Origin: Takakia lepidozioides
Taxonomy: Eukaryota > Plantae > Bryophyta
Reading direction: 5' to 3'
Assembly (NCBI GenBank): GCA_030704615.1
Contig: CM060731.1
Coordinates: forward strand, 82,956,001 to 83,020,000
Length of the DNA: 64,000 nt
Positions 1-64,000 of this stretch are shown piece after piece. Under the pieces are notes generated by a model that made no database searches, had not been told where the DNA came from, and worked only from the letters and a program-made list of their open reading frames with translations. A program made the position numbers and the translations under genes. Each line of letters opens with the position of its first letter. Position 1 is the first letter of the stretch.

Positions 1-282
1 GTAAGCTGTGTCAGGCTGTGTCGGCTGTGACTCGTTGTGACGGACTGTGGCTGTGCGAGTGTCAGTGTTGTGATTGGCTGTACGACTGTGTTGGGCTGTC
101 GGCTGTGTCGGCGTGACGGCTGTGTCTGGCTGTGACGGGCTGTGTCGGGCTGTACCCCCCCCCCTCCCCTAAAGTGCGCTGCTGTCACCCCTAAGGCTCC
201 TGTTGGTCTCAGTCTGCGCAAAAATTAAGGGTACCCCCACAGAACCCGTAAAAGCGTCTAAGTCCCAAGCAGCCCTCTAACA
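1..282 (-). repeat. 3' LTR of family A copy 1 (partial), with CTGTG/CACAG minisatellite
   Basis: Begins TGTTAGAGGG at 282 on the minus strand, directly after a polypurine tract. The same terminus occurs at 16811, 18142, 19556 and 26812. Confidence 0.9.
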
Positions 283-308
283 TTTACCCCTCCCCCTCTC
301 AAAAAGCC
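283..308 (-). other. Polypurine tract (PPT) of family A copy 1
   Basis: Minus strand GGCTTTTTGAGAGGGGGAGGGGTAAA abuts the LTR TG. Equivalent tracts lie at about 16786-16810 (+) and 19557-19581 (-). Confidence 0.85.
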
Positions 309-324
309 ATGTCCTCACGATTTA

Positions 325-3300
325 CTATTTGGGATTAGCAAACCTTTGTGAGCGAGCACCCTTCTGACGGTGAGAGTCTCGTGAAGGACTCCGTGTGCGA
401 GCCCGAGTCCTGTCACTGGTTGACGACGGAGATGATTGAGCACTACCTGGAAATGTCAGTCCCTCATTTGGCTGATATCGTGGTAACCTCTCAGGCATAG
501 GAGATCCCCGTCGTTTCTTCTCTGCCATCTGAATTGCGTAGTCTTCTGCCATGTCAAAAGAGTCCGCTGAAGAAACAGTAGTATCAGAGTCTTCGTCGCC
601 CCTCAGGTGTTTTAACGGTCGAACTCTAACTGGAATCCGTTGGGGCATACAATGTGGTCCCACCATGTCTGGAAGTTTACACTGTTCAACCTGCTGTAAG
701 CTCTTAATGGCAAAATTGGTGAACACCCTGAACTCCTTGTCCGTATAGGTGAGTGGTGTGCCAATGACTTGGGAACAGTGCAAGTATTTCCATGCCTCAT
801 GGCCCTTAAAGAAAATATCGTCAGGGCCAAATTTTTGTGTTGTCAAATTGTTCCAAACCGAATGAAACCATGAACGAAGTTGGGAATCCTTCTGCATCAT
901 AACCTTTGCATCATATAGGTACATATGAGGTGGCATTGAAGGTAAGACCCAATGATCCCCACTGGAATAACTCAGAAATCGCGATTGCATCTTCTGCTGC
1001 TCAATGTGATAACGTGCCAGAAAACAAGCAGCATAGTATAACCCGCAGCCCATGACAATACTTGCTACCTCCTTTGGTCTTGGTATAAATGTACCCCATG
1101 TACAACCTGGAAGGCAATTAATTCCTTCAACATGGTACTTGCTTCATGCCAGAACCTCGCAAAGTGATGCAGGAGTTGCGGGCCATGTGCACTAGACGTC
1201 CAACCTGCCTGCCAACCAGCCTGGTGTCTAGGGTATTTGAACACCAGGCTGGGACTCAGTCTTCAAACAGTCTGCTGTGCCAGCCAGCAGACCAAACCTG
1301 GCTGACCAGTGAGCCTCATGCGGTTTGCCCATCAGACTGGCCATTCTCAGCACGGTGGACTCTCATTACGAACCTTAGTCCTAGTTGCCACTGGCAGCCA
1401 AATGCGCATGATCTGGTAGTAATGTGCCAACGACTGCGGAGGACTAAATTCCTTCCAAGCCAAATCCAACACAATGGGAATTTGGTTGAAGGGCATAATC
1501 ATAGTCTGACTATACTCCCGTGCAGCAGGAGTCCTAGGTGGGTTAAAAGCAGCATCCCCCCATACCTCAGGCTGTGGCGGTTGTGGTCTGGCTGTAGTAA
1601 CAACAGGGTCAGCTACCGGCACAGTCACTTGTTGTGGTATTGGTAATACTGGCCCTTCCACCACTGGCATCTCCTGCACCCCTTGCGAAGAAGACTGAAA
1701 AATTAGAGTTCTGGCTTGTAATTAAGTAGCCATCAGCTGCTCCTCAGGTACAAAGACTCTCTTATCAATATTTGAAGTCAGGTCCTCCACCTGAGTCTGC
1801 AGGCCGTCTACATCCTCCTTTAGCTCCGCTATCCTACTATAGACATTGTCTATAGTAGTTGTGGCAATGTTCTGCACCTGCAGTCTGAGCTCATTCATCT
1901 CGCCTTGGGTGAGCTTCCGTGGTGCTTTGCCTTCCACCGGCCCTTGTGCTAACCAGATCTGCATAAGGTGGTTATCCACCAAGTTGTGTGTGGCACCCCT
2001 AAGAGTCTGCTCCTCTGTGAGCCTGTACACATCTAATTGCTGCTGTAAAGCCTCCATGCGCTTTGCATGAGGTTCAACCAAACTCGCATAGGCAGCAGCC
2101 AAATTATTAGCTTCCTTCCAAGCCTTGTTAGCCACAGAGAGTTCATTTCTATTGACCATGACTGTTTGTTGCAATTCCAGGATGTACCTTTCCTTGTCAG
2201 CTTCAACCTGCCTGTATTGCTTGAAAGTATTCTCATTGCGACAGATTGTATTCTTCATATCAATAATGAGTTTCGTCTGCTCGACATTCTCTGCCTCTGC
2301 CTTCATTAATAGCTCCCCTTGTCTGTTAACTTCTAATGTAGTTTGCTGAAGAGTAGTTGTGAGTGTAGCACATTGTATGGCCATCCTCTCATATACTGTG
2401 TGCAACTCCGTATGTAGTGCATTCACTTCTTGCAACTTGCTCTCATGCTTCACCTGCATTTGGTATAACTGTTGCTTATGTGCTTCGTGCAACTGGTCCT
2501 GCGCGAGGCCTGCTTCAATCAAATGTTCCTTGGCCAACTGCAAAGCAGCTTTTGTATCCTTGAACTCTTGCTGTAACTTGAGAGTGACCTCCTCATCAAC
2601 CTTGTTTGCACACTCAGTGGCAAGTCGAGCCTCAAACTCCTTCCTGAGTTCCTCCCTCAAAGCTGCCAATTGGGTAGATGGAACATGGGATTTCACATAA
2701 GTGCCCAACAAATTAAGTGTCCTGCTTATGGAACTCATAAGCATGGCTGCTGAGGGTCATCATGGTGAGCTTGCTGCTGTTCTCCCCCTGATCCTCAACA
2801 GTGTGATGCCTCACGAACCATTCAGGCCATTGCCCCACCAGATTTTCTTCCTGACCACCTCATCCGCACAGGTGCTGCAGTGTCTTGATATTCTACCCTG
2901 GTACCTCCGTCACAGGTGTGGGTATTACATGCACAGCAGGGTTTTTCCCTGGAACCTCTGCACCTTTGGAATCACTGATTCCCTTACCAAGCCAGAGTTT
3001 TCATAGAGAAGGTCACCCTTCTCAATTTCGGCCACGACCTGCTGTAGTGGGAATGTCCAACCTTTCTCCTTCTTGAGCAATTGGTGGTGATGCCACAGCA
3101 TATACTAGTTGTGGAACCTCCAAAACAAGAGTCAATGGTTGTGGTGGCTGTGGTATCGAAGTGACTTCCTCTTCCCTCTCTGAAGGCCCTGCTTCCAATA
3201 GTAGCAGCTCTTTGTGCTGTTGTGCCCCCTTCCTGCACAAGAGCTTGGGAAACATTATCATGTGGTTTCCGTGAAGCCAGTGGATCCGCCACCAGTGCCT

Positions 3301-3902
3301 CTGTCTCTTAGACTGGTGTTGCGCTGCCAGTCCACCCTCACTGTGTGAAGAGCCTTGCTCTTCAATTGCAGTGGTTTCTGCTCAAACACTCCCATCTCCT
3401 TTCTTTCCCGAGTATCAAGTATGCAAGAATCAAGAATTATTTGAGCAATGATTGGACCGGACACAATGATCGGAGACTTAGCAGCAGTGCTCTGTAACCT
3501 CTTCATCTCGTCCACCAATCCGTTGTACATTAACTCCGCCCAAGCGACATCCTCTCCCCTTAAAGCTTTCAGGATCTCCTCTGTGAATGACCTGCTCAAA
3601 TACTGTTGGTTCTGTTTCATGGCAAACAGAACGTTCAAGATTTGGCCAACTTCTCTAAGCCCTGGGTACTCGGCTTTGGTACAAGCAAAACCTTGAGTTT
3701 TAAATAAACTCCCTTCTTGGAACAAATTCCCTATCTGCAATCTTGCCCTGTGCTCATCCACATCCACATGTCCTGATGGCAAATCAAACAATTGCTGCAG
3801 GTACTGGGGAGTAATTTCTATATCTACTCCCCTCACCTGAGTAAGTATTGTCCGAGGCTCAAAGTTCCAAAGAAATTGTATCATGAACTGCCTATGATGC
3901 AA
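325..3902 (-). pseudogene. Large extra 3' ORF of family A (N-terminal plant-retroelement domain, low-complexity linker, long coiled coil, conserved C-terminal domain), frameshifted
   Basis: ORF pieces 3258-3902 (TQVRGVDIEIT...WAELMYNGL), 3022-3261, 1722-2744 (heptad-rich), 1347-1679 and 325-1053 are collinear with homologues in copies 2 and 3. Confidence 0.75.
1170..1369. other. About 200 bp foreign insertion in the extra ORF of copy 1, with a 12-bp perfect hairpin
   Basis: Absent from copies 2 and 3, where about 25 bp of coding sequence sits instead. Stem CCAGCCTGGTGT (1216-1227) pairs with ACACCAGGCTGG (1241-1252). Confidence 0.75.
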
Positions 3903-4296
3903 GGACCAGTCCTTGCGTAGTATGGTTGGCGCAGAATGAAATGGGTAAGTGCTTGTAAGCCTGTGGGGCTTGCAAGTATCGATTTAGAGAAAAGGTACTC
4001 TCCGCTCGTCTGTCCTTGTGCCACTGCGTAAGTAGTAATGCGAGTGTGTAGTCTGTTATTTCCGCCATAGCGTCAAAGCTATAGCTTTGATTGTCTCTCC
4101 CGTCGAGACGCCCGTTACATGGAACGACGCCGACTCTTGCGCTCAGAATCCCTCTAAATTCTTGATTTTGCTTCTTGGAAAATACCCTGTGCAGGTAATT
4201 CTGGCTCATGATTGGCTGTTGACTCTGTGATTGGTTTTGTAATTTAATTCCCTTCCGTGGATTTTCCCCCCTGGACTGTCCACTAGGATAGCACAT
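3892..4296 (-). CDS. Small conserved ORF between pol and the extra ORF (unknown function)
   Basis: YSFDAMAEITDYTLALLLTQW is matched by YSFEAMEELTNYTLVILLTQW at about 12987-13049 in copy 2, despite divergent flanks. Confidence 0.4.
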   Translation of the reverse strand: MCYPSGQSRGENPRKGIKLQNQSQSQQPIMSQNYLHRVFSKKQNQEFRGILSARVGVVPCNGRLDGRDNQSYSFDAMAEITDYTLALLLTQWHKDRRAESTFSLNRYLQAPQAYKHLPISFCANHTTQGLVLAS

Positions 4297-4562
4297 GTGG
4301 GCATTGGTTTCCCTTTTCTGAACTCGAAAAGGGTTCCGTTACCCTGGCACTGAATGCATTAATGGGCCCACAATTAATTGCCCGGGTAGGTACTTTGACG
4401 GCCAATTTTGTCTTCTTTCTTGATGACACCCGTTTGCATTCATGCCCGGCTGTGTGTCTCGCCCTGGCGTCCACGTGTCCATTTTTAAACCTGCCTCCGT
4501 CCACTTTTCCGCCGGCCACTCTCCGGATGTTAACCCACGTCCACCTGTCACTGATCCTATGG

Positions 4563-4725
4563 ACTGTGTAACCCTGATAGGCTGTGTTGAGCTGTGACAG
4601 GCTGTGTGGCAATGTGATGGGGTGTGATAGGCTGTGATGGGCTGTGATAGGCTGGATGGTGATACTGTGTCACGCTGTGTTGGGCTGTGATAGGCTGTGC
4701 CACACTGTGATGGCCTGTGATAGCC
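4563..4725 (-). repeat. Internal CACAG-based (about 10-bp period) minisatellite just after integrase
   Basis: Repeated ggctgtgata/ggctgtgt units. The counterpart is at 12281-12525. Confidence 0.85.
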
Positions 4726-4769
4726 GCTTGTACTGCCCGCCCTGGTCATATACGCTCGGCTTAGCGACA

Positions 4770-7700
4770 AGTGCTCCATACTCCGTTGGTATCACTGGCG
4801 CAGCCCGTGACTGCTTCAACATGCAAATCATGCTACAATGGTTTGTCATGGATACCACTGTACCCCTTCAACTTATTGGCATTGACTCTTCCCAGCATCT
4901 CCTTGTTAATGGTTTGTAACATGGCTGTGTTGTTATCATACATCTTCTGTATGACATAAGGTCCTTTCCATGGTGATTTAAGTTTAGAAGCTTTAATCTT
5001 CCCCTTCTTCTGCAACCAGAGAACCAAATCTCCCGTCTTAAAAGTCTTTCTTTGCCTTCATCAAACTGTTCCTTCCTCTTCATCTGAATTTTGGTCATGT
5101 TATCAGCTGCATCAGCACGTACTTCTTCCACATGGTATAATTCATGTTTCCTGACCTTAATTGAATCTTGCAATTCCATTCTCTTTCCCCATTCCGTTCT
5201 CATGGTAGGTAACAAGAATTCCACTGGAAGTAAAGCTTCCATACCATAACTAATTGGAATGGTGTATACTTAGTGGTGACTTTATATGAAGTCCTGTATG
5301 ACCACAAAGCTGTCAGCAGCTTTGTATCCCAATCCGTTCTGTTTGCATTGACTATCTTAGCCAAGATAGTACATAGTATTTTGTTGGTAGCCTCTGCCTG
5401 CCCATTACCCTGTGGGTAATACGTTGTACTCTTCCTATGCACAATCATGAACTCTTTAGTCAATAGTTCAATGGTCTCATTAATGAAGTGACTTCCCTGA
5501 TCACTGATAAATTCCAAGGGACAGCCAAATCGTGTAAGTATGTTCTCATACAGGAACCTTGCTGTGGACTTGGCTGTGTTGTCCCTCAAAGCTTTAGCTT
5601 CCACCCACTTCGTAGTATAATCAGTGGCTGTAATTATGTACTTGTTCTGTGTATTCTTGGCCGGTGGGTTAATTGGTCCAACAAAGTCTAGTCCCCATTT
5701 CTGAAATGGTTCAGTAGGCATCGTAGGATGCAAAGCCATCTTCCCAGATCTCTGCAAAGGTCCTAGCCTCTGACATTCATCACAACTCTGACAATACTTG
5801 TGTACATCCTTGAACAAAGTAGGCCACCAGTAACCTGCAAGTAGTATCTTCCTACTGGTAGTCTCTTCTCCAAAATGTCCTCCAGCCACTCCTTTATGAA
5901 CTTCCTCCAAAACTTTATTTACTTCATGGTGGTACAAGCATCGTTTAAGTACTCCATCAGGTCCTAGCTTATACATTCTGCCCCTACCATAGTATAAGGT
6001 AAAGCCTTGATAGCGATTCTCTTCCTCTGCTCCTTACCATAACTAGGTGGGCACTGACCATGAGTAAGGTAGTATCTGATTGGCCACTGCCAATCTAACC
6101 ATTCATCTGCACTTCCTTGCACCTCCATTGCAAATAAACTCGCATCAGGTAATTGGTCGTCTACTCCTGTGGCGGCCTCTCCTGTTGTTAGGCGTGACAA
6201 ATGATCTGCCACAAGATGCAAACGGCCAGGCTTGTAAACAACTTCGAACTCAAACTCGTGCAAGATTATTAACCACCTCGCTATCCTTCCACTTATCAAA
6301 GGTTTGTTCACCAGATATATCAGAGCCTGGTGATCCACATAAAACATAAACTTTCTTCCCAATAGGTAATGCCTGAATTTCTTGACTGCATAAATCATTG
6401 CCAGTGCTTCTCTTTCAGTTGTGCTATAGTTCCTTTCAGCACTGTTCATCAACCTGCTAGCATAGTACACAGGTGAATCTATATTTCCTGTAACATTTTG
6501 GGCTAACACCGCTCCCAACGCTTCTCCTGAGGCATCACAGTGAACATGAATACTACATGCCAGTGAGGGTTAATCAGCACAGGTGTAGTTGTTACTGACA
6601 ATGTAAGTTCCTCAAAAGCCTGTTGACATTCAGCTGTCCATGCAAACACTGCATCTTTCTTCAGAAGCTTGCTCAATGGTGCTGCTATCTGTGCATACAT
6701 TTTGACAAATCTTCTGTAATAATTGGTTTGTCCAAGGAATCTCCTTAAACTCTTAACATTTACTGTGTGGTGAGGCTTTAATGGCCTCTGTCTTCCTGGG
6801 ATCCAAGAAGTCCCCTCTACACACAATTTGTCCCAAAGCACCCCTGAGTTCACACACAGAAGTACACTTCTCTGGATTCAGGCCCAGACCTCTCATTCTG
6901 CATCTGGCCAAACATAACTCCAATTTATGCAAGTGCTCATTCTTAGAGCTGTACACACTGAAATCATCCAAGAACACCTGCATGAAATCATCCAGATACT
7001 CATGAAAAGATTCACTTATCACTCTCTGAAAGGTTGCTGGTGCATTACAAAGTCCAAAAGGCATGACTTTGTATGCATAAGCACCCCAGTCTGTGATGAA
7101 AGCCGTCTTTCCCTGGTCTTCTTCTGCCACTTGCACTTGATTATAACCACTGAAGCCATCCATGAATGAGTACATCTCATGGCCTGCCACAGTGTCCAAT
7201 ACCGCTTCTGTGAATGGCAAAGGGAAAGGATCTTTCTTCGTGCAAGCATTCAACTTCTTATAGTTCACACAAACTCTCAGTTTACCATTCTTCTTGGGAA
7301 CTATCACAATGGGTGACAACCAAGTTGTATACTCTATCGGGTATATAAACTTAGCCTCACCCAACTTCTTGATCTCTTCTCCAACCTTCTGTGCATAGTT
7401 GGGATTCATTCTGTACCTTGCCTGTTTGATTGGTACTGACCCTGGTTCCAGTTCAATCTTATGCTGACAGATCTCAAGTGGTATCCCTTTTAGATCCTCA
7501 TAGCTCCAAGCAAATACATCTCTGTATTTGATGAACAAACTCTTAGCTTCCTCAAAGAATTCTGGCTCCAAATCAGCCCCTACCTTCACCATCCTCGGTT
7601 CCTCTTCAGTTCCCACATTCACTTCTCTCACCTGCTCATCAGCTGTGATTGTCCAACCAGTCACCACTTCATCCTGTAAACTCACAGTGGCTGGTTCCTC

Positions 7701-8549
7701 TAGGATTTCCATTTCTCCTTCTCTTTCTTCATAAAAATGTGGTGGGTAACTGCTTATTTCACCTTCAATTGGTGTTGCTGACACTACACCACAGCAGATA
7801 CCTCTTAAACAACTTAGGCCTTCCAGCCGCATCTCTGCAACCTGCTCCCACTCTGGGTGTGCAGCCAACAGGGTAGCTTCCTGCTCCTCATCCAGTCCTA
7901 CTCTCTGACCCCTCGAGGTCTTCTCGTAGCAGGTAATCTACTAGATTTCTTTGTGGTAATTTGTATCTCGTGCATCCCATTATGCACGGTTAGTAACTGA
8001 GAATTCCAGTCATGGAATACCCTGGCCTGTTTCAGCCACGGACGTCCCAATAATAAGGAGTAAGCCTCCATGACTTCATCCATCTTCAACACAGGTACTG
8101 TGATCATAAAGATCATCTTCTGTATCTGTATCTTAACTCCTCTTATTAATCCCAATGGTTGTACACTCCTTTGATCTGCCATTGTTACTGTAAATGGGGC
8201 TGGTTTCATGTTACTTAGACCAAGCTTCTTTCCTTAATTGGTCTGTCATGATATTTACTCCAGAGCCTCCATCTATCAGTACATCAGTTAGTTCTGTGCT
8301 TCCAATTCTCAATTGGATTACTGGCATAGAATCATCAAAGTCCATGACTGTTTCTCGCCCTTCCGGCTTCACATTATAACTGGTTACCTTGCTGTTCAGG
8401 TCTGTGTTTCCTGTCTCCTGGGCAATTTGATTGATTGCTTGATACAGCCTGTGTCTACAATAAGGTGCCACAGCCAATAGCTGTCCAATGGTAATCTCTG
8501 CTTTGGTCTGGCATATTACTTCAGCCAAAGTCCCTTCATTACTTTGCAT
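4770..8549 (-). pseudogene. pol (aspartic protease, RT, RNase H, integrase with GPY/F motif), frameshifted
   Basis: Motifs seen: VLIDGGSGVN (PR); MPFGLCNAPATFQR and FLDD (RT); YSTTEREALA and YVDHQAL (RH); H..GHFG..CDEC, WGLDFVGP, ISDQGSHF and GQAE (IN); WKGPY. Confidence 0.95.
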
Positions 8550-8576
8550 GTCTGCATCTTCTTTCTTCCTTCATCC

Positions 8577-9533
8577 TCACTCACTTCTTCTTCCATCAGA
8601 ATCAGAGGAATCTGCCATAGGAATATCAGTACTCTTCTGCATTTCCCTTATGGTATCTGCCACTTCCTTGTGCAGTTCCTTCTCATCCCTCCAAGCCTCA
8701 TCATCTTCAGGCACATCACTGCCATCTTCATTTTCATCATCTTCCTCAACTACTGGAGGTATTAGTTTGGCTTTGCTTCTCGTTACTATCATTGTACTTA
8801 CTTCTGGTACAACACATGGCCTAACCATGTGAGCTGCCACCACTGGGCCCTCATTCACAGGAGCTCTCATCTCATTCTGGTGTCTAATCCAGAATGAACA
8901 GGCTGCCTTGCAATGTCCTGGCTGATTACAATAGTAACACAGTTCTTCACCATTGGGTCCCCGCCCTTGGTCTGCTCTAGGATTATTTCTGTAATCCTGA
9001 TTCCCTGGCTGATAATTCCCCCTTGGATTGCCCTGATAGTTGGCCCTGGAATTTCCTTGGTAATTCCCTCTTGGATTACCTCTCCCTTCCATACCATTGT
9101 TATAACCACCAGGCCTACCATAGTGGTCCTGATCACTGTTTCTTCTTGGTTGGGGCTGCACTTGATGCACCCTTACTTGCCTAGGTTCTCTAGCTGCTGT
9201 CCTTCTGTTGTAGTAACAATTCTCAGTAGAATGGTTATCCATTTTACAGATAATACAGTGTTTCTCCTTCATGTGGCATTCAGTGGTGGTATGGCCTTCA
9301 TTCTGGCACTTTGCACACCAAACACCCTTCCTCCAATGTGTTGCAGCCTCTGTGGCATACTTCTTCAAGATTTCTTCTAATCTTTTCTCATAGTTATCCC
9401 TCTTCAACTTCTCCTTTCTCTTACTCTTCCTTTTCAGTTCTTGCTCTTCTTCTTCATCTGACTCATCCTCAGAGTCCTCAATCATCCCTTTTCTCTCTCC
9501 TGAGCATTCCCAATTGCTCAATTCTGTTTGCTG
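8577..9533 (-). pseudogene. gag C-terminal half with three CCHC zinc knuckles (5'-truncated at the 9534 junction)
   Basis: CAKCQNEGHTTTEC, CIICKMDNHSTENC and CYYCNQPGHCKAAC, with a GN/RG/YQ-rich spacer before the third knuckle. Confidence 0.85.
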
Positions 9534-12531
9534 TACCACCTGAAATCTGTCAGCATAAGATTGAACTGGAACCAGGGTCAGTACCAATCAAGCAGGCAAG
9601 GTACAGAATGAATCCCAACTACGCACAGAAGGTTGGAGAAGAGATCAAGAAGTTGGCTGAGGCTAAGTTTATATACCCAATAGAGTATACAACTTGGTTG
9701 TCACCCATTGTGATAGTTCCCAAGAAGAATGGTAAACTAAGAGTTTGTGTGAACTACAAGAAGCTGAATGCTTGTACGAAGAAAGATCCTTTCCCTTTGC
9801 CATTCACAGAAGCAGTATTGGACACTGTGGCAGGCCATGAGATGTACTCATTCATGGATGGCTTCAGTGGTTATAATCAAGTGCAAGTGGCAGAAGAAGA
9901 CCAAGGAAAGACAACTTTCATCACAGACTGGGGTGGTTATGCATACAAAGTCATGCCCTTTGGACTTTGTAATGCACCAGCAACCTTTCAGAGAGTGATA
10001 AGTGAATCTTTTCATGAGTATCTGGATGATTTCATGCAGGTGTTCTTGGATGATTTCAGTGTGTACAGCTCTAAGAATGAGCACTTGCATAAATTGGAGT
10101 TATGTCTGGCCAGATGCAGGATGAGAGGTCTGGGCCTGAATCCAGAGAAATGTACTTTCTGTGTGAACTCAGGCGTGCTTCTGGGACACATTGTGTATAA
10201 GAGGGACTTCTTGTGGATCCCAGGAAGACAGAGGCCATTAAAGCCTCTCCACCACCAACAAATGTTAAGTCTAAGGAGATTCCTTGGGCAAACCAGTTAT
10301 TACAGAAGATCTGTCAAAAGGTATGCACAAATAGCAGCACCATTGAGCAAGCTTCTGAAGAAAGATGCAGTGTTTGCATGGACAGCTGAATGTCAACAGG
10401 CTTTTGAGGAACTTACATTGTCAGTAACAACTACACCTGTGCTGAATAACCCTCACTGACATGTAGTATTCCATGTTCACTGTGATGCCTCAGGAGAAGC
10501 GTTGGGAGCGGTGTTAGCCCACAATGTTACAGGAAATATAGATTCACCTGTGTACTATGCTAGCAGGTTGATGAACAGTGCTGAAAGGAACTAGCACAAC
10601 TGAAAGAGAAGCACTGGCAATGATTTATGCAGTCAAGAAATTCAGACATTACCTATTGGGAAGAAAGTTTATGTTTTATGTGGATCACCAGGCTCTGATA
10701 TATCTGGTGAACAAACCTTTGATAAGTGGAAGGATAGCGAGGTGGTTAATAATCTTGCACGAGTTTGAATTCAAAGTTGTTTACAAGCCTGGCCGTTTGC
10801 ATCTTGTGGCAGATCATTTGTCACGCCTAACAACAGGAGAGGCCGCCACAGGAGTAGACGACCAATTACCTGATGCGAGTTTATTTGCAATGGAGGTGCA
10901 AGGAAGTGCAGATGAATGGTTAGATTGGCAGTGGCCAATCAGATACTACCTTAATCATGGTCAGTGCCCACCTAGTTATGGTAAGGAGCAGAGGAAGAGA
11001 ATCGCTATCAAGGCTTTACCTTATACTATGGTAGGGGGCAGAATGTATAAGCTAGGACCTGATGGAGTACTTAAACGATGCTTGTACCCAGGAAGTTCAT
11101 AAAGGAGTGGCTGGAGGACATTTTGGAGAAGAGACTACCAGTAGGAAGATACTACTTGCAGGTTACTGGTGGCCTACTTTGTTCAAGGATGTACACAAGT
11201 ATTGTCAGAGTTGTGATGAATGTCAGATGCTAGGACCTTTGCAGAGATCTGGGAAGATGGCTTTGCATCCTACGATGCCTACTGAACCATTTCAGAAATG
11301 GGGACTAGACTTTGTTGGACCAATTAACCCACCGGCCAAGAATACACAGAACAAGTACATAATTACCGCCACTGATTATACTACGAAGTGGGTGGAAGCT
11401 AAAGCTTTGAGGGACAATACAGCCAGGTCCACAGCAAGGTTCCTGTATGAGAACATACTTACACGATTTGGCTGTCCCTTGGAATTTATCAGTGATCGGG
11501 GAAGTCACTTCATTAATGAGACCATTGAATTATTGACTAAAGAGTTCATGATTGTGCATAGGAAAATTACAACATATTACCCACAGGGTAATGGTCAGGC
11601 AGAGGCTACCAACAAAATACTATGTACTATCTTGGCTAAGATAATCAATGCAAACAGAACGGATTGGGATACAAAGCTGCTGACAGCTTTGCGATCATAC
11701 ATGACTTCATATAAAGTCACCACTAAGTATACACCATTCCAATTAGTTTATGGTATGGAAGCTTTACTTCCAGTGGAATTCCTGTTACCTACCATGAGAA
11801 CGGAATGGGGAAAGAGAATGGAATTGCAAGATTCAATTAAGGTCAGGAAACATGAATTATACCATGTGGAAGAAGTACGTGCTGATGCAGCTGATAACAT
11901 GACCAGAATTCAGATGAAGAGAAAGGAACAGTTTGATGAAGGCAAGATAAAGACTTTTAAGACGGGAGATTTGGTTCTCTGGTTGCAGAAGAAGGGAAAG
12001 ATTAAAGCTTATAAGCTTAAATCACCATGGAAAGGACCTTACATCATACAGAAGATGTATGATAACAACACCGCCATGTTACAAACCATTAACAAAGAGA
12101 TGCTGGGAAGAGTCAATGCCAATAAGTTGAAGGGGTACAGTGGTATCCATGACAAACCATTGCAGCATGATTTGCATGTTGAAACGCAAAAGCAGTCACG
12201 GGCTGCGCCAGTGATACCAACGGAGTATGGAGCACTTGTCGCTAAGCCGAGCATATATAACCAGGGCGGGCAGAACAAAAGCGACACAGCCTATCACAGC
12301 CCAGCACGGCGCAATACAGCCTATCACAAATTACCACAGCGTGTCACAGCCTATCACAGCTTACCACAGTGCAACACAGCCTATCACAGCCCAACAAGGC
12401 GCGACACAGCCTATCAGTGCAATACAGCCTATCACAAACTACCACAGCGTGTCACAGCCTATCACACACAGTACAGTATGACACAGCCTGTCACAGCTCA
12501 ACACAGCCTACTAGGGTTACACAATCCATAG
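9534..12531 (+). pseudogene. pol (RT-RNase H-integrase) of copy 2; the integrase frame reads through the minisatellite
   Basis: ORFs 9311-10459, 10578-11102 and 11062-12531 are near-identical to copy 1 pol, with a TAYHS-repeat tail. Confidence 0.93.
12281..12525 (+). repeat. Internal CACAG minisatellite of copy 2
   Basis: Repeated acagcctatcac units. Confidence 0.85.
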
Positions 12532-13231
12532 AATCAGTGACAGGTGGACGCAGATAACTTCAGGGAAATGGCCGGCGGAAGAAAGGACGGAAGCCAGTTT
12601 AGAAAGGGACACGTGGAAGGTAGGGCGCAACACACAGCTGAGAAGGAAGTGCAAGAACAGGTGTCATCAAGAAAGAGAACCAAAATGGCCGTCAAAATAC
12701 CTACTTAGCACGTCAATTCGGATGAATGGCGGGCCCATTAATGAATACGGAAAAAGGGCAACAGAACAAACGGCAAGTACAGAAACGCGAAATTCTTGTC
12801 ACATGTGTTATCCTAGTGGACAGTCCAGCAGGAAAGTCCACTAAAGAAAATTAAATCTAAAATCTAGTCACAGCGGTTACAGCCATCGAAAGCCAGAAAA
12901 GGGATCAAGAAATTGGAGGGAATTTAAGCGCAAGAGTCGGCGTCGTTCTAAGGAACGGGCGTCTCGACGGGACAAACCATCAATGCTATAGCTTTGAAGC
13001 TATGGAGGAACTAACAAACTATACGCTCGTAATATTACTTACGCAGTGGTATAGGGACGGAAGAACAAAGCGAATCGTTTCTCTTAATCTATGATTGCGA
13101 GCCCCTAGGCTTACAATAAATTACCCATAGCTTTTTGTGGCAACCATACGTTTATGCTTTGTGCCCTTCAGGCATTTCTTCAATTGTTACAGCCAAAATC
13201 TTTCTGTGGGTCTAGAATGAGAGAGTGAGAG

Positions 13232-16200
13232 GATGGAAGAAATCAGGTGAAGAGCACCACAATCTGCTGAAACAAACGATTGCTACTCCACGCGTTACAG
13301 TTACTGAAGGAGTAGTGCGATTGGAAGGATTGCAAAAGCATAGATTGGACATTGCACCCATAAACAGTACATGTTACAATTCTTGCAGAATTTGAGCCTA
13401 GGACGGAGCAACCACGGTGAAGGAGTTGAATTAGAAATTACTCCCCTATACTACACGCAATTGTTTTTCGATTGCCAGCAGGTCAGGTGCAATGTGGATG
13501 ATCACGGGCAAGACTTTCCAAATAGGGGACTTATTCCAAGAAGGGATTTTCTTTTAAAACTCAGGTTATGCTTGTACCAAGGCCCGTGTACCCAGGGCTA
13601 AGGGAGGTAGGCCAGGTATTGACCGTTCTGTTTGCCATGACACAGAACAACGTATTTTGAGCAGATCTTTCACAGAGGAAACTCAAAGCCCTGAGTGGAG
13701 AATAGGTAGAATGTTCGGACATAATGTACAACGCACTGATAAGGAGAGAAAGATTACAGGGCACTGCCGCTAAGTCCCTATCATAGTGTCTGGCCCAATC
13801 ATTGCTCAAATAATTCTTGATTCTGGCATACTTATGCTCGAGAAAGAAAGGAGATGGAGTGTTTTTGAGACTAAAACCACTTGCAATGGAAGAGGCAATG
13901 CTCTTCACACAGTGAGGGTGGACGGGCAGGCAACCCCAGACTAAGAGACAAAGGCGGGGAAAGACTGTAGTGGCGGATCCACTGGCTTCAACGGAACCGC
14001 ATAATAATGTTTCCCAAGCTCTTGTGCAGGAAGGGGCACAACACACAAATAACTGCTATTATTGAAGCGGGACCTTCAGAGAGGGAAGAGGAAGTTACTT
14101 CAGTATACACAGCCATCACAGCCAGATGATCGGCTTGTCAAGAAGTTACCACAAGTTGTCCTGCAGTTCCACCATAAATAATTGATTTGAGAAAGAAGGG
14201 TTAGATATTCCCACTACAGAACAGGTGGTGGCAGAAATTGAGAAGGGCGACCTCTCTATGAATATTCCTGGTCCTGGTCAAGGACACGGTGATTCCCGGA
14301 GGTTGCAACGGTTGTACATGGGACACCCTGCGGTGCATATAATACACAACATGTGACGGAGGTACCCAGGTAGAATGTCAAGACACTGCAGACCCGGTGA
14401 GGATGAAGTGGTTCAGGAAGAAATCTAGTGGGGCAATGGCCTGAGTGGTTTCGTGATGCATCACCAACTGTGAGGATCAGGAGAAACAGCACAGCTCACC
14501 ATGATTACCCTCAACAGGCCATGCTTATGAGTTCCATAAGCATGACACTTAATTTGTTTGGGACTTATGTCAAATCACATGTTCCAACTACCCAATTGGC
14601 AGCTTTGCGGGGAGGAACTCAGGAAGATTTTGAGGCTCGACTTGCCACTGAGTGTGCAAACAAGGTCGATAAGAGGTCACTCTCAAGATGCAGCAAGACT
14701 TGGAGAGTACAGAAGCGGCGTTGAATTGGCCAGGAACAATTATTGAGCAGGCCTCGCGCAAGACCAGTTGCACGAAGCACATAAGCAATAGCTATAAACC
14801 AAATGCAGGTGAAGCATGAAAGCAAGTTGCAAGAAGTGAATGCACTACATACGGAGTTGTAGACAGTGCAAGACAAAAGGCCATACAATGCGCTACACCC
14901 ACTCACACTATGCTTGACCAAGCTAGAAATAAACAGTTAAGCGGAAAGATGTACGAAAGCAGAGACAGAGAATGTTGAGCAATTGAAACTCATTGTCGAT
15001 AATGAAATACAATCTCTCGCATGAAATACTTTCAAACAATACAGGCAGTTTGAAGCTGACCAGAGAGGTACATCCTGGAGTGCCAAAACGCTCATGGTAA
15101 ATAGAAATGAACTCTCTGTGGCTAACAAGGCTTGTAAGGAAGCCAATAATCTGGCTGCTTCTGCCTATGCGAGTTTGGTTGAACCTCATGCGCAGCGCAT
15201 GGAGGCTTTACAACAGCAGATAGATGTGTACAGGCTCACAGAGAGAAAACTCTAAGGGGTGCCACAAGCAACTTGGTGGATAACCACCCTTATGTAGGTC
15301 TGGTTAACACAGGGCCGATAGAGGGCAAAGCACCAAGAAACTCACCCAAAGCGAGAATGAATGAGCTCAGACTGCAAGTGCAGAACATGCCACAACTACT
15401 ATACACAATGTCTATAGTAGGAAGCATAAAAGAAGTTACAGGATGATGTAACGCCTGCAGACTCAAGTGGAGGATCTCACTTCAAATATCGACAAAAGAG
15501 TCTGTATACCTGAGGAACAGCTATTGGCTTCTTATTTACAAGCGAGAACTTTAGCTTTTCAGTCTTCTTTCACAGGGGGTGCAGGAGATGCCAATGGTAC
15601 AAGAACCAGTGCCACAACACCACAACAAGTCACTGTGGGCCAGTAGCTGACCCTGTTTTTTACTACACGCCACACCCACAACCACCACCACAGCCTGAGG
15701 AATGGGGGAACGCTGCTTTTACACCCACCTAAAACTCCAGCTGCAAGGGAGTACAGTCGGGCCTAATGATTATGCCCTTCAACCAAATTCCCATTGTGTT
15801 GGATTTGGCTTGGAAAGAATTTAGTCCTCCGCAGTCATTGGCACATTACTATCAAATCATGCGCATTTGACTGCCAGTGGCCACTAGGACTAAAGTTCTC
15901 TTCCGAACAATCGACCAATGGAGGATCATCACTTTGCGCAGTACTGGCATGAGGCAAGTACCATGTTGAAGGAATTAATTGCCTTCCAAGTTGTACATGG
16001 ATTTCATTTATACCAAGACCAAAGAGATAACAAGTATTGTCATGGGCTGCGGGTTATACTACGCTGCTTGTTTTCTGGTACGTTATCACATTGAGCAACA
16101 GAAGATGCAAACGCGCTTTCCTGAATTATTCAGTAGGGATCATTGGGTCTTACCTTCAGTGCCACTCATATGTACCTATATGAGGCAAAAGTTATGATGC

Positions 16201-16772
16201 AAAATGATTCTCAGATTCGTTCATGGTTTCATGCGGCCTGGAACAATTTGTCAACACAGAAATTTGGGCCTGACGATATTTTCTTTAAGGGACATGAGAC
16301 ATGGAAATATTTGCACAATTCACAAGTCATTGTACAAACAACCACTCACCTGGACAGACAAGGAGCTCAGGGTCTTCACCAATTTTGCAATTCAGCGCTT
16401 ACAACAAGTTTTACAATTTAAACTTCCAGACATGGTGGGACAACATTGTATGCCCCAGAGAATTCCAGTTAAAGTTTGACAGTTAAAACACCTCAGGGGG
16501 GACGAGGATTCTGATACAACTGTTTCTTTAGCGGACCCTTTTGACATGGCAGAGGACTATGCAATTCAGAGGGCAGAGAAGAAGAGACGGGGTCTCCTAT
16601 GCCTGAAAGATTACCTCGATATCAGCCTCCAGAGGGACTGACATATCCAGGTAGTGTTCAATCATCTCCCTCAACCAGTGACAGAACACGGGCTCGCACA
16701 CGGAGTCCTTTACGAGACTCTAACCGTCAGAAGGGTGCTCGCTCACAAAGGGTTACAAATCCCAAACAGTAA
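13232..16772 (+). pseudogene. Extra 3' ORF of copy 2, heavily indel-disrupted
   Basis: Collinear peptides (MLMSSIS...YVKSHVP, MGCGLYYAACF, KFGPDDIFFKGHE) and a TAA at 16770-16772 just before the PPT. The start position is approximate. Confidence 0.75.
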
Positions 16773-16810
16773 ACCGTGATGACACGGCTTTTTGAGAGGG
16801 TAAGGGGTAA

Positions 16811-17364
16811 TGTTAGAGGACTGTCTGGGACTTAGGCACTTTTACGGAATCTGTGGGGTACCCTTAATTTTTGCACAGGCTGAGACCAACAGGAGCCTTA
16901 GGGGTGACATCAGCGCACTTTAGAAGGGGGTTACACAGCCCGTCACAGTCCGACACAGCCCCTCACAGCCAACACAGCTCGTCCACAGTCCAACACAGCC
17001 CGTCACACAGCTTCGCACAGCCGACACAGCCCGACACAGCCAACACATTCCCGTCACAGCCACACAGCCAGTCACAGCCCGACACAGCCCAACAAGTCGC
17101 AGAGCCAGTCACAGCCCGACACAGCCGTCACACAGCCGGTCACAGTTTCACACAGCCAGTCACAGCTTGACATAGCTGTCACGACCATAGGGAACGGATA
17201 CAACAGGACAGGGACGACTGTGGGGAACAACATCTGCGAATGGAACATGTTAGTTCACGGATGACGGTTAGTGAGGGAAACGGTTAGAACAACGGATAGG
17301 AAGATAAAGCTAGGAGCAAAGACTGGAAAAGGATCAATTCTGGGGGATCACTTCTTGGGGGGAT
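16811..17364 (+). repeat. 3' LTR of copy 2 (3'-truncated)
   Basis: PPT followed by TGTTAGAGG, with a CACAG array at about 16933-17180. Confidence 0.88.
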
Positions 17365-18142
17365 CATGCATTCATTTCACAGCTTCACTCATGTCTCTCT
17401 ACACAGTGTGCTTGTATCGAATAAGTATTAGATTACGATTTATCAGGTACTAGGCCAATGTCAAGTGACTCTAATCCACCCTAAAGTATCACTACACAAC
17501 AGTCTCGCATGAATTAAAGCATCTACTGTCATCTCTTCTCCTACTCCGTGCTCTCGTTCTTGCTCTCCGCCTGATCTCCTCTCCTCCATGACCCTCAAGC
17601 GCTCCCCCGTGAAGTGTCCTTTCTTTCCGTTGCCGCTCTCCTTATCTGCCCCCCAAGCTGTTCTAACCACCTAACTAATTAACCGTTATCCCCGAAGTAT
17701 CACGTTCCTTCTGCAGATGTCGTTCCCTCACAGTCGTTCCCTGCCATTGATAACTGTTCCCCATGTACTGTGACAGGTTGTGTCAAGCTGTGTCGGCTGT
17801 GTTGGATGTGACGGGCTGTGACTGGCTGTGTCGGGCTTGTTGCTGTGACGGACTGTGTCGGCTGTGCGAAGCTGTGTCAGGCTGTGTGGGCTGTGACTGG
17901 CTGTGACGGACTGTGGTCGGCTGTGCGAAGCTGTGTCAGGCTGTGTCAGCTGTGATTGGCTATGACGGACTGTGTCGGGCTGTGTCTGGCTGTGATGGGC
18001 TGTGTCGGGCTGTGTAAAACCCCCCCCCCCTAAAGTGCGCTGCTTTCACCCCTAAGGCTCCTGTTGGTCTCAGTCTGCGCAAAAATTAAGGGTATCCCAC
18101 AGAACCCGTAAAAGCGTCTAAGTCCCAAGCAGCCCTCTAACA
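17365..18142 (-). repeat. Family A LTR (3'-truncated), probable 5' LTR of copy 1
   Basis: TGTTAGAGGG at 18142 with no PPT. Homologous to 18816-19556. The first about 110 bp are nearly identical to 170-282. Confidence 0.85.
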
Positions 18143-18686
18143 TCGACTCCCTAAACATTATCAGGTTCAGCATTCCCAACCAAGTTATCCCCAACCTGAA
18201 CAAATGGCTGCAAGGATTGGCCATCCCCACCAAACTCAACCTCATCATCCGAAGCTTCAAGGATAGTCTGGCGCACACTTACAAGGTCTCTTGGTTGAAG
18301 CTTCATAGGTTTCCAGGGATTGACATGTGAGGCATTCTGACATTTCAGGAAATGTCCATCCAAACATGAAGCGCAAAAGCAAGACAAGTCTCTTGTCTTT
18401 ATGTTAGTAGGATTGATAAGATCACTTGCATAAACACTATGCATGCTCTGACTTCCCTTGACAGTGCTGCAGTCCCACCGCTTTTCCCGCTCAACATCAT
18501 CGTGACCAACATCCCAAAAAACCCTGCGAACTTCCGACCTTGCCTTTGAGTAGGAAGAGGAAGGCCTATCTCCTCCCAACTGTCGAGCGCTTTTACTCAC
18601 CCATCCCTTTGCTATCCGAGGTGGAAACTCCAAAATAGAAGAGTTGGATATCTCTAAGCACTCAGCCCGCTCAGAATAATCAGTCA
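18143..18686 (-). pseudogene. DNA-transposon transposase C-terminal fragment, Sola2-like (tentative), sandwiched between two LTRs
   Basis: Open 178-aa frame with TVKGSQSMHSV...RDLSCFCASC...C motifs recalled from Sola2-type transposase C-termini. The catalytic core is not present. Confidence 0.4.
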
Positions 18687-21600
18687 TGACCTACAGCTAG
18701 TGAATCATGGTTGTGCTTCCTATTTGTATTTCTTCTTGCCTTCATGTTAGCAATTTACCTTATTGTGTATACTGAAGCATCAGTTTGCTTCAGTATCTAC
18801 CAGGTTCCATTCACTCATCCATTCATTCCACAGCTTCACTCATGTCTCTCTACACAGTGTGATTGTATCGACTAAGTATCTGATTATGATTTATCAGGTA
18901 TCAAGACAATGCCTTGGTGTCTCCAATCTGCCCTACATTATCACTACAGCTTTGCATGTAACAAGCATCTATTGTTCATCTTTCCTCCTTCACCGTGCTC
19001 TCCATCCTTGCTCCCGTTCTTGCTCTCCGCCTGATCTCCTCTCATGCATGACCAAGAAACGCTCCCCGTGAAGTGATCCCCTCCCTGGTGCTGCTCTGCC
19101 TAATCTACCTGCAAGCTGTTCCAACCGCCTAACTAACTAACTGTCACCCCTGAAGTAACACGTTCCCTCTGTAGATGTCGTTCCTACACAGTAGTTCCCT
19201 GCTAATGATAACCGTTCCCTTCGTGCGTTGTGACGGGCTGAAACTGTGTTGGGCTGTGACTGTGCCGAACTGTGACTGGCTGTGTAAAGCTATGTCGGGC
19301 TGTGACTGGCTGTGAAAAACTGTGTCGGGCTGTGATAAGCTGTGATAGACTGTGACGGGCTGTGTCGGGCTGTAATAAGTTGTGATAGACTGTGACGGGT
19401 TGTGTCGGGCTGTGATAACTCATGACTTGACTGTGTGAGCCTGTCTACCACCCCTAAACCTGTGTGGCCTAAGTCTACCATCTGTAAGTCTGCGCAAAAT
19501 TAAGGGTACCCCACAGAACCCGTAAAAGCATCTAAGTCCCAAACAGCCCTCTAACATTACCCCTCCCCCTCTCAAAAAGCCGTGTCCTCACGCTTTACTG
19601 CTTAGGATCAGCAAACCTTTGTGAGCAAGCACCCTTCTGACGGTGCGAGTCTCTTGAAGGGCTCTGTGTGCGAGCTCAAGCCCTGTCACTAGCTGATGGA
19701 GGTGATTGATCACCAAATGGAAATGTCTGACCCGCCTATGGTTGATAACGAAGTGACCTCTCAGGCATAGGAGATCCCCGTCGTTTCTTCTCTGCCATCT
19801 GGAGTGCATAGTCCTCCGCCATGTCAAAAGGTTCCTCTGAAGAACCAGTAGTATCAGAATCATCTTCCTCCCTGAGGTGTTTTGGCGGCCGATAACTTTA
19901 AGTGGCTCCTCCGGAATCCTGCGTGGCATACAATGTTGGCCCACCGTGTTTGGAAGCTTAAACTGTACTACTTGCTGTAAACGCTTGCAAGCAAAATGAG
20001 TGAACTCCCTGAACTCCTTGGCCGTATAGGTGAGAGGTGTGCCAATGACTTTGGAACAGTGTAAGTATTTCCAAGCTTCATGTCCCTTATAGAAAATATC
20101 ATCAGGGCCCAATTTTTCTTTGACCAAGTTGTTCCAAGCCAAATTAAACCATGAACAAAGCTGGGAATCCTTCTGCATCATGACTTTCGCATCATAGAGA
20201 TACATATGGGGCGGAACTGAAGGTAAGACCCAATGATCCCCACTGGAATAACTCAGAAATTGTGATTGCATCTTCTGCTGCTCAATGTGATAACGTGCCA
20301 TGAAACAAGTAGCATAGTACAATCCACAGCCCATGACAATACTAGATACCTCCTTGGTCTTGGTGTAGATGTACCCATGAACAACCTGGAAGACAATTAA
20401 TTCCTTCAGCATGGTGCTTGCCTCAGACCAGTACCTTGCAAAATGATGATCCTCAATGGGTTGATTGTTCGGAAGAACCTTAGTCCGAGTTGCCACTGGC
20501 AACCAAATGCGCATGATCTGGTAATAATGTGCCAAAGATTGTGGAGGACTGAATTCCTTCCAAGCCAAATCCATCACAATGGGAATTTGGTTGAAGGGCA
20601 TAATCATAGCCCGATTGTACTCCCGCGCAGTAGGAGTTCTAGGTGGGTTGAAAGCAGCATCCCCCCAAACCTCAGACGGGCCTCAGACTGTGGCGGCGCC
20701 ATGGTATCAACAGCGTCAGCCACCTGCACAGCCACCTGCTGTAGAGGTTGTGATATTGCCACCGCTGTCCCTCCTACTACTGGCAACTCTTGCACCTCCT
20801 GTGATGAAGACTGGAAAATCAGAGTCCTGGCATGCAAATAAGTAGCCACCAACTGCTCCTCAGGAACAAAGACTCTTTTGTCAATATTGGAACTCAAGTC
20901 ATCCACTTGAGTTTACAGGCCTTCCACATCATCCTGTAATTCCGCTATCGTACTATAAACATTGTCTATAGTAGTTGTGGCAATGTTCTGCACCTGCAAT
21001 CTAAGATCATTCATCTCCCCCTAAGTGAGCTTTCGTGGTGCCTTCCCTTCTACCGGCCTTTGTGTTAACCATACTTGCATAAGATGATTATCCACCAAGT
21101 CCTGTGTAGCACCCCTGAGAGCCTGCTCCTCCTTGAGTCTGTACACATCTAACTGCTGCTGTAAAGCCTCCATGCGCTTTGCATGAGGTTCAACCAGGGC
21201 CGCATAGGCAGCAGCCAGATTATTGGCTTCCTTCCAAGCCTTGTTAGCCACAGAGAGTTCATTCTTGTGGCTCATGAGTGATTGCTTCAACTGTAGGATG
21301 AACCTTTCATTCTCAGCCTCAACCTGACAAACTGTTGGAAAGTATCCTCATTGCAACGGAGAGTAGCCTTCAGATCAACAATAAGTTTCCCCTGCTCTAC
21401 TGTCTCAGTTTCGGCCATCATACGTCTCTCTGCTTGTCTGTTTACTTCTAACGCAGTTTGCTCCAGAGCAGTTGTTAGTGTGGCACATTGTATGGTCATT
21501 CTCTGATGAACTGTCTCCAACTCTGTATGAAACACCTTCACTTCTTGCAATTTGCCCTCATGCTGCACCTGCAATTGGAATAGCTGCTGCTTATGTGCTT

Positions 21601-21797
21601 CATGCAATTTCCCCTGCTTCAGACCCGCTTCAATCAGATTCCCCTTTGCTAGCTGCAGGGCAGCCTTGGTGTCCTCCAATTCTTTCTGCAACTTGAGGTT
21701 GGCCTCCACATCCACCTTGTTTGCACACTCAGTGGCAATTCTAGCCTCAAACTCCTACTTGAGTTCCTCCCTCAAAGCTGCCAATTGTGTGGATGGA
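18687..21797 (-). mobile_element. Family A copy 3: complete 3' LTR (18687-19556), PPT and the 3' part of the extra ORF, cut at 21797 by a DNA transposon
   Basis: LTR runs TG...CA over about 870 bp, with PPT at 19557-19581. ORFs 19588-20607, 20604-20906, 21021-21290 and 21287-21715 are homologous to copy 1. Confidence 0.85.
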
Positions 21798-24700
21798 GGT
21801 TTATTATTTCATGAGCAGAAACCATGAGCCATGAGCCATGAGCTGCATGAGCCGCATGAGCGGTGAGCCGAAGTCTAAGACACGCGGATTTCATGAGCGG
21901 ACTCCTCCAAATTTGGAAATGCGACAGATTAAACAAATATTAAAATAATTTTTTTATTTGACCTTGCCGTTTTTGGAAGTTCCACATCTTGTAATGCGGC
22001 GAAGATATGTCGTCAGTAATAAGTCCGCTCATGGTTTTTTAGATCCGCTCATGGAAATGATTGACCGTGCAACGAGAAATCCAGTATACCACGGCAAAAG
22101 GACGTCGCATACTGGCCTGTATAGAGTATTCCGCGGTTTTACATGCCTTAACATTGGAATGAAGCTGACCCTTCTGCCGTGATTGAACCAATAGAGTCTG
22201 CACCAATAGAGTCCGCAGTACTTCACAATTCTGTCATTTTCGGGTATTCGGCGGGAAAGATTTGCGACTCAACTGGGAAATGCGGTGCCGCATTAGGGCT
22301 CGCACGTGCTAAATTTCTGGGGAGTTTGGTGTTGGCGACGGTCGGCTCCCTGAAGGCTGGGTGCGACTATCTTGCTATGATGAAGGCCGCATCTACCAGT
22401 ACCTACGACGTTACTTGGAAATGCGGCGCCGCATTTCCTTGCCGGGGGTCGAATGAGGAAAGCAAAGTTTGGGAGAGCAGAAAAACATGAACCCTCCAAC
22501 AAACAAAAATACAAGCACGTAGAAACAGAAGTGAATGACATAGTATTATCTTAGTTCGAGCAAAACAGGTTACTGGTAGGCAAGACATAAGTCCGACCTT
22601 TCTGTAGTCAGACTCAGAGGTACTTGCAGCAGTACAGTTCCACTACAACTGAAACTCCGAAAAGGATGGGCGTACCATGGTTGGGGACCGCAAGCCAAGC
22701 TCACTGGTCCCCTGGATCCATATTCAGAAGAGTGTGCACCTCTTGGGGCTCAACCCTGGTGCATGTATGAAGTGATGAGTTGTGGAATTACACCGGAGTC
22801 TCTTTAGGTACACGTAGTATAGATGCTTGCAAGGGCAGTATGATGCCCCCTTGTTCGCCATGATCTGGAAGTCGGTGCAATTGCAGGTGGGTAATTCTGA
22901 AATGATGATGGTGTACACCTCATTGCGAACAGCTGAGCCTACCGTGGCCATCTGATACACACGCCCGAAGCCTGGTGGGGGCACTTCTATCGAGCTCTGG
23001 ATTGTATAGTTCATCCGAAGTGCATTCCCCATCCTTATCTCGTTCACTTTTGAGGGAGGTCGCCGCCTCTTCGGTTTCCCCCAACGGTGTGTAGGATGCT
23101 TAGAGCTGTCGTGTCCCATTGTTCTTGCTCTCACAGGGGTCGGTGGTGGAGGCTGTGGAAGCGGAAATGGTTGTCTGGGGACGTCAGTGCGCTGCACCAT
23201 CCAAAATCCTGCGGCGGTAAGGGCGTCGGCCTCAACTTGACTCAGATCGCAGCCTGGTTCCACCGGCCACACCGGGGGAGCCTCTGGCATTGTTTGTATG
23301 TCGTACTTGGGCTTTCCATACACGCAAGTCATAATGTCGTGCCTGCAGAACCAGAATTGGGTGGTTGTCGCCTCCGCAAACTTTGCATGGACAAATCTTC
23401 CTGTAAAAGTAGGAGCAGGGACATCCCCATCTGGATTCCTCCTTATCATCTCTAAACAACGTTGACGTGTATCCACTCGAATTGCGGAACACCTGCCTCG
23501 AAACGACGGCTTTGTGCGAGCAATTCTCCACTGTGACGCAGACACAGTCGTCTCCACAATGGCTTGGCCATACTGCATAACCGCGGGCGGAATCTGGGCC
23601 AAGCGAGCGGTGGGAATTTCTCGCACGGAATCCCCGTTTGAAGGCGATGGCGATCTGGAATTTCTTGGGCTTCCACTGCTGGAAGACACATTGTGCGGCA
23701 ACATGACGGGACCTCGAGGTGCTGTCCGAATGTTCCTCTCGGATCTCCAGGAATCCTCTTCGCACCCGGGTTCCTCTTCAATCCTCCGCCTCATAGGGCG
23801 AGTACGGACGTCCCCCTCTAGGTGTTCACCTCTGCGGTGCAGAGGCGTCCCTTTGATCTTCTCTCGCAATGATGTCGTCCATTTCAGTGGATTCTTCGAC
23901 CTCGAAGCTGTTCATACCAACAATTTCTCCTTGTCCGGCCCAAAGCCCCATTGTTTCCCGCTCAGGAACTTGTAGTACGTGGCTTGCTGCATGATTGCTC
24001 GGTCGATGTCCTCCGTTGTGGCCGTCACTATGTCCACCAGATGTGCGGCAGAAGACGCTCGCCAGGAGGAGTGGACTGATTCTGCCATATTCGTGTTCGG
24101 CATGTCCGTGTCGGAATCCAAGCACCGCTCCTACAAGGACACAAACAATGGTGAGGGACCAATGGAAAGGTCCGTAATAGAAAGACAATTGCAAGAAAAT
24201 GACAGCATCATACCTCTCGCATGTACTGTCCGAACTGTCGATACCGGAAATGCCACCACCCCAACCAGCTGTGCAAGGCTCCCAGATTGGTTGTCTCCAC
24301 TACACCTGACGTGTTCCACCAAGCCTCGATGATAGCAAACTTAACCTCCGTGTCATCAAATGTGGGTGCATCCTTCCACGCCGTACAAAGGACACGGTGT
24401 TCAGCCTGGAATGAGCTAGCAACAAATTTGGTAGTGTAGTGAGATAGACTCTGTATCCAATGGAATCCACAGGATCTCTCTTTCCCCTCCATTGGAACAT
24501 TGGGGTCCTCACCGTACACACGCCGCACCGCTGCCCAGTTGGCCTTAGCGTTGTCTGCCATGAATCCCCTGAAATTGGGCTCTGGCAATCCCGCCCTTGC
24601 CATCTGCTCGTTTATGCCCTCCCACAAATGCATCTCCAACTGTGTGTCCTCCCCTTTCATCTCGCAGTTTGCAATCGTCATGAGCCTCTTGGAGTGATAG

Positions 24701-26811
24701 TCATAAATATGCGCACCCATAGTCACCCACTGATGGTTTGTAATTCGCTTGATGTGATCAAACATCACCCAAGCATTCGACAAGTTTCCAGTTGTCATGC
24801 GAGTGACCAAGTCGACTCCACTCCCAGGCCCACACGTCGACATTTAAAAAATGTAACAACGATCGGATTCGCTGCCTTGCCCTGGAAACCTGCTACCTTG
24901 GATGTAGTCATATCCAGTCATTCGTTTCACCTCCAGGATTGAGTGCATGTCCGACCCCCGGCCGAACTCCTACTTGCAAGATACGATGTGATTCCGCACA
25001 TTTGGACTACAAATGTGCGAGACGGACTCCAACAGGTCAAGCATCTCCTCTTTGTTCAAGGGCACTCGGTTTGAACCATCTTTAGACATGATTTTGCCAA
25101 GAGCAATCTTGTGGGCTGGCTTCAGCTGAATCTGCTTTGGTCTGGCTCCGGGGCTCAATTTCACCTCCTCTTTTATGATGTCGTGTGCTTCCTGCACAGC
25201 CTCACGCATGTTGCCTCTCGCCAAGGGGTGGCAGTGGACCCCAACGTGTATGCAAGCTCTAGTCAAGTCCGGGAGCAAATGGATTACGTAATATTGCTTG
25301 GCTTTGCACATGGACATGCACGTCGGTGGTTCTTTGCAATGTGCGCACTTGAAAGTACCCGCAGGAGCTTGGCTGGAGACAATGAATGGATGATGGGTTG
25401 TGCCAGTCCAATCCGTCTCGTTTCTCCGCCCTCCTTTGGAGAGAAAGTGGAAGCAGGTGGGATTGAGGCACCTCAGCTTCCCCGCACAGAGGACGTATCG
25501 TACACGAACACCATCAGCAATTTTCGTGCTACTGGTCTTCGTCACACACCAGGGGTGTCCGTCATGCTTTCGATCCATGTCTGTTAACATCCCCGAGGCT
25601 TTGTTTGAGGAAGTAACATGTGGAAACTCGAAGATGACATTGCCATCGACTTCAGGAGGCAGATACATTACCTTCCTGACTGGAAATTTGGCATAGTCGA
25701 GAGCAGCCAGCTCGGAGCGAGAACCATCGAGGTGATGTTGCCGTAGGAGCTGCACAATGGACCGGGTTGGAGTTATGCTCGAGGGTACATGCGTAGCACC
25801 TGCAGAGACGTCCATGTCGGATTTGAACGACCGTGTGGAGGACATGGGGACCTCAATGCACTCATCTTCCTCGTCGGAAATGTCGAATACGTCCACACGA
25901 AAAGCTATGGAGGGTCTTGACGGTCCAGATCGGGAATGATTATCATTGCATACCTCTCTGTTGGCAGTGGCCGCCTGTCGGTTTCCGGACTCCTTTGTGG
26001 ATGGTGTGGGCAGCGACTGATTTGGAAAGGGAATGGGCATTCCCACAGCTCGGTACAGGATGGTGTTTGATGGGGGTACGTGCCATTCGATTCCGCAACC
26101 TCCGTCGTTACCTAGCACGACAATGGTCTCGTCAACCTGTCCAGGAACATCCTTCCTTTCTTCTTCCAAATAAACTGTGCCCGGTTTGAGCTTGAATTTG
26201 GAACAAAGGTAAGTTTCAGTCACTCTGCAAAGTCCTCCCTCGTTAAGGATCCAGGCTCTCCCAAGTTGCAGAGGACAACAAACTATAGCGTAGGAATTCG
26301 GAGCCATTGAAGACCGCACGAAGTTGGCAAGTGCGAGGTTCAGTATAGCAACAGACCAAGGCTCACAGGCACCATGTAAGTGGATCTGCGGTCCATCGAC
26401 GATTGGAAGTCGCACATTGAAGTGGAAAGTATTGTTTCAAGCTACATGCATGAAGGTGGGAGGTGTGATTCCATAGCCAGTAAGTATGACAATGATGGCC
26501 GATTCGGCGACGAAATAACATCTCCAGACAGTTTCTCCTGAGAGGGGATCCAGCAGTATTCTCGGTGCAGACATGAACGTTCGCACTGACAAGTGCCAGG
26601 ACTGTTAGTTAAAACGGTCAGACAACCAAGTTGTGCTCATTAAGACATGCCGCAATTGTGTTGTTTTGGAACAATGCAACCCATTGAGGTTCCGCATTTC
26701 CGTCCGGAGTGATACTTTCGATTGCTATTGGACGGAAATACGGCGCTGCATTTCCGTTTTGCATCTTAGTCATGCACCAGTGCGACGGAAATGTGGCACT
26801 GAGTTTCCGTC
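21798..26811 (-). mobile_element. Mutator-like (MULE) DNA transposon, right end cut by an LTR
   Basis: Contains a transposase gene. CATGAGC tandem repeats occur at 21810-21900. GGAAATGCGG/CCGCATTTCC-like subterminal motifs occur on both sides (22270-22440 and 26690-26811). Confidence 0.7.
22724..26415 (-). pseudogene. MULE-type DDE transposase with GCM-like Zn domain and C-terminal SWIM finger; predicted intron 24131-24213; two premature stops and at least one frameshift
   Basis: GCM-like motifs W..TKTSS, LCAGKLRCLNPTC, CAHC, C.AK and GVHCHP. DDE motifs VMFDH, FMADNA, CGFHW and TNMAESVH. SWIM motif CNC...CKH. A GT-AG 83-bp intron joins MRE|ERCLD in frame. The start codon is uncertain. Confidence 0.78.
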
Positions 26812-27229
26812 TGTTAGAGGACTGCTTGGGACTTAGACACTTTTACGGGATCTGTGGGGTACCCTTAATTTTTACACAGATTGAGACCAACAGGAGCCTT
26901 AGGGGTGACAACAACAGGCTTTAGGGGGGAGATACACAGCCCAACACAGTCCATCACAGCCCGTCACAGTCCAACACAGCCCGTCACAGCCACACAGCCA
27001 GTCACAGCCCGACACAGCCCGACACAGCCCAACACAGTCGCAGAGCCAGTCACAGTCCGTCACAGTTTCACACAGCCAGTCACAGCTTGACACAGCTGTC
27101 ACGACCATAGGGAACGGATAGCAGGACATGGAACGACTGTGGGGAACAACATCTGCGAATGGAACATGTTAGTTCACGGATGACGGTTAGTGAGGGAAAC
27201 GGTTAGAACAACGGGTAGGAAGATAAAGC
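26812..27229 (+). repeat. Family A LTR fragment (copy-2 subtype, 3'-truncated, no PPT)
   Basis: TGTTAGAGG start. Closely matches 16811-17310. Confidence 0.88.
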
Positions 27230-27609
27230 CTTATCTGCGATGATGCATTAGCGACGTCAGTGGGTCGCAAAGTGCAACCACTGGACGTCGCAGTTTGGGG
27301 GGTACATTTGAATTTAGGTTGGAAAATTTGAACTTCAAAATTTGAATTTGATTTTGAAATTTGAATTTCAAAAACTTGTTGACCATTGACTCCGGTTTTG
27401 TCCAATGGCAGTACGTTCATTGTTCTACATATATTAGGCAATGCATACTTGAACCTAGGACCTCCACGTTATAACATTTCTAAGACACTACAGACTAACC
27501 AACACACCTACGATACATCTATGTATCACAAAAGCAGTCTAAGTATATACTAAGGCTTTGCGTTGCTCCGCACTACTAGCGACGAGCAGCATTCGAGATA
27601 CTGGCCTAC

Positions 27610-27816
27610 TTGGAACACTGATTGCGCATCTCCAAAAATGAAGTCGATAGTTCCTTCAAGGTAGCAATTTTTGAAGTAGTGACGCCCTGCATAATCAAAC
27701 AACGTGTCCTGACCTCCATAGAAGCCACACCCATAGAAGGCAGCCTTGTCCGTTGCTAGCAGTACTACCACTGCGTGTCCATTTACTGCCCCCGCTTGAG
27801 CTGGTGGCGTTGAGTT
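27610..27816 (-). pseudogene. Orphan pectin methylesterase exon
   Basis: [42 protein letters not shown] lies in a 207-bp AG...GT-bounded exon. No other PME exons were recognised. Confidence 0.85.
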
Positions 27817-28121
27817 CTGCATTTTCCACACACATTGCTCAGTCTCTCCCAGTTGTGCGCAAACCAAGTCAGCACGCTTTGCCCTCACAAATGCAAGGTT
27901 TACTACATGGCACTTTGACATCTGAAGGAAATCGTAGACAACTCAAGATCTTGACTGTGAAACTGGATATTTGCATCACTGATTGGGTGATCGATCGGTT
28001 CTTTTTTCTCTTGTTGCCATATTCAAAGTGTTACAATTATTGGTGAAAACTCAAGGGTTCTTGAGACCTTGGGGTCTCCAGACACTACCAAACTAAAACC
28101 AAGTACAGACACTGTGCCCAG

Positions 28122-28391
28122 GAAGGCTTGAAGCTAGATGGTATCACCTTCATGTCTCTTCTCTCTGCTTGTAGCCATGTAGGCCTTGTGGATGAAGGCC
28201 ATCGCTATTTTCATTCCATGAGTCAAATTCATGGCCTGACACCTGTGGTGGGCCATTTTTGCTGCATGGTGGATCTTCTTAGCCGTAGAGGCCGCGTGGA
28301 TGATGCAAATGACTTAATTAAGAACATGCCAATCAAAGCAGAAGCTTCTGTGTGGCGGGCCTTGCTAGGTGTCTGCAGGGTTCATGGAATA
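28122..28391 (+). pseudogene. PLS-class PPR gene fragment (last repeats and start of the E domain)
   Basis: DGITFMSLLSACSHVGLVDEG...MVDLLSRRG...MPIKAEASVWRALLGVCRVHG. Confidence 0.88.
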
Positions 28392-29487
28392 TGGAGGTGG
28401 CCCCGTTTGACCATGAAGAGGTGGGGTCCAACTCTGCACAGGGGACCATAAGTATTAACCGTCCCAATTCATTCATACTGCCTTTGAAGTGCCCATTTGA
28501 GCTTTCAATGGGCTCTATGGTGTAGACATGGTTAGCATGAATGTTCACTCAGCCAAGCTCAGGCATTTGGCCTAATGGGAGGTGTTCTAGGGTGTTAGAT
28601 GAGGAACTGCATATGGAGGACGTGAATCTTTGAGTGAGGGCCTTGGCTCAGCAGGACAATGTTTACGTTTAAGTTACTTCTCCCCAAAAACGAAAATTGG
28701 AAGAGGACCTTTGTGTCCTAGTGGGACCTAGTTGAGCCCTCCCAGCTTTTCTCTGCATAATCTTTTACAACTTCATGTCAACATGCACCCTAGAATTTAA
28801 TTCAATGTTCAATATAAGCAAGCTAATTGCTGCCTATGCTTTTGAAGAACAACTTTTGATTGAGATTTTCCAGATTCGTCCAGAAAGCTCCTTATTATAG
28901 CAACAACATGATGCCCGATTGCACCCTACAGCTTAAACACATGGAGAGTAAGGTCCTCTTCCAATCCTAGAAAGTTCTTCAGTTTTAGATTAATTGAGTT
29001 AGAATGCCCATTGCATTCCAACAACATCGCTGTACTTCTATTATGCCGTTTAATTGACGAGCGAGAGAGAAGAGAGCCAGGCCCAGGATCGAAATTACCT
29101 GCTGAATTCCACATGCCTGTTGAGGAAATGCCTTCAGCAAAAATTCAATCTGCATTTTTCTAGTGGAGGAAAGCATCTGACGAAAGACCCCACTCATCTG
29201 CACGCACCCTTGGTCTCCAAGACTGAAGTAGCCATTTAACTTCTCCACCACGTGTATAGGGTACTTCTCCACCACGCGCTGACTGTTACCCTCCCCTGAT
29301 ACAGAGGCGTGGTGCATGGGGGTGGCACCCAGGGCTGCGAGCGCTCCGATTCATAACAGAGAGAATTGAAGACGTTTTAAAGATAAGAAGAAGAATGGTC
29401 TTTATAAATATGGTGGCCTGTGAAGTCTGATTCCGGCGCTATGGGTTTGTTCCCCTTCCTCTACCGGACTTAATCCTATCTGGGGAA

Positions 29488-29970
29488 TGTAGTCGATAGA
29501 TGGGCCTGGCAGAGAAGACGGAGTCTCACGAAGAGGACGCAACTGAATCAGACTTCCAAAACGCATTCATCCACACACTCAAGCACACCGTTACACCCAG
29601 CATACACTCGCGTAAGACCCAAAAGCCACCACCCCCACGGCCACGGCAGTCGAGCTTAAATAGTATTAGGTCGTAATCTAATCTTAGTGCCGGCGTGGCA
29701 CTTACATATAGGCCAGCCAGATGCCCTTCCAGCATAGCCATAGAAAGAAGCCAGATCACCCAGATCCATCCTAATCTAATCCTAAACTAGCTGTTAGAAT
29801 ATGACAGCACCTAATAAAGTCATCAGCTGTTGCCAGTTCATCCTCATGGGTCAGGTGTAAGTTTATCCAGACTTCATCCTGGCTCCGTCCATCTCTAAAT
29901 CATCCGGGGCGCATCCCTCCTCCGTTCATCCAAGTCGAAAAGGAAGGTGAGAAGGAATCCCAGCTCCACA
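29488..29970 (-). repeat. 3' LTR of family B
   Basis: 483 bp, TGTAG...CCACA. Roughly 95% identical by eye to 36541-37022. Confidence 0.92.
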
Positions 29971-30195
29971 TATGTGAAGTCTGCTGGGGCCACTAGAAAC
30001 TGCGAGCTCTTGCGAGTGATGAGCTCAGGAAAAAATGAAGCCTAGCCAAAACAAACTACACACCCGGCACACAAGGGATAAAAACAACCTAGGGAAGAAA
30101 ACCTCACCCTGCAAGCTGGGTGGAGGACAAAACATCCCATAGGAAAAACCACAAGTGCTACAATTGGTGCAGAAAACTGTCACGAAATTCAAAAA

Positions 30196-33100
30196 CTACT
30201 CTAAAGAAGAAGATGTCATGGTCTGATCATGAGCTGTCCGAGTTGTGGGGATGAAGATCACCTGACGGTTCTCAACATTCAAACAGGTTAGATCAAAAGT
30301 AAGAGTGCATGGAACAAGCAATGAAACATGAATGGAGCTAGCTAAGTGAGGAGTAGAAGCATGCTGGGGGAGCAAGACATATTGCCTGCCAGGAAGAATA
30401 TCAGAGATAAGGTAAGGGCCATCAATCCTACGTTTGGCCTTAGATATCTGCTTACCAGGCTGGAGCCTGACACAAACAGACTGGCCTACTTTGAATGACT
30501 CAAAATACACAACACGTCTGTTGTAATTCTTGGCCTGAGCAGCTTGGGCAAACACGATGTTAGATTTTGCTGTTTCACGCAACTACGTCGTCCAACATCC
30601 ATGGAAAGCAAAAAGACTTCTCAATTCTCAGGCTCAGTTGCGGATACCTGCAACCAGGAGATATGCAAAGAAGTTCTACATTTCCTACCATACAAAAATT
30701 CAAAATGTGAGATTTTGGTACTGGCATGGATAGAAGTCATATAGGCAAAGAGCAGAATAGGCACGACAATATTCCATTCATCAATTAGTGTTCCATTCTT
30801 CTCGAGCATCTGACATATAGTTTGGTTAAATCATTCTGTCAAACCATTGCATTGGGGATTGTAGGGAGCAGTAACGGCATGCTTAGTGTTGAGATTAAAC
30901 AATACAATCTCCATAAGTTGGTTGCAGAACTCTGTACCTTGATCCGTGAGGATTTCAAGAGGGCAACCATGACGAAGTATCACCTTATCAAAGAAGAACT
31001 GCACCACCTTATCACTATCCTTAGCAACCAGAGGTTGGAGCTCAACCCATTTCGTCAGGTAGTCCATAGCAACCGCAAGGTATGCATGACCCGACGTGGA
31101 TTTAAGAGGTCCAACTAGATCTAAGCCAACCCTGGCAAATGGTTCAGTCACCAGGATTGGCTGCAAAGGTAAGGGAGCTTCGGTCCTAGGTATGATGGTT
31201 TTAGCATGACAAGGCACACATCTTGCAATGAAAGCTGAGACATCTTGAACTAAGCCTTTCCAGTGATACTACTCCTGCAATCTTTTGACAGTTTTAGCAA
31301 CCCCCAAATGGCCAGCATAAGTAGAAGCATGGTACAATTCGAGTAAAGCAGGGACAACGGACCTAGAAGGGACTTCCACAGCAGAGGTACCTTCCAAAAC
31401 AGTGACTCTGAACAATCTCCCTTTACTTTCCCGGTGGCTGGGTAAATGATAGTTGACTTGCCTCATGAGCAGCTTGGATATGCCACTAAGGTGGGTGCCG
31501 GTTTTGCACCTATGAAGAAGAGCATCGTATAATGGATCATCCATGCCTACATCACTCATGGCCACACAACAGCAGGTTAGTGCAGGCGAGAAGAAAGTGA
31601 CAGCCCCCGTTCTCTTCATTTCGTGACCCTGACTTCATTTTTAGTTGGCTGCCTATGAGGAGGCAAGCAGGCTGTAGGGCGCAGCTCAGTCCCTTGGTTG
31701 GGATACAAACCAAGGCAGGCAAGACAAGATGAACAGTCATAAGGTAAGGGAAAGTACCAGACCCTACTGCAGGATATCAGACTAGAATTCATGCCAATAC
31801 CAAGGGAAATTCAACCAACATCAAACTGAAGTAGATCCTAAGTGTCAAGCAGATATGGAGGAACATAAGGATAGTCCAGCAAATGACACAAGGCAAAGGG
31901 ATCCGAAACAGGCACAGCAGGTGGTGTAGAGCGTGCAGTATGAGGGACTAGGTCATTTAAGGTAGTATAAGGTTCAGGGATTTCGGGTTCGCCTCGAGTC
32001 AAAGCATCTGCATTAACATTATCTTTCCCACGCTTGTAAGATATGGTGAAGTCATAGCCTTTGCAGTATGAGAGCCCACCGAGCTAATCTGCCAGTGAGT
32101 TCACGAGGAGTTAGCAAGGCTTTCAAAGATAAATGATCAGTCTCAATGGTAAAATGACAACCATGTAAATACTGCCTAAAATATTTGACTCCAAAGATAA
32201 CTGCAAGGCCTTCCTTGTCAGTGATAGAGTAATTACGCTCATGTTTATCAAGGCGGCGGGAGGCGTAGGCAATGGCATGCTCCTGACCATCCTGAATCTG
32301 GCTCAACACTGCAAAGATAGCTAAATCACTCGCATCAGTTTGCAAGATAAATGGCAAGGTAAAATCAGGATAAGCAAGCACAAGAGCAGAGGTTAGTGCA
32401 ATTTTGAGCTTCTCAAAGGCGGATGTTTCAGCAGTACCCCACACAAAACGAGCATCCTTGGATAACAAGCGAGTGAGTGGAGCAGCTAGTTTGGCAAATT
32501 GAAAAATGAAGCGACGATAGTAAGAACCCAAGCCCAAGAAGGCCTTAACACATGTTTTATCTCTAGGGGTTGGATAGTTCCACACAACTTGGATCTTGGT
32601 TGGGTCAGGACTGATGCCAGCAGCAGAAAGCAGATGGCCCAAGAAATGGAGCTGTTCCATACAAAAATCACAATTCTTGGCTTTAACTTTAAGCCCGACT
32701 GCACGAAGTCTACACACAACCCGCTGTAAATCCAGTAGATGAGCATCAAACGTTGTAGAATAAATGTTGATGTCATCAATGTAAACTAAAGCACACTCCC
32801 AACGAAGGTTTTCTAAAACAATGTCCATAAGTCGCTGAAATGTAGCAGTGGCGTTGCAAATGCCAAAAGGCATTGTTTCAAATTGGAAGAGGCCCATCCT
32901 GCACGTGAAGGCAGTTTTATCTTAGCAACAGCAGTTAAAGGAACTTGCCAAAAGCCAGAGGCTAAATCCAATGAAGAGAAGATAGTGGCCCCATTAAATT
33001 GATCTAGCGTTTCATTAATGCGTGGCAAAGGGTAGACATCTTTCTTTGTGATGGCATTTAAACGCCGAAAGTCTACGCAAAAACGGGTTGAGCCATCCTT

Positions 33101-34495
33101 CTTACCCACTACGACAATGAGACTGGCCCAAGGGGATATGGAGGGGGTGATTACACCAGCATCAAGCATCTTGGTAATTTCTTCATGAATGACTTTGCGC
33201 TCACAAACACTCTCCCTATAAGCATGTTGTTTGATAGGCTTACCATCCGTGATGATGTCATGATCCAGAAGGGTGGTGCGGCCTAAGTCATGGGGCCCTT
33301 TACTAAAGATGTCGAGATTGTCACGGGAAAACAGGTGCAGGCGACTACTTTGCTGGGGAGTAAGGTGATCACCCACTTTGATATCTTTTAAGACCTGCTG
33401 GAAATGTTGCTCGTGTTCGGGAGTAAGCGTGTCATTGCCAGTGGAGCCGGAGTGAGAGGCAAACGCTTGGAGTTGGTCAATGGGGGAGTCCACCAGTCCA
33501 ATATCATGAAGACTCAGGCCTTTCTGAACAGAGGCCAACTCAGACAAAGGAGAAGCAGTGAGCCTAGCAAGGACCTGACCCTTGCGGACACTGATGCTGA
33601 TACGTTCTAGATTAGCAACCAGTAATTTGACCTCTCCCTTAAATCCCCTGTCTAAAACCCCAGAAGCAATCAGACAGTGCTTTTGGAGGGTAAGTTTTTT
33701 CCAGCCTTCAACCTCAAGGAATTGACCTGTAGGGCAAGCAAAAGCTAAGCCTGTAGGTACTATGCGCTGAGAAAAAGCTGGGATAATGAAGTCAACTGGA
33801 GAACGTAGCAACATGGTATTCTGTGCCACAGGCAGGGGAGGTCCAGACTTCTTACCTGGTGGAGGGAAATGCCATTGGTACAAATTATCACCAAGTGGTT
33901 GGAACTGGCTGAATCTGGCCCAATTATAATGCAAACCCACCTGCTCCTTCATCTATTCAGCTTGAAGCTTGAGACGAGAATAGTTGGTCATAGAGGTCCC
34001 AGCGGCAATAGTAACATGGCTTAGACTCACCTTGTAAGGTTGCCCCTCACCATTGTGAAGGCACATAAGATTGTTCATGATGTCAATGATGGCCTCTGCA
34101 CCCTTCATCCAATCCAGTCCCAGTAAAATTTGTTCACCCATGGTGACAATGTAGGTCAGCAAGACAGTTTTCCCACTAATGCGGATAGGCAAGGTGACCA
34201 ACCCTATGGGTTCATATGCCGTGCCATCAGCTATGGTAACCTCAAGGCCATGGGCAGGGCTAATTTTTAATCGAAGAATGCGAACTGTACTAAGTGGAAT
34301 GGCAGACATGGTACATCCAGTATCAATAACACATGGAAAGGAAAGGTGGCCCACATGACATTGTGTCATCAATGGGTGGATCCGGTCCCTACTGATGCGC
34401 TTATAGGCCTCACAGTGCATGAGTTTGAAATCACGAGAAAGAACAGCACTTACCATCGTTTTGGGGTTCTTACCATGGTCATCTGACACCCTCAC
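30196..34495 (-). pseudogene. pol of family B (PR, dUTPase-like, RT, RNase H, integrase)
   Basis: CVIDTGCT (PR); VPTGL...GVLDRGFKGEVKLLVAN...KGQVLARL (dUTPase-like); LDLASGFWQ and YIDD (RT); QTDAS and ETDH (RH); GHLG, GLDLVGP, TDQGTEF and NGLTE (IN); DGPY. Confidence 0.92.
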
Positions 34496-36485
34496 AGACG
34501 ACCGGGTTCGTTTAAAGTACCCTTCTGTTTTTTGTCTCTTTGCAGCTGTTCAATCAGAGCAGATAAGTCAGATTGGTAAGGGCACCACTTGGTGTAATGT
34601 TTAGTGGACTTGTAGATCATGCATGCCACCACGGAAGTCCTGGCTTCATGACGAATGCCAACATTGGTCTTACCTTGAGGCCCAGATTTGGCAGTGACTG
34701 TAGAGTTCCAGCCTACCTCGGCTTTGAAGGCTTGGAGTTCTCTCTGGATTTCATTACGAAAAGATGACAACTCATGCACAATGGAAGGGACCAGATCTTC
34801 TGCAATACCTTTCACCCCAAGGTCCCCATCAGTATGCTCTACACAGTTACCATCACTAGCCAGATGAGTGTGTTTTGTGTTGGTAACTTTAGACAGGCCT
34901 GCCTTGGCAGCTTTGAGACGTAACCTTTCTTCAATCAATTCCACCATCTCATCTTCAGTGGTGTAAGTCTGTTTTTGCAAAAACACTTTCTCAGCAAGGG
35001 GCAAGCCCTTTACAAAACAATGTTTCAAAATAGCAGGTCTCTATGAGGCAATCAAAACTGACTTACAGATTGCAGTTCGCAAGTCAGTATAGTATTTCCA
35101 CACACTGTCGCCATAATGAAATTTTAAGTCTGGTGTGGTATAAGCTATAGGCTTTTCTTCACGAAAGAGCTTGCGAGCCAATTCTCTGGCTTCTACCCAA
35201 GTAAGATCATTTTTGTCCTTAATATTGGACTCAAACAGTTGTCTGGCCTCTCCCTAGAGACAGATCCAGAAAGACTTTACTTGGAACCGTGGGGGAACTC
35301 CATTCATTTCAGTGCTGATTTCAAAAAATTCCAAAGACTAAAAATCCTCCCCTAAGTTATACTCAGGGTATTGTTGCTTATGCATTCGCTCCCCATGATC
35401 AGTTTTCCGTGGAGTGGTATCTAGAACTTCAGTTTGTTTCAGCAACATCTTCATAAGCGGGGGGCAATTTGAAATCACCCCCATGGCTTCACACAGCTCG
35501 TCCAAATCAAATGTGGGTTGAGGCACAGTCGCCGGATCCAACTCACTTAGTCCCATCGTCTCTTTTGCTTCTCTCTCTAGCATAGATCTTATAAATACAG
35601 GCATGAAAAGAGGAGTACACGACTACCTGTCCGAAGGGGCACTGAGCTTTGAATCCCACCCAGACACATAGTGAGATGTGATGAAGCGATTCTTGTGCAG
35701 CAGGTATACTCCTTCCCCCAAGAAAGCCGACAGTTCCTCTTCACCCTTGAGCCAAAAAATCACGTGCACGATGTTGCGTACCTATTTTCCTTCACCAACA
35801 GCGTATGGGCAGGATATGCCTTGGCTGCTTCGGCCTTGTAGAGACCTACTGTTTCACGTCGAAAACACACCCCCGGAAAGATCAACACATCACTGGGACA
35901 AAAAAGGAACTTAGAGTCAGGAATACCAGTGATAAGCTCTTCCCAAGTGGATTCCCGGGTGGGGGCTGGCGGAACTCGAGGCCTTAAATTAGCAAGCAGA
36001 ATTGATGTACCTCCTTTAACCAGTTCCCACAATCATAAAGGGCTCGGCTTGTCAGGAGGCAGGAAGCTCTCAAGCTCTACACCCAATTCTCGACTCACAG
36101 AGAATTGTGGAATGCCCAAGACAGCCCAACTAAGTTTCTCACCACTCTCCAACTGCTCCTTGGCACTAGTAAGGGGAATCTGTAGAGTGACTTCCCTGGA
36201 ATGAAGCTTGAGGAGAAAACGTGCGGCGTAGGCTCCCTGAAGAGACTCGCGAATGCGCCGGCTCTGCTCCCTCTGCTCCGCTTTAGTGTGTATGGGCTTG
36301 CAAGCTTCTTTGCGTGCAGTTTCCTCAAAGGTCTTGGCCCAGAACTCTGAGGGCGTGTCCAGTGGGAGCTCAGGTCGTGGAATAGGTTCTCCCTCCGGAT
36401 AATCGACAAACACCAGCTGCTCAGGTAACAAGTTGCGTGCAAGCTCACAAATGTAGCGAGATTCCAACGCCTGGGTCTGTCTCAA
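34492..36485 (-). pseudogene. gag and upstream N-terminal extension/extra ORF of family B, disrupted
   Basis: Consecutive minus-strand frames 36033-36485, 35760-36032, 35338-35604 and 34492-35028. Degenerate knuckle CMIYKSTKHYTKWC. Confidence 0.6.
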
Positions 36486-36540
36486 GCGCGGGACCTCGAA
36501 TTGATCAAGCTCAAACCAACCACGCTCAAAACTGGAAGCA

Positions 36541-37022
36541 TGTAGTCGATAGATAGGCCTGGCAGAGAAGACGGAATCTCACGAAGAGGACGCAACTGAA
36601 TTGGACTTCCAAAACGCATTCATCCACACACTCAAGCACACCGTTACACCCAGCGTACACTCGCGTAAGACCCAAAAGCCACCACCCCCACGGCCACGGC
36701 AGTCGAGCTTAAATAGTATTAGGTCGTAATCTAATCTTAGTGCTGCGTGGCACTTACATATAGGCCAGCCAGATGCCCTTCCAGCATAGCCATAGAAAGA
36801 AGCCAGATCATCTAGATCCATCCTAATCTAATCCTAACCTAGCTTTAGAATAAGACAACACCTAATAAAGTCATCAGCTGTTGCCAGCTCATCCTCATGC
36901 GCAAGGTGTAAGTTTATCCAGACTTCATCCTGGCTCCGTCCATCCACTAAATCATCCGGGGCACATCCCTCCTCTGTTCATCCAAGTCGAAAAGGAAGGT
37001 GAGAAGGAATCCCAGCTCCACA
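36541..37022 (-). repeat. 5' LTR of family B
   Basis: 482-bp direct repeat of 29488-29970, with a TATTTAA box on the minus strand. Confidence 0.92.
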
Positions 37023-37890
37023 TGCCTTTACATGGATATTTGGTTTCAAAGGTTTATAGGTGTCTGATTTGCTCCATATGTCATCTTGAGATTCTGTGTC
37101 CTCTAGTGCTTTGGCCAACAATTTGACCCCTTTTAGTTGCAAAGAAAGTCCGTGTTTTTGGTGACTGAAATTCATCCAATATCTAATGGTGAACTTCACG
37201 GCAACGAGATCCCTTGAATGTACAGAATCTCCATTCATTAGTTGGTCATTTTCATTCAGTATTTCTATTGGTATACTTCGTTTTCATTTGTTTTTTGCCA
37301 TTTGATGTTACTAGATGTCGAGCCAGAGTTGTTCGAGTTAGTTTTTTGGATCTTTTTTGTGAAGCTCATGTTAATTCCCCCCATCCACGTCATATCTTGC
37401 CCTCTACTCCTCCAGTAGTCCAACCATTCTGTAATCCTATTTGCGTAATCGAATAAGAAATGGCTGTCTTCTATTAATATTGAAAATTTTGCCTCCTTCA
37501 GTTCTTCGGCGAAGGTAACGCATTTGTAGTTCCCGTTTTTGCCAAGCTAAGGGAATTTTGAAATACCTATGAAAATTATTATTTCCTCACGGTCCGAAGG
37601 GACGTTCCATAAGGCGCTATGGAAGTTTGAATTGGACAGCAGGCGCTTCCAAGTGTTCCCGACTTTTAGGGCATGATGAACATTGGATGTGAAACTTTCG
37701 TATATCGCATTTGTTGTCTTGGTGGGTTATTTCTTCAATTTGTTGATCTGTTTACAGTGTCTATGGTGTCGACTATTTCTGTCGTTGACATGGTTGTTTG
37801 TATATATGGTGCAGGGTAGAGAGGGTTAGAATGTACTCTTAAGACGTTGTTTGCCGCCCGTGCAGAGAGAGAGAGAGAGAGAGATTGTAC

Positions 37891-40800
37891 TCATAAGACG
37901 TTATTTGCCGTAGCCTTGTGGCCATTGACCCCGCGCCCAGTTTGAGCGGGAACAAAAGGGACAGAACCTACCTTTGTCAGGGGCTGACATTGGTAGTAAG
38001 ACTTACCTCCATATAAAGAATTAATCTGGGTTTTCCAGATATCCTCTAGAAATCCCTTCACACAAGCATCAATCTGATGTGTGTGATTTGCCCAAAAACT
38101 AGGCCTCAGGAGGGCCTGGGCTTTTGGCTCAGCCTCGAGACTTTCAAAGTTGGTAAACAGAGGTACAGGCACAATTCCCTTAATAGATTTGAAGAGAGCG
38201 TCTCTTTGGTGAGAGAACCCCGGACAGTGTATCAGAAAATGAATACTGTCTTCAGATTGCCCACACAACAGGCAATTGCACTCTCCTTTTCCTCTCTGCT
38301 TCTGTTTGATGTTCAAAGGTAGGCTTCCTGCCCTGAGTTTAAATTTCAGTCTAGTGCCGAGAGTGGGTAGACCCTTGAGGTCATCCAAGATGTCCTCCCC
38401 CATGTCACAGACTGGAAACAAGTTCAGGGAAGTTTTCTGCCTAACTTCATTTTCATCAGACAATCTCATGGCAACAGACATGGCTGAGGACACTACAACC
38501 TCTAAGTCAGATTTATCCAGCGGGGTCAAGACTTGCGGATCCAGGTCCAGGTCCTTGAGGATCTCTTCTACTCTCTTCTGCCAGGACTTAGCCTGTTTGA
38601 CAGGGCGGTCCTGTTTCCAAGATATAGAGTCGATTAACTTAGGATATCTGGTGTTGGGCATATGTTGCAGCTGACCCCACCATCTGACCTTGAATTTATC
38701 TCGTCGGGAGCTTAAGGACGGAATGCCAAACTCACCCCGAACAGCCACATTGGCTGTTTTGGAGCATGCTGACATACACTCCTTAAGCACCCCCACTTGA
38801 ATGGATTCTAGAGACTTAGCCTGGTTGGAGTTATCAACCCATATAGCAGATCCGTACTCCAAGGCAGGTCTAATAACGCGACAAAGTTTCTTAACCTCAG
38901 AGTTGACCCCTCTGCAGTGGAAAAATTTAGTGAGCCCCAGAGCTTTGCCCTTGCCAGTTTGAACAACTTTCCGGATATGTGCATCCCAATTACAATTGGA
39001 GGAGAACTCAACGCCCAGGGTAAGTGTAGGAAGGGAGGACCGAGATCTCTTGGCTACCCCACTGCCACTTAAGATCACTTCCTCCCTCTCCTCTGTCGTT
39101 GAATGCTACCACTGCACATTTGCTGACATTAGCCTCTAGCCCGCAAAGATCAAAGTATCTCTTCGCGCAATTAATCAACTCCTGGAGATTGGTTGGAGTC
39201 TCCCCTATGCCTGCGAAGTCATCCGCAAACATAAGGGCTGGTATGGTGGTATCACCCACCCTTAACCCAAATCCCTCACTTTCCACATCCTCGAGGAGTT
39301 GATTGATGAAAACATTGAAGAGCAGAGGGGAGAGAGTACATCCTTGAGCTATACCTTGGTCTATGTCAAAGAAGTTGGACTTCTGTCCGTTAACAGTGAC
39401 ACAGCTTTTGGTGTGAGCATACAAGTTGTGGACAACTCTCCACATCTTTCCCTTGATCCCACAAGACCAGAGGTGGAACCATAGGCCATCTCTCCACACT
39501 GTGTCATAAGCCTTTTTGACATCCAGGAAAAAAGACATAAGTGGGTTTCCCTTCTTTTTTCCTTCCCTGGATAATCTGGCTTAGAGTGAAGATATGATCC
39601 ACACAGCCCCTGTTTCGCCGAAAGCCAGCTTGGCCTTCGTGGAAACAACCTCTAGACTCCAGATCAACCTCGAGACGAGTACTTATAACTCTGCAGAATG
39701 TCTTGCCAACAGCATTGAGGAGCGTGATGCCACGGTAGTTCCCCGGTTCTTCTCTGTCACCCTTCTTGTATAGATTGACAATGACCCCCTGTCGCCAGCG
39801 AAAGGGGATCATTTCAGTCTTCCAGATAAGGTTAAAGAGGAGAACTAGGGCCTCTATCATGGGATCGCCACCGTGCTTGATAAGCTCGTTGACAATACCA
39901 TCAGGTCCACCAGCTTTATATCCATTTAAATGTTCAATTGCTTCCACAATCTCAGAAGAACTAATGGGAGCATTATAAGCCATTGAAATATACTCCAGTT
40001 CATCAGGGCTGTTTTGAATCATAGGAACAGTTTTTCCAACTGTGTCCCTGCATTCAGCAGAAGACCCCTCACTGTTAGACCTAGAAGTTCTGCCAAGGAT
40101 ACTGTAGTGAGTTTCAAAGGTTTTGACAATGTCAACTGATGAAGTCACCACTGCACCTTTAGTAGTCTTCAACGCTTGTACTTGCTGACCGTTTTTCGGC
40201 TTGTACAAACGTTGAAGGGCCAACCAGAATTTCTTGTCATTACCACCATGGTGGTTTGAGTTTATTTCACTGTATAACTTGTCCCAGTATAATTTCTTCT
40301 GAGACCTGACAAGCTGATTGATATCTTTACGGAGCTGGTAGTACCTCGCCCACAATTCTCTGTTGGTTTCCAAATTGCAGCACTCTTTATAGAGGGCTCG
40401 TCTCTCAGCTATCTTGAGTTTAATCTCATTAGTCCACCAATTAACTGCTCTACCGCAGACAATTAGTTTCCTCCCAATGATCTTGTTAGCCACGGAGGAA
40501 ACGAAACTCTCCCAAGAGTCCACTGCTCTTTCGACTTCATTTCTTGTGTTAACAGAGCGTGACTGAAGTTCTTGGAGCGATTGGACAAAATGAGGGAGAG
40601 CCTCTTGCAAGGCTTGGACGTACTCAGCCTTGACCTCCTCATTGTGGAATTTTTCTATGTGCCACTTCCGAATCGAACGTTTCACAGATCTCTTGGTGGT
40701 GGGAAAACACCTTTTGATCTCAGTCCAAACCAGGAAGTGGTCAGAGGTACCAATATCAGTTCTGTCGATCAACACATTGGCACACTGGGGGAACAAAATT

Positions 40801-41490
40801 TTGTCCATTATGATATAGTCCACAATGGAACGTTCCCCAGTTTGGGGTTTCTCACGAGTCCACTGCACTTGGTCACCTCTTGTCCTGTTATTCAAGGTCA
40901 AAAGCTGAAGCTCTTCTGGACAATTAATTAACCGTCTGCCATTAGAATTCAGCTCGTCCTCACCAAAAGGTCCAATGATATCGTCCTGATGGATCCCTTT
41001 GCCCACCCGGACATTGAAGTCCCCCAATAGTACCACCTGACCTTTGTCAAGGAACGAAGCACAGTCCAGCTTTACATCTTCGAAGGCCTTGTCTACGTCA
41101 GCACTAAGGGTCCCCTCTGTGTGCATGTAAACACAACCAACAAAGAGGTCCTTTGTACTCATGCCACCCTTCAAATTCAGTTTTAGCCAGATACTATGCT
41201 CGTACCTCAAACCCTTGTTGATAATTTCACAATTGTCAAACAAGAAATCACGGACAAAGAATCCGACCCCTTTTTGACCGCGTTTGGCAGAGGCTGCCTT
41301 GAGAGTACACATCTTACCTGCCCATTTACCAATGACATCTCCAACCAGTTTATCCGACGTTTCTCATGTTTCTTGCCTAGCACAGATATGAATATCATTA
41401 GTCCGAAGAACTTGTCCCACTTCAAGTTGTTTCCTTTGGTTGGTCAACCCTGAGAAGTTGAAAGTGGCCAGCCGCAAGCCAGCCCTTTGC
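37891..41490 (-). pseudogene. LINE ORF2: AP endonuclease, RT and C-terminal CCHC finger, frameshifted
   Basis: LATFNFSGL..QET, LLGDFN, IVDYII and SDHFLV (APE); YRGITLL, QGCTLSPLLF and MFADD (RT); CLLC..EDSIHFLIHC. Confidence 0.93.
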
Positions 41491-41554
41491 GTGTGAATTG
41501 TTTGTCGTCTAGGTAGCTTGTGATTGCTCCTGGACGGCCAACCGTTCTGCAAAG

Positions 41555-41975
41555 GGGGGACAGTTACCCCATGTGTAGATTTTGCTCGTCTTGTGTAAAC
41601 TTTGAGAATTGGTAAACCATTCAGGGTACCAAATCTTTCAGTTACACGACGCACAGGCTCCGCACACATAGGGGCAGATTGTCCGTCAGACTGCTTGGGG
41701 ACAATTACCCCGTGTATAGATTTTGCTCGTCTTGTGTAGACTTTGAGGATTGGTAAACCATTTAGAGTACCAAATCCTTCAGTTACACGACGTTCAGGCT
41801 CTGCACACTTAAGGGACATATTGTCCATCTGACGGCTTGGGGACAATTACCCCGTGTATAGAATTTGTTCGTCTTGTGTAAACCTTGAGGATTGGTAAAC
41901 CATTCAGAGTATCAAATCCTTCAGATTCAGGATGTTCAGGTTCCGTACACTTAGGGGCATCTTGTCCTTCTGGCT
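41555..41975 (-). repeat. About 3 tandem copies of a ~141-bp coding repeat upstream of the endonuclease
   Basis: The peptide C.EP...EGF.TLNGLPILKVYTRR..S.HGV.VP occurs three times. Confidence 0.9.
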
Positions 41976-42483
41976 GTTTGGATTCAACCTCATCCAGAGC
42001 ATCAAACTGATTAGAAACTCTCAAGTTGAAGTTGTTGCCCTTGGTTGTCTTCCTAGAGCGCCCCATTGAATCACCAATGTCTAAGACCGCTCTCCAGCCA
42101 GTCAAGGGACGAACTTCTTTGAGATTGACTTGACGCGGGACTCTATTAGAAGCACTTTTGGTCATTGCAACCTTCAACGTACCCCTGTTATCAAGTCTCG
42201 AGATGGTACCATTAGCCATGAAATCCAAGCCTAAGCTAGAGCATGTAGTTTTAAAGGACACATCGTCCATCCTGGGATTCACCCCAAAAACTACACATGA
42301 AGCCCTAGATTTGGCATAAGTAACCAATCCCCAGGGATCACCCCGAGGAGTGTTGATGTTGATAGGAGCTAAATTTTTGATTGTTTTCGCAGGCCAAGTG
42401 CCGAGTATGCTAGACAGAGCATACGACTGCCCAATTTGGGCGGAGGGGCTGCCCCCAAGCGGTAGGAGTCCGCTTGTTACCAT
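41809..42483 (-). CDS. LINE ORF1-like protein (unknown function)
   Basis: 224-aa frame upstream of APE with a VSNQFDAL motif, of the type often seen in LINE ORF1 regions. Confidence 0.5.
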   Translation of the reverse strand: MVTSGLLPLGGSPSAQIGQSYALSSILGTWPAKTIKNLAPININTPRGDPWGLVTYAKSRASCVVFGVNPRMDDVSFKTTCSSLGLDFMANGTISRLDNRGTLKVAMTKSASNRVPRQVNLKEVRPLTGWRAVLDIGDSMGRSRKTTKGNNFNLRVSNQFDALDEVESKQPEGQDAPKCTEPEHPESEGFDTLNGLPILKVYTRRTNSIHGVIVPKPSDGQYVP

Positions 42484-42704
42484 TCAGAGATCACACTCCA
42501 GGGAGTTGCAGGGAATGGCCCGTGTAGGCATATTCTAAAGAGGGAAAGGCCCCAAGCTTTCCAACTAAATCCAATGCACTACCTTACCTGAAGCAAAGCG
42601 CTTCAGGTCGAAACAAACAAGGACACGAGGTCACAAGGCTGGCATTTAGTCACAGAGACATTAATGTACTCCCGTTTCAAGTCCACCCAATGTCAATAGG
42701 CTTC

Positions 42705-42745
<41 letters not shown>

Positions 42746-43571
42746 CAGATGAAAGTATATATCGGTGAGATTTTGAACAGTTTTCCCCCTCTTTTGTGGG
42801 TCAAGAATCTTCACTATTCCGTCAAAAGTAACCTACACATCGCAACAAAAACTTGTCAACTTTGTGATAAAGACGCCAACTTGGACTTGTTAAACTGCTT
42901 GAAGTGATCCAATGCTAGAAAGGAAAAGGCAGTCATGCATTCAAAACCTATTCATCATACAAGATCCATATACCTGAGTTACCTTCTGCCATGACCGCTA
43001 CTCATATTAAGCTGTCCATAACAAAGTGAGAACTACACCCACTTGTATTGGCCCTTAGACATTATGGCTGACAAACCACCCCTCTGACTATCATTACTGC
43101 AGGCGCCCATGGCGGGGTCCTTTGCCCAAATATCTGCACTCTAAAACTGAACCTTGGTCTAACCCACACCTCAACCACAGCCTACCTCGGTGCCCTCCAC
43201 TTGACATCAGAGGACACTTTATAACATCCGCGCAATAATATCAGTCTTTATGTTTGCGGATAACTTTTGTAGGCATAACAGAGACTCTATAAACTTATCT
43301 GGAAAACTTGGATCAATTATTTAATGCAAGGTAAGTGTTACTACCGGCATCAGGTCAATGGCCACAAGGTTACCGCAAATAACGTCTTATGAGTACATTC
43401 CTCCCCTCTCTTTTGAACAGCAAATAGAAGCAGGGAGGAAAGGGGGATTGCAAATGACCGTTATGTGGGCACCTTGGAGACAATAAAAATTTCCTGATGC
43501 ATTGTCCTGGGTTATACTCTCTCCAGAGGGATGCCCACCAATCCATTAAGGGCTTTTGTGCCTGTATGACT

Positions 43572-43795
43572 AATAACAGATATCCTAAGTTCAGTGACCT
43601 TGATATCTTGGAAGCAGGATCACCCTGTCAAATAGGCTCAAACAGGCTCTGTCTTGGCGGTAGAGAGAGATTCTCAAAGATCTGAGTCTAAGTCCGCAAG
43701 TCTTGGCCCTACTGGATAAATGTGACTTAGAGGCTGTAGTGTGCAAAGCCATGTCTGTTGCCAGGAAATTGTCTGATGAAAATGGAGTTAGGCAG
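43572..43795 (+). mobile_element. Degenerate fragment of the same LINE family, opposite orientation
   Basis: Aligns by eye to the reverse complement of about 38437-38655. Confidence 0.75.
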
Positions 43796-45093
43796 GAGTT
43801 TACGTACAGTGGTGGAGCGACAGGTTTGAAAAGGTGAGGCTATCTTTATTTATAGCCATTCATTTTGATTTCTAGGGTTGCATCCCAGGTGCAGCATGTG
43901 TGCTTCTGTAGCGGAAGCAGATAGATGTCGGGTTGGACACTACCCAGAAAGACAAGGAGCTGATTTCCCTTGTTGGCATGCCCTTGAAATTATAAAAGGG
44001 AATCGAATGCCCAATGGGATGCTAGCACAATCCTTTCAAGCTGTATAGAAGACCCTTTGACAAAAGAAAATCTTTGAACTCAACACCTTGCTTCCATTTT
44101 GTCCCATAAGCTCTTTGAGCTTTCCACGGACGTTATAAAGTACTATGTCATTTCATTTCTCTTATCAGATCTCTTCTACGCTGCAACGTCTTTCTGCAAC
44201 GCCATGTTAGCAAAACCAAGATCATGGTTTTCGATGGTGGGCTCCCACAATAGAGACTGGCAAATGGGGAAACCTGCAACAGAGAAGCGCCTATGCCCAG
44301 CTTGCATAGGCGAGTTATCCTACGGACAGGCAAGCAGCAGCAGGCCTTGAGAAGACCAGGGAGTGTGCTAGAAGGTAGTCTAACGAGTTGCTTCCATCCT
44401 GCAGCACTCCACTTTCGTGCTTCACTTCTACATGCAACTGATACAAAAGCTGCTTGCAAAAGAAGGTGCAAAGCCGAGGGGAAGAATTTGCGAGTGACAT
44501 GTCAGCTCCAGATCATAGGGAGAAGAGCAGTGCAGTAGCATTATCAGCAGTCAGTGATCTGGGTTGGACCATAAACGAAGGACGCAGGGCAATTGACAAT
44601 TCCTAGAAGCCCTGGCTTATTTTCTCATTTGGGAGACGACCAGGGAAGAGCTGAAGGAGCGGTCACAATACTGAAGAACTATGGCTGGAAAACATGGCTG
44701 GGTTAAATCTGTCCAATATTATCAAACGTGGGGCCTATTTTATTCTTCTCTTAACGACTGCGATATAAAAAATACAGTCTATAACCCAGAGTTTTGACAG
44801 TCTATAATATACAAGTATAAGTGTTACTTCTCAATTTCCAGTACCTTGGTAAGTATTACACGTCTAAGTGCTGCAATCCCATTGTGACGTGTTATCCCTC
44901 CACCTATCATACATTTATTTTATTCTTGAGCATTTATAGAGGGTGGTAAATTGGCTTCTTGTCAAACCATCTGATCAAGATTCACCAGTAAAAGCCCTTC
45001 AGGGTCAATGCAGAAGCTCCAGCAACCACTAGTTGAAATAAACCAATTTAGAGAATGAGAGAGAGAGAGAGATAGTGAGAGAGAGTTACTTAC

Positions 45094-45229
45094 CACATTC
45101 AGAAGGCCAAAGTAGGCAGTGGGGCCGAAAGGATGGTGGCACACAATGAGGCTCCCCACGATGTTCATGCACTATTACTATGTCGGTAAAATCATTCCCA
45201 CAACACGATTCTACTATTTCTGATATCAC
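45094..45229 (-). pseudogene. IMP4: Orphan exon of IMP4 (U3 snoRNP Brix-domain protein), frameshifted
   Basis: VISEIVESCCGNDFTDIVIVHEHRGEP / LIVCHHPFGPTAYFGLLNV, bounded by AG...GT, with a small deletion after GEP. Confidence 0.8.
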
Positions 45230-46974
45230 CTACAAGTCGACATCCACGCCATTAACATTTGCAGCAACTAAATGAGATTTCTTTGACACATGACACCAAA
45301 ACATGAAAGTAGCCTTTTCAGATTCGATGTATCTAACTTTAAATGTTTTAAGCCATTATAGATTGCAAGCCCTCCCTTGCTAGAGCAGTGACTTTTCCAT
45401 ACCATAAGTCTAGAGTGGGTCTTGTGACCTCAGCTTCTCCTGGGGAATCTACGGGCGGGGAGCCTACCTTTGAACAATAAACAGCAAAGATGGAAAAGGA
45501 CACATTTATTGCCGCTTATGTGGGCAGCCTGAAGACAATATCCATTTCTGATATGGTATCTTGAGGCTGAGCCTCAAGCCCTGGCACGGTTGGGGTCTAA
45601 GTGCAGGGCAGCTCTCACAGCAGATTGATGCTTGTATGAAGGTCAGTTCGCTAGCAGTCTCCAAGAAACATCAGATTCCAAAAGTAAAGGCTTTCTTTAC
45701 TTGTGTGTGGCCTCACATATAATGAAGTCCTCAACACTGGAATTTGTAGCAGGTATACTGGTGTATCTCATCCATAACATATCATACAAAACGTATGAGC
45801 CATCAACTATGATTACACTTTACATCCATCAGACCAAGCTGAGGGACATCATGGTTTGCATCCTTGTGAAGACCCTAAACTCAATTTACCTGAGGAAACA
45901 GTCAGACAGACTCCCCAATACAGTCCTTGGAAAAATTTCAGTGTTGATGTATTTGATGCTACCAAGAATCCATAAAGACTGAAAAGTCTGCTATATTAGA
46001 GTAATCACTCACCTCATTGTTTTTACCCCATGTCAAGAGCTTCAGTTTTGCCACTGGAACCACCTTGATTCATTGCATTTCCCCTCATCGTCTCAACAGT
46101 GCATATGGCTATCCTTATGCTAGTAGGTGAGTTTATGCCACTCCTTGAACAGCTCCATCTGTACCTAAATTCTGCTCTGGTTTCATTATCTCCCTCTTCC
46201 CCTCCGAACAACTATGGTTATACTGCTAACTGCATGCTTAGGTCAACCCTGTACAAGATACAAGATTTCCCTCACTATGAAGTCCAAAAACAAGATTACC
46301 ATCAACTGAGTACATTAAAGACTATATACCAGGAAGCGGGACTCTTCATCCCTCACAATCGCTCTCTAAGTTCATAGCTGATTCAGTAATATAATAAAGT
46401 AATCTCCACACACTTAAGCAATGGCCCAGTGAGATATACAATAAGGTCCAACAACCGAGAAACAGGCTCAGACTCAAAACAGTTGAGTCTGGATCAAGAG
46501 GAAATGTGATGGTGCCTTCTTTGAAGGCTGTTGTTGTCTATATATTTGTGGTGTAGTCTGGAATAGACCGATCCTTTCTTGTCAAGACAAGACAAGCCCT
46601 ATCTTGTGTGTGTGTGTTGGAAGCTTACCTATGTGAGGCACATCATTCTTCAGATAAGTTTCTCGAGTTTTTCAATTGCTCAAATCACATCAGGATGTGA
46701 CTTGAACATATGAAAAGCTAGTTCTCATTTTCATAGATTCTTGTGCAATCAAAACTCACATTGGATTGGATCATCTCGGATTGGATCATCGGATTGAGTC
46801 ATAAGAGCTATGTTCAGGACCTTGTTTTGATTCCCTCCTTCCCCTAATAAGTGCACCAAGTGCTGGCACGGATATGTTAGCTCTCTTCTCTTTCCGTAAG
46901 ACCTAACCTCATGCAAACTTACCCTCATCAGCTGCATATGTGAATGCAGATTAAGAGACGTGACACATAGTTCT

Positions 46975-47719
46975 GACAAATACCAGTGCGAATGTGCTGA
47001 TTGTGCAAAACGATAGGGGGTGGCGTAGGAGCAACTGTTGAGCTCCAATCAGGTCACATGGCCAAGGATGCATATTGGCAGTAACTGTCCGAGGCGAGAG
47101 CTTGTTTGCATACAAGGCTGAGCAGTTTGTGGCATCTGGTACAACCAATCGGTACACCCATGCGATGATGTGGAAAGATGGCAAGGGCTGGAGTTTGGAG
47201 TTCGAAGATAGGAAACAGTGGCAGGTCTTCGAAGAAATGCATGAGGAGTGCTTCCAACGGAACTCCAAGGCAGTTGCAGTGCGTCAGATCCCTATACCTG
47301 GGGTGAAGCATATTGAAGATTTTGTGCCAAAGAGTCCAGGGCCTCGTTCTGTACGTCCTCTTTCCAGATATATCTTCCAGGAGGAGGGTGAAGCTGAGAT
47401 GGCACTTGCGAAGTCACGAGTGGTCTATGACATGGACAGTGAGGATGAGCTGTGGCTAACCCAAGTCAATAGTGAGAGGGTGGGTGCTCGAGGCACGAGG
47501 TCTCGGCCCCTCATTGCTGGGGAGATCTTGGAGAGACTCATGGACAAGCTAGAGAAGGGTGCGTTCTCTGAGCAGCAGGGTGAAGTGGAACTTGTTTCAG
47601 CTGATATGGCAGCAGAGCTCTGTCATGGGCTGGCCTCGCAAGAGGTTATTAAGGCCATCCATACCCAGTGGTAAGCCAAGAGGCTGCGGAAAGGCATGGC
47701 CTTGGTGCGGCATTTTCAG
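46975..47719 (+). pseudogene. Enhancer-of-polycomb-like (EPCR-type) exon fragment
   Basis: SANVLIVQNDRGWR, NRYTHAMMWK..W.LEF.DR.QW..F.EMHEEC..RN, IPIPGV and YDMDSEDE.W. An in-frame TAA at 47672 precedes AKRLRKGMALVRHFQ|GT. There is a 5' frameshift. Confidence 0.82.
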
Positions 47720-48005
47720 GTATGTCATTGTCGTAAGGTAGGTCCGAGTCATTGGTATATACTTCATCCACTGCTAAATTTGATAAGCACTTAACTCTCT
47801 GGTCGTGTCCTGGTGAAATCTGATAAGTGACGGAGTAATTATTGTTATTCACTGTATGTCCCCGAGTGTTTTGGCCCTACATGCCCATAGTTTATTTTAT
47901 TCATATATAAGCTAGGTGGCCAAAAATTGTATACAAACAAATGGAAAATAGGTTTATCTCCACAGGGACTCAAATAATAAAGAATTTCTAGTGTAACCAA
48001 GAGAA

Positions 48006-48197
48006 AGTGAGAAGCTGGCCATAGGTTATGGGCTCCTCCGCACACCTCCGCGTCTCCTTAAGAACCTTCAGGTGTGTGGTGACTGCCACACTACTACCAA
48101 GTTCATCTCAAAGATTGTTGGGCGAAAAATTGTTGTACATGATGCAAATCGCTTTCATAACTTCCAAGATAGGGTTTGTTCTTGTGGGGAGTATTGG
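48006..48197 (+). pseudogene. DYW deaminase-domain C-terminal fragment of a PPR editing factor
   Basis: [15 protein letters not shown]...[46 protein letters not shown], with an internal deletion. It is not in the ORF track. Confidence 0.88.
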
Positions 48198-48879
48198 TGG
48201 TTCTCCCAACAGATGGAGAGGAATATATAGCTTGTAAATTGTAAACAAAGAAGAGTGAATGAATGGAACATGCCATTGTCTTTCAGATATATGCCATCAC
48301 GTGTCGTTGATGATGTAATCCAAACTTGACCATAATCACAAAAGTACATGTTTTTGAAAATTTGACCTTGGCCCACCCTTCAACTATAATAAATGGTTGT
48401 ATTTAATGAAGACAGTTTATGGAGTGTTTTGGTTTTCATATTATAAAGGATTTTATGAAAATGACTGTTATTGGTAGGTTGATAAAATACATAAAATTTA
48501 GTTTAATGAATAAAAATGTTAAAAAAACTCTCACACTAGATTCTTTATCATAATAGCAAGGGAGGGCCAAGTCCCTTATTCCAATTATGTTACAAAATCT
48601 AACAGATAATGAGTCCATAACAAGTTTTGTATGGACTGTAACAAAAGCTTATGGACTTTTCATAAAGTCCATCACTTCTAGAGATAATGGTTTTTGGCGG
48701 CAAGTCTGAGAAGGTAGATACTACATGTAGATAGGTACAATGTTGTGAGTCATTTTTAACAAATTTAATAGAAATATAAGATTGTAGATCAAAACCAACA
48801 AACTATGTATAGGAAAAATGACACAGTTACGTCAAAAAATGGACATTGTAGGCTACAATCACCCAAATACAGATATATC

Positions 48880-49140
48880 TGGGGAGATCAGAGCAAGCTC
48901 GGGGCATGACACGGCGTGAGTTGGCTATCAGACTACAGCTGGATCATCCCACAGATGGCTCAGTGATGCGAGCCAAGGTCATTCTGACAGATGCGGTCTT
49001 TTACGATATCCTAGTTGGTGGGGCAGTATTGTACCCCATGGGCTTCACCTTGGATTTTTGAGAGGATACAGCCTCCTATAGGTCTGAATGGCAGTCAGGG
49101 GAGGGCCGGCGTGTGCAACTCCCTGTGACATTCATTGGGG
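48880..49140 (+). pseudogene. Retroelement aspartic-protease-like remnant
   Basis: AKVILTDAVFYDILVGGAVLYPMGFTLDF*EDT resembles a retropepsin C-terminal half. The catalytic DTG is not seen. Confidence 0.45.
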
Positions 49141-50604
49141 GAGTTGCGATTGCCCAGCAGGGCAAGATATTGATACTAGCAGCATTCACAGCTGCAGTGA
49201 GTTGGCTTGGAAAGCTGTTGGAGGGCAATGCCCATGGAGAGGATGTGCTACCTCCAGCAGAGCATGATGACATGCATGGGGATGGTGTGGAATAATCTAT
49301 TATGGTATATAATAGACATGTCTGGTTTGGGATTTCCAGCAAGCCTGGTGGGTAGAGAGAAGAGAAGAACGAAGGGGTTATGTACTAAAGCCAAGGCAGG
49401 AGCAGAAATCCAAAGTAATTGAGGGGGAAAGTATCAAGTGAAGAGAAGAAGGGTTGAGAGATTGGTCAGAGGGGTGATGTGGTGGTTACCTGTACATAGC
49501 TCGAACTTCAATTGACAGAGATGGAGCTGTATTATACCTTGCTGGATAGACTGTGGTACCGTGGATGGAGACTGACGGGTGGTGATTTGTTGGTGGAGTC
49601 CGTCGTGGTCAGCAGAGAGCGATGAGAGGGATGTATGGAGTGGTTGAGAGGAGTGATGTTGGCCAGTGTTGGGGCCCCATCTGAGACAGAAATATTTCGT
49701 ATTAGATGGTGATGTCGGTAGATAATAGGCGTGATAAAACTTTGTGTTGTTGTGCCACGCACGGTGAGCCCTTCGATGGCGGTGCTGGTCTCGGGTGACT
49801 GGACATAGAACGTAGATAACGAGGACCACACTAAAGGTATCAAAAGAAAGATTAGAACAAGCGCCGCACAACGCTTGTGAGGATTATGGGCAGATCGAGG
49901 GGGGGAGCAAGAGGATCGTCTCGGGACCCCGAGAGATATGAGAGCAGAGGCCATGACGGCGGCCATGGCTAAGAGTAGAAACCAAGGCAAAGTAACGGAA
50001 TCGCTAAAAAGAAGAGTAAATAACATATGTTGGCCAAAGATATAGCGGAACCCTAGATAGTAAGTCATGATTAACGAATTTGACTACTAAGATGAGGAGA
50101 GGGCAGAGTTCCGCCCTTGCGAGCAGCGACTTTTTCGATCCATGGTGAAAGAACCTACGAAATGTAAACAACTATTGTCAAGCCTTTTGTTGTGAGTTCA
50201 ATTATTTGGAAATTTTATATTTTTGGAACTGGCTTAATTAATTTTCATTCTAAAATTCATCGTTGAAGTTTGGACATTGGAGAAAATGTAAATTTTGATG
50301 GTCTACGGACACCCTCTACCTTATCAGATCAGCCCATACCTAGGTCATTAGATGGTGCCACGACTTTAAATGGAGAAGAGCTGGATGTGTTGGCTACCAT
50401 TCAAGCTAGTTTTGTATGGCCAAACATTGTTCCAGTTGAGGAAAGTGCTTCAGAGAATGAATACTGTGATTCAGATTCAGAATAAAGTTGATTGTTTGGA
50501 ACCATCTGTTCAATAGCATCATCCTACAATGATTTGGACACTTGTATGTTTTTTAAAGTCTGCCACAGGTGCACAAACTACTTAAACATTTTCATGTATC
50601 ACCA

Positions 50605-51950
50605 CAGAAGTGGTACCAGTCACTGGGGTGTCTTTAACCACTCACAATCTACCATCATCCAAGTGATACCAATCACTGCGGTGTCTTTAACCACTCACTA
50701 TGTACCACTGTCCAAGTGGTACTAATCACTGAGGTGTCTTTAACCACTCACAATCTACGTCACTGTCCCCGTCCACGTGGAATATTATATTTATTAACTA
50801 AAATGTATTATCAAATGATAAATCCTAAATAAAAAATTACATTATTACACGTGGAGTAGTAAGTGGTTGACAATCATTGAGGTGTCTTTAACCACTCACG
50901 ATTTGCCACTCCCCGTTCACAAGGAATATTATATTTATTAACTAAAATATATTATCAAATAATACATCCTAAATAAAAATTACAATATTACACGTGGAGT
51001 AGTAAGTGGTTCAAACCAATGTTGTACTGGTATGTGCCAATCTGCCAGATATGTGCACTGGTATGAGTAAGGGTATTGTACAACATACCAGTTGCGTATA
51101 TCCCGAATATATCCTTGACCCGGGTTTTGAATATTGGAGGTCTACCCCCTACCTACCATACCAGTCTAAGTATGAACTATTTTCATACTGGGCTTGAGAC
51201 CCGTATTGAGGATTGATGAATCCAAGCTAGCATGGGTATTTGTGATACAATTTTTTTGTGCTTATCCTCATTCACATTTGTGTAATGTAAAAAATAGCAC
51301 TATATCTTTGGGCTCCCAGCCGCTGACATCACTGATTTGAGCCGATGGCATCATGTATCCCAACCACTACAGCATGGATCACCATAATATAATCATGTAC
51401 CAAATTAACCATGTATCAAAAATATAAATTTATAAATAACAACACCGGGGATTTGTGGTTTGCATAAAAGACATGTAAAAATAACATGAAGTTAACCTTA
51501 TAATACCATAATATATAATGTAATTGTCAAAGATACCATCCATTAAAAATATAACCATACCATTATACATACTGCCCCAATATGTCATTTGAGTTTTTGT
51601 CATACCCATGCTTAGGACCAGGGTATCTCAAAATTTGAAATACCCATACCCATCCTATAACCTACCCGGCCAGTCCTAATCTACCCGGGCCCTACCAGTT
51701 GGACCCAACAGCCAAGTTGGACCTACTAGGACTAGTGGGGTATGCCAAAATGGAGGGTATGCCAAAATGGACTACCGATACAACACAGTTGGTTCAAACC
51801 ACTTCCAACCACTCCATCTGATGCCACCGTGGCATTTCATCTGGATTGACTACTTGCCAATGGTTACCATTACTGTGAGTGGTTTATAGAGTGATAAAAT
51901 ACAAGAGTGGTTAAATGGGCCAATGGTTATTCCGCGTTTTCCTTCTAGTG
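50605..51950. mobile_element. CACTA-like non-autonomous element end with subterminal tandem repeats
   Basis: Ends ...TTTTCCTTCTAGTG at 51950 (reverse complement CACTAGAAGG). About 53-bp tandem units at 50608-50760 and a duplicated AT-rich block (50768-50869, 50911-51010), with many AACCACT/AGTGGTT motifs. Confidence 0.55.
51017..51791. mobile_element. hAT-type MITE with 8-bp TSD
   Basis: TSD GTTCAAAC at 51009-51016 and 51792-51799. Imperfect TIRs CAATGTTGTACTGGTA / TACCGATACAACACAGTTG. Subterminal TACC/GGTA motifs. Confidence 0.75.
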
Positions 51951-53099
51951 CAAGCTCACTCTTTTGTGGTTTGCAGGTCACTCCCCAGCAGAAGCAAAAC
52001 CAGAAAGTAATAATACTAGTAATAAATGCAGGTTATCCATCACTGTCGACAATGGGAGTTTGGCTTCAGGTGGGGATTGCGTCTCATTGGGACATGGGAT
52101 GGAGGTTGGCCGGTCGCAGGCCCCGCAGGCCCTACCCTTCATTGATCACTTGGTCTTCAAGGCTGCGGGAACAACTATTCTAGGGTCTGGATGGATGGAT
52201 TTTGGATGGGTGTGGCTGTATGTGTACCTCTGACCCAACTAGAGTTCCCATGTTTCGACCGTTTAACTACGAAAACTGAGGCAGTGCATGTAAAGTCCAA
52301 CAAAAAAACACGTAGGTAAGGCGTGACCGTTTTGACATTGGTCGTCTCCATTACCACCAACCTCTATGAATAATTAAAAAAACTCAAAAGGATCTATTCA
52401 CAACCTCATACAATAGGTACTCATATGCGTTGAACTGGTATTTAAATTACACACTTAAGCTAGTGGACACTACTCTCTTGGATCCTGTCCAATTTAAATC
52501 TTCCAGTGTAACTCTGACGCCTAAACCTAAACGCCAATGAGTCAGATGTGCACCATGTTCTGCATAAGGTTTCATCATATATTGGATGTAAGCAGATGCA
52601 CGTGAAAGAAAATGATACTCCATGTCAGACAGGTTTCATGTATCCAACTGGTGGGAATATCGGCACCCCGCCCCAGTGGGGCCACAAAGAAGTGTGTGGA
52701 GATCATTCCTCCAATATAAAAGCTTTTGCATCTTTCTGTTCCCAAGTCCTTCTGATGACTCAGATTAGAGGGCCCAGCACTTGATCGCGTGCCATGTACC
52801 TTTTGGCTCTCACAAAATCTATCAAGTATTCCGACCACTTGCACCTTTTTCATTGGACGATCAGATACCACGTGGTGGATTCCCCAGGTCAAAGATGGAA
52901 TATTCTCACCTAATCCCATATGTCTAAATTGAGTTCAAGACATCCCATAGACGTTTTCAAAATGGATCCATATATATGACGCCTCTGGAAGGAAGCGTAA
53001 ATTATAGTGTCTCTTGACCCCAAAGGCTACAGCCCTTCTGGCAGGAAGGTGGACACCTTTGTGACACCATTCGGTGGATTGAGCCCACAACCACTTTGG

Positions 53100-53447
53100 A
53101 CGTGGTAGGGTAGACAGGCCTATGACCGTTCATCTAATGATGGCGGAAGATCTAACGGTGAATTTTTGTCATTTTTACCCCGGATAAAATTGATAAGATG
53201 CCCCACATCCAGGGCATCCCAACACACTTGGAAGTGCATGATTTCATGAAGTCCACACAAAGTTGTAGGGTTTCAAAGTTGAACCAATCAGAAAGCTTGT
53301 GTGAACCTTGGGCCCTATGACCAATCCATCAAACAACTGTTTGCCAAGTGGCAAAAATGAGCAGTCTTGGGCCCAGCAATGGTAGCTCATGCGGCCTGAG
53401 CAGTTACGAGGTGTACTATAACGGTCATAGGGTGTTTTACCCTAGTG
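53100..53447. mobile_element. Second CACTA-like terminus
   Basis: Ends GGTCATAGGGTGTTTTACCCTAGTG, with CCTATGACC subterminal motifs at about 53119 and 53314. The left boundary is unknown. Confidence 0.45.
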
Positions 53448-55789
53448 CCCATTACCACTGGCTACAACTTGGTTGTCAATCCCCTCCCAAAGTTACTGCC
53501 AGGGATGATACAAAGTGAAGGTATATTAGTTCGTTTGTTCCCTAGTGCAAATCTCCCTAGATCTAGGGTTCCAGAATTGTTTCCCCCCCTTTCCCTCACA
53601 TAATGCGGTGGGAAATTGTGATGGGGGAACATGATCTGGAGCGGGACCCATGGGGGGATCTGAGGTGAGGCCATTTCCACATATGGATGGGTACTAGTGC
53701 CCCTCAAAGATGTAGTAGGGAATCCCAACGAGAGCATAATAACCAGGAGAATACAGTATAACCAAGCCGCAAACCCCCATAGGCTCTCCATTGAAGCAAC
53801 AATTTTGACAAGCTGCCACGTAGTTTATACTTAAGAGTTTTTCTTAGACCAATCATACTCTTGACACGGTGTAAGGTCCATTGACCACATTTTCTCCATT
53901 GACTTCAACATGATGCAAAGTCTCTGCCCTGAAGGGACAGAGCCAATAATTATTTGTATAATTAGGATAAAGAAACACGGCAATTGTATGAGCCCTTTGC
54001 CAAGAGGGTGGAGCCCCAATGGTTATGGGCGAGTACCCCTGAAGCGCCGCGCCTAGTTCGTTACCCAGCATAAAGAATTTTTTTAAAATACACATGGCAG
54101 AAGATGGTGAACCGTAAGCACTTGCCAGCCTGGCAAGATTGTTTCAGCCACTCGAAGTGCTTCGGCTCTGTAAGCCACTCGCGTGACGTGGCGCTATATG
54201 CCAGGAAATAAGGCCACCCAAAATACAAAGGGTTTTTTAAAAAAAAATCTTTACGTCAAAATGTAGGTAGTCAGTCACGTCCATCGGGAAAGGACAGTAG
54301 AGTTAGTTGGGTGAAGGCAGCAAAGCGTGCAGCATGCCTCTGCCAAAGCGAAGCATCAGTTTTTGGCCAGCGAGGGACCTGGCCGTGTAACTACTGCCTT
54401 CTTATTATTCCCATTCCTCCCAACTTGGAATCTGCGTCAATGATTAGAGCCTCGCCCCTGTGAATTATGCATCCGATCATACCCCAACCATCCATACAAT
54501 ACACCCATGCGCTCTACATTACTATTCTTTATGCCAATCATTATGTAGTCTAGTCCCACTTTTTTTATATATGCAACCAGGCTCTACTATGGGCCCCAGC
54601 TTGCCTCCATTCAAGGGACAGGACGATGAATAATTTCATCCATAGTACTTGTCATCTACGTTCATGTTTTCCCCTCTGGGTACGGGGAACGTATCCGGGG
54701 TGAGTGTACCTGGCCGCCCTAAAGCCTACTGGGGGTAGTAGAGGCGGTAGCACCGCATTAGGGGCCGTCTAGGGCTGCAGCGCGCCACGTTAGGGCGCTA
54801 CTATAAATTGGTCTTAGCTTAGATTATATTAAGTGCCTTGCAACACTACACGGACAATTTAGGGCACAGGCTTGGGTCTTTAGATTCCGAATGTGTGATC
54901 ACCCACCTATTGCTTGCTTGCTTACTCTGCCTGCTCCCCACACCCCTCTGGCCCCACCCTTGTCGCTACCCTTGTTTGATGCTCCACCACCCTACATCGT
55001 TCTATTATTATACGAAATACTAAATAATAAAACAAATCACAATATATTATTACATTGGCATATTTAGTCCTGCCGTACATGGTAGGATCCGTAGCGCAGT
55101 TTGACTCCCGAATACGAGATACGGTACGCTGCCCGAGTAGGATACGGTGGGCGGTAAAAGGGTAGCTGGGTTGCCGGCCCACCTACTCGATCACGTGGCT
55201 ACGTATCCCGACCGCGCGTACACGTACTCCGAACTCGTATAGCGGCGGAGGTAGTCTACAAGCCAATCGAATCTTTTGTGAGATTATCCGCAGTGAGATA
55301 CGAAGGTAGGTAGGTAAGTAGGCAGGCAGGCAGGTACCGAGGTGTACCGGAGAGCACAAAGCTAAGGATTCCCGAGATACAGCTTACCACGTCAAGTCAA
55401 ACGGTTTAATGCGCCGGTCCGACGTTGGTCCAACAGCAATACGATCGATGTAATGAATCAACAATATACCTGGGCCCCAGGGTCGATATGATGTTGTCCA
55501 AGTTGGTTGGAGGCGCGGCCGTTGCTAAAGTGGGCGAGCAGCCGCGATAGTGCAAACTTCAAAGCAGCCAAAATGTGACGATCCAAATAATTATAGACGG
55601 GATTGCGGGCCAGTCATCGCTACTGTTCTGCGCGCATTCAAGCCCATTCAATGCGCGCTCTTAGTCTGGCGCTAATTAAGTGGCGCCAAACCCTGGCTGG
55701 CCGTAGGCCATAGCCGCATACGGTGCCTGCTACGCTCCTCTCCGAGGAGCAGGAGATACGGGTCGCCGGATCAACGCCAAGCGGAGAGC

Positions 55790-55905
55790 GCTGTTAGAGG
55801 GAGGGAGGGAGGGAGCGAGAGGCACAGAGGGGGCGGCCAAATTTACGGTGCAAAGGGAAGGGAGAAAGGAGGGAGAGAACTGTAAGAGCGGCAGGGAGAG
55901 CTGTG
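55790..55905 (+). promoter_or_regulatory. GA-rich tract, possible promoter or 5' leader of the bHLH gene
   Basis: Purine-rich (GGGA/GA) tract after a CpG-rich region, about 1.9 kb upstream of the ATG. Confidence 0.3.
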
Positions 55906-57781
55906 CTATACGGACAGATAGCTTCTGGCACGCACGCGTGCGCTCAAGAAGTAGTAAACAGACGAGAGAATAGTGTTGTGAGTTAGAGCAAGTGATTGAG
56001 ACTGACTGACACCTCCATGCCCTGTCGCTCTCGGCGCCATCCCCGTCTCTCTGCGCTGAGCCACAGATTGTACTACCATTTGTATGTGACTATAGAGAGC
56101 CGTGCCTGTATGCTTAAGCAACTCTGCAGCTTTGACCACGGAAGCGGAAGCATAACCGGCCAGAATTGAAACTTTCACCCCGTAGTTACAGTGCTCCCTT
56201 CAGCTTTGTACTTCCTTCTGCCTTCCCTCAGGATTTGAAACCCAAATTACGTAACCACTCCATTCTGTGTCGATCGTATCATTCGAAGTTGATCCTTCAA
56301 CTTATTGCTCGTTGTAGGCTGTCAAGGGACGCAGTGGTCCCAACTCCCCAGTTGCTGAGCTAAACTGAGCCTTACTGACACACCGGTCTCCCAGCTGGAC
56401 TCTCTCGAGTCCCACCCGTTGCTTAGCCTGCGCAGGGACATAAGGCTCCATCACCATTGACTCGTTTTGAGTGTGCTTCATCAAGCCTGCATTGCTCTGC
56501 CCGTCCAACTTTCCTCAATCAAGGGTATTCCAACTTCAGAGTTCAACTCGACAGAGTTGCTATACGCCTGTGCCGCATGAAATCTTCAGTCCTTTATTAC
56601 GAGCTTCATGCCCTCGATGTTGTGCAAGGCTCCGGGCTTGATATCATTGTGCTCTCTAGATCAAAATTACTGGTTTGCAAGTCTTCTCAAGTAGGATTCC
56701 AGAATCGATATTGTTGACTGTCTCCGAAAGAAGTCTCTGCAGCAAATAGTTGCCAACAAGCAATCTCCGCAATTGATCCCTGGGTTCACTATTTGGCCTC
56801 TCTAAGTCTTTGTACAATCTTCTGCCCCAAGTTCCAAGTCCCGGGGGAACCATTTCTGACCATTTCGCATTCGTTCGGAGGCTGGTGAGCGTTGAGGTGG
56901 TGGCCAGCATTTCAGTCCAATGAGCATCAGGTATCTTTTCAAGTCTTTTTGTGATTCACCACTTTGTGAAGGCGGGGGTGGTTAGCGCCGGGACAGATAG
57001 ACTTCCCAAAAGTGACAAGTACAGAGGTACTAGCTATAGCTATAGTCCGGGTAACTTCAAAGCGTTTGTAAGTCACTGCAGGGAAGTTTTTCACAGGAAG
57101 GCTAGAAAACATCCTCTCAAAGTGTGACTCGTCTTCGAATAAAATTGTGCAGTGGAATCTAACCGACGCTCCCATACAATCCAGTTTCCCATGGAAACAT
57201 CGTTAGTTGGTGTGAATACTATAAAATGTTGTAACTATTGAGTTAGAGCTCAAGCTTATGCCTGCGAAAGATGTTGTATAGAACCTTTGATTGTCGAAGT
57301 CAGGATTCTTGCTACGTGCTTCGAAGCTCTCGGAATAACACCTCCGTGGGATCTGCTCAGATTAGGCCTAAGGCTTGAGGTGCTTGAATCTTTAGTACAG
57401 AAAATGGAATGACAGGAATATGACTGCGCTTGCTCTTAGGCAGGTGCCTTCTTAGTGAACTAATCCTTTGTTCCTAAGGTGTTTATCTTGATCAGGCTCT
57501 AGAGCTGGCGATTCCGATCTCTCTGTCGGTCACTTCATGCACTTGTTGGTGTCAGCGACTATCTAATTAACTCTGCATGGCGATGTTTTTCGACAGCTTT
57601 ATTTCAGTTTGGTGTGGATCTGAGATGACTACTCAAATCCTTAAGTCCAAGACCTCTAACAAGGAGAAGTTCTTTGCCACACGGTTCCCCTCTGTTCATC
57701 CCGGGAGTCGATAACAGTGAAGCTTCGTTTGCTACACCAGGTTCGGTCCAGAACAACCAAGAGGTTTTTCTATCAGTGTAT

Positions 57782-60700
57782 ATGGCAGATATGGCCCCTC
57801 CCTCAGACCAATCATCTTTGTCTGGAAACTTGAAGGGACTTAGTGGATCAGGCTACATGCAAAGTTCTCCCAAGAGTGGAGTGTTGTCGCCCTCTCGATT
57901 GCCAGTCATCTCTCCCAGCAGTAACTCAATGCCCTCGTACTGCACCTCCCTGGTCTCTGAGGGACAGACATCCCTTTATGCAAGGACTCATGGAAACAGC
58001 CCTTCCTACCAAACGGCTGGGTCACCTTCGGGCTGGGAGCCTTCAAATATGCATGGTCTTGAGAATTCCATGCAAGGGGCCAGTGGAGCGTCAATTGAGC
58101 ATTCACTTTCTTCTCTCCACAACTCTGACTGCAACATCAACAGAGGGAGTATCTCTAAGAATCCAGTCTCTTCTCCAGAATTGCTTGGTTCTGCAATGGC
58201 GAGTGGAGAATGGCAACAGATCATGGACTCCAACATGCACTTTTCACACCCCATGGTCTCCTTGCTCACCACATCAGGCAACCCTGTCTCATATCCAGGC
58301 AACCGGGGGGGGATGCTAGAAGGGTCCATAATGCAGGAGATTACTGGGAGGTTGGGTGGCAACCTTTCCGGCAAAGGTGTGCCTCCTCTGGGATTGTCCC
58401 ATGCAGCAGGGCGTCAGCGTCTTGCCTCGGGGCACCCGATGGAGAAGCCTCCAACAACGGGGAATAGTTGGAGCGCCATGAATGCAGCTAGCAATCTTGG
58501 CCTCACTATGGACTCTTCAAAAGGCCTTGCCACGTCCCACTGCCTGGCGCAATTCTCGTCAGATCCAGGATTTGCTGAACGAGCAGCAAAATTTTCATCC
58601 TTTAGCAATGGCAATTACTCCCAGCTGTCACATCCTTTGACTGAGGGGGGAAAGTCACGCACAGTATCTGGAGCACCCCAGCCAGCGGACAATGATGGCA
58701 ATCAGTCTAAGTCTTCCAGCTGTTCCCGGCTTGTAATTCTTGGGGCTAGTACTGGGGCTGCGGGAGTCTCCACTGGGAAAAAGGCAAAGACCGCGGAGGA
58801 TACAAATGACAATGACGGGAGGGAGGGTGATGACCCTAAACCTGACGGATCAGCAAACTTTCAATCTTTGGAAGCCATTGAGGGAGCAATAGATACTGGT
58901 GTGGTTACGAAGGAGTATGATGAAACGAAGGAATGTGATATAGCGGATGGCCTAGACACTTCATCTTGTCATGAGCAAGTTGACGGAGCTGGGAGTACTC
59001 AGGGTGCACAGAGTGGGATTGTATGTCTCGGGAAGCGGAAGATCTCACCTGAGGAGAAAGGCAAGGATACCTCCAGTACTGTAGCTTCCCCTGTTGCAAC
59101 AGATGGAAAGGTATTCGCTTCATCCTGGGCAAGAATCTCCTGAAACTTGATAGTGTGGTTCATTTTGCAGTTGCTGATGCAAGGCTTGCTCAAAGTTGCT
59201 GCCCCTCCGGTCTCCCCCTATTTTTTCTCCCACCTTTTCTCTATCCTTCATTCGTGTTGCTTGATGGAATTTTTCTTGTTTCCCTTGCATTCCTTTGGCC
59301 TTGCGTCCAATTTCAGAGGTCCTCTGTGGAGGGACTGCTAGGTGGTAGACTTCTGACTCTTGAATCTGAAATGCCTTCTGAGGTTGGCCATTTCTTGTAA
59401 TGCAGGTTTTGGAAAGTGATGAGGCAAAAACAAAACGCCACAAGGGTGGGGAAGGCAGCAAGGAGAGAGAGGATGTGAAGCCTAAGGCAGACAGGACCTT
59501 CAGTGAAAATTCAGGAGACTCCAGCCCCAGGTCGATGAAAGAGAGCCCTAAGCCACAGGAGCCACCTAAGCAAGACTATATTCATGTGCGTGCAAGAAGG
59601 GGGCAAGCGACCGACAGTCATAGCCTTGCTGAGAGGGTAACGTATATTCAATAGCAAAACTCACTTCCTGATGGTTACTTTGTCCTGAAGGCTATTCCGC
59701 CCAGTACGTATCCTGCAGACTGCAAGTTCACGATTTTAGGCAGGTGTTGATGGAGGCAATTTGAAGATTCTTCAATCATCTATGTCCACATTTTTTCCCT
59801 GTTTCCTTTCTTTCATCTACCTCGTGAGTCTGCATCAGTTTTAGCTCATTTCCGTGTGCATATATGTATTGATTAGAATGTAGTGGGTCTTCTAAACTGG
59901 TTGTTGGATGTGCTGGTGGCTGCCAGGTTCGCAGGGAAAAAATAAGTGAACGCATGAAGTTTTTGCAAGATCTTGTGCCAGGCTGTAGCAAGGTGCATAT
60001 CTAACAGACAAGATCTAGGACTGAGTTGATGGTTTGATGTCTGCCTCAGTTTCCCTCATCTTCTTCCTTGCATCTTGACAATGTAGATATGTTGCAGGTT
60101 AACTGAGCACCAGTACTGAGCCTTTTTTGGTAACTGAACTATCTGCAGGTTACAGGGAAGGCTGTGATGCTGGATGAGATAATTAACTATGTTCAATCTC
60201 TTCAACGTCAAGTGGAGGTACATTTATCTCACTGCTCCTGCCACTTGGTTTCCATAACAATCTGCATATGTACTTTGTGCCTGTTGCTGGTTGACAAGGA
60301 TCTGCAGCAAACAGCTCTCTACAAGAAGCCGGGAACAGTGATCGGTTTACTTGGACAGAATAATCAAAGAATACTACCCTTACCTTAGACTTATCATTTG
60401 CTGGTTCTATGCAGTTACTGTCCATGAAGCTGGCAGCTGTGAATCCACAAGTGGACATCAACTTGGACAATTTTCTCACCAAAGAGGTGTGAAAGCATTC
60501 AATCTTATAATTGTTGCCCTGTTGAGTGGTGGTGGTTATAGGACTGGGAACAAGAGTGGCTTTTGTCAAGCCAATATAATTCACTGTTGAAATTGTACGT
60601 GAAAAATACACTTCAAGGGAGACGAGTTTCATTGCCTGATTGTCTTTTATGTGCAGATGGTACAGTTGCACTCGTCGCTACCTGCAATGTCAATGGTCCC

Positions 60701-61579
60701 AGAGATACCCTATGGGCAACTTCAAGCACAACGACAACTGCCATTGCAATTGGGTGGGCCTTGTGGCGTGGATTTCAGTTCTCTTGAGATTTCATCTGAA
60801 GCAAAGCTAAGACGAAGCATCAGTGCCCCAGTTACTGCTCCAATGACCTGTCTGGATGCTCTCAGAGATACTATCTCTCAGGTATTTGAACAAGTTGCAA
60901 TGTCATGAGAGAGAGAGGGAGCCCTAGTAGTGATCACTGAGCACTTTCACCTAGCCTGAGATGGATGTGGATTCATTTTGAGGCAGATATGGCTATTCTC
61001 CTGTTATTACACTGTTCTCCAGTACTATCATCCGATACATACATGCTGCTATAAACACATTCATCTTAAATATATGCCACATGCATGTACATTGTAATGC
61101 ACCTACACTGCATTTCATAACTTAAGAGTAATGCTGCGATGTGAGTTTGTGCAGACATCAAGCTTATGGGATGGTGAGCTCCAAAGTATAGTCCAGATGG
61201 GCTTTGCTCAAGGCACGCCATTATCCTTGACATCACAAGGACTACATGGTGCGTTCAGCGCGACCACTTGCTTCCTTGTCACTGAATAGTTCGTGGAATT
61301 TATATCTGGTGTTGAATAGAGAGGGGCCTTCTTCACCTTCCCCAATACTGCACAAGCACGAATACGCATAAATGCAGCTGTGTCCCATCAATGCAGTAAG
61401 ATTGTGAGGTTGCTGGAGTCTTTGTCAGACAAACCATTCAATTGTTGCCTGGATTGCTCAATCCCCCCAGTTATCATTTTGTCTGCTTTGAGGCGTGTTT
61501 TGCTGGAGTATCCCTGATGATGAAGCCTGCTGTGGACACAGGTCAATTGCCAGGGGGCCACATGAAGGTGGAGCTATGA
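57782..61579 (+). CDS. bHLH transcription factor, subfamily XII (CIB/BPE/bHLH49-62-78-like), about 707 aa; exons 57782-59110, 59406-59636, 59927-59992, 60149-60217, 60415-60486, 60657-60881, 61155-61248, 61542-61579
   Basis: [15 protein letters not shown]; [21 protein letters not shown]|[22 protein letters not shown]|[23 protein letters not shown]|[11 protein letters not shown]; [13 protein letters not shown]; HMKVEL*. All introns are GT-AG and the frame is maintained. Confidence 0.95.
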
Positions 61580-62779
61580 AGGAACTACGAATGTTGGTTT
61601 TGAGCATTGTACCTTGTACTTCCATGGTTCCTTCTCCAAAGTCTGCTCTCAAGTCGTCTTGTCTTCATACCACAGTTGAACTACTTGATCCTTGAAAATA
61701 TGGCATGTGGTTCCTTGCCAAATGTCATTGTTTAGTTCACATAAGACGGCAGGGATCGATGTTCTGGAGCCATGTTGAATCATCAACAGACAAACATGGA
61801 CACAAAGAAAGCTGCTGCTATGAATTACAAATACCAGGTGCCAAAGGGCGCACACAGATTACTGAGTGAGTATAACATGCGGAGGAGATAATATGAAGGG
61901 GGATCCAATGAAGGGGGAAACAAATCGTGCTGCCATTGCGACCCTATGAGTGGGTTCCATAGTGGCGTGTTTTTTTTCAGAGGTTATGGGTGGTGTTAGT
62001 TTCTTAAGAGGAAGAGTTGCAATCACAAGTAGCATTGTGAAACTTGCCAGAGTGTTTGATAGTGTCCGATTACTTAGTCATGAGAAATTTGGTAAATGCA
62101 CGCCATACAGTGGAGTTACCTACTAGTATTTGGTGTATGGGTTGGCCTCATCAACTGTTATGTATTACTATTTGCTACAGCTCTTTAAGACGCATGACAA
62201 GAGAGGAAAACAGGCTAGGGATGTGTTTGAAAGGCTTATATGTATACAAGTTTGCTACTCACTTTCACTAAACATTTGAGGTGCAAATTTCCACTTTCAC
62301 CTTTCATGAACTCCTGGATTTTTGTTTGTCTCTCTACTACTATGCCATTAGGTCATTCTCTGTGCATGTCAAACTGAATATGGAGGCATGCAGAGTCGGA
62401 ATGTGAAGAGGTAACAAATAACAGAAGCGCATCGGAATGTTCTAAGAGATTTGTGCAGAAACATTGAAAGGCCAGAATCAGTTGACCACACTTCTCCGCA
62501 TACTGCTCGGTGGATTAAACACAAGACTCACCAAAAAGGTTGTCTCACATCACAATGCTATGGCAAGCAAAGTCTTAGGAGTACATTCTCTCTCTTCTCC
62601 CCCACCTTCCATGCTCCATCCAAATCTGGCCTACCATAATCCCCAATCACTACAGGCAATCCAAGTCTAATAGCTGCATTGTGCTGCCATGGACTGGTTT
62701 GCTTGTAATGAATCAAATAGAGCTTGTTACTTCCAGATGGAGGGTTTGGTTTTCTGAGTGCTTACATGCATCCACTACC

Positions 62780-62897
62780 GTACACATCTAGTGACAAGGA
62801 ATTGACATCTGGGCAGGTTTAAAAACTTGGACATCCTTGTACACATCTAGTGATAGGGAATTGACATGTGGGCAGGTTTAAAAACTTGGACATCCTT
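62780..62897. repeat. Tandem duplication, 2 x 59 bp
   Basis: GTACACATCTAGTGA...AAAAACTTGGACATCCTT occurs twice. Confidence 0.9.
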
Positions 62898-63092
62898 CTT
62901 CCAACCCAAAAAGTGGCTGCCAGCCACCTCTGCACACTGTCAGGTGTTCTCATAAATGACTGGAAGCAAAAGGCCAAAAGAAAGCCTGCTGGAAGAGGAC
63001 TGATACTCACCTCTATTGTGCACTGTCACTATGACGAGTGTATGAATGGATTTCAGTGTCCACAAGACTGACAAGAATCATACTTGTCTCTC

Positions 63093-63231
63093 AGCCTAGT
63101 AACTGTGCACCCTACTGAGCCCACTAGGAGTCGGGTGCATGTACCATTTGCTTTGCTCTAAGCCTAGTAACTGTGCATCACCCTACTGAGCCCACTAGGA
63201 GTCGAGTGAATGTACCATTCGCTTTGCTCTA
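63093..63231. repeat. Tandem duplication, 2 x ~68 bp
   Basis: AGCCTAGTAACTGTGCA...GCTTTGCTCTA occurs twice. Confidence 0.9.
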
Positions 63232-64000
63232 TGCACTTCAGTCGTGGCTAACAGTCTTGAATGGTCTTTTTCAATCGCCCCGCTCCTTTCTTCTTGAGAG
63301 CTCTGCAATCAAAAGATGCAATCAGTCGATGATTGCCGAGAACTAATTTCTCAAAACTTTTGCAACCTAATAGGAACATGTGCCATGTAATATGATCAGT
63401 GATTCTTCTGAGGTAGAATCACTAGTGCTCAGTAACTCACCGTATTTTTGCCTCATAGAAACGCAATTTCTCTAGTAATAATCGCACAGTCTCATCAGCT
63501 TCAAACTCCCTTGCGGCTTCTTCTTCAGTGTCTGTTTCCTGTGAGAAGTTTTGAGACATCTCTAAATTCTTATTGAGTGTTCGAATCAATCTTGGAGGAG
63601 GGAAGTTGGTTTGTGAAACAAGGGTGGGACTTGCTTTGGGATCTAGGCTTGCCTTTGTAAAACCCCTTCCTCCGGAAGAAACACGAGGGTAAGTCCATTA
63701 GAAATGAGTGCGGAAGACAAGATTTGCCCTATCAAGGAGCAATATGTGAATGGCAGTAAACTACATCCGAAAATCTCTATTGTCTGGCCTCTCCTGCCCT
63801 CTGTGTGGTCTTCTAGTGCTGACATTGTGTCAATTATGGCCACACCAAACGTATGAGATACAGTTGAAGCATTGGATCTCACAGTGATATCATGATAGCC
63901 TGTGAATCGACACTAAATTCTCTATAGTTGAACTGTCGTCAGCCGGTATGGCCAGTATGTCTATTACAGGTTGGGTGTAATAACCGGATGGGTTAAAATG

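What the first reader, a model, noticed from the sequence alone, without database searches (positions are those of the whole stretch)
325..3902. Gypsy family with a giant, conserved extra sense ORF between pol and the 3' LTR
Seen: three copies (325-3902, 13232-16772, 19588-21797) carry the same ORF of roughly 1200 codons, ending just before the PPT. It has a VRGVDIEIT-type N-terminal domain, a ~300-aa coiled coil, an aromatic-rich ~250-aa C-terminal domain (MGCGLYY..F..RYHIEQQK, GPDDIF.KGHEAWKYLH) and an RS-rich tail. Differences between copies 1 and 3 look mostly synonymous or conservative. Known: Athila/Tat-type elements carry extra ORFs at this position, and env-like ones have transmembrane segments. 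I see no convincing TM segment and do not recognise the C-terminal domain. Inference: a selected accessory protein, possibly nuclear (anti-silencing, targeting or RNP scaffold).
Basis: partly seen in the sequence, partly recalled or inferred. Interest (0 to 1): 0.8.

Follow-up and report, generated by a model that had tools for sequence, protein, structure and literature searches.

The report
Orphan accessory gene in plant retrotransposon
A very abundant plant jumping gene carries, after its usual genes, a third large gene that selection has preserved although every copy here is broken; its front part is likely a distant relative of the unexplained extra genes of Athila elements, and its protein would likely work in the nucleus to keep the element switched on rather than act as a virus-like envelope.

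Summary
The gene is real, but no window copy is intact: stops and frameshifts break all three (longest open sense stretch 364 codons), and copy 3 lacks the first third. Pairwise dN/dS is 0.36 and 0.28 against a neutral control near 1, and is below 1 in every segment tested. The element is a non-chromovirus Gypsy without aRH or chromodomain, probably of a seed-free plant; its RT lies outside the clade of Athila-type elements. The N-terminal domain is a probable remote member of the Transposase_32/Athila extra-ORF family. It matches one related clade (HH probability 80%) and a pooled profile (z about 6), and 19 of 28 related loci carry such a domain in the same sense position. The C-terminal domain is an orphan: one relative among 1.84 billion proteins, no link to the C-domain of other clades. 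No convincing membrane segment. A 10-bp CACAGC array lies both in the LTR and after pol, ahead of a CpG-rich spacer. Best guess: a nuclear, oligomeric self-activator or anti-silencing factor (untested). The scan's earlier notes report similar ORFs inside LTRs in another genome. Verdict: new variant of a known kind.

The parts
1..282 (-). 3' LTR of copy 1 (runs off the window), with 10-bp CACAGC array at 5-153
287..300 (-). polypurine tract of copy 1
   Evidence: sequence
325..3902 (-). extra sense ORF, copy 1, broken by stops and frameshifts; first in-frame ATG at 3884
3381..3884 (-). N-terminal domain, probable remote Transposase_32/Athila-ORF relative
2757..3380 (-). low-complexity linker, frame uncertain, not analysed for selection
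1725..2756 (-). long helical, likely coiled-coil region
562..1540 (-). orphan aromatic-rich C-terminal domain (interrupted in copy 1 near 1170-1370)
328..561 (-). basic R/S-rich tail with KKRR
3900..4570 (-). CpG-rich spacer ahead of the ORF, candidate internal promoter or splice region
   Evidence: CpG o/e 0.79 against 0.22 in pol
4575..4723 (-). 10-bp CACAGC array after pol, same unit as in the LTR
4830..8400 (-). pol of copy 1: protease, RT, RNase H, integrase; frameshifted; no aRH, no chromodomain
8580..9534 (-). 3' part of gag with zinc knuckles; 5' end missing
9534..12200 (+). RT-RNase H-integrase of copy 2, head to head with copy 1 and 91-99% identical to it
12284..13170 (+). copy 2 array and CpG-rich spacer (o/e 0.95)
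13340..16772 (+). extra ORF, copy 2, heavily frameshifted
16811..17365 (+). truncated 3' LTR of copy 2
17367..18143 (-). further full-length LTR of the family (TG...CA, about 777 bp)
18830..19557 (-). 3' LTR of copy 3
19588..21797 (-). extra ORF, copy 3, coiled coil to stop only
26812..27229 (+). LTR fragment of the family

Best explanation
This is a selected third gene of a non-chromovirus Gypsy retrotransposon, and its product is likely a nuclear, oligomeric accessory factor that would help keep the element's own copies transcribed. Shown: the gene sits in sense between integrase and the PPT, evolves under purifying selection in every segment tested, and is preceded by a CpG-rich spacer and by the same 10-bp array that lies in the LTR. 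Supported by weak profile matches: its N-domain is the same module that starts the extra ORF of Athila-type and other related elements. Inferred: it would be expressed from a spliced or internally started RNA and would oligomerise through the coiled coil. The basic tail would carry it into the nucleus. The N-domain (or the C-domain) would recognise the family's own arrays or chromatin and counter silencing, as VANC does for its transposon, and the lineage-specific C-domain would contact a host or element partner.
For: Selection. N-domain kinship: HH probability 79.7%, P 1.5e-5 to the clade of L022/L023/L052/L016 (60 shuffles: mean 11.8, max 22.0, observed 38.3). Pooled 11-sequence profile: score 26.1, 145 colinear columns, 100 shuffles mean 12.3, max 20.4; HMMER 2 of 1000 shuffles as high. 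Atlas leads PF20167 and PF03078 at 0.86. L021 and L008 stretches hit PF20167 weakly. Position: 19 of 28 related loci have such a domain sense-downstream of integrase, 0 of 28 antisense. The same layout is seen in intact relatives, e.g. a 1267-codon frame in L008. Spacer CpG o/e exceeds pol in the window and in 3 of 4 related loci. Array in LTR and spacer. Literature: the Athila domain and VANC are both modelled as coiled-coil pentamers and have many predicted host contacts (PMC13547354, passages). VANC targets form tandem repeats (PMC5735166, abstract). Athila ORF2 is made from a spliced subgenomic RNA (PMC7197481, passages). A PF20167 ORF is predicted nuclear (PMC11728184).
Against: No test touches function. 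No PMD or DUF1985 hit for any of 12 N-domain sequences at E 10. The window N-domain alone hits no Pfam family. It scores only P 0.02-0.08 against each sub-profile, and 421 of 1000 shuffles equal it against the three PF20167 members alone. The L022-type clade was first picked with the window's own profile, and it links only weakly to the Athila-type profiles (P 0.04-0.76). 14 of the 19 positive loci helped build the profiles. Atlas scores under 0.9 are leads only. An LTR-shared spacer motif was not found in the 13 related loci checked, though several have spacer arrays of their own. L021's spacer is not CpG-rich. L010, the nearest RT relative with downstream DNA, shows no such domain.
Confidence: 0.35

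Rival explanations
1. RNA-level accessory factor: a Rev-like exporter or particle scaffold that binds the element's RNA through the R/S-rich tail and oligomerises through the coiled coil.
For: Conserved basic R/S-rich tail (dN/dS 0.31-0.36; composition). The CACAGC array would be present in the RNA as well. The retroviral accessory analogy is drawn in PMC7264820 (parts 1-2 read).
Against: Only 3 RS/SR dipeptides. No RNA-binding family hit. The intact relatives L008 and L009 end without such a tail.
Confidence: 0.2
2. Integration-targeting adaptor: it bridges the pre-integration complex to a chromatin mark, standing in for the chromodomain this lineage lacks.
For: No chromodomain after integrase. 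The two-domain rod shape suits a tether. Accessory TE proteins have many predicted host partners (PMC13547354 passages).
Against: No reader domain recognised. Phygy and Selgy are listed without extra ORFs and without a chromodomain (PMC6317226 supplement).
Confidence: 0.15
3. Suppressor or decoy that works by protein contact: the orphan C-domain binds a host silencing factor with no sequence specificity.
For: The C-domain is under selection (0.19-0.35) yet differs between clades, as expected of a host-facing module.
Against: No partner known. Between the window copies the C-domain evolves no faster than the rest.
Confidence: 0.13
4. Env-like or movement protein that takes particles across membranes or plasmodesmata.
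For: It sits in the env position. One 19-residue window reaches hydropathy 1.86. A long coiled coil is also a feature of fusion proteins (own knowledge).
Against: That window aligns with the last helix of the N-domain, whose counterpart scores 0.96 in L008. The whole-protein maxima of L008, L021 and L009 are 0.96-1.30. There is no hydrophobic leader or C-terminal anchor, and the tail is basic. Neumann et al. call the env function speculative (passages).
Confidence: 0.1
5. A captured host gene or nested element carried along without use.
For: All three window copies are broken. One distant C-domain relative (P0005) has unknown context.
Against: dN/dS 0.28-0.36 between copies that diverged by dS 0.3-0.4. 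Contigs of other copies cover the ORF along its whole length. Related domains sit in the same position in other clades.
Confidence: 0.05

Closest known systems
Athila 3' sense extra ORF ('env-like', ORF2; Pfam Transposase_32 PF20167, ATHILA PF03078)
   Same: Sense position between pol and PPT in an aRH-less non-chromovirus; probable remote kinship of the N-domain; coiled coil.
   Different: About 1150 codons, against 395-446 in the three PF20167-positive loci and 487 in sunflower Athila 14 (PMC11728184). It has an extra orphan C-domain and no Pfam hit. Its RT lies outside the 100-support clade holding those loci.
Long extra ORFs of the L008/L021/L027 clade (RT sister to the PF20167 loci; hosts not recorded)
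   Same: Same order of N-domain, acidic linker, coiled coil and conserved C-domain; up to 1267 codons; no membrane segment.
   Different: Their 296-residue C-domain (376 relatives) shows no detectable homology to the window's C-domain.
Phygy and Selgy lineages (REXdb, Neumann et al. 2019)
   Same: Non-chromovirus, no aRH, seed-free plant hosts; nearest named RTs are from Riccia and Adiantum at about 60% identity.
   Different: They are described as lacking extra ORFs (passages and supplement), whereas this family and the L022 clade have one. Membership was not tested against REXdb sequences.
VANC anti-silencing proteins and PMD proteins (MAIN/MAIL1)
   Same: Functional analogy only: element-encoded, globular domain plus coiled coil, tandem repeats in the element's non-coding DNA.
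   Different: No sequence match to PMD or DUF1985, no usable structure comparison, and a different transposon class.

Membership tests
Ty3/Gypsy non-chromovirus | PR-RT-RH-INT order, LTR, PPT | tested here: met
Ty3/Gypsy non-chromovirus | no chromodomain after integrase | tested here: met
   no hit in the integrase ORF of copy 2 read to its stop
Tat (TatI-III, Ogre, Retand) | additional aRH domain in pol | tested here: not met
   no second RNase H in the pol ORFs scanned; 7937-8580 only read by eye as protease
Athila | RT groups with Athila | tested here: inconclusive
   quick midpoint-rooted tree of 93 rows without REXdb references; the window RT lies outside the 100-support clade of the PF20167 loci
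Athila | PBS tRNA-Asp/Asn, 5-bp TSD | not testable with these tools
   no 5' LTR with internal region in the window; no genome held
Phygy/Selgy | RT clade, PBS, 4-bp TSD | not testable with these tools
   REXdb sequence file too large to read; no element ends in the window
Phygy/Selgy | no extra ORF (as described) | tested here: not met
   against the supplement table
Transposase_32 (PF20167) / ATHILA (PF03078) domain | Pfam hit at the gathering score | tested here: not met
Transposase_32-like superfamily | remote profile similarity over the whole domain | tested here: inconclusive
   pooled profile P 0.0013, z about 6; weak against PF20167 members alone; Atlas 0.86
Envelope protein | signal peptide and transmembrane anchor | tested here: not met
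   hydropathy scan only: one borderline window inside the N-domain, none at either end; the true start codon is uncertain
VANC/PMD-like anti-silencing factor | PMD/DUF1985 fold | tested here: inconclusive
   no Pfam or PDB sequence hit; N-domain model unusable, pLDDT 34
VANC/PMD-like anti-silencing factor | sequence-specific binding and loss of silencing marks | not testable with these tools
   needs experiments

The most novel reading that the evidence does not exclude
The 3' sense 'env-like' gene is ancestral to land-plant non-chromovirus Gypsy elements, from seed-free plants to angiosperm Athila. It is not an envelope but a VANC-like, sequence-specific anti-silencing module: a shared N-terminal domain on a coiled-coil oligomer reads each family's own tandem array (here CACAGC, in the LTR and ahead of the gene), with a swappable C-terminal effector of new fold.
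Probability: 0.15. Interest if true: 0.8.

Novelty: new variant of a known kind. Interest (0 to 1): 0.42.

Why it matters
What the 'env-like' ORF of plant retrotransposons does is an open question (PMC7264820; PMC6317226). This family extends the gene to an aRH-less lineage outside the Athila-type clade, where the reference classification lists no extra ORFs. It shows selection without a membrane anchor and offers a candidate target (an array shared by LTR and spacer), which makes the anti-silencing idea testable. It also points to two undescribed conserved domains: the window's C-domain and the 296-residue all-helical C-domain of the L008/L021 clade.

Tried and rejected
No own genome, so no count of intact copies. 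Homologue searches with the C-domain: none among longer proteins, one among 1.84 billion representatives, no Atlas hit, none in metagenome contigs, no PDB sequence hit, no look-alike in earlier notes. RT search of viral contigs found nothing. I suspected by eye that the window's C-domain aligns with the L008/L021 C-domain; five tests failed: hhalign, a 124-sequence HMM (-1.7 bits, below many shuffles) and a profile alignment (25.1 against shuffles 21.2 +/- 2.4). The claim is dropped. That other domain folded at pLDDT 68, all-helical, with no fold match (best Z 6.3 over a 48-residue hairpin), which shows neither novelty nor absence. The single-sequence model of the window N-domain was unusable (pLDDT 34). 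The window's C-domain was never folded. The coiled-coil homodimer job gave 'no answer'. No RNA holder was listed; two guessed-RNA runs hold pieces of both ORF and pol as contigs, which cannot show expression, strand or splicing. No C-domain relative was found downstream in 19 related loci. A first dN/dS run had one segment in the wrong frame and was corrected. The careful RT tree did not finish; the quick tree is used. Ten literature searches listed no paper on this family or on extra ORFs in Phygy-like elements; passages of PMC7466625 and PMC12885004 mention none. Supplements 1 and 3 of PMC6317226 could not be read and may already list the L008-type ORF groups.

Full report
Observation. The window is repeat-rich plant DNA. 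Self-comparison shows three copies of the region at 82-85% identity. None is an open frame. Copy 1 has pieces of 241, 344 and 272 codons, copy 3 one of 364, and copy 2 no sense piece of 150. Copy 2 differs from copy 1 by 67 gaps, 61 of them not multiples of three, which may be decay or noisy assembly. Copy 3 begins at the coiled coil. No genome is held, so intact copies could not be counted. Contigs from public runs cover the ORF along its whole length and are very many (83,942 laid on 1-9700 in one run). They differ in length from copy 1 at several of its breaks, so those breaks are not family-wide.

Selection. On gap-free codons in the frames of copy 1, with a transition-weighted Nei-Gojobori count, dN/dS is 0.36 (714 codons, bootstrap 0.28-0.46) for copies 1-2 and 0.28 (621 codons, 0.22-0.36) for copies 1-3. 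Each segment gives 0.19-0.39. Re-dealing the observed changes within CpG/CHG context gives about 1 (minimum 0.66 of 300). The opposite frame that shares third positions gives 0.45 but is full of stops. The linker 2760-3260 was left out. Pol between copies 1 and 2 gives 0.20 at dS 0.05.

The element. Gag with zinc knuckles, protease, RT, RNase H and integrase are present, with no aRH and no chromodomain. The nearest named RTs are from Riccia and Adiantum at about 60% identity, so the host is probably a seed-free plant; earlier AI notes call it a moss, which I did not test directly. In a quick midpoint-rooted tree of 93 RTs without reference sequences, the window RT lies in a 95-support set with most of the Riccia and Adiantum rows and the L022 clade. 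It falls outside the 100-support clade that holds the PF20167-bearing loci and the L008/L021 group. Neumann et al. 2019 (passages and two supplements) define Tat by aRH, list 3' extra ORFs for Athila and none for Phygy or Selgy.

N-terminal domain. No Pfam hit. The Atlas gave leads to PF20167 and PF03078 clusters at 0.86. An RT-guided scan returned 79 loci, several with long sense frames after integrase: 1267 codons in L008, 925 in L021, 745 in L009, and 395-446 in three loci with clear PF20167 hits. Against a pooled profile of 11 of these N-termini the window domain aligns colinearly over 145 columns (score 26.1; 100 shuffles 12.3 +/- 2.4, max 20.4; HMMER 2 of 1000 shuffles as high), but only weakly against each subgroup and not against the PF20167 members alone. 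The window's own profile picked five loci of one further clade, all sense and about 1.8-2.2 kb after integrase. A profile from four of them returns the window domain at iE 5.6e-4 and HH probability 80%, and finds three more loci. Overall 19 of 28 loci with at least 2.4 kb after integrase carry such a domain in sense and none in antisense; 14 of the 19 helped build the profiles. I put kinship to the L022 clade at about 0.85 and to PF20167 at about 0.7.

Middle and C-terminal parts. A 344-residue helical stretch has no proline over about 200 residues and marginal heptad periodicity. The C-domain has one relative, P0005, 22% identical over 160 ungapped residues, context unknown. It could not be linked to the conserved C-domain of the L008/L021 clade, which has 376 relatives, folds all-helical at pLDDT 68 and matches no solved fold clearly. 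The L022 clade also has a charged helical stretch after its N-domain but no detectable copy of either C-domain. The shared plan thus appears to be N-domain, linker, coiled coil and a variable C-end. Hydropathy gives one borderline window (1.86), in the last helix of the N-domain, whose counterpart in L008 scores 0.96. The tail is basic, with KKRR.

Non-coding context. The same 10-bp CACAGC unit forms arrays in every LTR and right after pol. The spacer ahead of the ORF keeps its CpGs (o/e 0.79 and 0.95) while pol (0.22), gag (0.04) and the ORF (0.34-0.44) have lost them. L008, L009 and L022 show the same contrast and L021 does not. Several relatives have spacer arrays, but an LTR-shared unit was not seen in 13 checked. 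No transcript evidence could be had.

Mechanism. Steps shown: position, selection, arrays, CpG-rich spacer, no convincing membrane anchor. Steps inferred: a subgenomic RNA (as for Athila ORF2, PMC7197481 passages); oligomerisation (as modelled for the Athila domain and VANC, PMC13547354 passages and section 10); nuclear entry (KKRR; a PF20167 ORF predicted nuclear, PMC11728184 passages and section 9); action on the family's own arrays (VANC targets form tandem repeats, PMC5735166 abstract; PMD resembles VANC, bioRxiv 10.1101/2024.09.27.615353 passages). Against this, no PMD or DUF1985 similarity was found and the structure test failed for want of a usable model. I give the self-activator reading 0.35, an RNA or particle scaffold 0.2, a targeting adaptor 0.15, a protein-contact suppressor 0.13, env or movement 0.1, and a passenger 0.05. 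I formed the VANC idea from recall and the papers before seeing two earlier AI notes on LTR-borne ORFs in another genome that say much the same; they are not independent support.

Verdict. Extra sense ORFs at this place are a known class (PMC7264820, parts 1-2 of 3 read). New here, as far as ten searches of this library show, are the lineage, the size, the orphan C-domain and the evidence that the N-domain links several distant clades. New variant of a known kind; interest 0.42.

Noticed in passing
window 9534-12434 against 4575-7483: Copy 2's pol is 91-99% identical to copy 1's while its extra ORF is only 75-90% identical; the switch falls at the CACAGC array. This suggests a fold-back duplication or recombination at the array, or an assembly chimera.
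   Followed up: partly
window 22724-26436 (-): Broken MULE-like DNA transposase with cysteine-rich motifs and a SWIM-like finger (Pfam E 0.097), no other Pfam hit; the GCM-like label is recalled.
   Followed up: no
window 32052-35040 (-), LTR pair 29487-29971 and 36540-37023: A different Gypsy element with a dUTPase between protease and RT (Pfam E 4.5e-8); its LTRs are 96% identical.
   Followed up: no
window 37891-42483 (-): LINE with endonuclease and RT, and a 142-bp x3 repeat at 41556-41972.
   Followed up: no
window 18151-18690 (-): Cysteine-rich transposase-like fragment between two LTRs of the family; no Pfam hit.
   Followed up: no
window 47042-47674 (+) and 57629-59600 (+): Host gene exons: an Enhancer-of-polycomb-like domain and a probable bHLH gene (motif recalled).
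   Followed up: no
L008:16383-17393, L021:17200-18084, L027:12101-12988: Undescribed, well-conserved 296-residue all-helical domain ending the extra ORF of an Athila-sister clade; 376 relatives, no convincing Pfam or fold match.
   Followed up: yes
L014, L022, L023 (about 12-13 kb elements with paired LTRs): Low-GC non-chromovirus elements with a decayed extra ORF of the same plan; a stop-to-stop ORF search would miss it, which may explain why some lineages are listed as lacking one.
   Followed up: partly
window 1-9700, table 2: Summed contig depth is about three times higher over gag-pol than over the extra ORF at 85% likeness; subfamilies with a more diverged or absent ORF may exist, but this depth is no copy number.
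   Followed up: no
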